The notes under the pieces: generated by a model | The model's input: the letters and a program-made list of their open reading frames with translations, nothing else | Database searches by the model: none | Told to the model about the DNA's origin: nothing | Position numbers and translations under genes: made by a program | NCBI GenBank assembly: GCA_022843705.1 | Contig: JALHND010000001.1 | Location: forward strand, 26,762 to 90,761 | From: Burkholderiales bacterium | GTDB taxonomy: Bacteria; Pseudomonadota; Gammaproteobacteria; Burkholderiales; SG8-41 | Direction: 5' to 3' | Length of the DNA: 64,000 nucleotides | Part shown: positions 1 to 64,000 of the stretch, piece after piece | Position numbering within the stretch: the stretch's first letter is position 1 | Layout of the letters: every line of letters begins with the position of its first letter

Positions 1-180
1 ATCGCACAACCGGACGTGATCGTCGCGGAGCTGGAACTGGCGGGTTTCCAAGGGTTTTCCGTTCTGTGGTGGATTAGCGGCAGAGGCAGGCATGATACTG
101 GAGGCCGCAGCAGGGAACCATGCTGTTGCGCCGGGCTCCAAGCCTTCATAATCCTCTTTGTTTTCCCTCGCGAGCACCTG

Positions 181-840
181 ATGTCCCTGCCCTTTTTCAT
201 CTCCGGATTACTGCTGCTGCAGCTCGCGGGTTGCGCCATGGGCCGCGAGGCGCAATCAACCGAAGCGGTGCCGGAGCCCGCAGCCGTCGCCATCGAACGA
301 CAACCGGCGCCTGCAGTGGAACCGGCACCTGCCGCCCCCCGCTCCGAAGAACCAGGCCCCGCAATCACCGCTCCGTCATCCGCCGCGACGCCACCAATGG
401 TTCCCGAAAAGGCAGCCGCGCCGGTTCCCGCTGCAGCGCCGGCCAAACCTGCGCCCGTCACAGCCGACAAGCCTGCGGCGAAAACACCGGCAAAAACAGC
501 GGCGCCGGCACCGCAACAGAAAGCGGTGGCACCAGCCCAGGCGGCACTGCCAATGGCTCTGACCACGCTGGAGCAGCGGCTGAAGGACACCAATGCCATC
601 GGCCTGTTCACCAAGATCGCGCTGAAGAACCAGGTGGATGACCTGGTCAACCGCGTGCGCGCGCATCATGAAGGCAACGGCGCGACGCTGGTACAGTTGC
701 GCCAGGCCTATGACCAGCTGCTGGCCAAAGTCCACGGCCTGCTGAAGGACGGTGATCCTTCCCTCGCGGGATCCATCATGGCCTCGCGCGAGGCCATCTG
801 GCAGGTCCTGACGGATCCGGTAAAGTTCGCAAAACTCTGA
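181..840 (+). CDS. hypothetical lipoprotein with a Pro/Ala-rich linker
   Basis: Frame of ORF 16..840 trimmed to the ATG at 181, giving MSLPFFISGLLLLQLAGC with lipobox L-A-G-C. A long PA-rich low-complexity linker precedes a helical C-terminal part. No family recognised. Confidence 0.6.
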   Translation: MSLPFFISGLLLLQLAGCAMGREAQSTEAVPEPAAVAIERQPAPAVEPAPAAPRSEEPGPAITAPSSAATPPMVPEKAAAPVPAAAPAKPAPVTADKPAAKTPAKTAAPAPQQKAVAPAQAALPMALTTLEQRLKDTNAIGLFTKIALKNQVDDLVNRVRAHHEGNGATLVQLRQAYDQLLAKVHGLLKDGDPSLAGSIMASREAIWQVLTDPVKFAKL

Positions 841-852
841 ACGGCGGAAACC

Positions 853-1119
853 ATGATCACGATGAACAGACTGACTCTGGGCGCAAGCCTCCTGGCTGTG
901 GCACTCCTGGTGACGGGAAAACCTGCATCCGCAGCGGACGGCAGCAGCGCGCTGGCCAAGGACCTGACGGCGACGATCTCGCTGCTGGGCCTGCCCTGCG
1001 GCCAGGTCGTCAATGTGACGACGCAGGGAAACAACGACCACCTCGCCACCTGCAGCAACGGCAGCCGTTACCGGGTTTATGTCAACGCGCAGGGGCGCGT
1101 GACCGCGGATAAACGCTGA
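853..1119 (+). CDS. small secreted hypothetical protein
   Basis: 88-aa ORF with signal-like N-terminus (NRLTLGASLLAVALLVTGKPASA) and several Cys. Starts 12 nt after the preceding lipoprotein gene. The start could instead be the ATG at 862. Confidence 0.5.
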   Translation: MITMNRLTLGASLLAVALLVTGKPASAADGSSALAKDLTATISLLGLPCGQVVNVTTQGNNDHLATCSNGSRYRVYVNAQGRVTADKR

Positions 1120-1158
1120 AACGCACTGCGCGGGCGGGAACCATGCCCGCGCCACCCG

Positions 1159-1680
1159 TCACTCCGGAATGCCGCCCGTGATCGTGCGCTGCATGATCAC
1201 GGTGTCGAGCCAGCGGCCGAATTTCAGGCCGACATTGCGCAGGATGCCGACCTCGCGGAAGCCGAGCTTGCGGTGCAGCCCTACGGAGGCGCTGTTGCCG
1301 CTGTCGCCGATGATCGCCACCAGCTCACGGTAACCGGCAGCCGCCGAACGCTCGATCACCGCGGACAGAAGAGCATAGCCGGCGCCCTGACCTGCAGCCG
1401 CAGGATCCAGGTAGACCGAATCTTCCGCGGTATGGCGATAGGCCGTGCGCGGACGATAACGCCCGGCATAGGCATAACCGATCACCAAACCTGCCCGCTC
1501 GGCCACCAGGTAAGGCAACCCCGCCGCCAGCACCGCATCACGGCGGCGCTGCATTTCAGCGAGGTCCGGCGGCATCTCCTCAAATGATGCGGTACCGTGC
1601 AGCACATGGTGGGCGTAAATCATCTGCACGCACGTCATGTCCGCGGTTTCGGCGGGTCGAACCCTGATTTTGATATCCAT
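1159..1680 (-). CDS. GNAT family N-acetyltransferase (phosphinothricin/methionine-sulfoximine acetyltransferase-like)
   Basis: ORF 1159..1809 trimmed to the ATG at 1680 (MDIKIRVRPAETAD...). GNAT core ...VYLDPAAAGQGAGYALLSAVIERSAAAGYRELVAIIG..., similar to PAT-type acetyltransferases. Confidence 0.8.
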   Translation of the reverse strand: MDIKIRVRPAETADMTCVQMIYAHHVLHGTASFEEMPPDLAEMQRRRDAVLAAGLPYLVAERAGLVIGYAYAGRYRPRTAYRHTAEDSVYLDPAAAGQGAGYALLSAVIERSAAAGYRELVAIIGDSGNSASVGLHRKLGFREVGILRNVGLKFGRWLDTVIMQRTITGGIPE

Positions 1681-1849
1681 CTGCACTCCAAGTGCCTGGC
1701 AGCGCATGTCCGGCGCCACCGGCGAAAGATTACACCAGGCGCAACAGGCCTGTATCCCGCAAAAGTCCACACTCCATGCATGCAAATTGACTCGGTGAAG
1801 TCCATTCATCTACGCTCGACCGCTCACCATGTGACCGACGGGAAACACC

Positions 1850-3106
1850 ATGCCTGACACCGCCCCTTCTGCCGACAAACCGCTGTCCTCCGCCGACCGC
1901 ACCACTCCCCAGTTGACCAGCGCCACGGCGCCGCCGGCGCTGCGGCTGATGCTGGCCCTGGAAGATTTCGAGGCACCGGCACGGCGCTACATCCCGCGAC
2001 CGATCTACGGCTATGTCTCGGGCGGAGTGGAGCGCAATGTCACATTGAACTGGAACCGCTCGGCTTTTGACGACCTGGCGCTGCTGCCGCGGATGCTGGT
2101 CAATGTGTCACAGCGATCCCAGAAAACCGAGCTGTTCGGCCGCAGCTACGATTCACCTTTTGGCATCTCGCCGATGGGCGGCACCTCGCTCGCGGCTTTC
2201 GACGGCGACCTCGCGCTGGCGCGCGCCGCGGCGGCGCGCAATGTGCCGATGATCCTCAGCGGCGCCTCGCTGACCGCCCTCGAAAAAGTGCGCGAAACCT
2301 CGCCGCGGCATACCTGGTTCCAGGCCTATCTGCCGGGCGAGGAGCAGGCGATCACCGAACTCGTGGAACGCGTGGCAAAGGCGGGTTACGACACGCTGGT
2401 GCTGACCGTGGACATCCCCGTCGGCGCCAATCGCGAAAACAACGTGCGCAACGGCTACAACGCCCCGCTGCGGCCAAGCCTGCGGCTCGCATTGCAGTGC
2501 CTGGCACGTCCACGCTGGCTCATCGGCACGGCGCTGCGCACCTACTTCACCCACGGCATGCCGCATTTCGAGAACATGGGCAAACGCACGCCGCTGGTGT
2601 CGCGCACCGCGGTGCGCGAGCGCGCCAATCGCGACCACCTGAACTGGCAGCATTTCGCGCTGATGCGCCGGCTGTGGAAAGGCAAACTGGTGATCAAGGG
2701 CATCCTGGCGAAAGAAGACGCGGTGATCGCACGCGAGCAGGGCGCCGACGGCATCATCGTGTCCAATCACGGCGGCCGCCAGCTCGATTCAGCCAGCTCG
2801 CCGCTGCGCGTGCTGCCCGGCATCGTCGAGGCGGCGGGCGGCATGACGGTGATGATGGACAGCGGCATCCGCCGCGGCACCGACGTCCTGAAAGCACTGG
2901 CACTGGGGGCAAAGTTCGTTTTTGTCGGCCGGCCCATGCTCTACGCCGCCGCGGTCGCCGGCGAAACCGGCGTTCGCCATGCGATCCGGCTGCTGCACGA
3001 CGAAATCGACCGCGACATGGCCATGCTGGGTGCCAACACCATTGCCGAAATCAGCCGCGGCATGTTGATGGACACGCGCAGCCCCGACATTTACGGCCTG
3101 CGCTGA
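1850..3106 (+). CDS. FMN-dependent alpha-hydroxy acid dehydrogenase (L-lactate/glycolate/mandelate dehydrogenase family)
   Basis: 418-aa ORF with family hallmarks: LEDFEAPARRYIP..YGYVSGG, TVD.PV.G.RE, GADGIIVSNHGGRQLD, DSGIRRGTDVLKALALGA. Confidence 0.85.
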   Translation: MPDTAPSADKPLSSADRTTPQLTSATAPPALRLMLALEDFEAPARRYIPRPIYGYVSGGVERNVTLNWNRSAFDDLALLPRMLVNVSQRSQKTELFGRSYDSPFGISPMGGTSLAAFDGDLALARAAAARNVPMILSGASLTALEKVRETSPRHTWFQAYLPGEEQAITELVERVAKAGYDTLVLTVDIPVGANRENNVRNGYNAPLRPSLRLALQCLARPRWLIGTALRTYFTHGMPHFENMGKRTPLVSRTAVRERANRDHLNWQHFALMRRLWKGKLVIKGILAKEDAVIAREQGADGIIVSNHGGRQLDSASSPLRVLPGIVEAAGGMTVMMDSGIRRGTDVLKALALGAKFVFVGRPMLYAAAVAGETGVRHAIRLLHDEIDRDMAMLGANTIAEISRGMLMDTRSPDIYGLR

Positions 3107-3332
3107 ACGGCATCCCGCACGGCGGCAAATCCGGCGACGCCGGACATTGCCGCCCGTCGCGGCAGATCGACCGCAGGACGCATGCGCCTGCAGCAGTGCC
3201 CCCTTGCACACCGTAAATTCCTTGCGCTGACCTCATTTCCGGCACTGATTGCCCCGGTTTTCGGATAAATCTGCCCGAAAACACTGCCGATTCCATTTAC
3301 TGGAACAAAAAATAAACGTTTGTCATTTTTAA

Positions 3333-3362
3333 TTGCCATCACTCCGTCACGCGTCCTAGAAT
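3333..3362 (+). promoter_or_regulatory. candidate sigma70 promoter for the OmpA-like gene (TTGCCA-18 nt-TAGAAT)
   Basis: TTGCCA at 3333-3338 and TAGAAT at 3357-3362 with an 18-nt spacer, about 65 nt upstream of the ATG at 3428, preceded by an AT-rich tract. Confidence 0.3.
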
Positions 3363-3427
3363 CACCCAGGACGGGAAGGCCCACGCCGAACCGGCGCATT
3401 CAAACAATTCCAACGGAGGAGAGCACG

Positions 3428-3928
3428 ATGAAAATGATGTCTTTGGGAGCCGCGGGTCTGGCGGCGCTGCTGGCCGGTTGCGCCGCCAGTCCGGAGCTGG
3501 TGAGCTGCCTGCAGCCGAACCGCCGGGTTGCGGTCGAGATCACCGGCAGCAAGGTGAAGCCGCCGGCAAAACCGGGTGCCAAGCCCGGGCGCGACAATGT
3601 GATGCTGAAGGCAATGGCCCAGGGCGACAGCGCTTTCGATGCCAACAGCGCAGTGCTGAAAGCCGGCGGACAGGCTGAACTCGACAAAATCGTCGGCGCC
3701 ATCCAGAACGGCAACAAGAAGGACCCGCGCCCGGTCAACGTCGGCTCGATCATCATCACCGGACACAGCGACCGCCTCGAAGCCGAATCCAGCGCCGGCC
3801 TCGACGAGCAGCGTGCCAAGGCAGTTCAGGTCTATCTCGCCAGCAAGGGGCTCGACCCGAAGCTGATGTTCTGGGAAGGCAAGGATGCGCGCGAGCCGAT
3901 GGCCGTGACCAAATTCTGCGCCGACTGA
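3428..3928 (+). CDS. OmpA-family (OmpA_C-like) lipoprotein
   Basis: ORF 3320..3928 trimmed to the ATG at 3428, which follows GGAGGAG. N-terminus MKMMSLGAAGLAALLAGC has a lipobox. C-terminal OmpA-like motif ITGHSDRLE...LDEQRAKAVQVYLASKG. Confidence 0.8.
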   Translation: MKMMSLGAAGLAALLAGCAASPELVSCLQPNRRVAVEITGSKVKPPAKPGAKPGRDNVMLKAMAQGDSAFDANSAVLKAGGQAELDKIVGAIQNGNKKDPRPVNVGSIIITGHSDRLEAESSAGLDEQRAKAVQVYLASKGLDPKLMFWEGKDAREPMAVTKFCAD

Positions 3929-3955
3929 AAACGACATCCCCTGGAGGAGCGTTTA

Positions 3956-3979
3956 CCCCGCTGCGGCGGGGTTTTTTTT
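3956..3979 (+). terminator. rho-independent terminator after the OmpA-like gene
   Basis: CCCCGC-TGCG-GCGGGG hairpin (3956-3971) followed directly by T8 (3972-3979). Confidence 0.75.
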
Positions 3980-3998
3980 CGCCTGTCCTGCCGCCCGT

Positions 3999-4895
3999 TC
4001 AGACCGGCAGCGGGATACCTTCCTGTTCACAGCTGTTCGCGATGTCGCTGACGGTGACGCGGCGCATGTCACGCACCCAGCGCAGGTCGTCGAATTCGGT
4101 GCCGCGATGCATCGTGCAGCGGTTGTCCCACATCACCAGCTCATGCGGGCGCCAGCGATGGGTGTAGACGAACTGGCGCTGGGTGACATGGGCAATCAGC
4201 CCATCAATCAATGCGCGGCCTTCCGCATCCGGCATGCCCCAGATCCTTCCCGCATGCGAGGCCACGAACAGCGACTTGCGGCCGTTCTGCGGGATGGTCC
4301 GCACCAGCACCTGCGGCACCGGCGGCAGGCGTTTCTGCTCCTCTTCGGTGAACTCGTAAAAGCCGTTACGACGCCGCGAGGTCGCAATCCAGTGCTCGAC
4401 GACCAGTCCCTGCAGCCTCTGCTTCATCGCAGCCGGCAATGCGTCGTAGGCCGCGCGCTGGTCGGCAAATTCGGTGTGGCCGCCGACCGGCGCCACCGTT
4501 TCGGCATACAGCAGCGAGCAGATGCTGGGCAGGCGCTTGAACGAACTGTCGGTATGCCACAGCCGGTTGCCGGCCTTGTACATGCGCTGGCGGCTGGTTT
4601 CCCCCCAGATCCTGCCATCGGCCGACAGATTGGAGATGTCGGAAAACGCGCCGCCGAAACGCGAGGGCGTCGCCTTGGGATCGAGCGTGCGCTCGTTCTC
4701 GATCGGACCGAAGTGCGACGCGAAGGCCAGCTGCTGTTCCTGGTCCAGATGCTGCTGCGGAAACACCAGCACGGCGTATTTCCAGAACGCCTCCCTGATC
4801 GCCGCAAGATCGGCGGCGGACAGTGGTTTCGACAGGTCGACATCGCCGACCTCGGCGGCAAAGTCCGGCGTCACCGGACAGACGGTAATACCCAT
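3999..4895 (-). CDS. TauD/TfdA family Fe(II)/2-oxoglutarate-dependent dioxygenase
   Basis: ORF 3999..4946 trimmed to the ATG at 4895, preceded by GAAGGAGGAG. Contains WHTDSSF (HxD iron ligands) and a distal ...WDNRCTMHRG motif typical of TfdA/TauD. Confidence 0.85.
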   Translation of the reverse strand: MGITVCPVTPDFAAEVGDVDLSKPLSAADLAAIREAFWKYAVLVFPQQHLDQEQQLAFASHFGPIENERTLDPKATPSRFGGAFSDISNLSADGRIWGETSRQRMYKAGNRLWHTDSSFKRLPSICSLLYAETVAPVGGHTEFADQRAAYDALPAAMKQRLQGLVVEHWIATSRRRNGFYEFTEEEQKRLPPVPQVLVRTIPQNGRKSLFVASHAGRIWGMPDAEGRALIDGLIAHVTQRQFVYTHRWRPHELVMWDNRCTMHRGTEFDDLRWVRDMRRVTVSDIANSCEQEGIPLPV

Positions 4896-5042
4896 ATGTT
4901 CTCCTCCTTCTGCCTGCGGCTCGTCTCCGCGGCACACGGCCAACATACACGCATCGACACGCGCACGGCAGTGGTTTTCCGGATTATGGCGCCGGCCGGC
5001 GGCGTATCATGCCGATGAGTCCAGAGGATCGGGAGAAACGGC

Positions 5043-5339
5043 ATGGCAAAAGCTTATTGGGTGGTCAGTTACCGGGCCATACACGATGCGGAAGCCTTCA
5101 GGCGTTACGCCGCGGTGGCACCTGCCGCCATCCAGGCGCATGGCGGCCGCTTCCTGGTGCGCGGCATGGCGGCGAAAGTCCACGAGGCCGGCATCCTGCA
5201 GCGGGTGGTGGTCATCGAGTTCGACAACCTTGCGCAGGCCCTGTCGGCCCACGACACGCCGGCCTACCAGGCGGCGCTGAAGGAACTCGCCGGCGGTGCG
5301 GTGGAGCGCGATCTGCGCATCGTCGAGGGCCTGGCCTGA
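5043..5339 (+). CDS. DUF1330 domain protein
   Basis: 98-aa ORF MAKAYWVVSYRAIHDAEAFRRYA...GGRFLVRG...VVIEF, a pattern typical of DUF1330. Confidence 0.75.
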   Translation: MAKAYWVVSYRAIHDAEAFRRYAAVAPAAIQAHGGRFLVRGMAAKVHEAGILQRVVVIEFDNLAQALSAHDTPAYQAALKELAGGAVERDLRIVEGLA

Positions 5340-5352
5340 CGGCCACCTGCAC

Positions 5353-7158
<1,806 letters not shown>

Positions 7159-7249
7159 CTGTGCAGCAACGCCTCCGGGCGGATCCGGATGACCCGCCGA
7201 AGGAATTACAATTTAATGTTTATAATCAAATACTTATTGAGAATTGCCG

Positions 7250-8263
7250 TCAGCCTGCGCGGCTGCGTCCGGCAAGCCTGCGCAGTTCGGCATGCATAAC
7301 ATCGGTAACGGCAATGCCGCCGGCCTGCGCCTGCGCAAGCGCGGCCTGCCGCCGTGTGCCGGGCAGGCGCACGCCATCATCGGCAAGCATGCCCGCAACC
7401 ATGTCCTCGATGCGCGAGTAATAAACCTCCGCACCCGCCAGCGCCTGCGGATCAATCGCAATCAGCGCATGGCCGATGCGCGGCTTGTTGCCGGGTTCGA
7501 AGTACGAATCGTTTTCCACGCTCAAGGCCGCGCCGGTCAGCGCGACGCACAGTGCCTCGACCATCAGCGCCAGCGCAGCACCCTTGACGCCGCCGATCGC
7601 GGTCAGGCTGCCGGTCAGCGCCGCCTGCGCGCTGGTCGTCGGATTGCCGTCGCGGTCGACCGCCCAGCCCGGCGGTATCGGTTTGCCTTCCTTCGCCATC
7701 AGCATGATCTTGCCGCGGGTCACTTCGGTCAGCGACAGGTCAACGACGATCGGCGCGGCGTCCCTGCGCGGAAAAATCGCGGCAATCGGATTGGTGCCGA
7801 AATACGCCCGCTTGCCGCCCCAGGCATTGATCGCCGCCGGCGAATTGGTCAGCGCAATGCCGGTCATGCCGGCCGCGGCGAGCGGCGCAAGGTGGTAGGC
7901 CGCGGCGCCGAAGTGATGACTGTTGGTGACGCCGGCAAAAGCGATGCCGTAACGCCGCGCGCGTTTGACCACTTCGGTCACCGCCAGCGCCGCCGCCGGA
8001 AACGCCAGTCCGCCGCCGGCATCGATCAGGCAGGTCGCCCCCTGCTTGCGCACAATCTTCGGTTTCGCCTTGCCGCTGGCGCGCCCCTCGCGCAGGTGCT
8101 GCGCGTAAAGCGCGACGCGGGACAGGCCGTGGCCGGAGAGGCCTTCGGCTTCGGCCACCACCAGCGCATCAGCCGTGGACTGTGCCATCGACTTCGACGC
8201 GCCGGCGCGTTTCAGCGCCCGCGTGACCAGGTCGGCGAGTTCGGCGGTCGTCAGTGTCGGCAT
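7250..8263 (-). CDS. Ldh2-family (malate/L-lactate/sulfolactate dehydrogenase type 2) oxidoreductase
   Basis: ORF 7250..8323 trimmed to the ATG at 8263 (MPTLTTAELADL...), 10 nt below the upstream gene stop. Family motifs: GHGLSRV, VTNSHHFGAAAYH, GTNPIA, GGVKG. Confidence 0.8.
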   Translation of the reverse strand: MPTLTTAELADLVTRALKRAGASKSMAQSTADALVVAEAEGLSGHGLSRVALYAQHLREGRASGKAKPKIVRKQGATCLIDAGGGLAFPAAALAVTEVVKRARRYGIAFAGVTNSHHFGAAAYHLAPLAAAGMTGIALTNSPAAINAWGGKRAYFGTNPIAAIFPRRDAAPIVVDLSLTEVTRGKIMLMAKEGKPIPPGWAVDRDGNPTTSAQAALTGSLTAIGGVKGAALALMVEALCVALTGAALSVENDSYFEPGNKPRIGHALIAIDPQALAGAEVYYSRIEDMVAGMLADDGVRLPGTRRQAALAQAQAGGIAVTDVMHAELRRLAGRSRAG

Positions 8264-8273
8264 CGCGGCACTC

Positions 8274-9260
8274 TCAGTCCACAGTGGTACCGGACTGTTT
8301 CGCAACTTCAGCCCACTTCGCAAGCTCCGAGCGGAAAAACGCGGAAAACTCGGCTGGCGTGTTGCCGCTGGGTTCGGCGCCCTCGGCCCGGATCCGCTTC
8401 ACCACCTCCGGCGACTTGACTGCCGCAACCCACTCCCGGTAGAGCTTGTCCTGCACCGGCTGCGGCGTCTTGACGGGCACCAGCAGGCCGTTCCATTGCA
8501 GCGCAAGGTGATCCTTGACGCCGGCCTCGATCATCGTCGGCACCTCGGGTGCCACCGCAGAACGCACCTTGTCGGCCACGCCGAGCCCGCGCAGGCGGTT
8601 GTTGCGGATGTGCGGCGCCGCCACCGGCATCACCACAAAAGCCACCTGCGATTCACCGGTCAGCAGCGCCACCGAAGCGGGTGCCGCGCCCTTGTACGGC
8701 AGGTGGGTGATGCGGGTGCCGGTTTTGACCCGCAGCATTTCCATCGCCATGTGCGACATCGTGCCGGTTCCCGCCGACGAATAATCGAGCGAGTTGGGCT
8801 TGGCCTTTGCCAGCACCACCAGGTCCTTGACGGTTTTCACCGGCAGTGCAGGGTGGGCCACCAGCGCGAAGGGATAGGAAGAAGCCATCGATATCGCGGC
8901 AAAGTCGTTGACGGGATCGTAGCTCAGCTTCTTGTAGATTGCGGGGCTGATCGAGATCGACGAATTGGCGAAAAACACCGTGTAGCCGTCGCCCGGTGCC
9001 TTGGCCACGATGTCGGCGGCAATGTTGCCGCTGGCGCCGGCCCGGTTGTCGACGATCACCTGCTGGCCGAGCTGCTGCGAGAATTTCTGCGCGATGATGC
9101 GCGCCACCAGGTCGCTGCCGCCGCCCGCGGGGAACGGCAGCACCATGCGGATCGCCCTCGCCGGAAACTCCTGTGCAGCCGCCGGCACCGCGCCCGCGGC
9201 AACCGCCATCACGGCACAGAAACCGTGCAACAGAATATTGAATCGGGCAGCCATGGCCAC
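8274..9260 (-). CDS. Bug/TctC-family tripartite tricarboxylate transporter substrate-binding protein
   Basis: 328 aa with a signal peptide, then FPARAIRMVLPFPAGGGSDLVARIIAQKFSQQLGQQVIVDNRAGASGNI, the canonical Bug/TctC N-terminal pattern. Confidence 0.85.
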   Translation of the reverse strand: MAMAARFNILLHGFCAVMAVAAGAVPAAAQEFPARAIRMVLPFPAGGGSDLVARIIAQKFSQQLGQQVIVDNRAGASGNIAADIVAKAPGDGYTVFFANSSISISPAIYKKLSYDPVNDFAAISMASSYPFALVAHPALPVKTVKDLVVLAKAKPNSLDYSSAGTGTMSHMAMEMLRVKTGTRITHLPYKGAAPASVALLTGESQVAFVVMPVAAPHIRNNRLRGLGVADKVRSAVAPEVPTMIEAGVKDHLALQWNGLLVPVKTPQPVQDKLYREWVAAVKSPEVVKRIRAEGAEPSGNTPAEFSAFFRSELAKWAEVAKQSGTTVD

Positions 9261-9357
9261 TCCTCCCTGGTTATATGTGGAAATCCGGAACAGGATGCTC
9301 GCGGACCGGCAGTCTCGCCTGCCGGCGCGGAAAAATCAAACGCCGGCGGCCCCGGGG

Positions 9358-11073
9358 TCAGGCCGGTGTCAGCAGCGACTGCCCCGGTTTGACACGGGTG
9401 AAATGCACCGGCCGCGTTTCGCTGCTGAAACGCCCTTCACGCCAGCCGACACAGGTGTAGCGTGAGTTCTCGAGGTCGCGCACGTCGGGAAAGTCGGCGC
9501 GGAAATGCGAGCCGCGCGAGTCCTCGCGCGCCATCGCGGCAAACCGGATCGACTTCGACACCAGCACCAGGTTTTTCAGGTTCAGCCAGTCGTGCCAGGT
9601 CAGGTTGAAGGCCAGCGTTGAGCCGTCGACACCGGTCGCATCAAGCCGCGCATCAAGCTCGTTGAGCTGATCTTCGGCGCGAACCAGCGATGCAGCATCG
9701 CGGACGATACCGACGTCATCCCACATCACGTTGTAGAGTTCCTCGCGGATCGAGTTGATGTCGCCGCCCTTGCGTGTCAGCGGCGCACGGCAACGCGCCA
9801 CCGCGGCATCAATCGAGTCCTGGTCGGGGGCGCGGAATTCGCCGTGGGCCTTGACCCAGCCCGGCATCACGTCACCGGCAATGCCGCCGAACACCGTTGA
9901 ATTGGCCACGCCGTTGCCGCCGAGGCGGTTGGCGCCGTGCACCCCGCCGGAATCCTCGCCGGCGACGAACAGTCCCGGCAGATCAGTGCTGCAATCCGTT
10001 TTGAACACCACGCCGCCCATCATGTAGTGTGCGGTGGGCACCACGTCGACCAGGCCGCCGACCAGGTCAAAACCGCAGTCGGCGCAGCGTTCGACCATGC
10101 CCTTGAATTCCTTGCGCACCATCACCGGATCGAGGTGTTTCATCGTGATGTAGAGGCCGCCGTTCTTGTTGACACGTCCGGCGCGCATTTCCTCGTACAT
10201 GCCGCGGCTGACGATGTCGCGGGTGGCGCGCTCGTTGCGCGGGTCATAGTTGTGCATGAAGCGCTCGCCGGCGCCGTTCAGCAGGTAACCGCCGGCGCCG
10301 CGCAGGCCTTCCTCGATGATGGTGCCGGTGATGCGGGTGTCGGAACCGGCAATCAGGCCGGTCGGGTGAAACTGCACCATTTCCATGTCGCGCAGCATCA
10401 GGCCGCCGCGCAGCGCCATCGCCATGCCGTCGCAGCTCTTGTCGCCGCTGGGCGTGTGGAATTTGTACATCGTCGGTCCGCCGCCGGTGGCCAGCAGCAC
10501 CGCCTGTGCCTGCACGAACACGAATTCGCCGCTGCGCATGTCGATCATCAGCACGCCGGAGATCGCATCACCGGTCTTGTTGCGGATGAACTCCACGGCC
10601 CGGTGCTCTTCCAGCCGGTCGATGCCGCGCGCCCACACCTGTTCGGCGAGCCGGTTGATGATCTCGATGCCGGTGAGGTCGCCCTTGTGCACCGTGCGGT
10701 CGAAGGTCTGACCGGCAAATGCCTTCTGGTGGATGGTACCGTCGGGGTTGCGGTCGAAGAAGCAGCCGAGCTCGTTCTCGAGCTCGTGGATGCGCTCCAC
10801 CGCAGTCTCGACCAGCGTCCACGCCAGGTCCTGGTCGGGCAGCCATTTGCCGCCCTCGATGGTGTCCATGAAATGGCGCTCGACCGAATCGCCGGCGGCG
10901 AGCGCGACGTTGTAGCCGCCCTGCACCATGCGCGTGCAGCCGGTCTTGCCGAGCAGCCCCTTCACCGCGACGGTGATCTTCAGTTGCGGGTTGTGCTGGT
11001 GGGCGTGCAACGCGGCAAAAAGTCCGGCGCCGCCGGAGCCGAGAATCAGGATGTCGGTTTTGATGGTTTGCAT
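9358..11073 (-). CDS. FAD-binding succinate dehydrogenase/fumarate reductase flavoprotein-like subunit (non-covalent-FAD type)
   Basis: 571 aa. Dinucleotide fold DILILGSGGAGLFAAL, catalytic MVQFHPTG and EEGLRGAGGYLLN. The position of the SdhA/FrdA covalent-FAD His (RSHTVxAQGG) reads GCTRMVQGG. Confidence 0.85.
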   Translation of the reverse strand: MQTIKTDILILGSGGAGLFAALHAHQHNPQLKITVAVKGLLGKTGCTRMVQGGYNVALAAGDSVERHFMDTIEGGKWLPDQDLAWTLVETAVERIHELENELGCFFDRNPDGTIHQKAFAGQTFDRTVHKGDLTGIEIINRLAEQVWARGIDRLEEHRAVEFIRNKTGDAISGVLMIDMRSGEFVFVQAQAVLLATGGGPTMYKFHTPSGDKSCDGMAMALRGGLMLRDMEMVQFHPTGLIAGSDTRITGTIIEEGLRGAGGYLLNGAGERFMHNYDPRNERATRDIVSRGMYEEMRAGRVNKNGGLYITMKHLDPVMVRKEFKGMVERCADCGFDLVGGLVDVVPTAHYMMGGVVFKTDCSTDLPGLFVAGEDSGGVHGANRLGGNGVANSTVFGGIAGDVMPGWVKAHGEFRAPDQDSIDAAVARCRAPLTRKGGDINSIREELYNVMWDDVGIVRDAASLVRAEDQLNELDARLDATGVDGSTLAFNLTWHDWLNLKNLVLVSKSIRFAAMAREDSRGSHFRADFPDVRDLENSRYTCVGWREGRFSSETRPVHFTRVKPGQSLLTPA

Positions 11074-11088
11074 AAAATCAGAGACCTT

Positions 11089-11170
11089 GCCACAGAGAAC
11101 ACAGAGTTCACAGAGAACAGCAAAAACGGGGGTGCCGGTTTTCCTCTGTGCTCTCTGCGCCCTCTGTGGC
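11089..11170. repeat. REP-like imperfect palindrome built from CACAGAG / CTCTGTG heptamers
   Basis: Left arm gccacagagaacacagagttcacagagaaca, right arm cctctgtgctctctgcgccctctgtggc. Terminal 9 bp are perfectly complementary. Lies in the 114-nt gap between the ttdB-like and frdA-like genes. Confidence 0.6.
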
Positions 11171-11187
11171 TAAAAGGGTTGTGGGTT

Positions 11188-11799
11188 TCAGGATTTGACA
11201 CCCAGCGCCGCCAGTACGCCGGCACGCTGGTCCTTCGCCGCGGCGTTGACCGCGGTATAGAGGCTGCCGCCGTGGGAATCCATCGCCACCAGAAGCGGAC
11301 CGAAGCCGCTGATGCGGAACTTCCACAGCGATTCGGGATTGAGGTCGTCGAGGTCGACCTCCTCGATCTGCTCGATCCAGGTGGTTTCCAGCGCGGCAGT
11401 GCCGCCGATGATCGCAAGATAGACCCCGCCGAGATCGGCGAAGGCCTTCGCCGACGCGGCGAACAACCCGCCCTTGCCGATGATGATGCGCACGCCGTAC
11501 TGCTCCATCAGCGGCCGCGTGAAGCGTTCCATGCGAGCGCTGGTTGTGGTGCCGATGCAGATCGGCGCATACCCTGAAGGGTGCGCCTTGGTTTCGCCCA
11601 CCCACTTGACGTTGGGTGCGGTGTGGACGACGGCGTGGCCGCGCATGTCAAAACGCGTCTTGCGGCCGTGGTCGAACATGTGGATCTGGGTGGCGTCGCG
11701 GATGCCGTAGAGGGTCTGGTGCAGCGTGACAGTGTCGTTGATGCGCAGCTTGCGCACCTGCTCTTCACTGACCGGCATGTTGAGTTCGTAATGGGCCAT
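11188..11799 (-). CDS. Fe-S hydro-lyase beta subunit (class I fumarase C-terminal / L-tartrate dehydratase TtdB type)
   Basis: 203 aa: MAHYELNMPVSEEQVRKLRINDTVTLHQTLYGIRDATQ...RIIIGKGG. Matches the fumarate hydratase class I C-terminal domain family. Confidence 0.85.
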   Translation of the reverse strand: MAHYELNMPVSEEQVRKLRINDTVTLHQTLYGIRDATQIHMFDHGRKTRFDMRGHAVVHTAPNVKWVGETKAHPSGYAPICIGTTTSARMERFTRPLMEQYGVRIIIGKGGLFAASAKAFADLGGVYLAIIGGTAALETTWIEQIEEVDLDDLNPESLWKFRISGFGPLLVAMDSHGGSLYTAVNAAAKDQRAGVLAALGVKS

Positions 11800-11808
11800 G
11801 TCCGTATC

Positions 11809-12684
11809 CTAGTACCCGTACGAGAGGCCTTGCGGCGTGAAAGTTGCCCTTGCGCGCCGCGCCGAATGGCACTGCATGTTGACCGCGACGGGATTCATCG
11901 TAATGTGGGTGGCTGCGGTCTCGACATGCACCGCAAAGGCCGTGGAATCGCCGCCGAGGCCCTGGGCGCCGACACCGAGCTTGTTGACCACGGCGGAGAG
12001 TTCGGCCTCGAGTTTCGCACCCTCGGGGTCGGCGCAGACGCTGCCCAGCGGCCGCGTCGCCGCGACCTTCGACAGGTGCACGCAGAGATCGGCGGTGCCG
12101 CCGACGCCGACGCCGACGATCACCGGCGGGCAGCTCTTGCCGCCGGCCTCGAGCACGCAGTCGATGACGAAGGTCTTGATCGCATCCACGCCGTCGGCGG
12201 GAATCGCCATCTTCAGCCAGGAGTTGTTCTCCGAGCCCGAGCCCTTCGGGATCATCTCGATCGACAGCGTGTCGGCATCCGCGGTGAAATCAATGTTGAT
12301 CACCGGCACGTGGCGGCCGCCGGAGGTATGTTCGTTCTTGCGCGTCGTCGGGTGCACCACCGACGAACGCAGCGGGTGCTCCTTCGTCGCGCGGGTGCAG
12401 CCGCTGACGATCGCCTGTTTCAGCGCGTGGCCATCGATCTCGATGCCGGAACCGATGACGACGTTGTAGATGGGAATGCCGGTGTCCTGGCACAGCAGGT
12501 TGGTGTTGTCCTCGGCCACCTTGATGTTGCGGATCATCGTGCCGAGAATGGCTTTGCCGGTGGCGTTGGTTTCAGCACTGTCCAGCCGCTGGAAACCCTG
12601 CTTGATGTCCGGGGGAAGCATCTTGAGCGCGCGGATATAGAGCTCCTTGCACGCCTCTTCCACCTGTTTGAGATCGACTTTCAC
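11809..12684 (-). CDS. Fe-S hydro-lyase alpha subunit (class I fumarase N-terminal / L-tartrate dehydratase TtdA type)
   Basis: 291 aa with LCQDTGIPIYNV and GGKSCPPVIVGVGVGGTAD, typical of the TtdA/FumA N-terminal domain. Stop lies 9 nt before the beta subunit start. Confidence 0.85.
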   Translation of the reverse strand: MKVDLKQVEEACKELYIRALKMLPPDIKQGFQRLDSAETNATGKAILGTMIRNIKVAEDNTNLLCQDTGIPIYNVVIGSGIEIDGHALKQAIVSGCTRATKEHPLRSSVVHPTTRKNEHTSGGRHVPVINIDFTADADTLSIEMIPKGSGSENNSWLKMAIPADGVDAIKTFVIDCVLEAGGKSCPPVIVGVGVGGTADLCVHLSKVAATRPLGSVCADPEGAKLEAELSAVVNKLGVGAQGLGGDSTAFAVHVETAATHITMNPVAVNMQCHSARRARATFTPQGLSYGY

Positions 12685-12755
12685 GGTATTGCCCTGGAAT
12701 CGGATTGATGCGGATGGAAAAAGGCCCGCGGCATCATGCCACGGGCCGCGTTGCG

Positions 12756-13718
12756 TCAGTTCACCTGCAGCTTGCGCTCGTTGATGATCTTCACCCAGCG
12801 CGAGCCTTCTTCCTTGATCGCTTTGGCGAATTCTGCGGGGGTGTTGCCGACAGGAACCATGCCCAGATCCTCGAAGCGCTTGGAGATGACAGGATCACCC
12901 AGGGCAGCCACCGTGTCCTTGTGGATTTTCGCCACAACCGGCGCCGGCGTTCCCGTCGGGACCATAAAACCGAACCAGCCGAGGTTTTCGAATCCCGGCA
13001 GGGTTTCCGCCACCGCCGGCACATCCGGCAGCTGTTTCGAGCGCTCCTTGCTGGTCACGGCCAGCGCACGGAGTTTTCCGGACCGCACAAAGGCAATGGC
13101 GGCGGAAAGGTTGGGGGTTACAAACTGGATTTGTCCGCCAATCAGGTCGCTGACGGCCGGCGCCTCACCCTTGTACGGGATGTGCACCACGTCAATGCCG
13201 GCGCTGAATATGAAATTCTCCCCGGCAAGGTGGGTCTGGGTGCCGATTCCGGCCGATCCGAAGGTCACGCCCTTCGGTTTTGCCTTGGCCATGTTGATCA
13301 GGTCCCTGACGGTTTTCGCGGGAAAACTCGGATTGACGACAATAGCCTGGGGACCGCTGGCAACGTTGGTCACCGCCAGCAGATCCTTCTCCGCACTGTA
13401 GGGAAGTTTCCTGTACATGTGGGGATTGGCAGTGACGATCGAGCCCGAAGTCATGAATATCGTATAGCCGTCGGCGGGCGCCTTCGCCGCAAGTTCGGCG
13501 CCGATGTTGCCGCCCGCACCCGCGCGGTTATCGACCACGATGGTCTGGCCCCAGGTTTCGGTCAGTTTCTGTGCAACAACACGGGTCACGATGTCGGTCG
13601 CCCCCCCGGCCGAGAAGGGCACGATGATGCGGACCGGCTTGTTCGGGAAATCCTGGGCGACTGCCGTGGTTGATGCCAGCAGGGCCGCTGTCACGAGAAT
13701 CAGTCTTGTCTGTTTCAT
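12756..13718 (-). CDS. Bug/TctC-family tripartite tricarboxylate transporter substrate-binding protein
   Basis: ORF 12756..13892 trimmed to the ATG at 13718, preceded by GGAGGAGG. N-terminus MKQTRLILVTAALLASTTAVAQDFPNKPVRIIVPFSAGGATDIVTR... Confidence 0.85.
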   Translation of the reverse strand: MKQTRLILVTAALLASTTAVAQDFPNKPVRIIVPFSAGGATDIVTRVVAQKLTETWGQTIVVDNRAGAGGNIGAELAAKAPADGYTIFMTSGSIVTANPHMYRKLPYSAEKDLLAVTNVASGPQAIVVNPSFPAKTVRDLINMAKAKPKGVTFGSAGIGTQTHLAGENFIFSAGIDVVHIPYKGEAPAVSDLIGGQIQFVTPNLSAAIAFVRSGKLRALAVTSKERSKQLPDVPAVAETLPGFENLGWFGFMVPTGTPAPVVAKIHKDTVAALGDPVISKRFEDLGMVPVGNTPAEFAKAIKEEGSRWVKIINERKLQVN

Positions 13719-13815
13719 GTTGCTCCTCCTCCGGATCGGTTTATCGATGGTTTTATGCGGTGACACCGGGTTTACGATACTCCAAGCCTTTCGGGCGGGG
13801 CAAGGCGCCGGCGCC

Positions 13816-15222
13816 TCAAAGGCCCAGCGCATCCGCAGCCAGCCTGCGCAATTCACGATGCATCTTGTCGCGCAGCGCCCTCGCCGAAGCACGATGGGCG
13901 ATGTTGACCATTTCGTAAGGATCCTTCTCCAGGTCGTAGAGCTCGTCCAGCTCGCCGTTGCGCGCGCGGTTGACCCAGTGGATGTACTTGTAGCGCTCGG
14001 TGCGCACCGCCTTGTAGGTCATGTTCACCAGCCAGGGATAGGCGTTCTCGGCCCAGTACTCGACCAGCAGCGACTTGCGCCAGCCGGCCGCCCTGCCGCC
14101 ACGCAACAGCGGCAGCAGCGAGCGTCCCTGGATGTGGCCGGCGGGTTTGCCGCCGGCGATCTCGATCAGCGTCGGCGCGAGGTCCTGCAGGATCGCCAGC
14201 TGTTTCACCCGCGATCCGGCCCGGATCTTTCCCGGCCAGCGGATGGTCAGCGGCGAACGGATGCCCTCTTCGTAGGCAAAGCGCCGTTCCGGCCCGATGC
14301 CGTGCTCGCCGAAGAAGTAACCGTTGTCGCCGAGGAACAGGATCACCGTGTTGTCGAGCTCTCCGGTTTCTTCCAGCGCCTGGAATATCATGCCGACGCC
14401 CTCGTCGACCGCGGCCATCATCGCCGCGCGCAGGCGGATTTCCTCCTGCTTGCCGGAGTGGATGGCGTCGTGCATCACCTTCGATGCCGGCGTCTTGCGC
14501 AGGGCGACGGCCTCCGCCCAGGCCGGCTTGTGCTTGAGAAATTCGGACGGCTTCTGCATGTTCGGCTTTTTCGGGAACACGCAGCCTTTGTAGAGATTCT
14601 GGTGGCGTTTCGCCGGACGGTAACCGTCCATCTTGAAGCTGCCATCGGCCGCCTGCTCCGCATCCGGATGCACCGCCTTGTGCGCAAACCACAGCGACCA
14701 GGGTTTCTTGTTCCTTTTGCGCCCCTGGCCGCGGATCCAGTCGACCGCCATCGTGTTCATGATGTCGGTGACATAACCCTTGTGCTGGACGTACTTGCCG
14801 TTTTCGTTGAGCTTCGGATCGTAGAGATTGCCGTGGCCGTCATAGGCCACCCAGAAATCGTAGCCGGGCCGCGGCTTGCCGTCGTTGCCCATGTGCCACT
14901 TGCCGATGTGCGCGGTCTCGTAACCGAGGCGCTGCAGTTCGAGGTGGTAGTTCGGCAGGCGGTGGCTGGCCAGGTCGCGCGCGACGTTGTCGATGATGCC
15001 GTGGCGGCTCGCGTACTGGCCGGTCAGGATCGAGGCGCGGTTGGGCGAGCAGATCGGCGTGGTGTGGAAGGCGCGCTCGAACAGCGCGCCCTCGTGCGCG
15101 ATACGGTCGATGTGCGGCGTCTTCATGTACGGATGGCCGCCGGCACCGAACTCGTCGAAACGCAGATCATCGACCAGGATCAGCAGCAGGTTAGGCTTGT
15201 TCCGATTCTGTTTCTTGCGCAT
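13816..15222 (-). CDS. Cys-type sulfatase (arylsulfatase family) lacking a signal peptide
   Basis: ORF 13816..15624 trimmed to the ATG at 15222 (MRKKQNRNKPNLLLILVDDLRFDE). Formylglycine motif CSPNRASILTG is present. Only about 9 residues precede the conserved PNLLLILVDD core. Confidence 0.85.
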   Translation of the reverse strand: MRKKQNRNKPNLLLILVDDLRFDEFGAGGHPYMKTPHIDRIAHEGALFERAFHTTPICSPNRASILTGQYASRHGIIDNVARDLASHRLPNYHLELQRLGYETAHIGKWHMGNDGKPRPGYDFWVAYDGHGNLYDPKLNENGKYVQHKGYVTDIMNTMAVDWIRGQGRKRNKKPWSLWFAHKAVHPDAEQAADGSFKMDGYRPAKRHQNLYKGCVFPKKPNMQKPSEFLKHKPAWAEAVALRKTPASKVMHDAIHSGKQEEIRLRAAMMAAVDEGVGMIFQALEETGELDNTVILFLGDNGYFFGEHGIGPERRFAYEEGIRSPLTIRWPGKIRAGSRVKQLAILQDLAPTLIEIAGGKPAGHIQGRSLLPLLRGGRAAGWRKSLLVEYWAENAYPWLVNMTYKAVRTERYKYIHWVNRARNGELDELYDLEKDPYEMVNIAHRASARALRDKMHRELRRLAADALGL

Positions 15223-15245
15223 CTCCACTCCCCCTTTGCAGCAAC

Positions 15246-15593
15246 TCAGACCAGGTTCAGCAGGAAGGCCAGTCCCGCAACCAGCGAAACCCCGGCGGCA
15301 ATGGCGAGCAGCGTTTTCTGCCACTCGCGCCATTCCAGGAATTCCAGCGCCAGCAGGCGCAGGCCGCCGGCCATGTGCGCGGCGAGCAGCAGCACCAGGC
15401 CGGTTTCGGCGAATTTGACCAGCGGCTGCTCGGTCCAGCGCAGGAAACCGTCGAGTGCCGCGGCGCCCTGCAGGGCCTGGCCCAGCGCCCAGAAATGCAG
15501 CGGCAGGAACAGCGCGAGCAGCACGCCGGAGAGGCGGTGGACGATGAAGGCCCAGTAGGCCGGGTGGTTGCGCGAGCGGAAATCGTTCTTCAT
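15246..15593 (-). CDS. succinate dehydrogenase/fumarate reductase membrane anchor, SdhC-like (3 TM)
   Basis: 115 aa MKNDFRSRNHPAYWAFIVHRLSGVLLALFLPLHFW... with an HRxSG motif and three hydrophobic helices. ATGA overlap with the upstream gene. Confidence 0.65.
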   Translation of the reverse strand: MKNDFRSRNHPAYWAFIVHRLSGVLLALFLPLHFWALGQALQGAAALDGFLRWTEQPLVKFAETGLVLLLAAHMAGGLRLLALEFLEWREWQKTLLAIAAGVSLVAGLAFLLNLV

Positions 15594-15937
15594 GCGCCGC
15601 CTCCGAACACCGCGAACACTGCACGCATCCCCCACATCGCGAGGCTCAGGCCGATGATGCCGGTCAGCACATCGAGTCCGCGGCCGCGCCAGTTGCACAT
15701 CTCGCCGATGATCGTGCGCAGGCCGATCGGCGCATGCACCGCGACCGCGGCGACGAACAGCGTGTAGAACGCGAACCAGGCGACGCTGCCCTGGGTGCGG
15801 CCGAGGATCTCGGCGGCGGAAAGGCCGCTGCGCACGGCGTAGATCATGGTCACCAGGTGCACGACAACACAAAGCGCCAGCACCATCGCGCTGATCCGCT
15901 GGGCGCCCCACAGCAGGACTTCGCTGCGCCGGCTCAT
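15590..15937 (-). CDS. succinate dehydrogenase/fumarate reductase membrane anchor, SdhD-like (3 TM)
   Basis: 115 aa with three hydrophobic segments carrying His residues (VVVHLV, AVAVHAP). GAAGGAAG lies upstream of the ATG. Context is between the FrdB-like and SdhC-like genes. Confidence 0.6.
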   Translation of the reverse strand: MSRRSEVLLWGAQRISAMVLALCVVVHLVTMIYAVRSGLSAAEILGRTQGSVAWFAFYTLFVAAVAVHAPIGLRTIIGEMCNWRGRGLDVLTGIIGLSLAMWGMRAVFAVFGGGA

Positions 15938-15991
15938 GGAGCGAATCTTCCTTCAGGGATATTATATAAGTAATTGATTTTAAACATATTT

Positions 15992-16705
15992 TTATATTTC
16001 GCCCGAAAGCGTTGCGGCGAGCACTGCGCGCTTCAGGCCGGCGATGCCTGCCGTCGGCGACAGGCCCTTCGGGCAACGCTCGGTACAGTTGAGATGGGTG
16101 TGACAGGCATGGCAACCGGCATCACCGGCCACCGCCGCCAGGCGCTCCGCGCGCGCGGTGTCGCGCACGTCGTTGACCAGCGTCCACGCGCGATTGAGCG
16201 CTGCGGGGCCGAGATAGTCCTTGTTCCAAGTCACCACATCGCAGGCGCTGTAACAAACGCCGCAGCCGATGCATTCGATGCCGGCATCGACGCGTTTGCG
16301 TTCCTTCGACTCCGGCGACACGCGCTCGAATTCGTCCTTTCGCGTCTTGCTGCCGGTGAAGCGGCCGCGCGCGCGCGCCCACTTGTCAAAGAATTCGCGC
16401 ATGTCGGTGACCAGATCCTTGACCACCGGCAGGTTGCGCAGCGGTGCGATCTCGAGCCGGTTGTCGGCAGCGACCTTCGATACATGGGTGCGGCAGGTCC
16501 AGCGCGATTGGCCGTTGACCGTCATCGCGCAGGAGCCGCAAACGCCGACGCGGCAGGCAAAGCGGTAGGCCAGCGTCGGGTCACATTTGCGCTGCACGTA
16601 AGTCACGACATCGAGCACCGTCTGGCTTTCCTGCCGCGGGACTTCGAACTCCTGGAAGCCGCCCTCTTCGGCTCCGCGCCAGATCCTGACCTTGAGGTTT
16701 TCCAT
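15992..16705 (-). CDS. succinate dehydrogenase/fumarate reductase iron-sulfur subunit-like protein
   Basis: ORF trimmed to the ATG at 16705 (MENLKVRIWRG...). Cluster motifs: CRVGVCGSCAMTVNG..C (2Fe-2S), CIGCGVCYSAC, and CHACHTHLNCTERCP. Confidence 0.85.
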   Translation of the reverse strand: MENLKVRIWRGAEEGGFQEFEVPRQESQTVLDVVTYVQRKCDPTLAYRFACRVGVCGSCAMTVNGQSRWTCRTHVSKVAADNRLEIAPLRNLPVVKDLVTDMREFFDKWARARGRFTGSKTRKDEFERVSPESKERKRVDAGIECIGCGVCYSACDVVTWNKDYLGPAALNRAWTLVNDVRDTARAERLAAVAGDAGCHACHTHLNCTERCPKGLSPTAGIAGLKRAVLAATLSGEI

Positions 16706-16715
16706 GAGCGTGCTC

Positions 16716-18368
16716 CTAATGCGCGGCGCCGGCCGCACCGGCAGTCACTGTCGGCGCCGGCAAACGCTGGATCATCACGTTGATGCAGGCCGGTTTGCCG
16801 CTCGCCAGCGCGCGCTGCAGCGCAGGTTGAAGATCGGCGGCGCGCGTCACCAGTTCGCCATGTCCGCCCAGCGCGGCCACCGCGAGATCATAACGCGTGC
16901 CTTCGCGCAGTTCGCAGCCGTGCGCGCGTTCCTTGCCGTAGCTGCGCAGCTGGATCTGGTGTTCGGCGTTCCAGCAGGAATCATTGCCGACAACCACAAT
17001 CATCGGCACACCGTCGCGCACCGCGGTGTCGAACTCCATCAGATGAAAGCCGAAGGCGCCGTCACCCATCACCGCGATCACCGGGGCCTGCGGCCGCGCC
17101 ATGCGCGCGGCAAAGGCAAAGGGCACACCGCTGCCGATCGAACCACCGGTGCCGTTGATCACGCGCGCCGGCGCGCTGATGCAGGCCTGGGCCCACTGGC
17201 CGATTTCGCCGCCGTCGGCAACAAAAACAGCATCGGGCGAAGCATCAAGCACGGCCTGTACCGCATGGCCGAGTTCGACCGGGTGCACCGGGCCGTTGCC
17301 GCTGTCGATGGCACGCCAGGCTTCGGGACGGAATGCCACGGCATCGGTAACCTGTTTCATCCAGCCCTGTGCCGGATGGCGCTGCGCTGCGGCGGCCAAC
17401 GCCTGCACCGTGGCCGCAGTGTCGGCCTGCGCCGAAAATGCGACGCGGGCGGCACCCAGGTTCTTCACCGAGCGCTGCAGGACTTCGGTTTCGGGATCGA
17501 TCACCGCAAAGCGGCAATCCGCCGCCAGCGCCGGCGCCTTGCCGAAACGCAGCGTGAAATCGGGTTGCTTGCCCAGCAGCACCACCAGATCGGCCTGCGC
17601 CAGCAGGCCGGCAAATGCGCCCATCGAAGGATCGTTGACGCCGCGCGGGCTCTCCATGCACAGCACCGGCACGCCGGCCGCGCCGGCCAGCTTCCCGGCG
17701 AATCCGGCAAACGGGACTTGCGACATGGACGGCCCGAGCAGGATCAGCGGGCGGGCGGCTTCCCTGAGCAGTGCCAGCAGGGTCTGCACCGCGGCCTGCG
17801 GCAGCGGGTTCGCCGGCGCCGCGAAATCGGCGGCTGCGGCCAGATGTTTTTCACCGTCGGCGACCTTCGCCTCCAGCACGTCAAAAGGCAGGCTCAGGTG
17901 CACCGGACCCGGCCGCCCGGAACGGGCGATGCGGCAGGCACGCGCAATGTCGGCACCCAGCGTTTCAGCGCTGCCCGCGGTCCACGACGCCTTGACCACC
18001 GGCGCCGCCATGTCGGCCTGGCGCATTTCCTGGAAGGAACCGCGTCCGAGTTCGTTGAGGGGAGCGTGGCCCGAGAGCAGAACCAGCGGCGACTCCGAGG
18101 CCAGCGCGGTGTACAGCGCACCGATGCCGTTGGCATGGCCGGGGCCGCCGGTCAGCATCGCAATCCCCGGCTCTCCGGTGAGCCTCGCCCAGGCATCGGC
18201 CATGTGCACGGCCGCGCCTTCGTAACGCACGTGGGTGATCGCCAGCTTCGCCTCGATCGCCGCATCGTAGACCGGCATGATGTGGTTGCCGGAGAGCGAA
18301 AAAATCCGTTTCAGCCCGGCCTGCGCCAGTGAGCGCGCAAGAATGTCGGCGCCGCGGAGTGTCGTCAT
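16716..18368 (-). CDS. thiamine pyrophosphate-dependent enzyme (acetolactate synthase / oxalyl-CoA decarboxylase / sulfoacetaldehyde acetyltransferase superfamily)
   Basis: 550 aa. N-terminal Pyr domain with catalytic Glu (HVRYEGAAVHMADAWARLTG). C-terminal TPP motif GDGAFGFHLMEFDTAVRDGVPMIVVVGND. Confidence 0.85.
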   Translation of the reverse strand: MTTLRGADILARSLAQAGLKRIFSLSGNHIMPVYDAAIEAKLAITHVRYEGAAVHMADAWARLTGEPGIAMLTGGPGHANGIGALYTALASESPLVLLSGHAPLNELGRGSFQEMRQADMAAPVVKASWTAGSAETLGADIARACRIARSGRPGPVHLSLPFDVLEAKVADGEKHLAAAADFAAPANPLPQAAVQTLLALLREAARPLILLGPSMSQVPFAGFAGKLAGAAGVPVLCMESPRGVNDPSMGAFAGLLAQADLVVLLGKQPDFTLRFGKAPALAADCRFAVIDPETEVLQRSVKNLGAARVAFSAQADTAATVQALAAAAQRHPAQGWMKQVTDAVAFRPEAWRAIDSGNGPVHPVELGHAVQAVLDASPDAVFVADGGEIGQWAQACISAPARVINGTGGSIGSGVPFAFAARMARPQAPVIAVMGDGAFGFHLMEFDTAVRDGVPMIVVVGNDSCWNAEHQIQLRSYGKERAHGCELREGTRYDLAVAALGGHGELVTRAADLQPALQRALASGKPACINVMIQRLPAPTVTAGAAGAAH

Positions 18369-18488
18369 CGGTATCCTGGTCTTTCCATTTCAGTCAGCAA
18401 CGGCAATCCCGGACTCGCGGGACAGCCGCAAAACCCGCAGGGCCGGCATGATGATCCTGCCGGCCCTGCGGTTTGGCGCAAAAAATGC

Positions 18489-28032: not shown

Positions 28033-29328
28033 ATGGAAGTACTGATCCTCGCCTGCCTGATCCTGCTGAACGGTGCCTTTGCAATGTCCGAGGTGGCGCT
28101 GCTGACCGCACGCCAGTCGAAACTGGCCACCCTCGCGCAACGCGGCGACAAACTGGCCGCGGCTGCGGTAAAGCTGAGCGCCGATCCGACGCGTTTTCTG
28201 TCGACCGTGCAGATCGGCATCACCTCGATCGGCCTGCTCAACGGCATCGTCGGCGAAGCCATCCTCGCGGAACCCTTTGCCGTCTGGCTGCAGGAGCAGG
28301 GGCTGGAGAACCGGACCAGCAACATCATCGCCACCGCCGTGGTGGTGGTGACCGTAACCTACTTCTCCATCGTGATCGGCGAAATCGTGCCCAAGCGCCT
28401 CGGGCAGCACAGCGCCGAAAACATATCGCGTTATGTGTCCTGGCCGATGCGCGGACTGGCCGCCGTTACCGCACCTTTTGTCCACCTGCTGACCGTGTCC
28501 ACCGATGCCGTGCTCGGCTTCGCTCTGCGCATCCTGCGCCTGCAGCCCCAGGAATCCGGACCGCAACCGCTGTCCATCGACGAAATCCGCACCATCGTGC
28601 TTGAGTCCTCCAACGTGCTGCCCAAAAAACATGCCTCGGTGCTGCTCAATCTGCTCGAGATCGGTGCAATCACGGTCGATGACGTGATGGTCCCGCGCAA
28701 CCAGATCGAGGGCATCAACATCGACCTGCCGCTGGAGGAACTCGCACAGCAGATATCGACGGCGCATCACCGGCGGGTTGTTGTCTACCAGGACCAGCTG
28801 GACAACGTGATTGGCACGCTGCGCGTGCGGCACGCGCTGACGCTGATCCAGCGCGAAGAGCTGACGCACGAAACTCTCCGCGAAATGATCCGCGAGCCCT
28901 ATTTCGTGCCCTCGTCCACGCCCCTGCTGTCACAAATCCAGAATTTCCAGGAACACGAGGACCGGGTCAGCCTGGTGGTCGATGAATACGGGGAAATCAT
29001 GGGACTGGTCACCCTGGAAGACATCCTCGAGGAAATCATCGGCGAGTTCACCACCCAGTCGCCGCTGATGGCCCGCGGCCTGCATCCCCAGCCGGACGGC
29101 AGCTATGTCATCGAGGGCAGCACGCTGCTGCGCGAACTCAACCGCAAGCTCGGCTTCGATTTCCCGCTGGATGGCCCGAAAACCCTGAACGGACTGATCC
29201 TGGAACACCTGCAGGACATCCCCGAACCCAACACCAGTGTCCGCATCGCCGGGCACCCGCTGGAAATCGTCCAGACCCAGGACCGGATCATCAAAAGTGT
29301 GCGGGTATTCACACCTCCCGCCCAATAG
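28033..29328 (+). CDS. HlyC/CorC-family transporter (DUF21-CBS pair-CorC_HlyC)
   Basis: 431 aa. N-terminal DUF21 (LLNGAFAMSEVALLTAR), a CBS pair region, and a C-terminal CorC_HlyC (DGSYVIEGSTLLRELN). Confidence 0.85.
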   Translation: MEVLILACLILLNGAFAMSEVALLTARQSKLATLAQRGDKLAAAAVKLSADPTRFLSTVQIGITSIGLLNGIVGEAILAEPFAVWLQEQGLENRTSNIIATAVVVVTVTYFSIVIGEIVPKRLGQHSAENISRYVSWPMRGLAAVTAPFVHLLTVSTDAVLGFALRILRLQPQESGPQPLSIDEIRTIVLESSNVLPKKHASVLLNLLEIGAITVDDVMVPRNQIEGINIDLPLEELAQQISTAHHRRVVVYQDQLDNVIGTLRVRHALTLIQREELTHETLREMIREPYFVPSSTPLLSQIQNFQEHEDRVSLVVDEYGEIMGLVTLEDILEEIIGEFTTQSPLMARGLHPQPDGSYVIEGSTLLRELNRKLGFDFPLDGPKTLNGLILEHLQDIPEPNTSVRIAGHPLEIVQTQDRIIKSVRVFTPPAQ

Positions 29329-29436
29329 GCGGTGAAACTCCGTACGCAGCCTTTACAACACCCTGCAGGACGGGCATCATTCCGTGAATAACCGATCGTA
29401 ACCTATTGGTTCATCGAAGAAATTTGGAGGTTCGTC

Positions 29437-30666
29437 ATGGCAACTGCAGCCGCTGCGGCTCGTAAATCCGAGATCAAGGAATACACCTTCCGCTGGGTCG
29501 GTCAGGACCGCGCGGGCAAAACCGTGCGCGGCGAAATGCAGGCCGGCGGCGAGGCGCAGGTCAATGCAGTGCTGCGCCGCCAGGGCATCAAGATCGTCGA
29601 AGTCAAGAAGCAGCGCATTGGCAGCGGTGGATCGGTATCCGAAAAGGACATCACGCTGTTCACCCGCCAGCTGGCCACCATGATGAAATCCGGCGTCCCG
29701 CTGCTGCAGGCCTTCGACATCGTCGGCAAGGGCCACAGCAACCCGGCGGTAGCCCGCCTGCTGATGACCATCAAGGCCGATGTCGAAACCGGGATGAGCC
29801 TGAAGCAGGCCTTCGAAAAACACCCGCTGCATTTTGATGCGCTGTTCTGCAACCTGGTCGGCGCCGGCGAAGCCGCCGGTATCCTGGAAAGCCTGCTCGA
29901 CCGCCTGGCGACCTACAAGGAAAAGATCCTCGCCATCAAGAGCAAGATCAAGTCCGCGCTGTTCTACCCGATCGCGATCATGGTGGTGGCGGTTGTCATC
30001 ACCGCGATCATCATGATCTTCGTGATCCCGGCGTTCAAGGACGTGTTCAAGAGTTTCGGCGCCGACCTGCCTGCACCGACGCTGATCGTGATGGCCATAT
30101 CCGATTTCGTGGTGGCCAACTGGTTCTACCTGTTCGGCGGCACCGGCGCCGCCCTCTATGCATTTTTCTGGACCTGGAAGCGGTCCACGAAAATGCAGAT
30201 GTACATGGACCGCTTTGCCCTGCGCGTACCGGTATTCGGCGACCTGATCCGCAAATCCTCGATCGCACGCTGGACGCGCACACTCGCCACCATGTTCGCC
30301 GCGGGTGTGCCATTGGTTGAAGCCCTGGGTTCAGTGGCTGGCGCAGCCGGCAATTACGAGTATTTCGTGGCCACCAAGAAAATCCAGTCCGAGGTCGCCA
30401 CCGGCTCCAGCCTGACCTCGTCGATGCAGGGCACCGAGGTATTTCCGAACATGGTGATCCAGATGACGATGATCGGCGAGGAGGCCGGCTCCCTGGACCA
30501 GATGCTGAGCAAGGTCGCCGACTTTTTCGAGGCCGAGGTGGACGACGCCGTGGAGGCGCTGTCCAGCCTGATGGAGCCGATGATCATGGTCATACTCGGT
30601 ACGCTGATCGGCGGCATGGTGATCGCCATGTACCTGCCGATCTTCAAGCTGGGATCCGCGGTATAG
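29437..30666 (+). CDS. pilC: type IV pilus assembly platform protein PilC (T2SS F family)
   Basis: 409 aa with a duplicated GspF domain (FTRQLATMMKSGVPLLQAF.. and ..WTRTLATMFAAGVPLVEAL). Followed by pilD. Confidence 0.9.
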   Translation: MATAAAAARKSEIKEYTFRWVGQDRAGKTVRGEMQAGGEAQVNAVLRRQGIKIVEVKKQRIGSGGSVSEKDITLFTRQLATMMKSGVPLLQAFDIVGKGHSNPAVARLLMTIKADVETGMSLKQAFEKHPLHFDALFCNLVGAGEAAGILESLLDRLATYKEKILAIKSKIKSALFYPIAIMVVAVVITAIIMIFVIPAFKDVFKSFGADLPAPTLIVMAISDFVVANWFYLFGGTGAALYAFFWTWKRSTKMQMYMDRFALRVPVFGDLIRKSSIARWTRTLATMFAAGVPLVEALGSVAGAAGNYEYFVATKKIQSEVATGSSLTSSMQGTEVFPNMVIQMTMIGEEAGSLDQMLSKVADFFEAEVDDAVEALSSLMEPMIMVILGTLIGGMVIAMYLPIFKLGSAV

Positions 30667-30745
30667 GTTTCCCCGGGCAACCACGCAGCAGCCTGCGGGC
30701 TGCGTTCAGGCCGGTCATGCCGGCAGCTCCAGCCATCATCCTGTC

Positions 30746-31588
30746 ATGCTGTCAGACCCCACTGTTTTCGCATTGAGCGCGGCGCTGGCCGGATTGTGCA
30801 TCGGCAGCTTCCTCAACGTTGTCATCCACCGCCTGCCGAAAATGATGGAACGGCAATGGCGGGCGGAATGCGCTGAACTGAACGGACAGGAAGCGCCGGC
30901 CGGGGAACGTTATAACCTCGTCGTGCCCCGCTCCGCCTGTCCCTCGTGCGGACGCCCGGTTGCGGCCGTCGAAAACATTCCGCTGCTCAGCTGGATCGTG
31001 CTGCGCGGCAAATGCGCCGGCTGCAAAGCCCCCATCTCCCTCCGGTATCCCGCCGTCGAGGCGCTCACTGCCGCTCTCTCGGCCTATCTTGCCTGGCACT
31101 TCGGTTTCGGACTGGCGGCTGCAGGCGCGCTGCTGTTTGCATGGACGATGATCGCGCTGACCTTCATCGATCTCGACACCTACTACCTGCCCGACAGCCT
31201 GACGCTGCCCCTGCTATGGGCAGGACTTCTGGTCAACATCAACGGCACTTTCGCGCCGCTGCAGTCTGCCGTCATCGGCGCCGCTGCCGGCTACCTGAGC
31301 CTGTGGACGGTGTACTGGGTCTTCAAATGGGCGACCGGCAAGGAAGGCATGGGCTACGGCGACTTCAAGCTGCTGGCTGCGATCGGCGCCTGGCTGGGTT
31401 GGCAGATGCTGCCGCTCACCATCCTGCTCTCCTCGCTGGTCGGCGCCGTGATCGGCATCGGATTGATCGTGTTTGCCGGACGCGGTCGCAGCGTGCCCAT
31501 CCCCTTCGGTCCCTATCTCGCGATTGCCGGGCTGATCGCATTGGCCCACGGACCGGCGCTGACCCGCGCCTGGTTCGGTCCGCTCTGA
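30746..31588 (+). CDS. pilD: prepilin peptidase / N-methyltransferase PilD (A24 family)
   Basis: 280 aa with a zinc-ribbon CPSCG...CAGC, catalytic GMGYGDFKLLAAIGAW, and multiple TM segments. Confidence 0.9.
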   Translation: MLSDPTVFALSAALAGLCIGSFLNVVIHRLPKMMERQWRAECAELNGQEAPAGERYNLVVPRSACPSCGRPVAAVENIPLLSWIVLRGKCAGCKAPISLRYPAVEALTAALSAYLAWHFGFGLAAAGALLFAWTMIALTFIDLDTYYLPDSLTLPLLWAGLLVNINGTFAPLQSAVIGAAAGYLSLWTVYWVFKWATGKEGMGYGDFKLLAAIGAWLGWQMLPLTILLSSLVGAVIGIGLIVFAGRGRSVPIPFGPYLAIAGLIALAHGPALTRAWFGPL

Positions 31589-31591
31589 CCG

Positions 31592-32212
31592 ATGCCGTAC
31601 TGCGTGGGCGTCACCGGCGGCATCGGGTCCGGCAAATCACGGGCAGCGGCCATGTTCGGCGAAATGGGTGCCGGCGTCGTCGATACCGACGAAATTTCCC
31701 ACCAGATCACCGCCAGTGGCGGCAGCGCCATGCCGGAGATTGTCGCCGCATTCGGACCGTCTGCGGCGGCCGCCGACGGCAGCCTGGACCGCGCCGCGAT
31801 GCGGCAGCGGATTTTCGGCGACGCTCCGGCCCGCAGGCAGCTCGAAAACATCCTGCATCCGCGCATCCGGGAGGCCGCACGCAGCCGCATCAACGAATCA
31901 GCCGCGCCCTATGTATTGCTGGTGGTGCCGCTGCTGCTGGAAACCGGCGCCTATCGAGACATCGTCCGGCGGATACTGGTGGTTGATTGCGATGAAGCGC
32001 TGCAGGTCAGCCGCACCATCGCCCGCAGCCGGCTTGACGAACCCTCGGTACGGGCGATCATGGCTGCGCAGATCTCCCGCACTGAACGGCTGGCACGCGC
32101 CGACGACATCATCCGCAACGACGGAGACGTCGAAGAGCTGCGCCGGCAGGTCGCGATGCTCCACGGCAAATACGTGAAACTGGCCGCGGACGAAGGCCGG
32201 CCACAGCCCTGA
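31592..32212 (+). CDS. coaE: dephospho-CoA kinase
   Basis: 206 aa with P-loop VGVTGGIGSGKS and ILHPRI. Sits in the conserved pilD-coaE-zapD-yacG order. Confidence 0.9.
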   Translation: MPYCVGVTGGIGSGKSRAAAMFGEMGAGVVDTDEISHQITASGGSAMPEIVAAFGPSAAAADGSLDRAAMRQRIFGDAPARRQLENILHPRIREAARSRINESAAPYVLLVVPLLLETGAYRDIVRRILVVDCDEALQVSRTIARSRLDEPSVRAIMAAQISRTERLARADDIIRNDGDVEELRRQVAMLHGKYVKLAADEGRPQP

Positions 32213-32243
32213 AACGGCATTAAGCCTTTATTTTTTCTGGTTT

Positions 32244-33053
32244 TTGTTTGATACTCCCGCAACCGCATTTCCAACCTTCCCATCGGGCGCACAGGACGTG
32301 ATTGTCTACGAACATCCGCTGAGCGAGCGCGTGCGCACCCTGCTGCGCCTGGAAGACCTGTTCGAACGCATCGAGTATTTTCAGGGCCGCAACGATTCGC
32401 CGGAGCACCACGTCGCATTGCTGCTGATATTCGAGATTCTCGAAGTGGCCAGCCGTGCCGACCTCAAGTCCGACCTGCTGCAGGAACTGGAGCGGCAGAA
32501 ACAGACCCTGGAAGCCCTGCGCGAGAACCCCGACATTTCCGAGGAGGCTCTCGACAACGTGCTGTGGCAGATTGACCAGGCATCGTCGCGGCTGTTCCAG
32601 GCATCCGGCAAGGTCGGGCAGGAACTGCGGGAAAACGAGTGGCTGATGAGCATCAAGCAGCGCACGGCGATTCCCGGTGGCGTCTGCGAGTTTGACCTGC
32701 CTTCCTACCATTACTGGCTGCAGCAGACCGCCGAAGTCCGCCGCCACGACCTGCAGCAGTGGCTGGCGCCGTTCCTGCCGACCCGCGATGCGATCAACAT
32801 CGTGCTGCGGCTGCTGCGTGAAAGCGGCAAGACCACCGCACAGACCGCACAACAGGGCGTCTACCAGCAGATGATGGCCGGCCGCATGGCGCAGATGCTG
32901 CGCATCGGCCTGTCCGGCGAATACGCCTGCATACCGGAAATCAGCGCCAACAAGTACGCGCTGAACATCCGCTTCACCACCCAGGAGGGCATCCAGCGTC
33001 CCAGGGCATCGGACACGGATGTCGAATTCGAACTGACCTTCTGCAATCTCTGA
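32244..33053 (+). CDS. zapD: cell division protein ZapD
   Basis: Contains VIVYEHPLSERVRTLLRLEDLFERI...EISANKYALNIRF, typical of ZapD. Start is uncertain: TTG at 32244 from the track, or GTG at 32298. Confidence 0.85.
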   Translation: MFDTPATAFPTFPSGAQDVIVYEHPLSERVRTLLRLEDLFERIEYFQGRNDSPEHHVALLLIFEILEVASRADLKSDLLQELERQKQTLEALRENPDISEEALDNVLWQIDQASSRLFQASGKVGQELRENEWLMSIKQRTAIPGGVCEFDLPSYHYWLQQTAEVRRHDLQQWLAPFLPTRDAINIVLRLLRESGKTTAQTAQQGVYQQMMAGRMAQMLRIGLSGEYACIPEISANKYALNIRFTTQEGIQRPRASDTDVEFELTFCNL

Positions 33054-33056
33054 ACC

Positions 33057-33257
33057 ATGGCGGGAAGGATCGTGTCCTGCCCCCATTGCGGGGCCAGCAT
33101 TGAATGGAATCCGGCCAACCGTTTCCGTCCATTCTGTTCGGAACGCTGCAAGATGATCGACCTTGGCGCCTGGGCCACCGAACGTTACCGCGTACCGGTC
33201 GCGGAATCCGACGAATCCTCACTTCCCGATGCGGACGAGGCGCCGCGTCCGAACTGA
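33057..33257 (+). CDS. yacG: DNA gyrase inhibitor YacG (zinc finger)
   Basis: 66 aa with CPHCG...[16 protein letters not shown]. Confidence 0.85.
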
Positions 33258-34217
33258 CTAGAGGCTCCAGGCCCCGCGCAACATGGCCAGGCCATGCGCG
33301 CCGCTCGCCAGCGCCTGCTCCCGGTGTTCGGGCCGCATGCCCCCGAGTGCCAGCACCGGAATCCTCGCGTCCGCAACCATGCTGCGGAAACCGGTCCAGC
33401 CGAGCGGCAGCGCATCAGGGTGAGTCGGAGTCGGCAGCACCGGACCAAGCACAGCAAAATCAATTCCCGCCGCCTCGGCACGCCGCAGTTCGGCGCTGTC
33501 ATGGCAGGACGCACCCACCAGCGGAAAATCCGGGCGCTGCCTGATGCCCTGCAACTGGGCCGCGGTCAGGTGCACGCCGTCGGCGCCGCTGCGCCGTGCG
33601 AGCTCGATATCGGCATTGACCAGCACCCGCGCCCCACTGGCATGAGCCAGGCCGACCACCTCGGCCGTGTAACGCGCGAAAAGCTCCGCAGGCCAGCCCC
33701 TGCTGCCCCGCACCTGGATCAGGCGCAGTCCGCCGCGCAGTGCGCAATCAATGCGCTCCAGCGCCGCAGGGTATTCGGCCGCAGTGAATCCGGTAATGCC
33801 ATAGGTCTCCGGCACCGCCAACGCACGCATGATCGGGCCGTTGGCAGGCAGCAGGGGAGCCACATCGACCGCCTCCAGCCGCTGCCAGGCGAAAGCCTGG
33901 GATTCACGTCCGTGAAGCTCGCCGCGCCAGCCCCTTACCCGGAAAAAATGCAGTCGCACATCGGCATGGGGATAATCGAATTCGCGGATCAGCCAGGGAT
34001 AGGCTGCGGTGACCTCGATGCCGAGCTCCTCGTGGAGTTCACGCGACAGCGCCGCTTCCGGCGATTCACCGGCTTCGACCTTGCCTCCGGGAAATTCCCA
34101 GTAACCTGCGTAGGCCTTGCCCTGCGGACGCTGGGCCAGCAGAAAACGGCCATCCGCCTGTTGCAGCACCGCGGCAACCACCGCGATGCGGCGGCGGACC
34201 GCCGGCTGTTCAGTCAT
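33258..34217 (-). CDS. Nudix hydrolase (MutT-like 8-oxo-dGTP diphosphatase) fused to a thiamine-phosphate-synthase-like (TMP-TENI) domain
   Basis: 319 aa. Nudix box GGKVEAGESPEAALSRELHEELGI in the N-terminal half. The C-terminal half is ThiE-like (RLIQVR...GADGVHL...GASCH...GIDFAVLGPV). Its stop abuts the yacG stop. Confidence 0.8.
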   Translation of the reverse strand: MTEQPAVRRRIAVVAAVLQQADGRFLLAQRPQGKAYAGYWEFPGGKVEAGESPEAALSRELHEELGIEVTAAYPWLIREFDYPHADVRLHFFRVRGWRGELHGRESQAFAWQRLEAVDVAPLLPANGPIMRALAVPETYGITGFTAAEYPAALERIDCALRGGLRLIQVRGSRGWPAELFARYTAEVVGLAHASGARVLVNADIELARRSGADGVHLTAAQLQGIRQRPDFPLVGASCHDSAELRRAEAAGIDFAVLGPVLPTPTHPDALPLGWTGFRSMVADARIPVLALGGMRPEHREQALASGAHGLAMLRGAWSL

Positions 34218-34222
34218 CGGCC

Positions 34223-35125
34223 CTAGTTGCGGCGCGCCAGCCGCGAGCGGCCCGCCCAGTCACGCGCAAACTGCCAGGCCACACGGCCACTGCGGGATCC
34301 CCGCAACAGCGCCCATTGCAGCGCTGCATGCTCGACCTCCGCGGTTTTGCCGGACGGCACCTTGAAGTGGTCGAGCCAGACACGGACGATGCCCAGGTAC
34401 TCGTCCTGGTCGAAGGGATAGAACGAGACCCAGAGACCGAAGCGCTCGGACAGGGAAATCTTTTCCTCGCTGGTTTCGCCGGGATGGATTTCCTCGCCGA
34501 CATGCCGGTATTCGAGATTTTCCTGCATGAACTCGGGCATCAGGTGGCGGCGGTTCGAGGTCGCATAGATCAGGCAGTTTTCCGACGCGGCGGCGACCGA
34601 ACCGTCAAGCACCACTTTCAAAGCCTTGTAACCGGGCTCGTCGGCCTCGAACGACAGGTCATCACAGTAGAGAATGTAACGTTCGGGACGCGCGTGGATC
34701 AGCTCGACAATGTCCGGCAGATCGGTCAGGTCGCGCTTCTCCACTTCGATCAGCCGCAGGCCGCGTGGCGCATACTTGTTCAGCAGTGCCTTGACCAGCG
34801 ACGACTTGCCGGTGCCGCGGGCGCCGGTGAGCAGGACGTTGTTCGCAGGCAGTCCGTCGACGAATTGCCGGGTATTGCGCTCGACCAGGTTCTTCTGGTC
34901 ATCGATGCCCTGCAGGTCGCGCAAATCGATGCGGTGCACCTGGTGTATCGGTTCCAGGTTTCCCTGGCCCGACTTCTTGCGCCAGCGGAAGGCGATCGAC
35001 GCCTTCCAGTCAATCGGCGGAGGCGAAGGCGGCAGCAGCTGCTCGAGCCGTCCCAGCACGCCTTCGGCGCGCGCCACCAGGTTTTCCCATGACACAGCCG
35101 GATTTTCAGGCGGCTTTTTATTCAT
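34223..35125 (-). CDS. DUF815-family P-loop ATPase
   Basis: 300 aa with Walker A LLTGARGTGKSSLVKALL, Walker B-like ILYCDDLSF, and ATSNRRHL. Confidence 0.75.
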   Translation of the reverse strand: MNKKPPENPAVSWENLVARAEGVLGRLEQLLPPSPPPIDWKASIAFRWRKKSGQGNLEPIHQVHRIDLRDLQGIDDQKNLVERNTRQFVDGLPANNVLLTGARGTGKSSLVKALLNKYAPRGLRLIEVEKRDLTDLPDIVELIHARPERYILYCDDLSFEADEPGYKALKVVLDGSVAAASENCLIYATSNRRHLMPEFMQENLEYRHVGEEIHPGETSEEKISLSERFGLWVSFYPFDQDEYLGIVRVWLDHFKVPSGKTAEVEHAALQWALLRGSRSGRVAWQFARDWAGRSRLARRN

Positions 35126-35149
35126 AACTATTTGTTTTTATTGATAAAA

Positions 35150-36388
35150 TTAGCTTCTGTAGTCGGCATTGATGCTGACATAGTCATGCGACAGATCACA
35201 GGTCCATACGGTCGCCGCAGCCTTGCCTCGGTTCAGCACCACGCGCACCGTGATCTCGGCCTGCTTCATCACGCGCTGGCCGTCGGACTCCCGGTACGAC
35301 GGGCTGCGCCCGCCATGCTCCGCCACCAGCACGTCATCGAGATAAAGTTCGATGCCTTCGACTTCGAGATCGGCGATGCCGGCATAACCGATCGCCGCAA
35401 GTATCCGGCCGAGGTTCGGATCGGATGCAAAAAAAGCGGTTTTGATCAGCGGCGAATGCGCTATGGCCAGTGCAACCTTGCGGCATTCCTCCTCGTTGCG
35501 GCCTGAGTCAACCTTGACGGTGATGAACTTGGTTGCCCCCTCGCCGTCGCGGATGATCGCCTGGGCAAGTTCGATCGCCACCGCAGTCACGGCATCACGG
35601 AAAGCCGTGTACTCGGCGCTTTTTGCATCGACAATCTCCGCCATCGCCGCCTTGCCGGTGGCCATCAGCATGAAACTGTCATTGGTCGAAGTATCGCCAT
35701 CGACGGTGATGCAATTGAACGAGCGCTGCGCGGCATGGGCAACCGCGGACCTGACCAGTACCTGGCTCACCACGGCATCGGTCGCAATGAAACCGAGCAT
35801 GGTCGCCATGTTGGGATGAATCATGCCGGCACCCTTGGCAATGCCGGTCACAGTCACCGTCGCACCGCCGATGATGAACTGGCGGGAAACCGCCTTCGGC
35901 AGCGTGTCGGTGGTCATGATCGCCGCGGCGGCATCCGCCCAGACATCGGCGCGCAGTACATCCCGGCATTGCGGCAGTCCGGCGATGATGCGGTCCACCG
36001 GCAACGGCTCCATGATGACCCCGGTCGAAAACGGCAGCACCTGCGACGGCAGGCAGCCAAGCAGTCGCGCCGCTTCGGCGCAGGTCTGACGTGCGCGTGC
36101 GAGTCCGTCCTTGCCGGTGCCTGCATTCGCCACACCGGTATTGATCACCAGTGCGCGTATGCCCTGGCCGGGATCAATCATCGACAGGTGCTGGCGGCAG
36201 ACCACCACCGGCGCGGCACAGAAACGGTTCTGCGTGAACACGCCGGCAACACGGGTGCCGGCTTCAAGTCCGATAAGCAGCAGGTCCTTGCGGCCCGCCT
36301 TGCGGATGCCGGCCTGGGCAATACCCAGCATCACGCCGGGAACCGGCAGCAGCGACGCGGGATCGGGTGCGTTCAGGTTGACGGGCAT
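35150..36388 (-). CDS. argJ: bifunctional glutamate N-acetyltransferase / amino-acid acetyltransferase ArgJ
   Basis: ORF trimmed to the ATG at 36388 ([10 protein letters not shown]...), 4 nt after the secA stop. The autoprocessing site [11 protein letters not shown] is present. Confidence 0.92.
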
Positions 36389-36392
36389 GGCA

Positions 36393-39179
36393 TCAGGCGA
36401 GTTTGCCGTGGCACTGCTTGTATTTTTTCCCGGATCCGCAGGGGCAGGGATCGTTGCGGCCGATTTTTTGCCCGCCGCGCACAAAAGGCTGCAGCTTTTC
36501 GGATTCCGCGTCGGATGCAGGCAACACCGATTCCTCGGACACCTCGTCGGCCGCGTCCGCCACCGCCTCGGCATGCTGGTACTGGACATTGCTCAGTTTT
36601 TCGTGCTCCTCGGCCGCACGCAATTCCTCCGCACTGCGGATCTGCACGGTCATCAGGATCCGCGTGACATCGGTCTTGATCATGTCGAGCAGCAGCGAAA
36701 ACAGCTCGAAAGCCTCCCGCTTGTATTCCTGTGTCGGGTTCTTCTGGGCGTAACCGCGCAGGTGTATGCCCTGGCGCAGGTGATCCAGCGCCGACAGGTG
36801 CTCCCGCCAGTGGCTGTCCAGGCTTTGCAGCATGATGGCGCGTTCGTATTGGCGCATTGCCGCCGGATCAACCGTTGCCGTCTTCTCGGCGTAACGGGCA
36901 TGTGCCGCATCAACGATGCGCTGTCGCAGGGAATCCTCCTCGAGCTGCGGACTGAGCTCAAGCCACTGCCGCAACGGCAGCTCAAGCCCCAGTTCGCTGC
37001 GCAGAACCGCTTCCAGCCCTTCGATGTCCCACTGCTCTTCCAGGCTGCCCGGCACGACGTGCGTCGCGAAGTGGGCGGAAATGACGTCGGCACGCATCGC
37101 CGCTATGGTCGCCGAAACATCCGCGCTCTCCAGAAGCTCGTTGCGCTGCTGATAGATCACCTTGCGCTGGTCGTTGGCGACATCGTCGTACTCAAGAAGA
37201 TGCTTGCGCATGTCGAAGTTGCGTGCCTCGACCTTGCGCTGGGCGTTCTCGATGGATCTCGTGACCCAGGGGTGCTCGATGGCCTCGCCTTCGGGCATTT
37301 TCAGGCGGTTCATGATCGCGGCGACCCGGTCCGACGCGAATATCCGCAGCAGGGAATCGTCGAGTGCCAGGTAAAAACGGCTGGAGCCCGGATCACCCTG
37401 GCGGCCGGCGCGGCCACGCAGCTGGTTGTCGATGCGTCGTGATTCGTGGCGCTCGGTGCCGATGATGTGCAGGCCGCCGGCCTTGACGACCTCGTTGTGG
37501 CGCAACTGCCACTGCTCGCGCAGTTCGGCCACCCGCCGCTCGCGGGCAGCGGCGTCGAGGCTCTCATCGGCCAATACCCGGTTGATCTCGGGCTCGGGGT
37601 TTCCGCCGAGCACGATGTCCGTGCCCCGCCCCGCCATGTTGGTGGCCAGGGTGATGATCTTCGGGCTGCCGGCCTGGGCGACGATCTCGGCTTCCCGTGC
37701 ATGCTGCTTGGCGTTGAGCACGTTGTGCGGCAGGCCTTCCTTGGCCAGGATGCCCGAGATGTATTCCGAGTTCTCGATTGATGTCGTGCCCACCAGCACC
37801 GGCTGGCCGCGCCCGTGACATTCGCGGATGTCACTGATGATCGCGCTGTATTTTTCAGCCGCCGTGCGGAACACCTGGTCCATGCGGTCATCCCGGACCA
37901 TCGGACGGTGCGTGGGTATGATCACCGTCTCAAGCCCGTAGATCTGCTGGAATTCGTAGGCCTCGGTGTCCGCCGTGCCGGTCATGCCCGCCAGCTTTCC
38001 GTACATCCGGAAATAGTTCTGGAAGGTGATTGTCGCCAGCGTCTGGTTTTCCTTCTGGATCTCCACGCCCTCCTTGGCCTCGATGGCCTGGTGCAAACCC
38101 TCCGACCAGCGGCGGCCGGGCATCAGCCTGCCGGTAAACTCGTCAACGATGATGATCTCGTTGTTCTGCACCACGTACTGCTGGTCGCGGTGGAACAGGC
38201 TGTGTGCGCGCAGTGACGCATTCAGGTGATGCATCAGCCCGATGTTGGCTGCGTCGTAAAGGCTGCCGCCTTCGGCCAGCAGGCCGGCCTTCGCCAGCAG
38301 CGCCTCGGCGTGTTCATGGCCCTCCTCGGAGAGCACGACCTGGTGGGCTTTCTCGTCAACCCAGTAGTCGCCCGGCCCCTTTTCATCCTTTTGCCGGACG
38401 AGTTTCGGGGTCACCGCGTTGATATGCCCGTAGAGATCAGTATTGTCCTCGGCCTGCCCGGAAATGATCAAAGGCGTGCGCGCCTCATCAATCAGGATGG
38501 AATCGACCTCGTCGACAATCGCGAAAGCCAGCCCGCGCTGGACCTTTTCGGACGTCTCGTAGACCATGTTGTCGCGCAGGTAGTCGAAGCCAAACTCGTT
38601 GTTGGTGCCGTAGGTGATGTCGGCGCGGTAGGCTTCCTGCTTGCGGTCATGCTCCATCTGCGACAGGTTGACGCCGACGGTCAGCCCGAGGAAGCGGTAG
38701 ATGCGTCCCATCCAGTCGGCATCGCGCTGCGCCAGATAGTCATTGACCGTCACTACATGGACCCCGGTGCCCGCCAGCGCATTGAGATAGGCCGGCAGCG
38801 TGGCCACCAGCGTCTTGCCCTCACCGGTACGCATCTCGGCAATCTTGCCGTTGTGCAGGGCGATGCCGCCCACCAGCTGCACGTCGAAATGACGCATGCC
38901 CAGCACCCGTTTCCCGGCCTCGCGCACCACGGCGAAGGCTTCGGGCAGGATTTCGTCAAGCGCAGCACGACGCGCAGCCATCTGCCTGTCGGGTGCGGCG
39001 GCGGCCACCGCCTTGGCAATGCGCTCCCTGAATTCATCCGTTTTCGCACGCAGCCGGTCATCCGGCAATGCCTCAACCTGCGGCTCGAAGGCGTTGATCG
39101 CGCGGACCGTGCGACGGTACTGCTTGAGCAACCGTTCGTTGCGGCTGCCGAATACTTTCCTGAATAAGCCGGTAATCAT
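36393..39179 (-). CDS. secA: preprotein translocase ATPase SecA
   Basis: ORF trimmed to the ATG at 39179 ([21 protein letters not shown]). Contains [14 protein letters not shown], a DEAD-like [19 protein letters not shown], and the C-terminal zinc motif [14 protein letters not shown]. Confidence 0.96.
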
Positions 39180-39192
39180 GGACATCCTGAAT

Positions 39193-39220
39193 AAAAAAGG
39201 GGTGGGAAAATCCCACCCCT
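39193..39220 (-). terminator. terminator-like hairpin between the M23 peptidase gene and secA
   Basis: Minus strand: AGGGGTGGGA-TTT-TCCCACCCCT (10-bp perfect stem) followed by TTTTTTATT. The T tract ends about 14 nt before the secA ATG. Confidence 0.5.
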
Positions 39221-39246
39221 GCAATTCGAGCTATCGGTACAGCCGG

Positions 39247-40170
39247 TCAGCCGGGCAATTGCAGAAACTGCGCGGGGTTGCGCGCGGCACCACGCTGGCG
39301 CACCTCGAAGTGCAGATGCGCACCTGTTGCGCGCCCGGTCCTGCCGACATCGGCAATCCGGGAGCCACGCAGCACGATGTCCCCAACCTTCACCAGACGT
39401 TTCGAAGCGTGTGCGTACCGCGAGATCAGATCATTGCCGTGATCAATCTCTATCATATTACCATATTGAGGGTGGAATTCTGAGTAGACAACAACGCCTG
39501 CGGCTGCAGCATAAATGGGCGTTCCTTCTTCCGCCATGAAGTCTATGCCTTCGTGAAAAGCACGCTGCCCGGTGAACGGGTCGATGCGCCAGCCGAAGTT
39601 CGAGGAATACCAGCCCCCCTCCACCGGCAGCTTGGTCGGCGTCAGTTTCTTGCGGGCACTTTCCAGTGTGAACATGGATTCCAGCAGGCCGAGCTTGTCC
39701 CCGCGATCCTCAAGTTGAAGCGTCAATTGCTCGACCTGGCGCGTGAAATCACCGAGTGAAAGATTCTGGCTGGGAATCGAGGACAAGGCACCGCCGCGCC
39801 CCGGCACCTCGTTGAACATCAGGTCCTGCGGCTTGAATCCGGCCAGTTTGGCCAGACGTTCGCCCAGCGTGTCCAGGCGCAGCAACTGGGCCTGCATCTG
39901 TCCCAGCCTTACCGCCATCGCATTGAGGTTGTCCTGGAGATAGGACTGGTTTTTTTCCTGCTGCTGCTGGTGTATGGTCACCAGCACATCCCTGACATAG
40001 GGGATGTTCAGTTCCGAGGCAAAGCGCAAAATGCCGTAATTTAGTGCACCGGCCAGCGTCAGTACCAGTACCATCAGCAGTGACGCCAAGCCGGCAAGAT
40101 GCGGCCATCCCAGCGTGATGGTCCGCGCCTTCGGCAGCCTCTCGGAAACCAGAATAATATTCATGGTCAA
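39247..40170 (-). CDS. M23-family peptidoglycan DD-metalloendopeptidase with N-terminal TM and coiled coil
   Basis: 307 aa with an N-terminal TM, a coiled-coil region, and the LytM motif HEGIDF...HLHFEV. Confidence 0.85.
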   Translation of the reverse strand: MTMNIILVSERLPKARTITLGWPHLAGLASLLMVLVLTLAGALNYGILRFASELNIPYVRDVLVTIHQQQQEKNQSYLQDNLNAMAVRLGQMQAQLLRLDTLGERLAKLAGFKPQDLMFNEVPGRGGALSSIPSQNLSLGDFTRQVEQLTLQLEDRGDKLGLLESMFTLESARKKLTPTKLPVEGGWYSSNFGWRIDPFTGQRAFHEGIDFMAEEGTPIYAAAAGVVVYSEFHPQYGNMIEIDHGNDLISRYAHASKRLVKVGDIVLRGSRIADVGRTGRATGAHLHFEVRQRGAARNPAQFLQLPG

Positions 40171-40184
40171 ACTCCATTGTCGCC

Positions 40185-40625
40185 ATGCCCACCCGCAAAT
40201 TCAGCGCCCTGATTGTAGAAACAGCGGGCTTGTCAGCACTGAACCGGGCAACGCAGCGCATTTCAGCACTGCAACGGCTTTATTCGGTCTGCGCGCCCCC
40301 TGAACTGTCCCTGGCAAGCCGGGTGGTCGGGGACCACAACGGCACGCTGGTCATAGCGGCAGACAACGGTGCAATCGCGGCAAAACTGAAGCAGATCATG
40401 CCCCGACTGCTGAAGAACCTGCAAAAGCAGAGCGCGCAGGTTACTGGAATCCGGATTCAAGTTCAAGTTTCCGGACAACAACCTGCAGCCCGGGTTTACA
40501 CCGAAAAACCGGAGTTACCCATTGATTTAATTGATAATTTTGAAAAACTGTCAAACCGGGTTCAAGATCCCGGGTTACGCTCGGCCCTTGCCCGCTTTGC
40601 CGCCAGGCGCCGTAGCAAGGGCTGA
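40185..40625 (+). CDS. DUF721 (DciA-like) protein
   Basis: 146 aa with ...HNGTLVIAADNGAIAAKLKQIMPRLLKNL..., resembling DUF721. The position between lpxC and secA is typical in betaproteobacteria. Confidence 0.55.
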   Translation: MPTRKFSALIVETAGLSALNRATQRISALQRLYSVCAPPELSLASRVVGDHNGTLVIAADNGAIAAKLKQIMPRLLKNLQKQSAQVTGIRIQVQVSGQQPAARVYTEKPELPIDLIDNFEKLSNRVQDPGLRSALARFAARRRSKG

Positions 40626-40647
40626 CAACGCCGTCCATCCGGAATGC

Positions 40648-40833
40648 TCAGATGATCATCAAAAACCGCTCGGCGGCGTAGAACAGCATCAGCAGGGCTG
40701 CGAAAGCCAGCGTCCCGAGAAAAACCCGCCAGGCAAAGCGCAGGTAGCGCTGGTCCCGCGACACCGCATAAAGCACGAAGCAGACGCCGATGCTGACCAG
40801 CGCAAGGATACCGACGAGCCGCAGCAGCAGCAT
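40648..40833 (-). CDS. small two-TM membrane protein (hypothetical)
   Basis: 61 aa: MLLLRLVGILALVSIGVCFVLYAV...LGTLAFAALLMLFYAA. G/C-rich third codon positions. Starts 39 nt downstream of lpxC. No clear SD. Confidence 0.45.
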   Translation of the reverse strand: MLLLRLVGILALVSIGVCFVLYAVSRDQRYLRFAWRVFLGTLAFAALLMLFYAAERFLMII

Positions 40834-40872
40834 TTGGGGGATCAGGCCGGCCGTGCCGCGGTCCGGGACCGG

Positions 40873-41784
40873 TCAGGCCGCCTGCGGCTGCCAGGCCAGG
40901 AAAGGCGGAGCGTCTTCGTTGCGGTCAAAACTGACGTATTCCCAGGCCCTGGGCTGCTCCAGCAGGTAGCGCAGCAGGCGGTTGTTCATCGCATGGCCGG
41001 ACTTGTGCCCCCTGAACGAGCCGATCAGGGGGTGACCGAGCAGGTAAAGATCCCCGATCGCGTCAAGCACCTTGTGCTTGACGAATTCGTTGTCGTAACG
41101 GAGTCCGTCGGTATTGAGCACCCGGTATTCGTCCATCACGATCGCATTGTCGAGGCTGCCGCCCAGCGCCAGGCCCTGCGAGCGCATGCTCTCGACGTCC
41201 TGCATGAAACCGAAGGTGCGCGCACGCGCCACTTCGTTGACATAGGACGTGGACGAGAAATCAACCACGACCGACTGTGCACTGGCATCGAACACGGGAT
41301 GTGCATAATCGATCGCCAGTTCGAGCCGGAAGCCGTTGTGGGGATCAAAACGCACCCACTTGTCGCCGTCACGCACCTCCACCGGCTCCAGGATGCGGAT
41401 GAACTTTTTCGGCGCCTCCTGCTCTTCGATCCCGGCTGATTGCAGCAGGAACACGAAGGGGCCGGCGCTGCCATCCATGATCGGCACTTCCGGCGCCGTC
41501 ACATCGATCCAGACATTGTCAACACCAAGCCCGGCCAGCGCCGACATCAGATGTTCGACCGTCTGCACGCGCGCGCCGTCCTTCTCGAGGCAGGACGACA
41601 GCCGGGTGTCATGCACTGCATACGGATCGGCCCTGATCTCGACCGGTGGCTCAAGGTCGGTCCTGCGGAACACGATGCCGGTGTGCGGCTGCGCCGGGCG
41701 CAGGGTCAGATGGACCTTCTCGCCCGTGTGCAGACCCACGCCAGTGGCACGGATCACGTTTTTTAATGTGCGCTGCCTGATCAT
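40873..41784 (-). CDS. lpxC: UDP-3-O-acyl-N-acetylglucosamine deacetylase
   Basis: 303 aa: [24 protein letters not shown]...[14 protein letters not shown]...[14 protein letters not shown]. Confidence 0.95.
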
Positions 41785-41921
41785 CGTGACAAAGCTTATC
41801 CCTTACCCCCGCTTTGCGGGGGTTTCCGATGCGGATTTTATCATGCTGCCGCAGTGCAGCAAAACCAGTCCGCCAAGCCGCTTGCCGGCGAGCCGAGTCT
41901 GAAGCCCTGCGCGCTCCGTGA

Positions 41922-43082
41922 TCAGTCGGCCTGCTTGCGCAGGAATGCAGGAATGTCGAGCATTTCCACGCCCGATTGCCGCATCGCCTCCACCGTCGCA
42001 TCACGGTTGCGGCGACGGATCACGGCAGGCTGCTCCAGCGCGCCGTAATCGACGTCCATCGCCATGTTGTCGGTTCCGGTTTTCTGCGATACGACGATCA
42101 TCGGCTTGGGCTGCTGGCGGGCCATCGGTTTGCCCAGGCCGGTCGCCACGATGGTCACCCGCAGGCCGTCCTCGAGGCTGTCGTCATACACCGTGCCGAC
42201 AATGACGGTGGCCGAATCGGCGGCAAAGGCCTTGATGGTTTCCATGACGTCATACATTTCCTGCAACTGGAAAGTCGCCTTGCTGGCCGAGATGTTCACC
42301 AGCACGCCGCGCGCATCCGAAATGTTGATGTCCTCCAGCAGCGGGCAGGCGACCGCCTGCTCGGCAGCCTCGCGGGCGCGACCGATGCCGGCCGCCTTGG
42401 CGGAACCCATCATTGCCATGCCCATTTCGCCCATCACCGTGCGCACGTCGGCAAAGTCGACGTTGATCATGCCCGGGCAGCTGATGATTTCGGCAATGCC
42501 GGCAACTGCCCCGTGAAGAACGTCGTTGGCTGCACGGAACGCCTCGTCCAAGGTGATCGAGTTGCCCAGCACCTGCATCAGCTTGTCGTTGGGGATCACG
42601 ATCAGCGAATCGACATGCTGCGCCAGCGCATCGAGTCCTTCCTGTGCGATGCGCTGGCGTTTGCCTTCGAACGCAAACGGCTTGGTCACCACGGCCACCG
42701 TCAGGATGCCGAGTTCCTTGGCGATTTCAGCGACCACCGGCGCGGCACCGGTGCCGGTGCCGCCGCCCATGCCCGCGGTCAGGAACAGCATGTCCGCCCC
42801 GGAAATCAGCTCGGCAATGCGTTCACGATCTTCAAGGGCGGCCTGGCGGCCGACCTCAGGATTCGCGCCGGCGCCGAGCCCCTTGGTGATTTCGCCGCCA
42901 AGCTGCAGCTGCGTTTTGGCCTGATTGCGCTTGAGCGCCTGGGCATCGGTGTTGGCGCAGATGAATTCCACGCCCTGCACGCCCTGGACGATCATGTGAT
43001 CCACCGCATTGCCGCCGCAGCCGCCGACACCGATCACCTTGATTACCGCTTCCTGCGCCTGTGCATCAATCAGTTCAATCAT
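41922..43082 (-). CDS. ftsZ: cell division protein FtsZ
   Basis: ORF trimmed to the ATG at 43082, after AAGGAG. Contains IKVIGVGGCGGNAV and the tubulin signature GGGTGTGAAP. Confidence 0.96.
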   Translation of the reverse strand: MIELIDAQAQEAVIKVIGVGGCGGNAVDHMIVQGVQGVEFICANTDAQALKRNQAKTQLQLGGEITKGLGAGANPEVGRQAALEDRERIAELISGADMLFLTAGMGGGTGTGAAPVVAEIAKELGILTVAVVTKPFAFEGKRQRIAQEGLDALAQHVDSLIVIPNDKLMQVLGNSITLDEAFRAANDVLHGAVAGIAEIISCPGMINVDFADVRTVMGEMGMAMMGSAKAAGIGRAREAAEQAVACPLLEDINISDARGVLVNISASKATFQLQEMYDVMETIKAFAADSATVIVGTVYDDSLEDGLRVTIVATGLGKPMARQQPKPMIVVSQKTGTDNMAMDVDYGALEQPAVIRRRNRDATVEAMRQSGVEMLDIPAFLRKQAD

Positions 43083-43169
43083 GTGAGTCTCCTTTTTCCG
43101 CAAACAAAGTAATGTTGAAAAATCCCGAAATTCCAAAACCAGAAAACCGTATGCCCCGCATTGCCCGCA

Positions 43170-44420
43170 CTAGAAATTCCCCGTAAACCAGTTTTTCATC
43201 CGCTCCAGCACCTGCTGCAGGCTGCTCACATGCATGCGCGCCACATCGCGCTGGCGATGTTCGTCGGCGCCCGCAATCAGCAGGCCGACGCCGGTCGCAT
43301 AACGCGTGCTGCGCACCACCTCGGACAGCCCGCCCGAGTACTGCGGCATGCCGATGCGCACCGGCATGTGGAAAATCTCCTCTCCCAGTTCAACCATGCC
43401 CTGCATCGCGCTCGAACCCCCTGTCAGCACCACACCGGATGACAGCAGCTCCTCGTAACCGCTGCGGCGCAGTTCCGCCTGCACCAGCGAATACAGCTCC
43501 TCGACCCGCGGCTCGATGACCTCGGCCAGCGTCTTGCGCGACAGCTGGCGCGTGCTGCGGTCGCCGACCCCGGGCACGTCCACCATTTCCTGGGGATCGG
43601 CAAGCTGCGACAGCGCGCAGCCGTAACGCTGCTTGATGTCTTCCGCATCCTTGGTCGGCGTGCGCAATGCCATCGCGATGTCATTGGTGATCTGGTCACC
43701 GGCAATAGGAATCACCGCGGTATGGCGGATCGCGCCGTGGGTGAACACGGCCATGTCGGTTGTGCCGCCGCCGATGTCGACGAGGCAGACCCCGAGGTCC
43801 TTCTCGTCATCCGACAGCACCGCGACCGAAGAGGCCAGCGGCTGCAGGATCAGGTCGTTGACCTCGAGACCGCAGCGACGGACGCACTTGATGATGTTCT
43901 GCGCCGCCGACACTGCGCCGGTGACGATATGCACCTTGACCTCCAGGCGCACGCCGGACATCCCGAGCGGTTCGCGCACGTCCTCCTGGCCGTCGATGAT
44001 GAATTCCTGGTTGAGCACGTGCAGGATCTGCTGGTCGTTGGGGATCTGCACCGCCTTCGCGGTTTCGATCACGCGGTCGATGTCCTGCTGCGACACCTCC
44101 TTGTCCTTGATCGCGACCATGCCCTGGGAATTGAAACTCTTGATGTGGTTGCCGGCGATGCCGGTGTAAACCTCGCGGATCTTGCAGTCGGCCATCAGTT
44201 CCGCCTCTTCCAGCGCGCGCTGGATGGCATTGACGGTGGTTTCGATGTTGACCACCACGCCTTTCTTCAGCCCGCGCGAGGGATGGCTGCCCATGCCGAT
44301 GATCTCGAAACCGCCCTCCGGCTTGAGTTCGGCGACGATGGCGACGATCTTCGAGGTCCCGATGTCGAGCCCCACCACGATCTTCTTGTTTTCCCTGGCC
44401 TTGTTCATCTGTCCTGTCAT
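43170..44420 (-). CDS. ftsA: cell division protein FtsA
   Basis: Actin-like ATPase with VVGLDIGTSKIVAIV and VDIGGGTTD. An alternative start is the ATG at 44408. Confidence 0.95.
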   Translation of the reverse strand: MTGQMNKARENKKIVVGLDIGTSKIVAIVAELKPEGGFEIIGMGSHPSRGLKKGVVVNIETTVNAIQRALEEAELMADCKIREVYTGIAGNHIKSFNSQGMVAIKDKEVSQQDIDRVIETAKAVQIPNDQQILHVLNQEFIIDGQEDVREPLGMSGVRLEVKVHIVTGAVSAAQNIIKCVRRCGLEVNDLILQPLASSVAVLSDDEKDLGVCLVDIGGGTTDMAVFTHGAIRHTAVIPIAGDQITNDIAMALRTPTKDAEDIKQRYGCALSQLADPQEMVDVPGVGDRSTRQLSRKTLAEVIEPRVEELYSLVQAELRRSGYEELLSSGVVLTGGSSAMQGMVELGEEIFHMPVRIGMPQYSGGLSEVVRSTRYATGVGLLIAGADEHRQRDVARMHVSSLQQVLERMKNWFTGNF

Positions 44421-44435
44421 TCCCTGTGCATCACC

Positions 44436-45173
44436 CTATGCGCCGCTTTTGCGCCGGACATCGTCCGCAATCGCCGGCAATCCCGGCACCCTTGCCGCAA
44501 ACCCGTTGGCATACCGCAGGTCGACCCGGTCCACCGGACGGGTCATGCGCGCAATCGTCCTCGGGTAGACGGCGACAAAACGGCGCAACCGCTGTTCAAC
44601 CTGTTCCCTGCCGAGATCAAGCGTCATGCCGTCGTCAAGCTTCAGTTGCCAGGCACGCCGCGGCGACACGTTGATTTCCCCGGGTGTCCTGCCGATGTCC
44701 TCAAGGCTGCGGCGGAAATGGTCATACTGGATGGTCATTTCCTTGGCAGCCCCCGGCGGACCGTTGAATACCGGCAACGCCCCGTCGAAAGCGGCGGCGA
44801 ACACCTCGCCCTGCACATTGACCAGAGCCTCGCGTCCCCAGCGCGCCAGGGGCACATGTTCGGTCAATGCCACCTCCAGCCCGCCCGGCCACTGCCGGCG
44901 CACATTGGCACTGCGCACCCAGGGCAGCTTCTCGAAAGCTTCGCGTGCCGTGTCCAGGCGCAGGGTGAACAGGGTTCCGCCAACCTCGCGCCTGACGATC
45001 TCCTCGATCTGCTGGCGGGTGACGTGTGTTACCGGCGTCACCACGCGCACCTGCGTGATCGAAAACACCGGCTGCCTCACCGCGTGCGACACCCCGGCGT
45101 AAAGCACGCCAAGCAGCGCCGCGATGAACAGCAGGTCGGCGATGAGGTTCAGCACGGCGGGTTTATCCCACAT
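44436..45173 (-). CDS. ftsQ: cell division protein FtsQ
   Basis: ORF trimmed to the ATG at 45173 ([22 protein letters not shown]...). Has a TM then a POTRA domain. Overlaps the ddl 3' end by 11 nt. Confidence 0.88.
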
Positions 45174-46074
45174 GGGCAAGCTCCAGGATGCGCAGCACCA
45201 GCGCCTCAAAGGAGAGTCCGGCCTGGCGCGCCGCCATCGGCACCAGGCTGTGCCCGGTCATGCCGGGAGAGGTGTTCATCTCCAGGAACTGCACGCTGCC
45301 GTCGGCGCGGCGGATCAGGTCTGCACGCCCCCAGCCGGCACAACCCAGCGCCCGTGCGCTGTGCATCACCAGTTCACGGATGCGCAGTTCTTCGGCCTCC
45401 GGCAACCCGCAGGGACAGTGATATTGGGTTTCGTCGCTGAAATACTTGTTCTGGTAGTCATAGTTGCCCTGCGGTGCCTCGATCCGGATCAGCGGCAGTG
45501 CCCGGTCACCGAGGAAACCGGCAGTCAATTCGCTGCCGTCGATGAATTCCTCCGCCATCACCAGTGCATCGTGACGCGCGGCCAGCGCCCAGGCCCCGGG
45601 CAGCGTCGCTGCATCGGTCACCTTGGTCAGGCCGATGGTCGAGCCTTCGCGCGCCGGCTTGATGATCAGAGGCAACCCCAGGCGCCGCACCACCCCTGCC
45701 CAGTCGCTGCCGGCATCAACGACTTCGAAACGCGGCGTCGGGATGCCGGCCGAAGCCCACACCATCTTCGTCCTTACCTTGTCCATCGACAGTGCGGAGG
45801 CCATCACGCCGCTGCCGGTATAGGGAATGCCCATCAACTCCAGCGCACCCTGCACCGTGCCGTCCTCGCCGTAACGGCCATGCAGCGCGATGAACACGCG
45901 GGAATAACCTTCCCGCTTCAGGTCGAAGATCTCCCTCTCGGCCGGATCAAACCCGTGCGCATCCAATCCGGCTCCGCACAGGGCTTCGAGCACCTTGCGG
46001 CCGCTCATCAGCGAAATCTCGCGCTCCGCACTGCGACCGCCGAAGAGCACCGCAATTTTTCCGTATCCACTCAT
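45163..46074 (-). CDS. ddl: D-alanine--D-alanine ligase
   Basis: 303 aa with [19 protein letters not shown] and an ATP-grasp domain ending ...[11 protein letters not shown]. Confidence 0.95.
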
Positions 46075-47075
46075 GCCGGCTCCCCGATCACGCGCACTTC
46101 CTGCTCGAGCCTGACTCCGAAACGCCGCGCCACTGCCTGCTGCGCTTCGGCAATCAGGGCCTCGATGTCGGCTGCGGTCGCCCCGCCGGTGTTGACGATG
46201 AAATTCGCGTGTTTTTCGGAAATCGACGCCCCGCCGATGGTTCTTCCCTTGAGGCCGCAGGCCTCGATCAGCCGCGCCGCATGGTCCCCGGGGGGATTGC
46301 GGAATACCGACCCCGCGTTCGGCTGGCCCAGCGGCTGCGAGGCAATCCGCTGCGAAAGCAGCGCCTTGATCCTTGCCCGCGACCGGACACCGTCACCCTG
46401 CGGCAGGGAAAAAGTCGCCGACACAAACCACTCCTCGGCCTGGCTGCCGACCTGCGCCGCAGCGGACACCTGTGACATCTGCCGGCAGCGCCGCTCGACG
46501 CTGCGATAGCCGATGGTGTAATGGGCCGGCGTGCGCAGGCGCAAGGTTCCGGTCCGGTCGACCGTTTCCACGCCAGACACGACATTCCAGGTTTCGCCGC
46601 CGTAACAGCCGGCGTTCATCGCCAGGGCACCGCCGACCGTACCGGGGATGCCCGCGAGAAACTCCGCGCCGTCAAGATTGTTCAGTGCCGCGACGCGCGC
46701 CACCTTCGGACTCGCCACGCCGGCCTCGGCGCGGATTTCGCCGCCGCCCGCCTTGCGCGTCACCTGCAGCCCGCGCAATGCCCAGTGGGTGAAAATGACG
46801 GTGCCGTCGAAACCGCCGTCCCGCACCAGCAGGTTGCTGCCCAGCCCGACCATGCAGACCGGCTCGTCTCCGCCCAGCCCGCGCAGGAACCCGACCAGAT
46901 CGGCCAGATCTGCAGGTGCATAACTGCTGCGCGCGCGCCCGCCGGCACGCCAGCTGACATGCCTTGCCATCGGCTCGTCTCGCCGCAGTTCGCCGCGTAA
47001 CCCGCTGCGCCTGATTCCTGCCTGTTCGCTCATGTCCATTTCGTTAAGTTGTCCCGGGCCGGCTTTTCCGCTCAC
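46071..47075 (-). CDS. murB: UDP-N-acetylenolpyruvoylglucosamine reductase
   Basis: FAD-binding PCMH domain ([15 protein letters not shown]) and GSVFRNP. GTG start at 47075 overlaps the murC stop (GTGA). An ATG at 47039 is the alternative. Confidence 0.9.
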
Positions 47076-48466
47076 GAGCCCGCCTTCGCCAGCCGCGCCG
47101 CAACCGTGCCGATCGACCCGGCACCCATCGCCAGCACCACATCGCCGTCCCGTACCGCGCCGCCAATCGCTGCCGGCAGATCCGCAACCTGCTCGACAAA
47201 CACCGGCTCCACTTTTCCCAGCACCCGCACCGCACGTGCCAGCGCCCGGCCATCGGCGGCGACAATCGGCGCCTCGCCCGCCGGATAGACTTCGGTGAGC
47301 AACAGCGCATCCACGCTCGACAGCACACGCACAAAATCCTCGAAACAGTCGCGGGTACGGGTGTAGCGGTGGGGCTGGAACGCCAGAACCAGCCGGCGGC
47401 CTGGAAACGCGCCGCGCGCAGCGGCGATGGTTGCCGCCATTTCCACCGGGTGGTGGCCGTAGTCATCAATCAGGTCATAACTGCCGTCGCGCAGCGCGAT
47501 TGCGCCGTAACGCTGGAAACGCCGGCCGACGCCCTTGAAATCGGCCAGTGCCTTGACGATCTTTTCATCCGCGACTCCGGCCTCCATCCCGACAGCGATC
47601 GCGGCCAGCGCGTTCTGCACGTTGTGCACGCCCGGCAGGTTGAGCACGATGTCGAGGTCGGGCAGGCGTTTGCCATTCATGCGCTGGACCCGGAAACGCA
47701 TGCGCCCCGCATCAGCCGTCACCGACTGCGCGCGGATCTGCGACCCCTCGCCGAGACCGTAGGTGACAACCGTCTTCGTCAGCCGCGGCATGACCGAACG
47801 CACGTTGGCATCGTCATTGCACAGCACCGCGACACCGTAAAACGGCAGGCGCTCCACGAAGTCGACAAAAGCCTGCTTCAGCCGGTCCAGCGAGTGGTCA
47901 TAGGTCTCCATGTGGTCGGCATCAATGTTGGTGACCACGGAAATCACCGGCTGCAGGTGCAGGAAGGACGCATCGGATTCATCCGCCTCGGCGACGATGA
48001 ACTCGCCGGCACCCAGCCGGGCATGCGCGCCGGCACTCTCCAGGCGCCCGCCGATCACGAAGGTCGGATCAAGGCCGCCCTCGGCCAGGACGCTGGCCGC
48101 CAGGCTGGTGGTCGTGGTCTTGCCGTGGGTTCCGGCCACCGCGATGCCCTGCTTCAAGCGCATCAATTCGGCCAGCATCAGTGCCCGCGGCACCACCGGC
48201 ACATGGCGCGCACGCGCCGCGACAACTTCCGGATTGTCCGGCTTCACGGCACTGGAAATGACCACCACGTCGGCTGCCGCGACATGCGCCGCGTCGTGAC
48301 CGATGCGCACCTGCGCGCCGAGGCCGGCAAGACGCCGCGTGGCACTGCCTTCGCTGAGATCTGAGCCGCTGACCGAGTACCCGAGGTTGAGCAGCACTTC
48401 CGCAATGCCGCTCATCCCGGCCCCGCCGATGCCCACGAAATGCACCTGTCGCACCTTGTGCCTCAT
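47072..48466 (-). CDS. murC: UDP-N-acetylmuramate--L-alanine ligase
   Basis: 464 aa with [18 protein letters not shown] and GTHGKTTTT. Confidence 0.95.
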
Positions 48467-49536
48467 GCCGGCGCCAGCTCCATGCAGTAGTCCGCGACCC
48501 GGATTGCGGCGTCCGGCTTGCCCGCCGCACGTGCAGCCCGCGCCATCTCCAGCAGCTTGCCGCGGGTCAGCCCGCGCAGGACGTCGGCCAGCACCCGCGG
48601 CGTCAGGTCCTTCTGCGGCATCAGCAGTGCAGCACCGCGATCCGCGAGATAACGCGCATTGCGCGTCTGGTGATCATCCACCGCATGCGGAAAGGGAACG
48701 AGAATGCTGCCGACACCGGCCACAGCCAGTTCGGTGACCGTGGTGGCGCCGGCGCGGCAAACCAGCAGGTCGGCCTCGCCATAACGTGCCGCCATGTCGT
48801 CGATAAAGGCCGGCACCTCGGCCTCCACCCCGGCCGAACGGTAAGTTGCGCGCAACTGTTCCGCATGCGCGGCACCCGCCTGGTGCACCACCAGCGGGCG
48901 TTCCGCGGCCGCCATCAGGGCCAGGGCCTGCGGCACCGTTTCGTTCAGCGCCCTCGCCCCGAGGCTGCCGCCGATCACCAGCAGCCGCAGGGGACCGCCG
49001 CGATTGGCAAACCGCACTTCCGGCGGCGGCAGGTTGACAATGTCGGTACGCACCGGATTGCCCGACCAGATCACGTTGACGCGTCCCTCAAAAGCATCGG
49101 GAAATGCCGAAAGCACGCGGTCGGCCACACCCGCAAGCACGCGGTTGGCCAGACCCGGGACCGCGTTCTGTTCGTGGATCAGCAGCGGCCTGCCGAACAG
49201 GGCCGCCATCATGCCGCCGGGAAAAGAGGCGTAACCGCCCATGCCCAGCACCACGTCGGGCCGGTGCCGGAATATCGCCTTGGCGCTTTGCCAGAACGCC
49301 ACCAGCAGGGCAGCCGGCAGCAGCAGCTTGCGCAGCCAGCCCTTGCCACGCACGCCGCCGAAACGGATCCATTCCGCCGTATAGCCCCGGGGAGGCACCA
49401 GGCGCTCTTCCATGCCGCCGCGCGCTCCCAGCCAGACCACGCGCCAGCCGCGCCCGCGCAGTTCATCGGCGACGGCAAGCGCCGGGAAAATGTGGCCGCC
49501 GGTACCGCCGGCCATGACGAGAATGGTCCGGCTCAT
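48463..49536 (-). CDS. murG: undecaprenyldiphospho-muramoylpentapeptide beta-N-acetylglucosaminyltransferase
   Basis: ORF trimmed to the ATG at 49536 (ATGA overlap with the ftsW stop). N-terminus [23 protein letters not shown]. Confidence 0.94.
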
Positions 49537-50705
49537 ACGGTAAACCCGCGCTGCATCTGGCGATTCTCCCAGTCGACCCGCAGCAGCACCGCCAGCGCGC
49601 AACAGGTGGCGAGGATCGCGCTGCCACCGAAAGACAGCAGGGGCAGCGTCAGTCCCTTGGTTGGCAGCACCCCCATGTTGACGCCCATGTTGATGATCAC
49701 CTGCACGCCGATCCACAGGCCGATGCCCTGCGCCACCAGCGCCGCATACGGCCGGTCAAGATCGGCCGCGCGACGGCCGATGGCAAATGCCCGCGCGACG
49801 ATCCAGGCGAACAGCAGCACCAGCGCCAGCACGCCGGCAAAACCGAGCTCCTCGGCAATCACCGCCAGCAGGAAATCGGTGTGCGCCTCGGGCAGGTAGA
49901 ACAGCTTCTCGACGCTGGCGCCGAGGCCGACGCCGAACCATTCGCCACGGCCAAAGGCAATCAGCGCATGTGAAAGCTGGTAACCCTTGCCGTAGGGATC
50001 CGCCCAGGGATCCATGAAACCGATTACCCGCTGCATGCGGTACGGACTGCTCCAGATCAGCAGCAGGAAACCGAGCACCAGCATCACGATCAGACCGGCG
50101 AACAGCTTCCAGTTCATGCCGCCGAGAAAGAGGATGCCCATCGCGATCACCGTGATCACCGCAAACGCGCCGAAATCGGGTTCACGCAGCAGCAAGCCCC
50201 CGGTCAGCAGCATCACGCCGGCCATCGGCAGGAAACCCTTGCGCAGGCTGTGCATGAATGCCGCCTTGCGCACGGTGTAGTCGGCGGCGTAAAGCACCGC
50301 GCACAGTTTCATCAGTTCCGAGGGCTGCAGGTTGGCAATGCCCAGCGGCAGCCAGCGCCGGCTGCCGTTGACCTCGCGGCCGATGCCCGGTATCAGCACC
50401 AGCATCAACAGAACCATGCCCAGCACGAACAGCAGCGGCGCGGCACGCTGCCAGACCCGCAATGGCACCTGGAACACGATCGCGGCCGCCACCAGGCTGA
50501 CCAGGATGTAGGCGGCATGCCGGGTCAGGTAGTACACCGCGCTGTTGCCGGTGCTGCGGCTTGCCTCGGCGATCGCGATCGATGCCGAATACACCATGAC
50601 CATGCCGAACCCCAGCAGCAGCAGCGTCACCCAGATCAGTGCGCCGTCGTATTCGTCGCCGGCCGCACGCTGGTTGACCGTGGCGTAGTACTGGCTCACG
50701 CGCAC
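49533..50705 (-). CDS. ftsW: peptidoglycan glycosyltransferase FtsW (SEDS family)
   Basis: 390-aa polytopic protein with ...VMVYSASIA..., ...PSELMK... and [14 protein letters not shown]. Confidence 0.93.
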
Positions 50706-52069
50706 CTCCGCTGCAGTGCCGACACCGCATCCGCAAACACCTCGGCGCGGTGCACGTAATTGCGATACATGTCATAACTCGCACAGGCCGGCGACAGCAG
50801 CACGGCGTCACCCGGCTGCGCAGCCCTGAAGGCGAGTTCCACCGCTTCATCCATGTCGCGAGCCTGTTGCAGCGGCACATCACTGCCAACCGCCGCCGCA
50901 ATGCGCGGTCCGTCGCGCCCGATCAGCACGATCGCCCGTGCGCGGCCGCGTGCAGCCGCGGCCAGCGGCGCGAAATCCTGACCTTTGCCGTCTCCGCCGG
51001 CGATCAGCACCACCGGCTCGCGCAATCCGGTCAAAGCTGCGACGGTTGCGCCGACGTTGGTGCCCTTGGAATCGTCGTAGAATGTTATCTCATTGATTTT
51101 ATTGATATTTTTTACGCGATGTGGCAGCCCCTCAAATCGTTGCCAGCCTTCGACAATGGCCCCATCGGCAACACCGATGGCGCGACACAGGGCCCCCGCC
51201 GCCAGCGCGTTGGCCGCGTTGTGCAATCCGGCGACGCGCAACACACCAACCGGCGCCAGTTCAAACGGGCCGCGCTGCAGTGTTGTACCGTCATTGCCGA
51301 GACCCCAGTCCTCGCCGGCAACCGGTGCATCAAGGCCGAAAGTCACCTTGCGCCGGCCGGCGATTGCCATGCCGCGACTCCATCCGTCATCGCGGTTCAG
51401 CAGCTGCAGTCCGTCTCCCGCGAAAATCCGCGCCTTTGCTGCGGCGTATTCGCTCATGCCGTCATAACGGTCGAGATGGTCTTCCGACAGGTTGAGCACC
51501 GTTGCGGCCTGCGGCCGCAGCGACATCGTGCTTTCGAGCTGGAAACTCGAGAGCTCCAGCACGATTGCCCCCGGCATCTCCGCGCCGTCCTCGATGTCGC
51601 TGAGTGCATCCAGCACCGGCAGTCCGATGTTGCCGGCCACCAGCGGCCGCAGACCTGCCGCACGACAGATTTCCCCGGTCATCGCCGTCACCGTGCTCTT
51701 GCCGTTGGAGCCGGTGATGGCCAGCACCGGCGGCGCATCGCCGAGTGCGGCGAGTGCCTGCGAAAAAAGTTCGATGTCACCGACCACCGGAATGCCGCGC
51801 TTCGCCGCGTCGGCCAGCGGGCCGCGGCGACGATCGATGCCCGGGCTCACGGCGATGATCCCGGCGCGCGCAACCTCGTCCTCGGGCACGGCGCCGAGCA
51901 GCAGCGGCAGCCCGGGGCATTCCCGCCGCAAAACCTCCGCTGCGGGCGGCGCAGCGCGCGTGTCCGCGGCGAGGACATTTGCGCCGTGGCGGCTCAACCA
52001 GCGCGCCATCGACAGGCCGGTGTCGCCGAGGCCGATGACCAGGACGCGGGCTCCTGCGAGATCGAGCAT
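50696..52069 (-). CDS. murD: UDP-N-acetylmuramoylalanine--D-glutamate ligase
   Basis: Start at the ATG 52069 gives [20 protein letters not shown]. Contains GSNGKSTV and [11 protein letters not shown]. An in-frame ATG at 52174, 1 nt after the mraY stop, would add 35 aa. Confidence 0.92.
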
Positions 52070-52175
52070 CAGCAGCACCTCCGCGTCTTCGCGGCGAATC
52101 CGCGCAAGTAGCAGCCTGCCGCAGGCATCTCGGCAGTGGCTGGCATCGCGGGTTCCGGGGGTCGGCATGTGCATC

Positions 52176-53261
52176 TCATCGCAGCTTCAGCGTCGACAGT
52201 CCGATCAATACCAGCATCATCGTGATGATCCAGAAGCGAACGACGACCTGGTTTTCTTTCCAGCCTTTCAGCTCGTAATGGTGGTGCAGCGGCGCCATGC
52301 GGAAAATGCGTCTGCCGGTGAGCTTGAACGAAGCCACCTGCAGCATCACCGACAGCGTTTCGACGACAAACACGCCGCCCATGATGAAAAGCACGATTTC
52401 CTGGCGCACGATCACCGCGATCGTGCCCAGCGCGGCGCCCAGCGCCAGCGCACCGACGTCGCCCATGAACACTTCCGCCGGATAGGCGTTGAACCACAGG
52501 AAGGCCAGCCCGGCACCGGCAATGGCGCCGCAGATCACCGTCAGTTCGCCGGCGCCGGGAATGAACGGGAATCCGAGGTACTTGGCAAACACCGCGTTGC
52601 CGGCGACATACGCGAAGATGCCCAGTGCGCTGCCGACCATCACCGTCGGCATGATTGCCAGTCCGTCGAGCCCGTCGGTCAGGTTCACCGCGTTGCTGGT
52701 GCCGACGATGACGAAATAGGTCATCACGACGAAGCCGATCACCCCCAGCGGATAGGCGACCTGCTTGAAAAACGGCACGATGAATTCGGTCTGCGCCGGC
52801 AGGTTGGTCGAATGCGCGATGAACAGGGCGGCACCGAGGCCGATCACCGACTGCCAGAAAAACTTCGCTTTCGCCGACAATCCCTTGGGATTGCGGTGCA
52901 CCACCTTGCGGTAGTCGTCGATCCAGCCGATCGCGCCGAAACCGATGGTGACGCAGAGCACCACCCAGACGAAGCGGTTGCTGAGATCCGCCCACAGCAG
53001 TGTCGTCACGATGATCGACACCAGGATCAGCGCGCCACCCATCGTCGGCGTGCCGGCCTTGATCAGGTGGGTCTGCGGGCCGTCGTCGCGCACGGCCTGG
53101 CCGATCTTGTAGGCCGCAAGCTTGCGGATCAGTCCGGGCCCGACGATGAACGAAATCACCAGCGAAGTGAGGCAGGCCAGCACCGCGCGCAGCGTGAGGT
53201 AGTTGAACACGTTGAATGCGCGGATATGCTGTTCCAGCCATTGCGCCAGTTCGAGCAGCAT
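52176..53261 (-). CDS. mraY: phospho-N-acetylmuramoyl-pentapeptide transferase
   Basis: 361 aa with ...KAGTPTMGG..., [13 protein letters not shown] and ...HHHYEL. Confidence 0.96.
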
Positions 53262-53264
53262 CGC

Positions 53265-54626
53265 CTAGCCCTCCGCCACGGAAAATTCGCAACCGCGCAC
53301 GACGCGCTCCATCTGCATGAAGCGCGAACCCTTGACCAGCAGCGCGGTTCGCGGACCGAGGTCCTTGCCGACATCCGCCAGCAGATCCTCGATGCACTGG
53401 TAATGGCGGGCTCCGCCGCCGAAAGCCCGCACCGAGGCAAGGGACAGATCGCCGAGGGCGTACAGCGCATCAATGCCGGATTGCCTGGCATAAGCACCGA
53501 CTTCCTCGTGGAATGCCGCGCCCTGTGCGCCGACCTCGCCCATGTCGCCCAGCACCAGCAGCCTGCGGCCCGGCATGCCCGCAAGCACGTCGATTGCGGC
53601 GCGCACCGAATCGGGATTGGCGTTGTAGGTGTCATCGATCAGGATTGCGCCCCGCAGACCTGCCTTTACCTGCAGCCGTCCCTTGACAGCAGCGAAGCGC
53701 GACAGCGCATCGACGCAGGCGGCCAGCGGCACGCCGGCCGCGGTGGCTGCGGCAATCGCACCCAGCGCATTGCGCGCGTTGTGTTCGCCGGCAAGCGGCA
53801 GTTCAAAAATCGCCTGCGCTTCCGGCGTGGTCACTTCAAGTACCGACGAAGAGGGCCCGGGCCGGCACTGCGCGCGTACGCAGGCGGCGGCGCCCAGTCC
53901 GAAATCGCGCACCTGCCGCGAAGCCGCGGCCTTTTGCCAGGTACCGGCATGCGCATCATCACCATTGATCACCGCCACACCGTCTTCCGGCAGGGCGCGG
54001 ATCAGGCTGGCATGTTCATAGGCGACATCCGCCACCGAATGCATGAATTCCTGGTGTTCCCGCTGTGCGTTATTGATCAGCGCAATGGTCGGTGCGGCGA
54101 TTTCCGCGAGCTGCGCGGTCTCGCCGGGATGGTTCATGCCGATTTCCACCACCGCCGCCCGGTGCGTCTCGCGCAGCGCAAGCAGCGTCAGTGGCAGCCC
54201 GATATGGTTGTTGAGGTTGCCCCGTGTTGCGAGAACCGTGGCCTCGCCGAAACCGGCGCGCAGGCAGGCGGCGATCATCTCCTTGACCGTGGTCTTGCCG
54301 TTGGAGCCGGCAACCGCGATCAGCGGAATGCTGAATCGCCGCCGCCAGTGGGCGGCCAGCGCGGCAAGGGCCGCCGTGGTGTCGGCCACTGCGGCCACCG
54401 GCAGCGGCGCCGGTGCGGCACGGGCACGCTCAACCAGAGCCGCAGCCGCGCCGGCAGCCGTGATCGCCGGCAGAAAATCGTGGCCGTCGAAACGTTCACC
54501 GCGAAGCGCCACGAACAGATCACCCTTGCTGATGCTGCGGCTGTCGGTCGAGACGCCGGAAAAACGCACATCCGCCCCGTGCAGTTCGCCGCCCAGGATC
54601 GCCGCGGCAGTGGCCAGTGTCATCAC
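53265..54626 (-). CDS. murF: UDP-N-acetylmuramoyl-tripeptide--D-alanyl-D-alanine ligase
   Basis: 453 aa with VSTDSR and AVAGSNGKTTVKE. ATGA overlap with the murE stop. Confidence 0.93.
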   Translation of the reverse strand: MMTLATAAAILGGELHGADVRFSGVSTDSRSISKGDLFVALRGERFDGHDFLPAITAAGAAAALVERARAAPAPLPVAAVADTTAALAALAAHWRRRFSIPLIAVAGSNGKTTVKEMIAACLRAGFGEATVLATRGNLNNHIGLPLTLLALRETHRAAVVEIGMNHPGETAQLAEIAAPTIALINNAQREHQEFMHSVADVAYEHASLIRALPEDGVAVINGDDAHAGTWQKAAASRQVRDFGLGAAACVRAQCRPGPSSSVLEVTTPEAQAIFELPLAGEHNARNALGAIAAATAAGVPLAACVDALSRFAAVKGRLQVKAGLRGAILIDDTYNANPDSVRAAIDVLAGMPGRRLLVLGDMGEVGAQGAAFHEEVGAYARQSGIDALYALGDLSLASVRAFGGGARHYQCIEDLLADVGKDLGPRTALLVKGSRFMQMERVVRGCEFSVAEG

Positions 54627-56083
54627 CGCGCCCTCCCCGCCAGGATCGAGCGCACCACGGCCGCATCGCTGAAACGGCGGCGTACGCCACGGATCTCCTG
54701 ATGGTTCTCGTGGCCTTTCCCGGCCACCAGCACAACATCGCCGCGCCGAGCCTCCGCAAGCGCCGTGCGTATCGCCTCGCGCCGGTCGACGATCTTGCGG
54801 TACGCCCCGCGCATACCCTCGGCAACTTCATCGATGATTGCCGCCGGATCCTCGTCGCGCGGATTGTCGCTGGTGACGATCACCCGGTCGGCATGGCGTG
54901 ATGCCACCGCACCCATCAACGGCCGTTTGCCGCGATCACGGCTGCCGCCGCAACCGAACACGCAGAACAGCCGGGACTGCGCACCCGCAATGCCGCGCAG
55001 CGTACGCAGCACTTTTTCAAGCGCGTCCGGGGTATGCGCATAATCCACCACCACCAGCGGCGCCTGGCCGCCGCCGTATCGTTCGGTACGTCCCGGCACG
55101 GGGCCGACCTTTTCCAGCGCGGCCACTGAACGCTCAAGATCCATGCCGCTCGCCAGCAGGACCGTCAGCGAGCCGAGCAGATTGGCCGCATTGAAGCCCC
55201 CGATCAGCGGACTGCGCAGCTTCGCCCTGCCCCAGGGCGAGGCGATCTCGAAGGCCATGCCGTCGAGACCAAGCCTGAGATTGCGTCCTTCAACACAGTC
55301 TTTGCGGGAACGCGCGGCGTTGCGGCCGAAACCGTAACCGATCAGTTCCGCGCGACGGTGTCTCCAGCGCAGCGCGAGCTCGCGCCCGAAAGCATCATCA
55401 AGATTGACCACTGCACGGCCCAGCGTCGGCCAGCGGAACAGCTTCGCCTTCGCGGCCTTGTAGCTGCGCATGGTGCCGTGATAATCGAGATGGTCGCGCG
55501 ACAGGTTGGTCAGCATTGCCACGTCGAACTCGACGCCGGAAAGCCGGTCCTGGTCCAGCCCGTGGGAAGACACCTCCATGCACACCGCACGCGCGCCGGC
55601 GCGGGCAAAGCCGCGCATGCGCCCCTGCAGCGTCACCGCATCCGGCGTGGTGTTCGTCTGGATATCCAGCCGGCCCGGGAAACCGCTGCCGAGAGTGCCG
55701 ATCACCGCACATTTTCGCCGCATCCGGGTCAGCGATTGCGCGACCCACTGGCTGCACGAGGTCTTGCCGTTGGTGCCGGTGATGCCGATGGTCCACAGCG
55801 CCGTGCCGGGCCTGCCATAAATCTCGGCGGCAATGACCCCGGCCTCCCGTCGCAGGCCGGGAATGCCGAGATTCGGCACCCGCCACTTCCGGTTCCAGGC
55901 ATAACCCGCGGAGTCCCACAGCACCGAGCTGGCGCCGTTGGCAAGCGCCTGCGCGATGAAATCGCGGCCGTCGCGCGACTCACCCGGGTAGGCCACAAAG
56001 GTATCGCCGGCCCTGACCGCGCGGCTGTCCACGGTCAGCCGGCGCACGCCCAGCTTGCGCACTGCCTGGAGGTCGACGGCCAT
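54623..56083 (-). CDS. murE: UDP-N-acetylmuramoyl-L-alanyl-D-glutamate--2,6-diaminopimelate ligase
   Basis: 486 aa with LTVDSRAV, GITGTNGKTS, and a DNPR motif (VTSDNPRDEDP). Confidence 0.94.
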   Translation of the reverse strand: MAVDLQAVRKLGVRRLTVDSRAVRAGDTFVAYPGESRDGRDFIAQALANGASSVLWDSAGYAWNRKWRVPNLGIPGLRREAGVIAAEIYGRPGTALWTIGITGTNGKTSCSQWVAQSLTRMRRKCAVIGTLGSGFPGRLDIQTNTTPDAVTLQGRMRGFARAGARAVCMEVSSHGLDQDRLSGVEFDVAMLTNLSRDHLDYHGTMRSYKAAKAKLFRWPTLGRAVVNLDDAFGRELALRWRHRRAELIGYGFGRNAARSRKDCVEGRNLRLGLDGMAFEIASPWGRAKLRSPLIGGFNAANLLGSLTVLLASGMDLERSVAALEKVGPVPGRTERYGGGQAPLVVVDYAHTPDALEKVLRTLRGIAGAQSRLFCVFGCGGSRDRGKRPLMGAVASRHADRVIVTSDNPRDEDPAAIIDEVAEGMRGAYRKIVDRREAIRTALAEARRGDVVLVAGKGHENHQEIRGVRRRFSDAAVVRSILAGRAR

Positions 56084-57816
56084 CAGACCTCCTCCCGCAC
56101 CAGCGGTGCATCTTCGGGCGCCAGCATCGTCGTCCTGCCCGGCGCATCTGGCGGCACCGCGAGGAAACGCAGAGTGCCGGCAGTCACCTGGCTGAACACC
56201 GGCGCCGCCACCGCACCACCGTAGTGCTGGCCTGCAGAGGGCTCATCGATCATCACCGCGACAATCACCCGCGGCCGTGATGCCGGGGCCATGCCGACGA
56301 ACGATGACACATAACGATTGGCGGCATATCCCTTGCCCTCGAGCTTGTGCGCCGTGCCGGTTTTGCCGGCGACGGTATAACCCGAAATCTGGGCGCCGGG
56401 GGCGGTGCCGCCGGGTTGCGCCGCCATTTCAAGCATCTGGCGCACCGCCAGCGCAGTCTGCGCTGAAACGACCCGTGTCCCCTGTGCCGGGCTGTCGCGC
56501 TTGAGCAGAGTCACCGGATACAGAACGCCGTCGGACGCGAATATGGTGTAGGAGCGTGCAAGTTGCAGCAGCGACACCGAGATGCCGTAGCCGTAAGACA
56601 TCGTTGCCTGCTCGATCGGCCTCCAGGTGTTGTGCGCGCGCAGCCGCCCCGAAACCTCGCCGGGGAAGCCGGAGCGCGGCGGTGCACCGAATCCGGCGCG
56701 GCTGAACAGGCTCCACAGTATTTCGGAGGGCATTGCCAACCCCATCTTGGCGGTGCCGACATTGGACGATTTCTGGATCACCTGGGCCACCGTCAGCGCG
56801 CCCTGCGGATGCGCATCACGGATGGTGCGACTGCCGATGGTCAACTGCCCCGGGGCGGTCTGGATCACGGTGCCGGCCTGGAACAGACCCGCCTCGAGGG
56901 CTGCTGCCGCGGTGAAGGGCTTCAGCGTCGACCCGGGCTCGAAAAGATCGGTCACGGCGCGGTTGCGGGTACGCTGGGCGTCGAGTTTGCCGCGGTTGTT
57001 CGGGTTGTACGCCGGCAGGTTCGCCATTGCCAGGATTTCCCCGGTGGCCACGTCAAGCACGACGATACCGCCGGCTTTTGCGCGATGGGCCGCCACCGCC
57101 GACTTCAGCTCGCGGAAAGCGAGATACTGGATGCGGGCATCGATCGACAGGCGCAGCTGCTGTCCGTTCTGCGGCACGCGGATGCTTTCCACATCCTCGA
57201 CGATGCGGCCGAGACGGTCCTTGATTACCCGCCGGCTGCCGGCCTTGCCGGCCAGCGACTCCTCGAATGCGAGTTCCAGCGCCTCCTGCCCCTTGTCGTC
57301 CACACCCGTGAAACCGATGATGTGCGACATCACTTCGCCGGCAGGGTAATAACGGCGATGTTCGCGCTGCAGGAACACGCCGGGGATGCCAAGCTGAACC
57401 ACGCGTTCGGCCTGGTCCGGCGGCAACTGGCGCTTGAGGTAGACAAACTCGCGCCGCGTATCGGCGAGGCGCGCGCGCAGCTCTTCATTGCTGATGCCCA
57501 GCAGCCGGGCAAGCCTGCGCAATGCGGCAGGATCCGCCTCGACGTCAGCCGGACTGGCCGCCACCGATTCGACCGGCGTCGAAATCGCCAGCGGCTCGTT
57601 GTTGCGGTCAACGATCATGCCGCGGCTGGCACCGATCTCGACCACCCGCGAATAACGCGATTCCCCCTTGCGCTGCAGGAAATCGTTGTTCAGTGCCTGC
57701 AGCCACAGCGCCCGGCCGGCCAGCCCGACGAACCAGGCGCCGAGCACGAGCAGCAGCAGGTTCGCGCGCCAGCGCGGCAGGCTGGGCGACTGTTCGCGCG
57801 CGGACTGCGGCTTCAC
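56083..57816 (-). CDS. ftsI: peptidoglycan D,D-transpeptidase FtsI (PBP3)
   Basis: 577 aa with an N-terminal TM, the transpeptidase motifs STLKP, SSN and KTGT. Confidence 0.94.
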   Translation of the reverse strand: MKPQSAREQSPSLPRWRANLLLLVLGAWFVGLAGRALWLQALNNDFLQRKGESRYSRVVEIGASRGMIVDRNNEPLAISTPVESVAASPADVEADPAALRRLARLLGISNEELRARLADTRREFVYLKRQLPPDQAERVVQLGIPGVFLQREHRRYYPAGEVMSHIIGFTGVDDKGQEALELAFEESLAGKAGSRRVIKDRLGRIVEDVESIRVPQNGQQLRLSIDARIQYLAFRELKSAVAAHRAKAGGIVVLDVATGEILAMANLPAYNPNNRGKLDAQRTRNRAVTDLFEPGSTLKPFTAAAALEAGLFQAGTVIQTAPGQLTIGSRTIRDAHPQGALTVAQVIQKSSNVGTAKMGLAMPSEILWSLFSRAGFGAPPRSGFPGEVSGRLRAHNTWRPIEQATMSYGYGISVSLLQLARSYTIFASDGVLYPVTLLKRDSPAQGTRVVSAQTALAVRQMLEMAAQPGGTAPGAQISGYTVAGKTGTAHKLEGKGYAANRYVSSFVGMAPASRPRVIVAVMIDEPSAGQHYGGAVAAPVFSQVTAGTLRFLAVPPDAPGRTTMLAPEDAPLVREEV

Positions 57817-58097
57817 TGCGCGTTCTCCGTGCGTGCCGCCGGCACCACTTCAATCCGCCCCTGGTGCGGCAGACGCATGCCGAGTTCACGGGTGGCGATG
57901 CGCTCGATGCGGCTGTGCGTCGCCCAGGTACCCTGTTCAAGCTGCAACTGCCCCCATTCGTCATCAAGCTGCTTCGCCGCCGCCTGCTCCTTCTGCAGCT
58001 CGACGTAAAGCTTGCGCGCCTTGTGCTGGGCGGTGACCAGCGCAAACGCGCAGACGATCAGCGCGGCGAGCAGGATGAATGCAAGGCGTGCGGTCAA
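57813..58097 (-). CDS. ftsL: cell division protein FtsL
   Basis: 94 aa with a single TM ([17 protein letters not shown]) then a coiled coil. ATGA overlaps on both sides. Conserved dcw position. Confidence 0.85.
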
Positions 58098-59032
58098 GCC
58101 GCCTCCGCTCCGGTGCGTTCCGCAACCCGCATCACTGCGCTGCGCGCGCGCGGATTCACGGCCACTTCCTGTGCCGCAGGACGCCGGGCGCGGCCGACAA
58201 GCCGCATCCTGGGTTGCGGCAGATCGCGGGCGCGCACCGGCAGCCGGGCGGGCAGGCTGTCAGCCCGGGACTCGGCGCGCATAAAACGCTTGACGATCCT
58301 GTCCTCCAGGGAATGAAAGCTGATCACCACCAGGCGTCCGCCCGGATGCAGCAGGGCCACGCACTGGGGCAGCACTACCGATAGCTCCTCGAGCTCCTGA
58401 TTGACGTGAATCCGTAGAGCCTGAAACGTGCGCGTCGCCGGATCCTGGCGTGGCTCGCGCGCGGGAACGGCTTCTGCCACGAGCGTGGCAAGTTTTCGTG
58501 TGGTGTCAACAGGTCCCCGCGCCCTAGCCGCAACAATCGCTGCTGCAATCTGTTTAGCAAACCGTTCTTCGCCATAGTCCCTGATGACCTCCCTGATGTC
58601 CGCCTCTTCCGCCGTCGCCAGCCATTGCGCCGCGCTGACGCCCTGCCCCGGATCCATGCGCATGTCCAGCGGCGCATCCCCCCTGAAACTGAATCCGCGC
58701 CGCACATCGTCGATCTGCGGCGACGACACGCCGAGGTCCAGCAGCAGGCCATCCACTGCCGTCACGCCCGCACCACGCAGCTTTTCACCCACCCCGCTGA
58801 ACGCGCCGTGCAGCATCGTGAACCGCGGATCGTTGATCGCCCTTGCGGCCTGCACCGCCTCGGGATCGCGATCCAGCGCCAGCAGGCGCCCCGTGCTGCC
58901 GAGCCGCTCGAGGATCAGCCGGCTGTGGCCGCCGCGCCCGAAAGTGCAATCGACGTAAACGCCGCCGGACCGGATGTTCAATGCCTCCATGGCTTCCTGC
59001 GCGAGCACCGCGGCATGCGCGCCGTGCGTCAC
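58094..59032 (-). CDS. rsmH: 16S rRNA (cytosine1402-N4)-methyltransferase RsmH
   Basis: 312 aa with [13 protein letters not shown] and DLGVSSPQ. Confidence 0.95.
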
Positions 59033-59475
59033 AAGGAGAAATCCTCCAGCTCCGCCGGCAATCCGCCGGCACCGAAGCCGCCCGCGCCGTCAATCAGCTG
59101 CGTCCAGCGTTCGTCATTCCAAAGTTCGAATTTTTTTCCCTGCCCGACCAGAACGACGCTCTTTTCAAGCTGCGCGTAACGGCGCAGTTCGGGCGTGATC
59201 AGCACACGACCCGCGCCGTCCATGTCGACATCGACAGCAAAGCCGATCAGGCGCCGCTGCAGTTCCCGTACGCGAGGGTCGAGATTCGACAGGCCTTCGA
59301 GTTTTTGCTGGATGAGTTCCCAGTCAGGCAGCGGATAGACCAGCAGGCAGCGGTCGGCATCCGCGGTAATCACCAGATGGCCCGCGCAACGCTCGAGCAA
59401 GGCATCGCGATGGCGTGCGGGCACCGCAAGCCGGCCTTTGCTGTCGAGATTGAGTTGTGCGACCCCGCGAAACAC
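59029..59475 (-). CDS. mraZ: transcriptional regulator MraZ
   Basis: GTG start at 59475, after AAAGGGGGGG, gives [23 protein letters not shown]. The second SpoVT/AbrB-like repeat reads [14 protein letters not shown]. Confidence 0.9.
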
Positions 59476-59531
59476 GGTTCCCCCCCTTTGCCCGTGAAAG
59501 CCCGCCTCGCCGGAGATCCGGCAGGCATTTC

Positions 59532-59557
59532 TCCCACTTTCTACCACTTCATCCCAC
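59532..59557 (-). promoter_or_regulatory. three direct GTGGGA/GTGGTA boxes at 10-bp spacing (candidate MraZ operator)
   Basis: Minus strand reads GTGGGAtgaaGTGGTAgaaaGTGGGA, immediately downstream of the predicted -10 and about 60-80 nt upstream of the mraZ start. Confidence 0.5.
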
Positions 59558-59584
59558 TATAAATAACTGAGGGATGCGGGTCAA
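59556..59584 (-). promoter_or_regulatory. candidate Pmra sigma70 promoter (TTGACC-17 nt-TATAGT)
   Basis: On the minus strand, TTGACC (59584-59579) and TATAGT (59561-59556) with an exact 17-nt spacer. Confidence 0.5.
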
Positions 59585-59811
59585 GGGTCGAATTCCGAAA
59601 TTCCTTTTTAATGACAACGACTTACGGCGACTTGTTGAGGCCTGATTTCAGGGTTTTTTGTCCCAGAAATAAGTCAATCAAAACAAAAGGATATTACGCG
59701 TACTGAAAGTAGCGCATTAAGTAATTATGCTTAAAAATCAGGCAATTACAGGAATTCGCTGCGTCGCCGGACAGCGACATCCTGTCCGATGGCAGTTTTC
59801 GGACTGAGGAA

Positions 59812-60301
59812 AGGTGAAGCTGGCCGGTAAGCCGGGTTCTGTCGTGGACAGCCATTCCTCTGGGCCGGACATCGCTGGCCGGCTCAAGCCACCTACCCGC
59901 AAGCTCGGCGGGACGCGTCATCGCTTGCCTATGCGGTGTTGCTCCGGGTGGAGGTTACCGTGCCATTCGCGTTACCGCGAACGCGGTGCGCTCTTACCGC
60001 ACCTTTTCACCCTTGCCTGATCCGCCGCAATCCGCTTGCACGAACTGCGCGGGCGCTTGCGCGCCCCTTACGGGGCGCCCGCACACCCCCTTCCCATTCA
60101 AGGGAGACTTTGCGGCGCTCGCGCGCCGCAAAGCCGGGCGGCCATCGGCGGTTCGTTCTCTGTGGCCCTGTTCCTCGCCTCGCGGCGGACGGGTGTTACC
60201 CGTCACCCTACCCTGTGGAGCCCGGACTTTCCTCTATGCGCGGCACGGACAAGTTGCCCCATCCGGTTTGCTCCGCGCACAGCGGCTGCCTGGCCAGCTT
60301 C
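59812..60301 (-). ncRNA. rnpB: RNase P RNA, bacterial type A, with expanded P12
   Basis: The reverse complement begins GAAGCUGGCCAGG... and ends ...CCGGCCAGCUUCACCU (P1 pairing). It contains the universal GAGGAAAGUCCGGGCUCCA, ACAGAGAACGAACCGCCGAUGGCC, GGUGCGGUAAGAGCGCACCGCG, CUCCACCCGGAGCAA and UGUCCACGACAGAACCCGGCUUA, matching E. coli M1 RNA as I recall it. Ends are accurate to a few nt. Confidence 0.9.
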
Positions 60302-60338
60302 GCCGCGGATGGTAGCACGCGGCTGCGGAAACGCCGGA

Positions 60339-60953
60339 TCAGCGCGCCTGGCGGCGCCGCACCACCTCCAGCAGGCAATTCAGGTGCTGGTCGTGCACGC
60401 CCAGCGCATCGAGATGACGCAGCGTGTTGACCAGGTAGTCGACATTCGGTCCGCGTTCGCCGCAGCAGTCGGAAATGATGGCGGCGCAGGACTCCAGCGC
60501 CAGCCGCCCTGCGTAACCCTTGTGGCTGCGGTTCGCGAGAAACGCCAGCGCGGGCCGGCGGCGGGCGGCGACGGTCACCGGCAGCATCCGCGGCACATAC
60601 ACGCCGCGGCGCATTTCCCTCTGCCACAGGGCTTCCAGCGCGTCCCCCACTTCGGCGGCCGCAATACGGTAAACCATGCCCCTGCAGGCACCTCCGGGGT
60701 CCAGCCCCAGCACCAGGCCCGGCTTGTCCACGGTGCCGCGGTAACGGCTGGAGTAAATGCAGAACGAACGGTGATAGCCACGCAGCAGCGCAGGCTGCGC
60801 CTCGATGTGGCGGAAACCCGGATCCCACATCAGCGAACCGTAGGTGAACACCCACAGATCACCGCGCGGAAGGTCCAGCCGGCTGTAATGAAGGGGATCC
60901 GCCGCCGAAGCGGCGGACACGCCGCGGGACGCTTGCAGCGGCTTCGCTCTCAA
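60339..60953 (-). CDS. ChaC-family gamma-glutamylcyclotransferase-like protein
   Basis: [14 protein letters not shown]...RGYHRSFC...[13 protein letters not shown] are ChaC hallmarks. There is no in-frame ATG upstream of the conserved core. Candidate starts are TTG at 60953 (overlapping the pyrC stop) or GTG at 60920. Confidence 0.75.
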
Positions 60954-61987
60954 GTGCCGGCAATCCTCCACTGTACCGCGCCGCCGGCACGCATCGGCAC
61001 CAGCGTATCGGCGCCGAAGGGCACGCTGGCCGGCACCTCCCACGGCTGTTGCTGCAGCGTGATCTTTTCGCTGTTGCGCGGCAGTCCGTAGAAGTCCGCA
61101 CCGGAATGGGCGGCAAAGGCTTCCAGCCGGTCAAGCGCCCCGGCGGCGGCAAACACTTCCGCATAAAGCTCGATGCCCGCATGAGCGGTGTACATGCCCG
61201 CGCAACCGCAGTCGTTCTCCTTGGTATGCCGTGCATGCGGCGCGCTGTCGGTGCCAAGGAAAAATTTCGGATTGCCGCTGGTCGCCGCAGCGACCAGCGC
61301 CTCGCGGTGAATCTCGCGCTTGAGGATCGGCAGGCAGTAGTTGTGCGGGCGCACGCCGCCGGTGAACAGCGCATTGCGGTTGAGCAGCAGGTGCTGCGGC
61401 GTCAGTGTCGCCGCCACCCGTTGCGGCGCGGCAGTCACGAAAGCCGCCGCCTCGCGCGTGGTGATGTGCTCCATCACCACCTTAAGTCCCTGGAAACGCT
61501 CCACCAGCGGCGCCAGCGTGCGCTCGATGAACACACGCTCGCGGTCGAACACGTCGATATCGGCATCGGTGACCTCGCCATGCACCAGCAGCGGCATGCC
61601 GGCCTTTTCCATCGCCTCCAGCACCGGAAAACATTTCTCCAGCGCGGTTACACCGGAGTCGGAATTGGTGGTGGCGCCCGCCGGATAATATTTCACCGCA
61701 TGCACCGCGCCGCTTTGCCGGGCACGGATGATTTCGTCGGGCGGCGTGTTGTCGGTCAGGTACAGGGTCATCAGCGGTTCAAAACGGCTGCCCGGCGGCA
61801 ATGCACCGCGGATGCGTTCGCGGTACGCAAGCGCCAGTCCGGTGGTCGTCACCGGCGGTTTCAGGTTGGGCATCACGATGGCGCGGGCAAAACGTGCGGC
61901 AGTATGCGGCAGCACATCGCGCATCGCCGCGCCGTCGCGCAGATGCAGGTGCCAGTCGTCGGGACGGGTGATGGTGATTGTTTTCAT
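60950..61987 (-). CDS. pyrC: dihydroorotase (homodimeric type)
   Basis: 345 aa with [14 protein letters not shown]..., MPNLKPPV and FLGTDSAPH. Confidence 0.93.
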
Positions 61988-62036
61988 GTCGGAAGTGATG
62001 GTAATCGCTGCGCCGCCGGGCGTAAATTGCCGCAGA

Positions 62037-62939
62037 TCAATTTTCCCCTTTCAGCTTCAGCGCCAGGCCGTAGAGTTCGTTGCGGTTGCCGCCGGTCAGT
62101 TTCACCGCCAGCGCCACCGCCTGCTTCAGCGGCAATTCGCCGAGCAGTATTTTCAGGACATCTTCAGCGCCGGCCGACGCTTCCTGCACGGCCTCCGGGG
62201 CGCCCTCGACGACCAGCACGAATTCCCCGCGCCGGCGATGATCGTCGCCCTGCAGCCACTCGCCGGCCGCCTCGAGCCGGCAACGGTGCAGCGTTTCGTG
62301 GAGTTTGGTCAGTTCGCGGGCAATCAGGACTTCCCGTGCACCGCCGAAAACGGCGCAGAGGTCGGCAATGCAGTCTTCGATGCGGTGCGGCGCCTCGTAG
62401 AACACCAGCAACGCCCGTTCCCCCGCCAGTTCGCCCAGCACCCGGCGCCGCTCGGCGGCACGGGACGGCAGGAAACCGCAGAACAGGAAACGGCTGGCCT
62501 CGAATCCGCTCGCCGACAACGCGGCCGCAGCCGCATTGGCTCCGGGAACCGGTACTACGGCATGCCCTGCAGCACGTGCCGCAGCCACCACCCGGGCACC
62601 CGGATCGGCGATCCCGGGCGTGCCGGCATCACTGACCAGTGCCACCGATTTCCCGCCGGCCAGCAGACCGGCCACCGTTTCCGCAGCGCGGCGCTCGTTG
62701 TGTTCGTGCACGGCGATCAGGCGGCCGGCGACACCATGCCGGTTGAGCAGCCTTGAAGTGACGCGGGTGTCCTCGGCAGCGATGACATCGACGCTGCGCA
62801 GCACCTCCAGCGCCCGCAGCGTGACATCACCGAGATTCCCGATCGGTGTCGCGACTACATATAATGTTCCGGGAAAGGCGGCGTCACCGCTGCCCGCACT
62901 CAAACCTGCTTCAGTTCCCGGATATTGCGGATGATTCAT
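62037..62939 (-). CDS. rsmI: 16S rRNA (cytidine1402-2'-O)-methyltransferase RsmI
   Basis: [36 protein letters not shown] and [12 protein letters not shown]-like motifs. ATG start at 62939; the track uses GTG at 62954. Confidence 0.9.
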
Positions 62940-64000
62940 CGATTGTTGCGACACCCGATCGCCCTGATTTTCAGCTGTCTACTATACGGAGCGGGCACGG
63001 CATTGGCCAGCGAGGCCGCGACGCCGCCGGCTGCCGCAACCACGACGCAGGTGCCGCATATTGCGCTGCTGCTCCCGCTCAATTCCAAGGTCTTTGCGCG
63101 ACACGCCAATGCGGTGCGCGACGGATTCCGGGCAGCGGCGGGCGTCGAAGAACGTCCGTTGCTGCCGGTACGCGAGTACGCGGTATCGGGAGACGTCGGC
63201 GGCAACCTGGAGGGTTTCCGCACCGCGATCGCGGCCGGTGCCCAGGTGGTTGTCGGTCCGCTGACGCGCGATGCCGTCACTGCACTCGCTTTCGGAGAGC
63301 CGGTGCCCGTGCCGACGCTGGCATTGAACATCCCCGATGACGTGGGACGCATGCCGGGCAACCTCTACCTGCTGGGCCTGCAGGTCGAGACCGAAGCGCG
63401 ACAGGTCGCGCGACTGGCCTGGGAAGCCGGTCGCCGCGCAGCGGCCACGATCAGCGGCGGCGGCCCGGTGCAACGCCGCATGCAGGCCGCATTCGCCGCG
63501 GAATTCCAGCGGGCCGGCGGCGCCGTGGCGGTCGACATTCCCTTCGTTTCCGATCCGGGAAAACTGCGTGCCGCGATCCGCGGCCTGAGCGGCATTGACG
63601 CAGTCTTCCTGGCACTGGGTCACGCCGAAGCCCGCAGTGTGCGTCCCTACCTCGGCGCCATGCCGCTGTACGCGACGTCCAGCGTGCATGGCGGCGATCT
63701 CGGGCCCCTCGCCGGGCATGATCTCGCCGGCATTCAATTCGTCGACATGCCCTGGCTGCTCGAACCCGATCATCCGCGGATCTCGGCCTACCCCCGGCCG
63801 AAGACGCCGGCCAGCGCCGAGCTCGACCGCCTGTACGCGCTGGGCATCGACGCCTGGCGCATCGCCAGGCAGTTGCTCGAGGGTGTCCGCGAGATCCGCC
63901 TCAACGGTGTCACCGGCCGGCTGATGCTGGGGGCGGATGGCCTCATCGAACGCGAACTCGTCACCGGACGTTATGCCGACGGCCGCGCCCAGGCCATGCT
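62931..64000 (+). CDS. lpoA: LpoA/LppC-like penicillin-binding protein activator (3' end beyond the window)
   Basis: I translated from the ATG at 62931 by hand and found no stop through 64000 (356 codons). The ORF is absent from the track because it has no stop within the window. Sequence [26 protein letters not shown]... then PHIALLLPLNSKVFARHANAVRDGF...VVVGPLTRDAV...VPTLALN, typical of LpoA. Divergent from rsmI as in E. coli yraL/yraM. Confidence 0.65.
   Translation, partial: MIHRLLRHPIALIFSCLLYGAGTALASEAATPPAAATTTQVPHIALLLPLNSKVFARHANAVRDGFRAAAGVEERPLLPVREYAVSGDVGGNLEGFRTAIAAGAQVVVGPLTRDAVTALAFGEPVPVPTLALNIPDDVGRMPGNLYLLGLQVETEARQVARLAWEAGRRAAATISGGGPVQRRMQAAFAAEFQRAGGAVAVDIPFVSDPGKLRAAIRGLSGIDAVFLALGHAEARSVRPYLGAMPLYATSSVHGGDLGPLAGHDLAGIQFVDMPWLLEPDHPRISAYPRPKTPASAELDRLYALGIDAWRIARQLLEGVREIRLNGVTGRLMLGADGLIERELVTGRYADGRAQAM

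Follow-up and report, generated by a model that had tools for sequence, protein, structure and literature searches.

A leaderless Cys-type sulfatase-family hydrolase in a conserved, putatively sulfolactate-type gene cluster of uncultured Burkholderiales

The S1_11 carbohydrate sulfatases are exported and act on sulfated glycans in polysaccharide-utilisation loci. Choline-O-sulfatase BetC (S1_12) is a leaderless Cys-type sulfatase that acts on an imported small sulfate ester, the product of which is oxidised by co-encoded dehydrogenases. Pseudomonas aeruginosa AtsA, a scavenging enzyme of sulfate starvation, is matured without a linked maturase gene, and PMH/PehA (S1_0) are cytosolic formylglycine enzymes that hydrolyse non-sulfate esters. 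We know of no sulfate ester that feeds a sulfolactate, sulfoacrylate or 3-sulfopropanoate pathway. According to a review (PMC3920027), bacterial Cys-type sulfatases are typically cytosolic. AtsA follows this rule. The BetC gene often adjoins a binding-protein gene (PMC6189696), and PMH/PehA illustrate that enzymes built on this scaffold can act beyond sulfate esters (PMC5066984). Uptake of sulfolactate by a TTT system is documented as SlcHFG, and the sulfolactate clusters of Chromohalobacter salexigens and Roseovarius nubinhibens combine a TTT binding protein with Ldh_2/ComC and UxaA-type SuyAB (PMC5812351). For 3-sulfopropanoate, PMC11489063 states that degradation genes are still unpublished.

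Here we analysed a 64-kb stretch of DNA (the window) in which a sulfatase-family gene lies within the following cluster.

7250–8263, minus strand: Ldh_2-family 2-hydroxyacid dehydrogenase, ComC-like (PF02615, 4.4e-95)
8274–9254, minus strand: second TctC-family binding protein (PF03401, 1.2e-67)
9358–11073, minus strand: SdhA/FrdA-like flavoprotein (PF00890 and PF02910)
11188–11799, minus strand: class I fumarase-like beta subunit (PF05683, 1.2e-28)
11809–12684, minus strand: class I (Fe-S) fumarase-like alpha subunit (PF05681, 4.8e-86; NF004885, 298.5 bits, cut-off 276)
12723–12747, minus strand: strong terminator-like hairpin directly after the TctC stop, 11-bp stem with 9 G-C pairs and a T-run (consensus match only)
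12756–13718, minus strand: TctC-family periplasmic binding protein with signal peptide (PF03401, 5.8e-77)
13816–15222, minus strand: leaderless S1 sulfatase-family hydrolase, Cys-type (formylglycine), 468 aa (PF00884, 1.4e-47, and PF16347)
15037–15051, minus strand: formylglycine motif C58-S-P-N-R62, then ASILTG (from the translation; invariant in 120 homologs)
15228–15234, minus strand: Shine-Dalgarno-like GGGGGAG (from the sequence), 5 nt before the sulfatase ATG
15246–15593, minus strand: SdhD-like membrane anchor, 115 aa (PF01127, called in identical contigs)
15590–15937, minus strand: SdhC-like membrane anchor, 115 aa (PF01127, 1.8e-07)
15992–16705, minus strand: SdhB-like iron-sulfur subunit (PF13085 and Fer4; TIGR00384, 201.9 bits, cut-off 88)
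16716–18368, minus strand: thiamine-diphosphate enzyme, 550 aa (TPP_enzyme N, M and C domains)
18489–19658, minus strand: SuyB-like UxaA-family subunit, 389 aa (PF04295 and PF20629)
19708–19989, minus strand: SuyA-like small subunit, 93 aa (from the translation; aligns with the N-terminal portion of the galactarate dehydratase model)
20137–20895, plus strand: divergent GntR/UTRA regulator (PF00392 and PF07702)

The Pfam Sulfatase profile PF00884 covers residues 10–357 of the protein over model positions 1–300 of 301 (162.9 bits, cut-off 25), and SGSH_C (PF16347) matches at 3.3e-33. The sequence CSPNRASILTG contains the maturation motif C/S-x-P-x-R followed by xxxLTG, and CSPNR is found in 120 of 120 homologs. 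Metal and sulfate-pocket residues are present as D18, D19, C58xPxR, G-K108-W-H110, H185 and D299-N300, with roles that we presume from alignment and ARSA numbering. D18, D19, K108, H110, H185, D299 and N300 are invariant in 36 members of the family, and in an alignment with paralogs the same active-site residues are invariant except D19 and N300. The Lys equivalent to ARSA K302 is replaced by Arg313, which is invariant in the family. Since exported relatives (P0362, P0365, P0371) have the same Arg, we read it as clade variation rather than loss of function, and rejected it as a mark of phosphate specificity. By these profile matches and motifs the gene is a genuine member of the formylglycine-dependent (S1, Cys-type) family; the first-pass annotation was right to describe a Cys-type sulfatase with a CSPNR motif and a core 10 residues after the ATG. 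AlphaFold2, given 36 close homologs, produced a model of poor quality (mean pLDDT 55.9) that was set aside, the fold being clear from sequence.

Among solved structures, the best matches are the GlcNAc-6-sulfatase 5g2v (Bacteroides thetaiotaomicron BT4656; 1e-66) and the mucin sulfatase 7p24 (8e-62). These S1_11 6-O-sulfatases share with the window protein the sulfatase domain, the SGSH_C-type C-terminal domain and the C/S-x-P-x-R, G-K-W-H and D-N/Q metal ligands. In contrast to them, the window protein is leaderless, carries Arg313 for Lys and has genes of acid metabolism and of sulfonate type around it but no glycoside hydrolase; neither the window nor the related loci for which Pfam tables were read contain glycoside hydrolase or glycan-utilisation genes. 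The export and the carbohydrate substrates of these nearest solved relatives count against our main reading of the gene, given below. The automatic JGI name of many homologs, N-acetylglucosamine-6-sulfatase, was rejected, as 5g2v aligns only at 1e-66 and in two stretches. Equally rejected, each far under its equivalog cut-off, were choline sulfatase (TIGR03417, 162.9 bits, cut-off 433), arylsulfatase (PRK13759, 194.4 bits, cut-off 481), PehA (NF045661, 147.7 bits, cut-off 900) and Mn arylsulfatase (NF052527, 117.8 bits, cut-off 850). The BetC locus is nevertheless the closest analogue in logic, although the window protein is not a BetC ortholog, its cluster has a TTT rather than an ABC component and the downstream chemistry differs. 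Unlike AtsA it is found inside a GntR-regulated catabolic cluster, and unlike PehA it retains the sulfatase-type Lys/His pair.

The sulfatase ATG (15222–15220, minus strand) follows the SdhD-like TGA (15248–15246) after a gap of 23 nt, and the core PNLLLILVDD begins at residue 10. At the N-terminus of the sulfatase no uncharged run exceeds 6 aa, compared with 16–17 aa in the neighbouring TctC proteins (16 in the adjacent one). All 120 closest homologs (75–98% identity) are likewise leaderless, with lengths of 452–474 aa and few basic residues before the first beta-strand. Judged by the N-terminal sequence and the ortholog comparison, there is no Sec, Tat or lipoprotein signal at this well-supported start; the first-pass annotation had likewise seen no signal peptide, and a cytoplasmic location is supported for the protein and for the whole family.

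A GTG-initiated ORF of 602 aa (13816–15624) is also present, and a protein starting there or at another upstream codon, with an unconventional export signal, would be periplasmic. Upstream in the window the frame does stay open over 150 codons, where it encodes Arg-Arg and then an Ala-rich stretch (PLRRAARAVPAAAFLGAG). However, this extension overlaps both the SdhD-like and the SdhC-like genes in another frame, and these conserved genes are independently called with PF01127 matches in identical and related contigs; the first-pass annotation had already found this upstream sequence to overlap the SdhC-like gene and to be free of Sec and Tat features. In most orthologous loci the frame is closed by a stop no more than 30 codons before the sulfatase core, at 13 codons in L010 (96% identical) and at 4–10 codons in L065, L018 and L009, so that no export signal could be added there. 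In L009 the upstream space is taken by a ComA gene, and the 468-aa start in the window has a good ribosome-binding site before it. The 602-aa version is best seen as an artefact, and the periplasmic reading, extremely improbable on these comparisons, is refuted for practical purposes.

Among 109 representative relatives from the same clade, 99 have at least 13 extra N-terminal residues, and clear Sec, Tat or lipoprotein signals were seen in 13 of the 15 that we inspected. With about 90% of its nearest relatives carrying export signals, the family is a leaderless offshoot. The description of a cytoplasmic sulfatase as uncommon therefore needs qualification: such a location is typical of Cys-type enzymes (PMC3920027) but unusual within this mostly exported clade.

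When every sizeable ORF of the 64-kb window was scanned with Pfam, no FGE (PF03781) or radical-SAM/SPASM gene was detected, in line with the first-pass report that the window lacks an FGE or anaerobic maturase. A scan of 2.18 Mb (the window and 176 related loci) for the FGE motif GN[VILM]xEW found no FGE-like ORF, which is a weak negative. The same annotation treated the lack of a nearby maturase as a peculiarity, yet unlinked maturases are normal: in the Shinella acesulfame system the FGE genes lie apart from the sulfatase, which is active when expressed in E. coli (PMC11500405), and E. coli itself modifies Cys-type sulfatases by unidentified machinery (PMC6189696). The missing export signal is thus real and unusual, and the missing nearby maturase is real but not unusual; taken alone, a Cys-type sulfatase that is cytosolic and has its maturase encoded elsewhere would be ordinary.

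The surroundings do not consist of cytoplasmic enzymes throughout, as had been proposed, because two membrane anchors and two periplasmic TctC proteins flank the sulfatase. The first-pass annotation also gave no strand for the gene, which is encoded on the minus strand. The SuyB-like subunit is 88–95% conserved and carries the JGI name '(2R)-sulfolactate sulfo-lyase subunit beta'. For the Ldh_2 protein the best NCBIfam match is L-sulfolactate dehydrogenase (201.5 bits, under the cut-off of 500). Alignment of the SdhA-like protein to E. coli FrdA places Cys at the FAD-linking His and Glu at the active-site Thr, and both substitutions are present in 25 of 25 orthologs examined. The thiamine-diphosphate enzyme falls below every NCBIfam equivalog cut-off, Xsc included, and is a variable accessory, missing from many orthologous clusters. 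Given the hairpin 3' of TctC, the operon may comprise two transcription units; an Rfam scan found no riboswitch or other RNA near it, the only hit being RNase P RNA, far off. A TauD-family dioxygenase gene is located at 3999–5006.

At the level of protein families, the UxaA-type two-subunit lyase, Ldh_2 and TctC correspond to a sulfolactate catabolic cluster, and the cluster seems to break down small sulfur-containing acids. Unlike the C. salexigens and R. nubinhibens clusters, it has no tctAB-type membrane genes; those clusters in turn, as far as we know and as far as the review goes, contain no sulfatase, SdhABCD-like complex or class I fumarase-like hydratase (PMC5812351). We found no description of the cluster in literature on sulfatases with TTT transporters, sulfolactate, sulfoacrylate or phosphosulfolactate synthase.

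Dozens of uncultured Burkholderiales share the gene order SuyAB-like, SdhBCD-like, sulfatase, TctC, class-I-fumarase-like, SdhA-like and Ldh_2, and exact copies of the sulfatase occur on nine metagenome contigs. Complete or near-complete genomes with the cluster include OZ257137.1, JAHCAI01 and the 1.5-Mb contig Ga0597486_0022. The most constant neighbour is TctC, within 400 bp of the sulfatase in 51 of 84 loci. The first-pass proposal of a cytoplasmic hydrolase for an imported small molecule holds for the location, and the proximity of TctC makes import plausible. SDH-like and fumarase-like genes accompany the sulfatase in 28 of the 84 loci, chiefly those of closer orthologs (median sulfatase identity 77% inside the cluster and 69% outside), and the link outlasts rearrangement in L046, L060 and L072. 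When seven clusters were sampled through the fumarase-like gene, independently of the sulfatase, the slot between SdhD-like and TctC held a hydrolase in every one, a sulfatase in five and an unrelated DUF3604 metallohydrolase in two. The two proteins are swapped in an otherwise identical gene order (L091 and L100 versus L109, L121, L111, L106 and L120); as judged from these loci, the exchange is a rare, clean non-orthologous displacement. In L109, one of the swapped operons, DUF3604 is encoded at 9027–11270. Most homologs at 64–72% identity are found away from the cluster, either with TctC genes as their only companions or close to aroC, which indicates that the family is not restricted to the cluster pathway.

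Such distant members, alone or beside TctC without the cluster, would fit an enzyme that scavenges sulfur generally from aryl or alkyl sulfate esters and takes no part in the surrounding pathway. Cytosolic arylsulfatases such as AtsA serve this purpose, and the TauD-family gene nearby is of a kind typical of sulfur-scavenging loci. Yet the sulfatase gene is set, with its 23-nt gap, between subunit genes of one complex (SdhBCD ... SdhA), its slot is filled in all seven independently sampled clusters, and a non-homologous protein replaces it at the exact position. The regulator, moreover, is GntR/UTRA, while sulfur-starvation loci more typically have a CysB/Cbl-type (LysR-family) regulator. We consider scavenging quite unlikely.

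Variant clusters add genes for ComA (PF02679), TauE (PF01925) and taurine-type ABC proteins, the ComA-like protein scoring 150.5 bits against an NCBIfam equivalog cut-off of 280. Both hydrolases often come directly after such a ComA-like (phosphosulfolactate synthase family) gene. As a rival reading, the sulfatase could instead be a phosphatase, a non-homologous ComB analogue that converts (2R)-phospho-3-sulfolactate, formed by the ComA-like enzyme from PEP and sulfite, to sulfolactate. A ComA-like gene lies immediately upstream of the sulfatase in L008, L009, L022, L023, L025, L030 and L031; in ComA-anchored loci the regular partner is a hydrolase, either the sulfatase (14 loci, ComA-like preceding it at a median distance of 39 bp) or DUF3604 (22 loci). 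PehA is a weak NCBIfam match of the sulfatase, and PMH/PehA, formylglycine enzymes of the same superfamily, cleave phosphate esters. The canonical pathway calls for a phosphosulfolactate hydrolase right after ComA, where a phosphatase is required (PMC9457059). Nonetheless, ComA is adjacent in only 9 of the 84 sulfatase loci, with orthologs that have and lack it interleaved in identity, and Arg at the ARSA-K302 position, shared by exported relatives, is not diagnostic of a phosphatase. The active site also keeps the sulfatase-type G-K-x-H pair, which PMH-type enzymes replace. ComA, a phosphatase and SuyAB together would run a futile cycle from PEP to pyruvate, and the importer always found in ComA modules points to catabolism of an external compound. 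Although in some loci the sulfatase takes the place of ComB right behind a ComA-family gene, the two proteins have no sequence relationship and most sulfatase loci lack ComA; with importers and sulfo-lyase-type genes in its context, the sulfatase looks catabolic, unlike ComB. A phosphatase role is therefore, in our judgement, unlikely.

The conflict that the first-pass annotation saw between sulfate-ester chemistry and a sulfonate locus is a real tension, but it is no argument against the sulfonate reading, as this operon of sulfonate type has a conserved and obligatory place for the hydrolase. The conflict would vanish if the enzyme hydrolysed the C–S bond of a beta-keto sulfonate (e.g., sulfopyruvate from Ldh_2), with an enolate leaving group and release of sulfate instead of sulfite. 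Every neighbour comes from a family with sulfonate-handling members, and the alkaline-phosphatase superfamily includes a C–P hydrolase with a stabilised carbanion leaving group, phosphonoacetate hydrolase PhnA. C–S cleavage has no S1-family precedent, however, and desulfonation is already provided by the SuyAB-like genes; TauE, of the sulfite exporter family, suggests sulfite as the product in variant clusters. We regard this chemistry as very improbable.

Building on the family membership, the lack of an export signal, the conserved gene order and the interchange with DUF3604 established here, we propose that the protein is probably a cytoplasmic formylglycine hydrolase of an imported anionic ester and catalyses an obligatory step of a conserved sulfolactate-type catabolic operon. 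A maturase from another part of the genome, FGE or the unidentified Cys-type system known from E. coli, would turn Cys58 into formylglycine. The adjacent TctC protein may capture a small anionic ester for uptake by a tripartite tricarboxylate transporter, and the ester would be hydrolysed in the cytoplasm. The candidate substrate is most likely a sulfate ester, with a monoester of a C3/C4 acid as the most probable form and phosphosulfolactate as a minority option. Hydrolysis would be an obligatory step in the operon of these uncultured Burkholderiales, with sulfolactate-type chemistry and a presumed pathway direction. The other parts are predicted to be a SuyAB-like sulfo-lyase, a ComC-like Ldh_2, a quinone oxidoreductase of non-canonical SdhABCD-like type and a class-I-fumarase-like hydratase, which ComA-like, TauE and taurine-type ABC genes supplement in some genomes.

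As a bolder and doubtful extension, the sulfatase and DUF3604 might be interchangeable catalysts of one undescribed step, the hydrolysis of an esterified C3 sulfonate such as 2-O-phospho- or 2-O-sulfo-3-sulfolactate. This step would be coupled to the ComA-family enzyme and a dedicated importer, and would feed SdhABCD-like and fumarase-like interconversion of 3-sulfopropanoate, sulfoacrylate and sulfolactate. If so, the cluster would contain the genes, as yet unpublished, by which 3-sulfopropanoate is degraded, and the sulfatase fold would gain a new role. What is noteworthy here is that a leaderless family has branched from a sulfatase clade whose members are otherwise exported, and that it forms a fixed component of a very widespread operon pointing to sulfolactate, sulfoacrylate and 3-sulfopropanoate chemistry. 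The presence of DUF3604 in the same slot elsewhere gives a handle on both proteins. Knowing the substrate would give a function to each of two large, uncharacterised families, and would probably show that ester sulfur and carbon-bonded sulfur are connected in the environmental sulfur cycle in a way not yet recognised.

For DUF3604, searches by sequence gave no solved relative, even a threshold of E = 10 brought up neither PHP nor any other Pfam domain, and the literature yielded a single, irrelevant paper; a CehA/McbA metallohydrolase domain (3.6e-08, below the cut-off) is a weak lead. The 80 best species-level genome matches include no cultured host, all being MAGs. Near-identical homologs of the sulfatase number in the thousands in soil, groundwater, freshwater and wastewater metagenomes, in uncultured Burkholderiales and relatives.

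We characterized the sulfatase gene by ORF scan and translation, which gives the following feature.

Window 13816-15222, minus strand: sulfatase ORF, 468 aa

Its ATG (15222-15220) is preceded at 5 nt by a GGGGGAG run and at 23 nt by the stop codon of the upstream SdhD-like gene. The protein matches Pfam Sulfatase (PF00884; 1.4e-47, residues 10-357, model positions 1-300 of 301) and SGSH_C (PF16347; 3.3e-33), carries the formylglycine maturation motif C58-S-P-N-R-A-S-I-L-T-G, and aligns D18/D19, K108, H110, H185, and D299-N300 with the S1 metal and sulfate ligands. Arg313 occupies the Lys position of arylsulfatase A (ARSA) K302, a change also found in exported relatives. At the sequence level, every S1-defining feature tested is present except this Lys, and the predicted fold and catalytic apparatus are those of an S1 sulfatase. 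The nearest solved structures, 5g2v (1e-66) and 7p24 (8e-62), are both exported carbohydrate sulfatases. The protein scores below the NCBIfam equivalog cutoffs for arylsulfatase, choline sulfatase, PehA, and Mn-arylsulfatase and is an ortholog of no characterized sulfatase; its automatic name, N-acetylglucosamine-6-sulfatase, receives no support from the genomic context. Nine metagenome contigs, several of activated-carbon origin, encode the identical protein, and a Burkholderiales MAG has a 96%-identical copy.

The first-pass annotation described this enzyme as lacking a signal peptide, and our analysis bears this out. A basic N-terminus (MRKKQNRNK) leads straight into the first β-strand, which starts at residue 10 and contains the metal-binding Asp pair. 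Within residues 1-35, uncharged stretches reach at most 6 residues, versus 16 and 17 in the two neighboring TctC proteins, both of which have obvious signal peptides. All 120 of the closest cluster representatives (75-98% identity) are likewise leaderless, being 452-474 aa long with CSPNR present and a start a few residues ahead of the core. A 602-aa version starting at GTG is a real open frame in the window. Because it overlaps, in a different frame, the conserved SdhD-like and SdhC-like genes, is closed in most orthologous loci by an in-frame stop no more than 30 codons before the core (L010, 13 codons; L009, 10; L018, 8; L065, 4), and in L009 gives way to a ComA (phosphosulfolactate synthase family) gene filling that space, we attribute this version to chance in a GC-rich frame. 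For practical purposes, this rules out an exported long form.

The further claim that a leaderless enzyme of this kind is uncommon is wrong in general, because a review describes bacterial Cys-type sulfatases as typically cytosolic and Ser-type enzymes as periplasmic (PMC3920027). It holds within the enzyme's own clade, where relatives are mostly exported. When 1.84 billion cluster representatives were searched exhaustively with HMMER, the whole family of this protein fell into one leaderless representative (P0361, 65% identity). Of the next-best representatives, 109 align from the N-terminal core (35-54% identity); 99 of these have at least 13 extra N-terminal residues (median 25), and 13 of 15 relatives inspected, also Cys-type, carry clear Sec, Tat, or lipoprotein signals. 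These extensions and export signals argue that the family is a cytoplasmic offshoot of an exported clade, which is the defensible core of the original point.

Pfam scans of every sizeable ORF in the 64-kb window returned neither a formylglycine-generating maturase (FGE) nor a radical-SAM protein, as the first-pass annotation had stated. No maturase was found in the Pfam-annotated neighborhoods of about ten related loci, and a crude FGE motif scan over 2.18 Mb of related loci was negative. The remainder of the window is housekeeping (ffh, rpsP-rimM-trmD-rplS, coaE, zapD, argJ, secA, lpxC, and the complete dcw cluster). An unlinked maturase would be expected by analogy, since the FGE genes of the Shinella acesulfame system lie on the chromosome and another plasmid, its sulfatase is active on expression in E. 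coli (PMC11500405), and E. coli converts Cys-type sulfatases by machinery still to be identified (PMC6189696). The initial observation stands and its interpretation survives in part: the maturase arrangement is ordinary, and being leaderless within an exported clade is moderately unusual.

The sulfatase belongs to an operon read in this order.

20087-20058, minus strand: promoter-like site
Minus strand: SuyA-like and SuyB-like genes
Minus strand: thiamine-diphosphate enzyme
Minus strand: SdhB-, SdhC-, and SdhD-like genes
Minus strand: sulfatase
Minus strand: TctC, then a strong terminator-like hairpin (12747-12723)
Minus strand: class-I-fumarase-like alpha and beta subunits
9358-11073, minus strand: SdhA/FrdA-like flavoprotein, aligned to E. 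coli FrdA
Minus strand: second TctC
Minus strand: Ldh_2 dehydrogenase
Upstream of the operon, divergent: GntR/UTRA regulator

The hairpin (12723-12747, minus strand; 11-bp stem, nine G-C pairs, T-run) directly follows the TctC stop codon. Lying inside a seemingly single operon, it may terminate transcription partially or stabilize the mRNA. A scan of one genome per GTDB species yielded 80 loci, exclusively from MAGs and in the main from Burkholderiales. SDH-like/fumarase-like genes accompany the sulfatase at 28 of 84 loci, a lower bound given the many short contigs, and these are chiefly closer orthologs (median identity 77% inside the cluster versus 69% outside). The link is kept despite rearrangement in L046, L060, and L072. 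TctC is the most constant neighbor, present at 61 of the 84 loci and within 400 bp in 51, and homologs at 64-72% identity usually stand alone beside TctC genes or in a conserved neighborhood near aroC. In locus L001, an otherwise identical metagenome contig, the fumarase-like alpha gene (12539-13380) is split into ORFs of 145 and 133 aa, at a place where the contig is 34 bp shorter than L002, probably an assembly or strain-level frameshift; the window gene is intact (291 aa).

In several loci, the gene immediately preceding the sulfatase belongs to the ComA family (PF02679). When metagenomes were scanned with ComA as the anchor, ComA proved to have two regular partners. One is the binding protein of a transporter, for which three types occur (TctC, SsuA-like ABC, putative TRAP-type pair); the other is a hydrolase, either of the sulfatase family (14 loci, median distance 39 bp) or DUF3604 (22 loci). 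Loci L091 and L100 have the order SdhD-TauE-ComA-sulfatase-TctC-ABC-ABC-FumA, and L109, L121, L111, L106, and L120 have SdhD-TauE-ComA-DUF3604-TctC-ABC-ABC-FumA.

L109 9027-11270, plus strand: DUF3604 protein in the sulfatase slot of an otherwise syntenic operon
L172 3014-5257, and also L121, L111, L106, and L120: DUF3604 protein in the same slot

Within the SDH-like cluster, sulfatase and DUF3604 replace one another at one position. The DUF3604 protein is roughly 750 aa long, with weak similarity to the CehA/McbA metallohydrolase domain. When clusters were sampled via the fumarase-like gene, blind to the hydrolase, the slot was filled in seven of seven (five sulfatase, two DUF3604), so the hydrolase is a pathway component rather than a passenger. 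The same evidence makes it distinctly unlikely that the sulfatase is a hitch-hiking sulfur-scavenging enzyme.

Unrelated contexts (L125/L126, L134-L137, L149, L150, L152/L161) also show DUF3604 together with ComA and a binding protein. A small module recurs in ComA-anchored loci L118, L125, L126, L150, and L134-L139; it combines a regulator and a ComA-like gene with DUF3604 and a binding protein (SsuA-like ABC or a putative TRAP-type pair) and looks like a dedicated utilization system for some compound, an odd setting for an enzyme family that, to our knowledge, is known only as a biosynthetic sulfite-adding synthase. In the ComA/TauE variant clusters L091 (10321-12965) and L109 (11338-13978), TctC is directly followed by ABC ATPase and permease genes of the taurine/sulfonate type, which lack a cognate ABC binding-protein gene.

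We think it probable that the sulfatase is a cytoplasmic formylglycine hydrolase of an imported anionic ester, which the adjacent TctC protein would deliver and the enzyme would hydrolyze in the cytoplasm as an obligatory operon step. Since the enzyme keeps the sulfatase-type Lys/His pair and the Ca-type D-N ligands, its substrate is most likely a sulfate monoester. Choline sulfatase is closest in logic, combining import, cytoplasmic hydrolysis, and oxidation by co-encoded enzymes. The proximity of ComA in some loci makes a phosphosulfolactate phosphatase, analogous to ComB, attractive there; such a role is unlikely overall, as it leaves the majority of loci, which lack ComA, unexplained and would create a futile cycle with SuyAB. 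The analogy of phosphonoacetate hydrolase makes hydrolytic cleavage of the C-S bond of a β-keto sulfonate conceivable on chemical grounds, but this reading finds no support and is very improbable.

Several families in the cluster include sulfonate-handling members. The SuyB-like gene (88-95% conserved) bears the JGI name sulfolactate sulfo-lyase, the Ldh_2 gene matches sulfolactate dehydrogenase best, and variant clusters add ComA, the sulfite exporter family member TauE, and ABC components of the taurine type. The SdhA-like flavoprotein has Cys at the position of E. coli FrdA His44 (GCTRMVQGG), the FAD-linking residue, and Glu at that of Thr244 (IIEEGLRG), an active-site residue; both substitutions are present in 25 of 25 orthologs examined. 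Judged by these residues, it is not a normal succinate dehydrogenase, and they suggest that FAD is bound non-covalently and that the substrate is neither succinate nor fumarate. Family membership allows a chemically economical route in which the SDH-like complex would convert 3-sulfopropanoate to sulfoacrylate, the fumarase-like hydratase would form sulfolactate, the SuyAB-like lyase would yield pyruvate and sulfite, and Ldh_2 would handle sulfopyruvate; operation through the same intermediates in the opposite, reductive sense is equally possible. Of these compounds, sulfoacrylate is an established metabolite (PMC9457059), sulfolactate uptake by a TTT-type (tripartite tricarboxylate) transporter is documented (PMC5812351), and the only source for a 3-sulfopropanoate route through sulfoacrylate and sulfolactate is a thesis, with no genes published (PMC11489063).

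The genes around the sulfatase resemble SlcH/ComC/SuyAB sulfolactate clusters, to which they add the sulfatase-or-DUF3604 slot, the SdhABCD-like complex, and the fumarase-like hydratase, three additions with no described counterpart. The main interest lies in a conserved, undescribed operon and its sulfatase/DUF3604 swap.

A few kb beyond the cluster end, past RecQ, lie three genes that are syntenic in close relatives (L007, L009, L174-L176) and could be part of the same sulfur-metabolism region.

Window 1835-3106, plus strand: FMN-dependent L-2-hydroxyacid dehydrogenase (LldD-like)
Window 3999-5006, minus strand: TauD-family dioxygenase
Window about 5019-5339, plus strand: DUF1330

A second, different context rich in cytoplasmic sulfatases is found in L008 (25-1509, minus strand; 7606-9063, plus strand), L092, and L094. 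Here, two further leaderless Cys-type, choline-sulfatase-like enzymes (TIGR03417, 297-321 bits, below cutoff) cluster with ComA, the sulfatase described above, TctC genes, and proteins of the RraA-like, enolase-superfamily, and Amidohydro_2 types.

Two other features of the window deserve mention.

Window 20905-22596, minus strand: 563-aa ORF between the GntR regulator and rplS
Window 59812-60301, minus strand: bacterial RNase P RNA class A (276 bits, full length)

The 563-aa ORF has no Pfam or NCBIfam match. Genes of 551-619 aa, also without a Pfam match, occupy the same position elsewhere (e.g., L002 2663-4318, L009 1573-3342, L173, L174), and the L013 ortholog has a signal-peptide-like N-terminus. 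The RNase P RNA adjoins the mraZ end of the dcw cluster.

Follow-up and report, generated by a model that had tools for sequence, protein, structure and literature searches.

IHF is nearly universal in Proteobacteria. At ilvPG of E. coli it is placed at about -90, and a shift of supercoiling-induced melting to the -10 region has been proposed there. The Fis sites upstream of rRNA promoters are likewise a case of upstream architectural activation of sigma-70 promoters; we know of no example of such activation at rpsP. Sites of the IHF type are also carried by dispersed repeats, namely the RIP/BIME elements of E. coli and the Correia elements of Neisseria, which is a betaproteobacterium like the source of the DNA described here. 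An IHF site is built from a WATCAA core, a TTR located 4 bp away and AA steps 9 bp apart, with an A-tract of 4-6 A on the 5' side as an element of some sites (PMC1874591; 10.1101/382655). We analyzed a 64-kb stretch of DNA (hereafter the window, meaning this stretch at its full length) from an uncultured betaproteobacterium, to which the nearest species representatives were only 92% identical in Ffh, and all four of these elements could be read in the sequence of four AT-rich sites. We consider these four strong sites to be probable high-affinity binding sites of the IHF type, and put the probability of this reading, with IHF as the protein that would bind them, at roughly 0.6. The genes ihfA and ihfB lie outside both the window and the loci fetched for comparison, and their presence was assumed from the distribution of IHF in Proteobacteria.

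The G+C content of the window was 64.6%, and its AT-rich islands, defined as 30-bp segments with no more than 30% G+C, numbered 14 (713 bp in total, 31% GC). A sequence-only reading of this DNA had described a recurrent AT-rich word of about 20 bp in such islands and had taken it for an IHF-like site. The 20-mers and the two related cores that it quoted were all found where it had placed them, and the recurring exact word AAGTAATTG occurred exactly twice in the window. When up to two mismatches were allowed, AAGTAATTGATTTTAAAC matched at three places (15968 on the plus strand, 24789 on the plus strand and 7218-7235 on the minus strand), and no match arose by chance in 100 shuffles of the whole window. 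Since shuffling the whole window is too lenient for AT-rich words, a second and stricter null was used in which only the 14 islands were shuffled. Any pair of islands with a common 18-mer (up to two mismatches) appeared in 1% of these shuffles and a single 18-mer matching two other islands in none of 300, as against three such pairs in the real sequence, formed by the islands at 7.2, 16.0 and 24.8 kb. Because the island-only shuffles did not reproduce these three matching pairs, the recurrence of the 20-mer is real and far above the AT-rich null. The enrichment found in the islands for 7-mers gave a noisy picture, in which AAAAACA, AAAACAA and AATCAAT were among the top 20 words and did not stand out. 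The IHF consensus WATCAANNNNTTR was matched exactly at 7224-7236 (plus strand) and 15967-15979 (minus strand), that is, twice where 0.41 occurrences were expected, and the 24.8-kb copy, AAACAATTACTTG, had one mismatch to it, both as had been claimed.

To avoid circularity, the position matrix (PWM) that we used to define the family was trained on 20 sites, none of them from the window. A trial search of viral contigs for the motif gave at least 120 hits, which were chance matches in AT-rich DNA, and the comparison was instead anchored on proteins. It drew on 80 ffh loci of species-representative genomes and 80 recQ loci of metagenomic origin. The extended consensus in the GC-rich ffh loci consisted of an A-rich tract, about 9 nt, WA(T/A)CAA, N4 (often WTAS) and TTR. 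Four strong sites in the window scored between 16.9 and 23.5, the 99th percentile of shuffled islands being 12.1, and had their cores at 7224-7236 (plus), 15967-15979 (minus), 24788-24800 (minus) and 35125-35137 (minus). All four had the same layout, with an A-tract, about 9 nt, WA[T/A]CAA, 4 nt and TTR, and the 5' side of the sites was found in two forms, ATGTTTAAAAACAA and ATCAATAAAAACAA. Four further hits were weaker, with scores of 13.1 to 15.4 (51098 minus, 59612 plus, 59681 plus and 40527 minus). The copies stood at a density of about one per 8-16 kb, some 7 of 8 independent sites were co-oriented with the downstream gene, and several occupied the whole of a stop-to-start gap. Of the two related cores, the one reported at 35128 turned out to belong to a full strong member (core 35125-35137, minus strand), and the one at 51089 lies inside murD and has no TTR. 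The regulatory location that had been claimed for the copies does not apply to the 51089 core, which is murD coding sequence and no regulatory spacer. The proposed fourth copy, aagtaattatgcttaaaaat at 59719-59738 on the plus strand, had to be dropped from the family, since it shares only AAGTAATTA/TTACTTA; its minus strand, GCATAATTACTTA, retains TTACTTA and has no CAA core, and it scored below threshold in its own register.

Strong site 2 (24786-24815, minus strand; tataaaaccatttaaAAACAATTACTTGta, core 24800-24788, PWM 21.0) lies between rpsP (24401-24658, minus strand) and a nitroreductase gene (24835-25689, plus strand). The promoter of the rpsP operon, TTGCCT-18-TAGAAT at 24698-24727 on the minus strand, was recognized both by a promoter scan and as a conserved block in an alignment of ten relatives with identical RpsP (alignment A1), and the centre of the site is about 103 bp upstream of the inferred transcription start. 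In this alignment TT.AAAACA(A/G)-N4-TT(A/G) was kept, and the N4 and the surrounding spacer varied. Many betaproteobacterial lineages, with or without the nitroreductase gene, had a site resembling the IHF consensus upstream of their rpsP promoter, and the exact AATCAA-N4-TTR occupied this position in the more distant lineages L167, L196, L217 and L219. Of the 11 lineages in which the spacing between the core C and the first base of the -10 hexamer was measured, 9 had 92-95 bp, across intervening sequence that could not be aligned; it was 106 bp in L170. In L217 the site was inverted and its centre was unchanged (92 bp vs 91). A fixed centre together with a free orientation is what a bend would need, as opposed to a directional signal, and an architectural bend at about -103 of rpsP would fit these sequences. 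The sequence-only reading had placed this copy in the rpsP/nitroreductase divergent region, where it was indeed present, and we assigned it to rpsP rather than to the nitroreductase, since the site is also kept by lineages that lack the nitroreductase gene. Only the source lineage and close relatives have this gene between ffh and the rpsP upstream site; elsewhere in the betaproteobacteria the site and the rpsP promoter come immediately after ffh. The nitroreductase gene therefore looks like an insertion that spared the rpsP control region.

A bend about 103 bp upstream of the transcription start of the rpsP operon could wrap upstream DNA back onto RNA polymerase; alternatively, supercoiling-induced melting could be shifted from the AT-rich island to the -10 region. 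Either arrangement would resemble the activation known from ilvPG and from Fis at rRNA promoters in that a predicted bend lies about 100 bp upstream of a strong housekeeping promoter and in an easily melted AT-rich island. It would differ in that the motif does not fit the G-N13-C of Fis, that activation is a prediction here, and that E. coli has no such site at rpsP, as a comparable site was not found in the region upstream of that gene. A literature search on rpsP together with IHF returned nothing relevant.

The gene layout around the sites was taken from Pfam scans and from gene calls on near-identical public contigs. Strong site 1 (15965-15994, minus strand; taaaaatatgtttaaAATCAATTACTTAta, core 15979-15967, PWM 23.5) occupies the 54 bp that separate an SdhB-like Fe-S gene from an SdhC-like one, so placed that the Fe-S stop codon TAA (15994-15992) falls within its A-tract; the ATG of the SdhC-like gene is at 15937. 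Orthologues of the site were found in the Fe-S/SdhC-like spacer of L141, L143 and L222, and the flanking proteins of L141 and L143 were 82-97% identical. An exact look-up of the 248-aa Fe-S ORF gave no match, the start codon probably being different, and that of the SdhC-like protein gave matches from the same species only. The genes here form an unusual minus-strand catabolic cluster (7250-19793) made up of a GD_AH dehydratase, a TPP enzyme, the SdhB-like Fe-S protein, two Sdh_cyt proteins, a sulfatase, TctC, a two-part Fe-S fumarase, an SdhA-like flavoprotein, a further TctC and Ldh_2, with the Sdh-like subunits separated by unrelated genes. A GntR gene (20137-20895) is divergent from this cluster.

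Strong site 3 (7209-7238, plus strand; caatttaatgtttatAATCAAATACTTAtt, core 7224-7236, PWM 16.9) lies between the Ldh_2 stop codon (7250) and the recQ ATG (7158) and is antisense to both genes. Its orthologue in L222 (RecQ 85% identity) had the same place and orientation and a PWM score of 22.2, and the site was missing upstream of recQ in relatives at or below 77% RecQ identity, in which the neighbours of recQ are different. Strong site 4 (35123-35152, minus strand; taattttatcaataaAAACAAATAGTTAtg, core 35137-35125, PWM 22.3) makes up the entire 24-bp argJ/DUF815 spacer and overlaps both the argJ stop codon TAA (35152-35150) and the DUF815 ATG (35125-35123). The DUF815 start in the window is not preceded by a Shine-Dalgarno sequence. 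The orthologues of site 4 in the argJ/DUF815 spacer of L141 and L143 have an A-rich element abutting the invariant ATG. Conservation at orthologous positions in related genomes had been suggested as a check on the motif, and it was seen for all four strong sites, which persist while their flanks diverge. At the Fe-S/SdhC-like, argJ/DUF815 and Ldh_2/recQ spacers the role of the sites would probably be local, either architectural or nucleoid-organizing, or they may modulate nearby internal promoters.

The individual elements of an IHF site were then compared position by position. The core is AATCAA at sites 1 and 3 and AAACAA, with one mismatch at position 3, at sites 2 and 4; at the orthologous rpsP site this position is A in some lineages and T in others, as would be expected with minor-groove readout. 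TTR stood exactly 4 bp 3' of the core, as TTA or TTG, in 4 of 4 strong sites. An AAAAA is located 9 nt upstream of the site 1 core, positions -14 to -9 were A-rich across 19 sites, and a CAA or TT step could be read 9 bp upstream of the core CAA (ATCAATAAAAACAA or ATGTTTAAAAACAA). The constraint fell on the consensus positions and not on N4, as the invariant TT.AAAACA...TT of alignment A1 illustrates, and the distant lineages were alike in this. Across 49 GC-rich betaproteobacterial loci, the AT-rich islands contained 8 occurrences of WATCAANNNNTTR where 1.0 was expected and 14 of AAACAANNNNTTR where 0.6 was expected, counts that overstate independence because some of them are orthologous copies. 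No enrichment was detected in the same islands when the spacing was changed by 1 (to 3 or 5) or when the core was altered.

We also compared the sites with those of phage lambda. The attP record that was fetched annotates the Int sites only, and we took the H', H2 and H1 sequences to be ...AAAAAAgcattgctTATCAATTTGTTG, TATCAATATATTA and AATCAACTACTTA. Site 1 (AATCAATTACTTA) was identical to the H1 core AATCAACTACTTA at 12 of 13 positions and site 3 (AATCAAATACTTA) at 11 of 13, and the AAAAAA of H' is 8 nt upstream of its core compared with 9 nt for the A-tract of site 1. With the IHF sites of Enterobacteria and lambda (WATCAANNNNTTR) the window sites have in common the core, the 4-bp gap to TTR, the 5' A-tract and the AA/TT steps 9 bp apart, as well as a location in AT-rich DNA upstream of promoters and an orientation that is not critical. 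They differ in that position 3 is usually A (AAACAA), in that their common consensus is much longer than that of E. coli, and in that many of the predicted sites are in very short intercistronic spacers. If IHF is the protein, the heterodimer would bind the minor groove and fold the DNA of the ~30-bp site into a U-turn, the predicted order of elements being A-tract, about 9 nt, WA(T/A)CAA, 4 nt and TTR, with a second CAA/TTG step 9 bp upstream of the core CAA. Sigma-54 promoters close to the sites would have linked them to IHF; a search for such promoters (TGGCAY-N5-TTGCW) in ~2.4 Mb returned 12 matches, none of which had a site upstream.

The fact that the rpsP site is conserved far outside the source lineage, with an exact WATCAANNNNTTR and an unchanged distance to the promoter, points to a widely conserved protein. 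This weighs against a different and possibly lineage-specific protein, either a nucleoid-associated protein or a global regulator, whose motif would overlap the IHF consensus, and we regard such a protein as a rather unlikely alternative. It would read a longer word, (A)TGTTTAAAAACAAATAsTTA, or the direct repeat ATCAAT-N3-A(T/A)CAAT, and the extended consensus does exceed what IHF requires: the ATGTTTAAAAACAA or ATCAATAAAAACAA on the 5' side and an N4 near WTAS could reflect a different or additional protein, or else common descent. IHF accounts better than a base-specific regulator for the variation in N4, for the exchange of A and T at position 3 and for the tolerance of inversion, and no candidate regulator gene was linked to the sites. 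On the other hand, AAACAA is preferred to the canonical AATCAA in the source lineage, which speaks against IHF, as do several sites at which a task for IHF is hard to see, such as those directly at a start codon or within an operon. Strong sites were also far commoner in the source lineage, a score of at least 14 being reached by 6 of 14 islands in the window and by 6 of the 281 islands that other GC-rich betaproteobacterial loci contain in 1.5 Mb (odds ratio 34, p = 3e-6), and the co-orientation of most sites with the downstream gene is not required by a pure bend. The weaker members embedded in murD and dciA, which retain two CAA repeats without TTR, fit a different protein as well.

The murD relative (51084-51113, minus strand; aaaaaatatcaataaAATCAATGAGATAac, PWM 15.4) is located in an AT-rich island (51070-51126) inside murD (50696-52174, minus strand). 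It has the A-tract and two CAA 9 bp apart, and the place of TTR is taken by ATA or TAA in the murD and dciA elements. The element encodes a 10-residue peptide at the boundary of the middle and C-terminal domains of MurD, and almost all of 120 homologues, with identities as low as 64%, retained an 18-residue peptide; the atypical homologue P0116 had HRVQQVAELGGVAFFDDSK instead. At the DNA level, AATATCAATAAAATCAAT was identical, including every synonymous site, in L302-L304 (73-82% protein identity; GC3 0.68-0.81), which therefore indicates selection on the nucleic acid. The dciA relative (40513-40542, minus strand; caaaattatcaattaAATCAATGGGTAAct) lies antisense in the 3' part of a dciA-like ORF (40185-40625, plus strand), and the central 16-mers of the two elements are one base apart. 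The island in the dciA-like ORF (40510-40559) encodes PIDLIDNFEK with codons ending in A or T, and ATT GAT TyW ATT GAT AAT was found in 3 of 4 sequences (the window and two of three relatives), the one from L305 ending in AAT GAT. Because murD and dciA carry the word on opposite strands, the constraint acts at the level of DNA. Whether the two elements are part of the same system as the strong sites is uncertain, since the A-tract and the two CAA steps are present and TTR is absent. A further coding-embedded copy may be present in a Gallionella MAG (L209, position 18486), where the full site ATTCAAATAGTTA with an upstream A-rich tract (PWM 17.2) is located inside a trpD-like ORF and encodes DEISINSNSYIAEL.

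We also weighed a broader interpretation, in which the sites are not simply IHF sites and form an abundant and strongly selected family of AT-rich elements of ~30 bp, with one copy every 10-15 kb or so. The family would have two forms, ATGTTTAAAAACAA... and ATCAAT-N3-A(T/A)CAAT..., would fill spacers, mostly in co-orientation, and would be embedded in murD and dciA with forced K/N/I/D-rich peptides and fixed synonymous sites. It could mark a system for chromosome organization or operon partitioning that is read by IHF in an unusual role or by another protein. We consider this speculative and rather unlikely.

Two hits of moderate score (59597-59695, plus strand) have their cores at 59612-59624 (TGACAACGACTTA, 15.0) and 59681-59693 (AAACAAAAGGATA, 13.3). 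They lie in the rnpB/mraZ spacer, which also holds the 59.7-kb island, upstream of the mraZ promoter and have orthologous hits in L302-L304, and their membership in the family is uncertain. The neighbouring rnpB (59812-60301, minus strand; RF00010, 276 bits), which was the sole match in an Rfam scan of the window, stands directly upstream of the mraZ-led cell-division cluster, and the plus-strand ORFs listed over it are spurious. The likely mraZ promoter, TTGACC-17-TATAGT (59545-59600, minus strand), is followed by GTGGGATGAAGTGGTAGA, and the GTGGG/GTGG repeats after it resemble the operator repeats of MraZ. Further upstream of mraZ is a direct repeat, CGACTT-N4-CGACTT, which is overlapped by the two moderate hits and conserved in L302-L304.

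A dispersed miniature repeat that spreads into intergenic spacers, perhaps carrying an IHF site, would explain the similarity of the copies by common descent. Long identical stretches were indeed found in non-orthologous copies, for instance ATGTTTAAAAACAA at the rpsP, SdhC-like and recQ sites, and the density of the copies and their habit of filling the whole stop-to-start spacer would suit such a repeat. Each copy is only ~30 bp, and no terminal inverted repeats, flanking REP-like palindromes or target duplications were found around the four sites, nor was presence/absence polymorphism seen among close relatives. Copies were kept at the orthologous place between species with 82-97% identical proteins, and the rpsP copy was kept across deeper divergence; this retention therefore indicates selection at each locus and not a recent spread. 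The many intergenic or intercistronic copies of an IHF-type site are reminiscent of RIP/BIME and Correia elements, but the window copies differ from these in having no REP palindromes or terminal inverted repeats, in their length of ~30 bp and in their stable orthology. We therefore hold an origin as a mobile repeat to be quite improbable. We also considered the mutually inverted sites 1 and 3 as the ends of a transposon (an 8.7-kb segment), and rejected this, since such a segment would break up the set of Sdh-like genes and there is a third copy with the same sense.

The AT-rich islands of GC-rich genomes often contain promoters, most of the sites are directed toward the downstream gene, and a TATAAT follows the core at site 1. 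It is nevertheless very improbable that the motif is part of a promoter, be it an UP element, a -35/extended -10 or the site of an alternative sigma factor. A sigma-70 scan found no match overlapping the motifs; sites 1 and 3 had none at all and site 2 only the separate rpsP promoter, a well-conserved element 94 bp downstream of a site that can be inverted. The recQ site is directed against recQ, in L222 as well, and the DUF815 site abuts the ATG and therefore leaves no space for a -10 and a leader. The preference of the sequence-only reading for a protein-binding or DNA-bending site over a promoter hexamer was thus supported by the orthologous conservation, the variable N4, the inversion with a fixed centre and the absence of an overlapping sigma-70-like promoter.

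An AU-rich intercistronic element acting at the RNA level (processing, binding of Hfq or S1, or enhancement of translation) was the least probable of the readings. In its favour, the majority of copies lie in intercistronic spacers in the direction of transcription, a Shine-Dalgarno sequence is replaced by the copy at DUF815, and the murD copy is on the sense strand. Against it, the copy at rpsP precedes the promoter by a fixed DNA distance and is invertible, the recQ copy is antisense to both neighbours and the dciA copy to its gene, and the motif is AT-rich sequence with no Rfam match and no potential for structure. Known operators fared no better. A site of the FNR/CRP type (TTGAT-N4-ATCAA) was rejected, as only one TTGAT half is present, the second half being AACAT or AATGG, and the repeats at murD and dciA are direct and not inverted. 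By eye, the fit was poor to a GntR/HutC operator (the neighbouring regulator) and to Fur, ArgR, ArcA, Fis, DnaA boxes and dif.

An IHF-type site, our preferred reading of the four strong sites, is well supported by sequence and by comparison with relatives but would be a fairly ordinary kind of element. Most notable, and worth follow-up, are the rpsP site, with its fixed position across Betaproteobacteria, and the relatives embedded in the coding sequences of murD and dciA. Should the strong sites prove to be IHF sites, a map of architectural sites could be read from the AT-rich islands that GC-rich betaproteobacterial genomes contain. The rpsP-rimM-trmD-rplS operon would gain a previously undescribed upstream bend element, at about -103, in several lineages of Betaproteobacteria, and its spacing would make it a well-defined system in which to study how a sigma-70 promoter benefits from a bend farther upstream. 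The murD and dciA relatives would be clear cases of a signal in the DNA that restricts the protein encoded by an essential gene.
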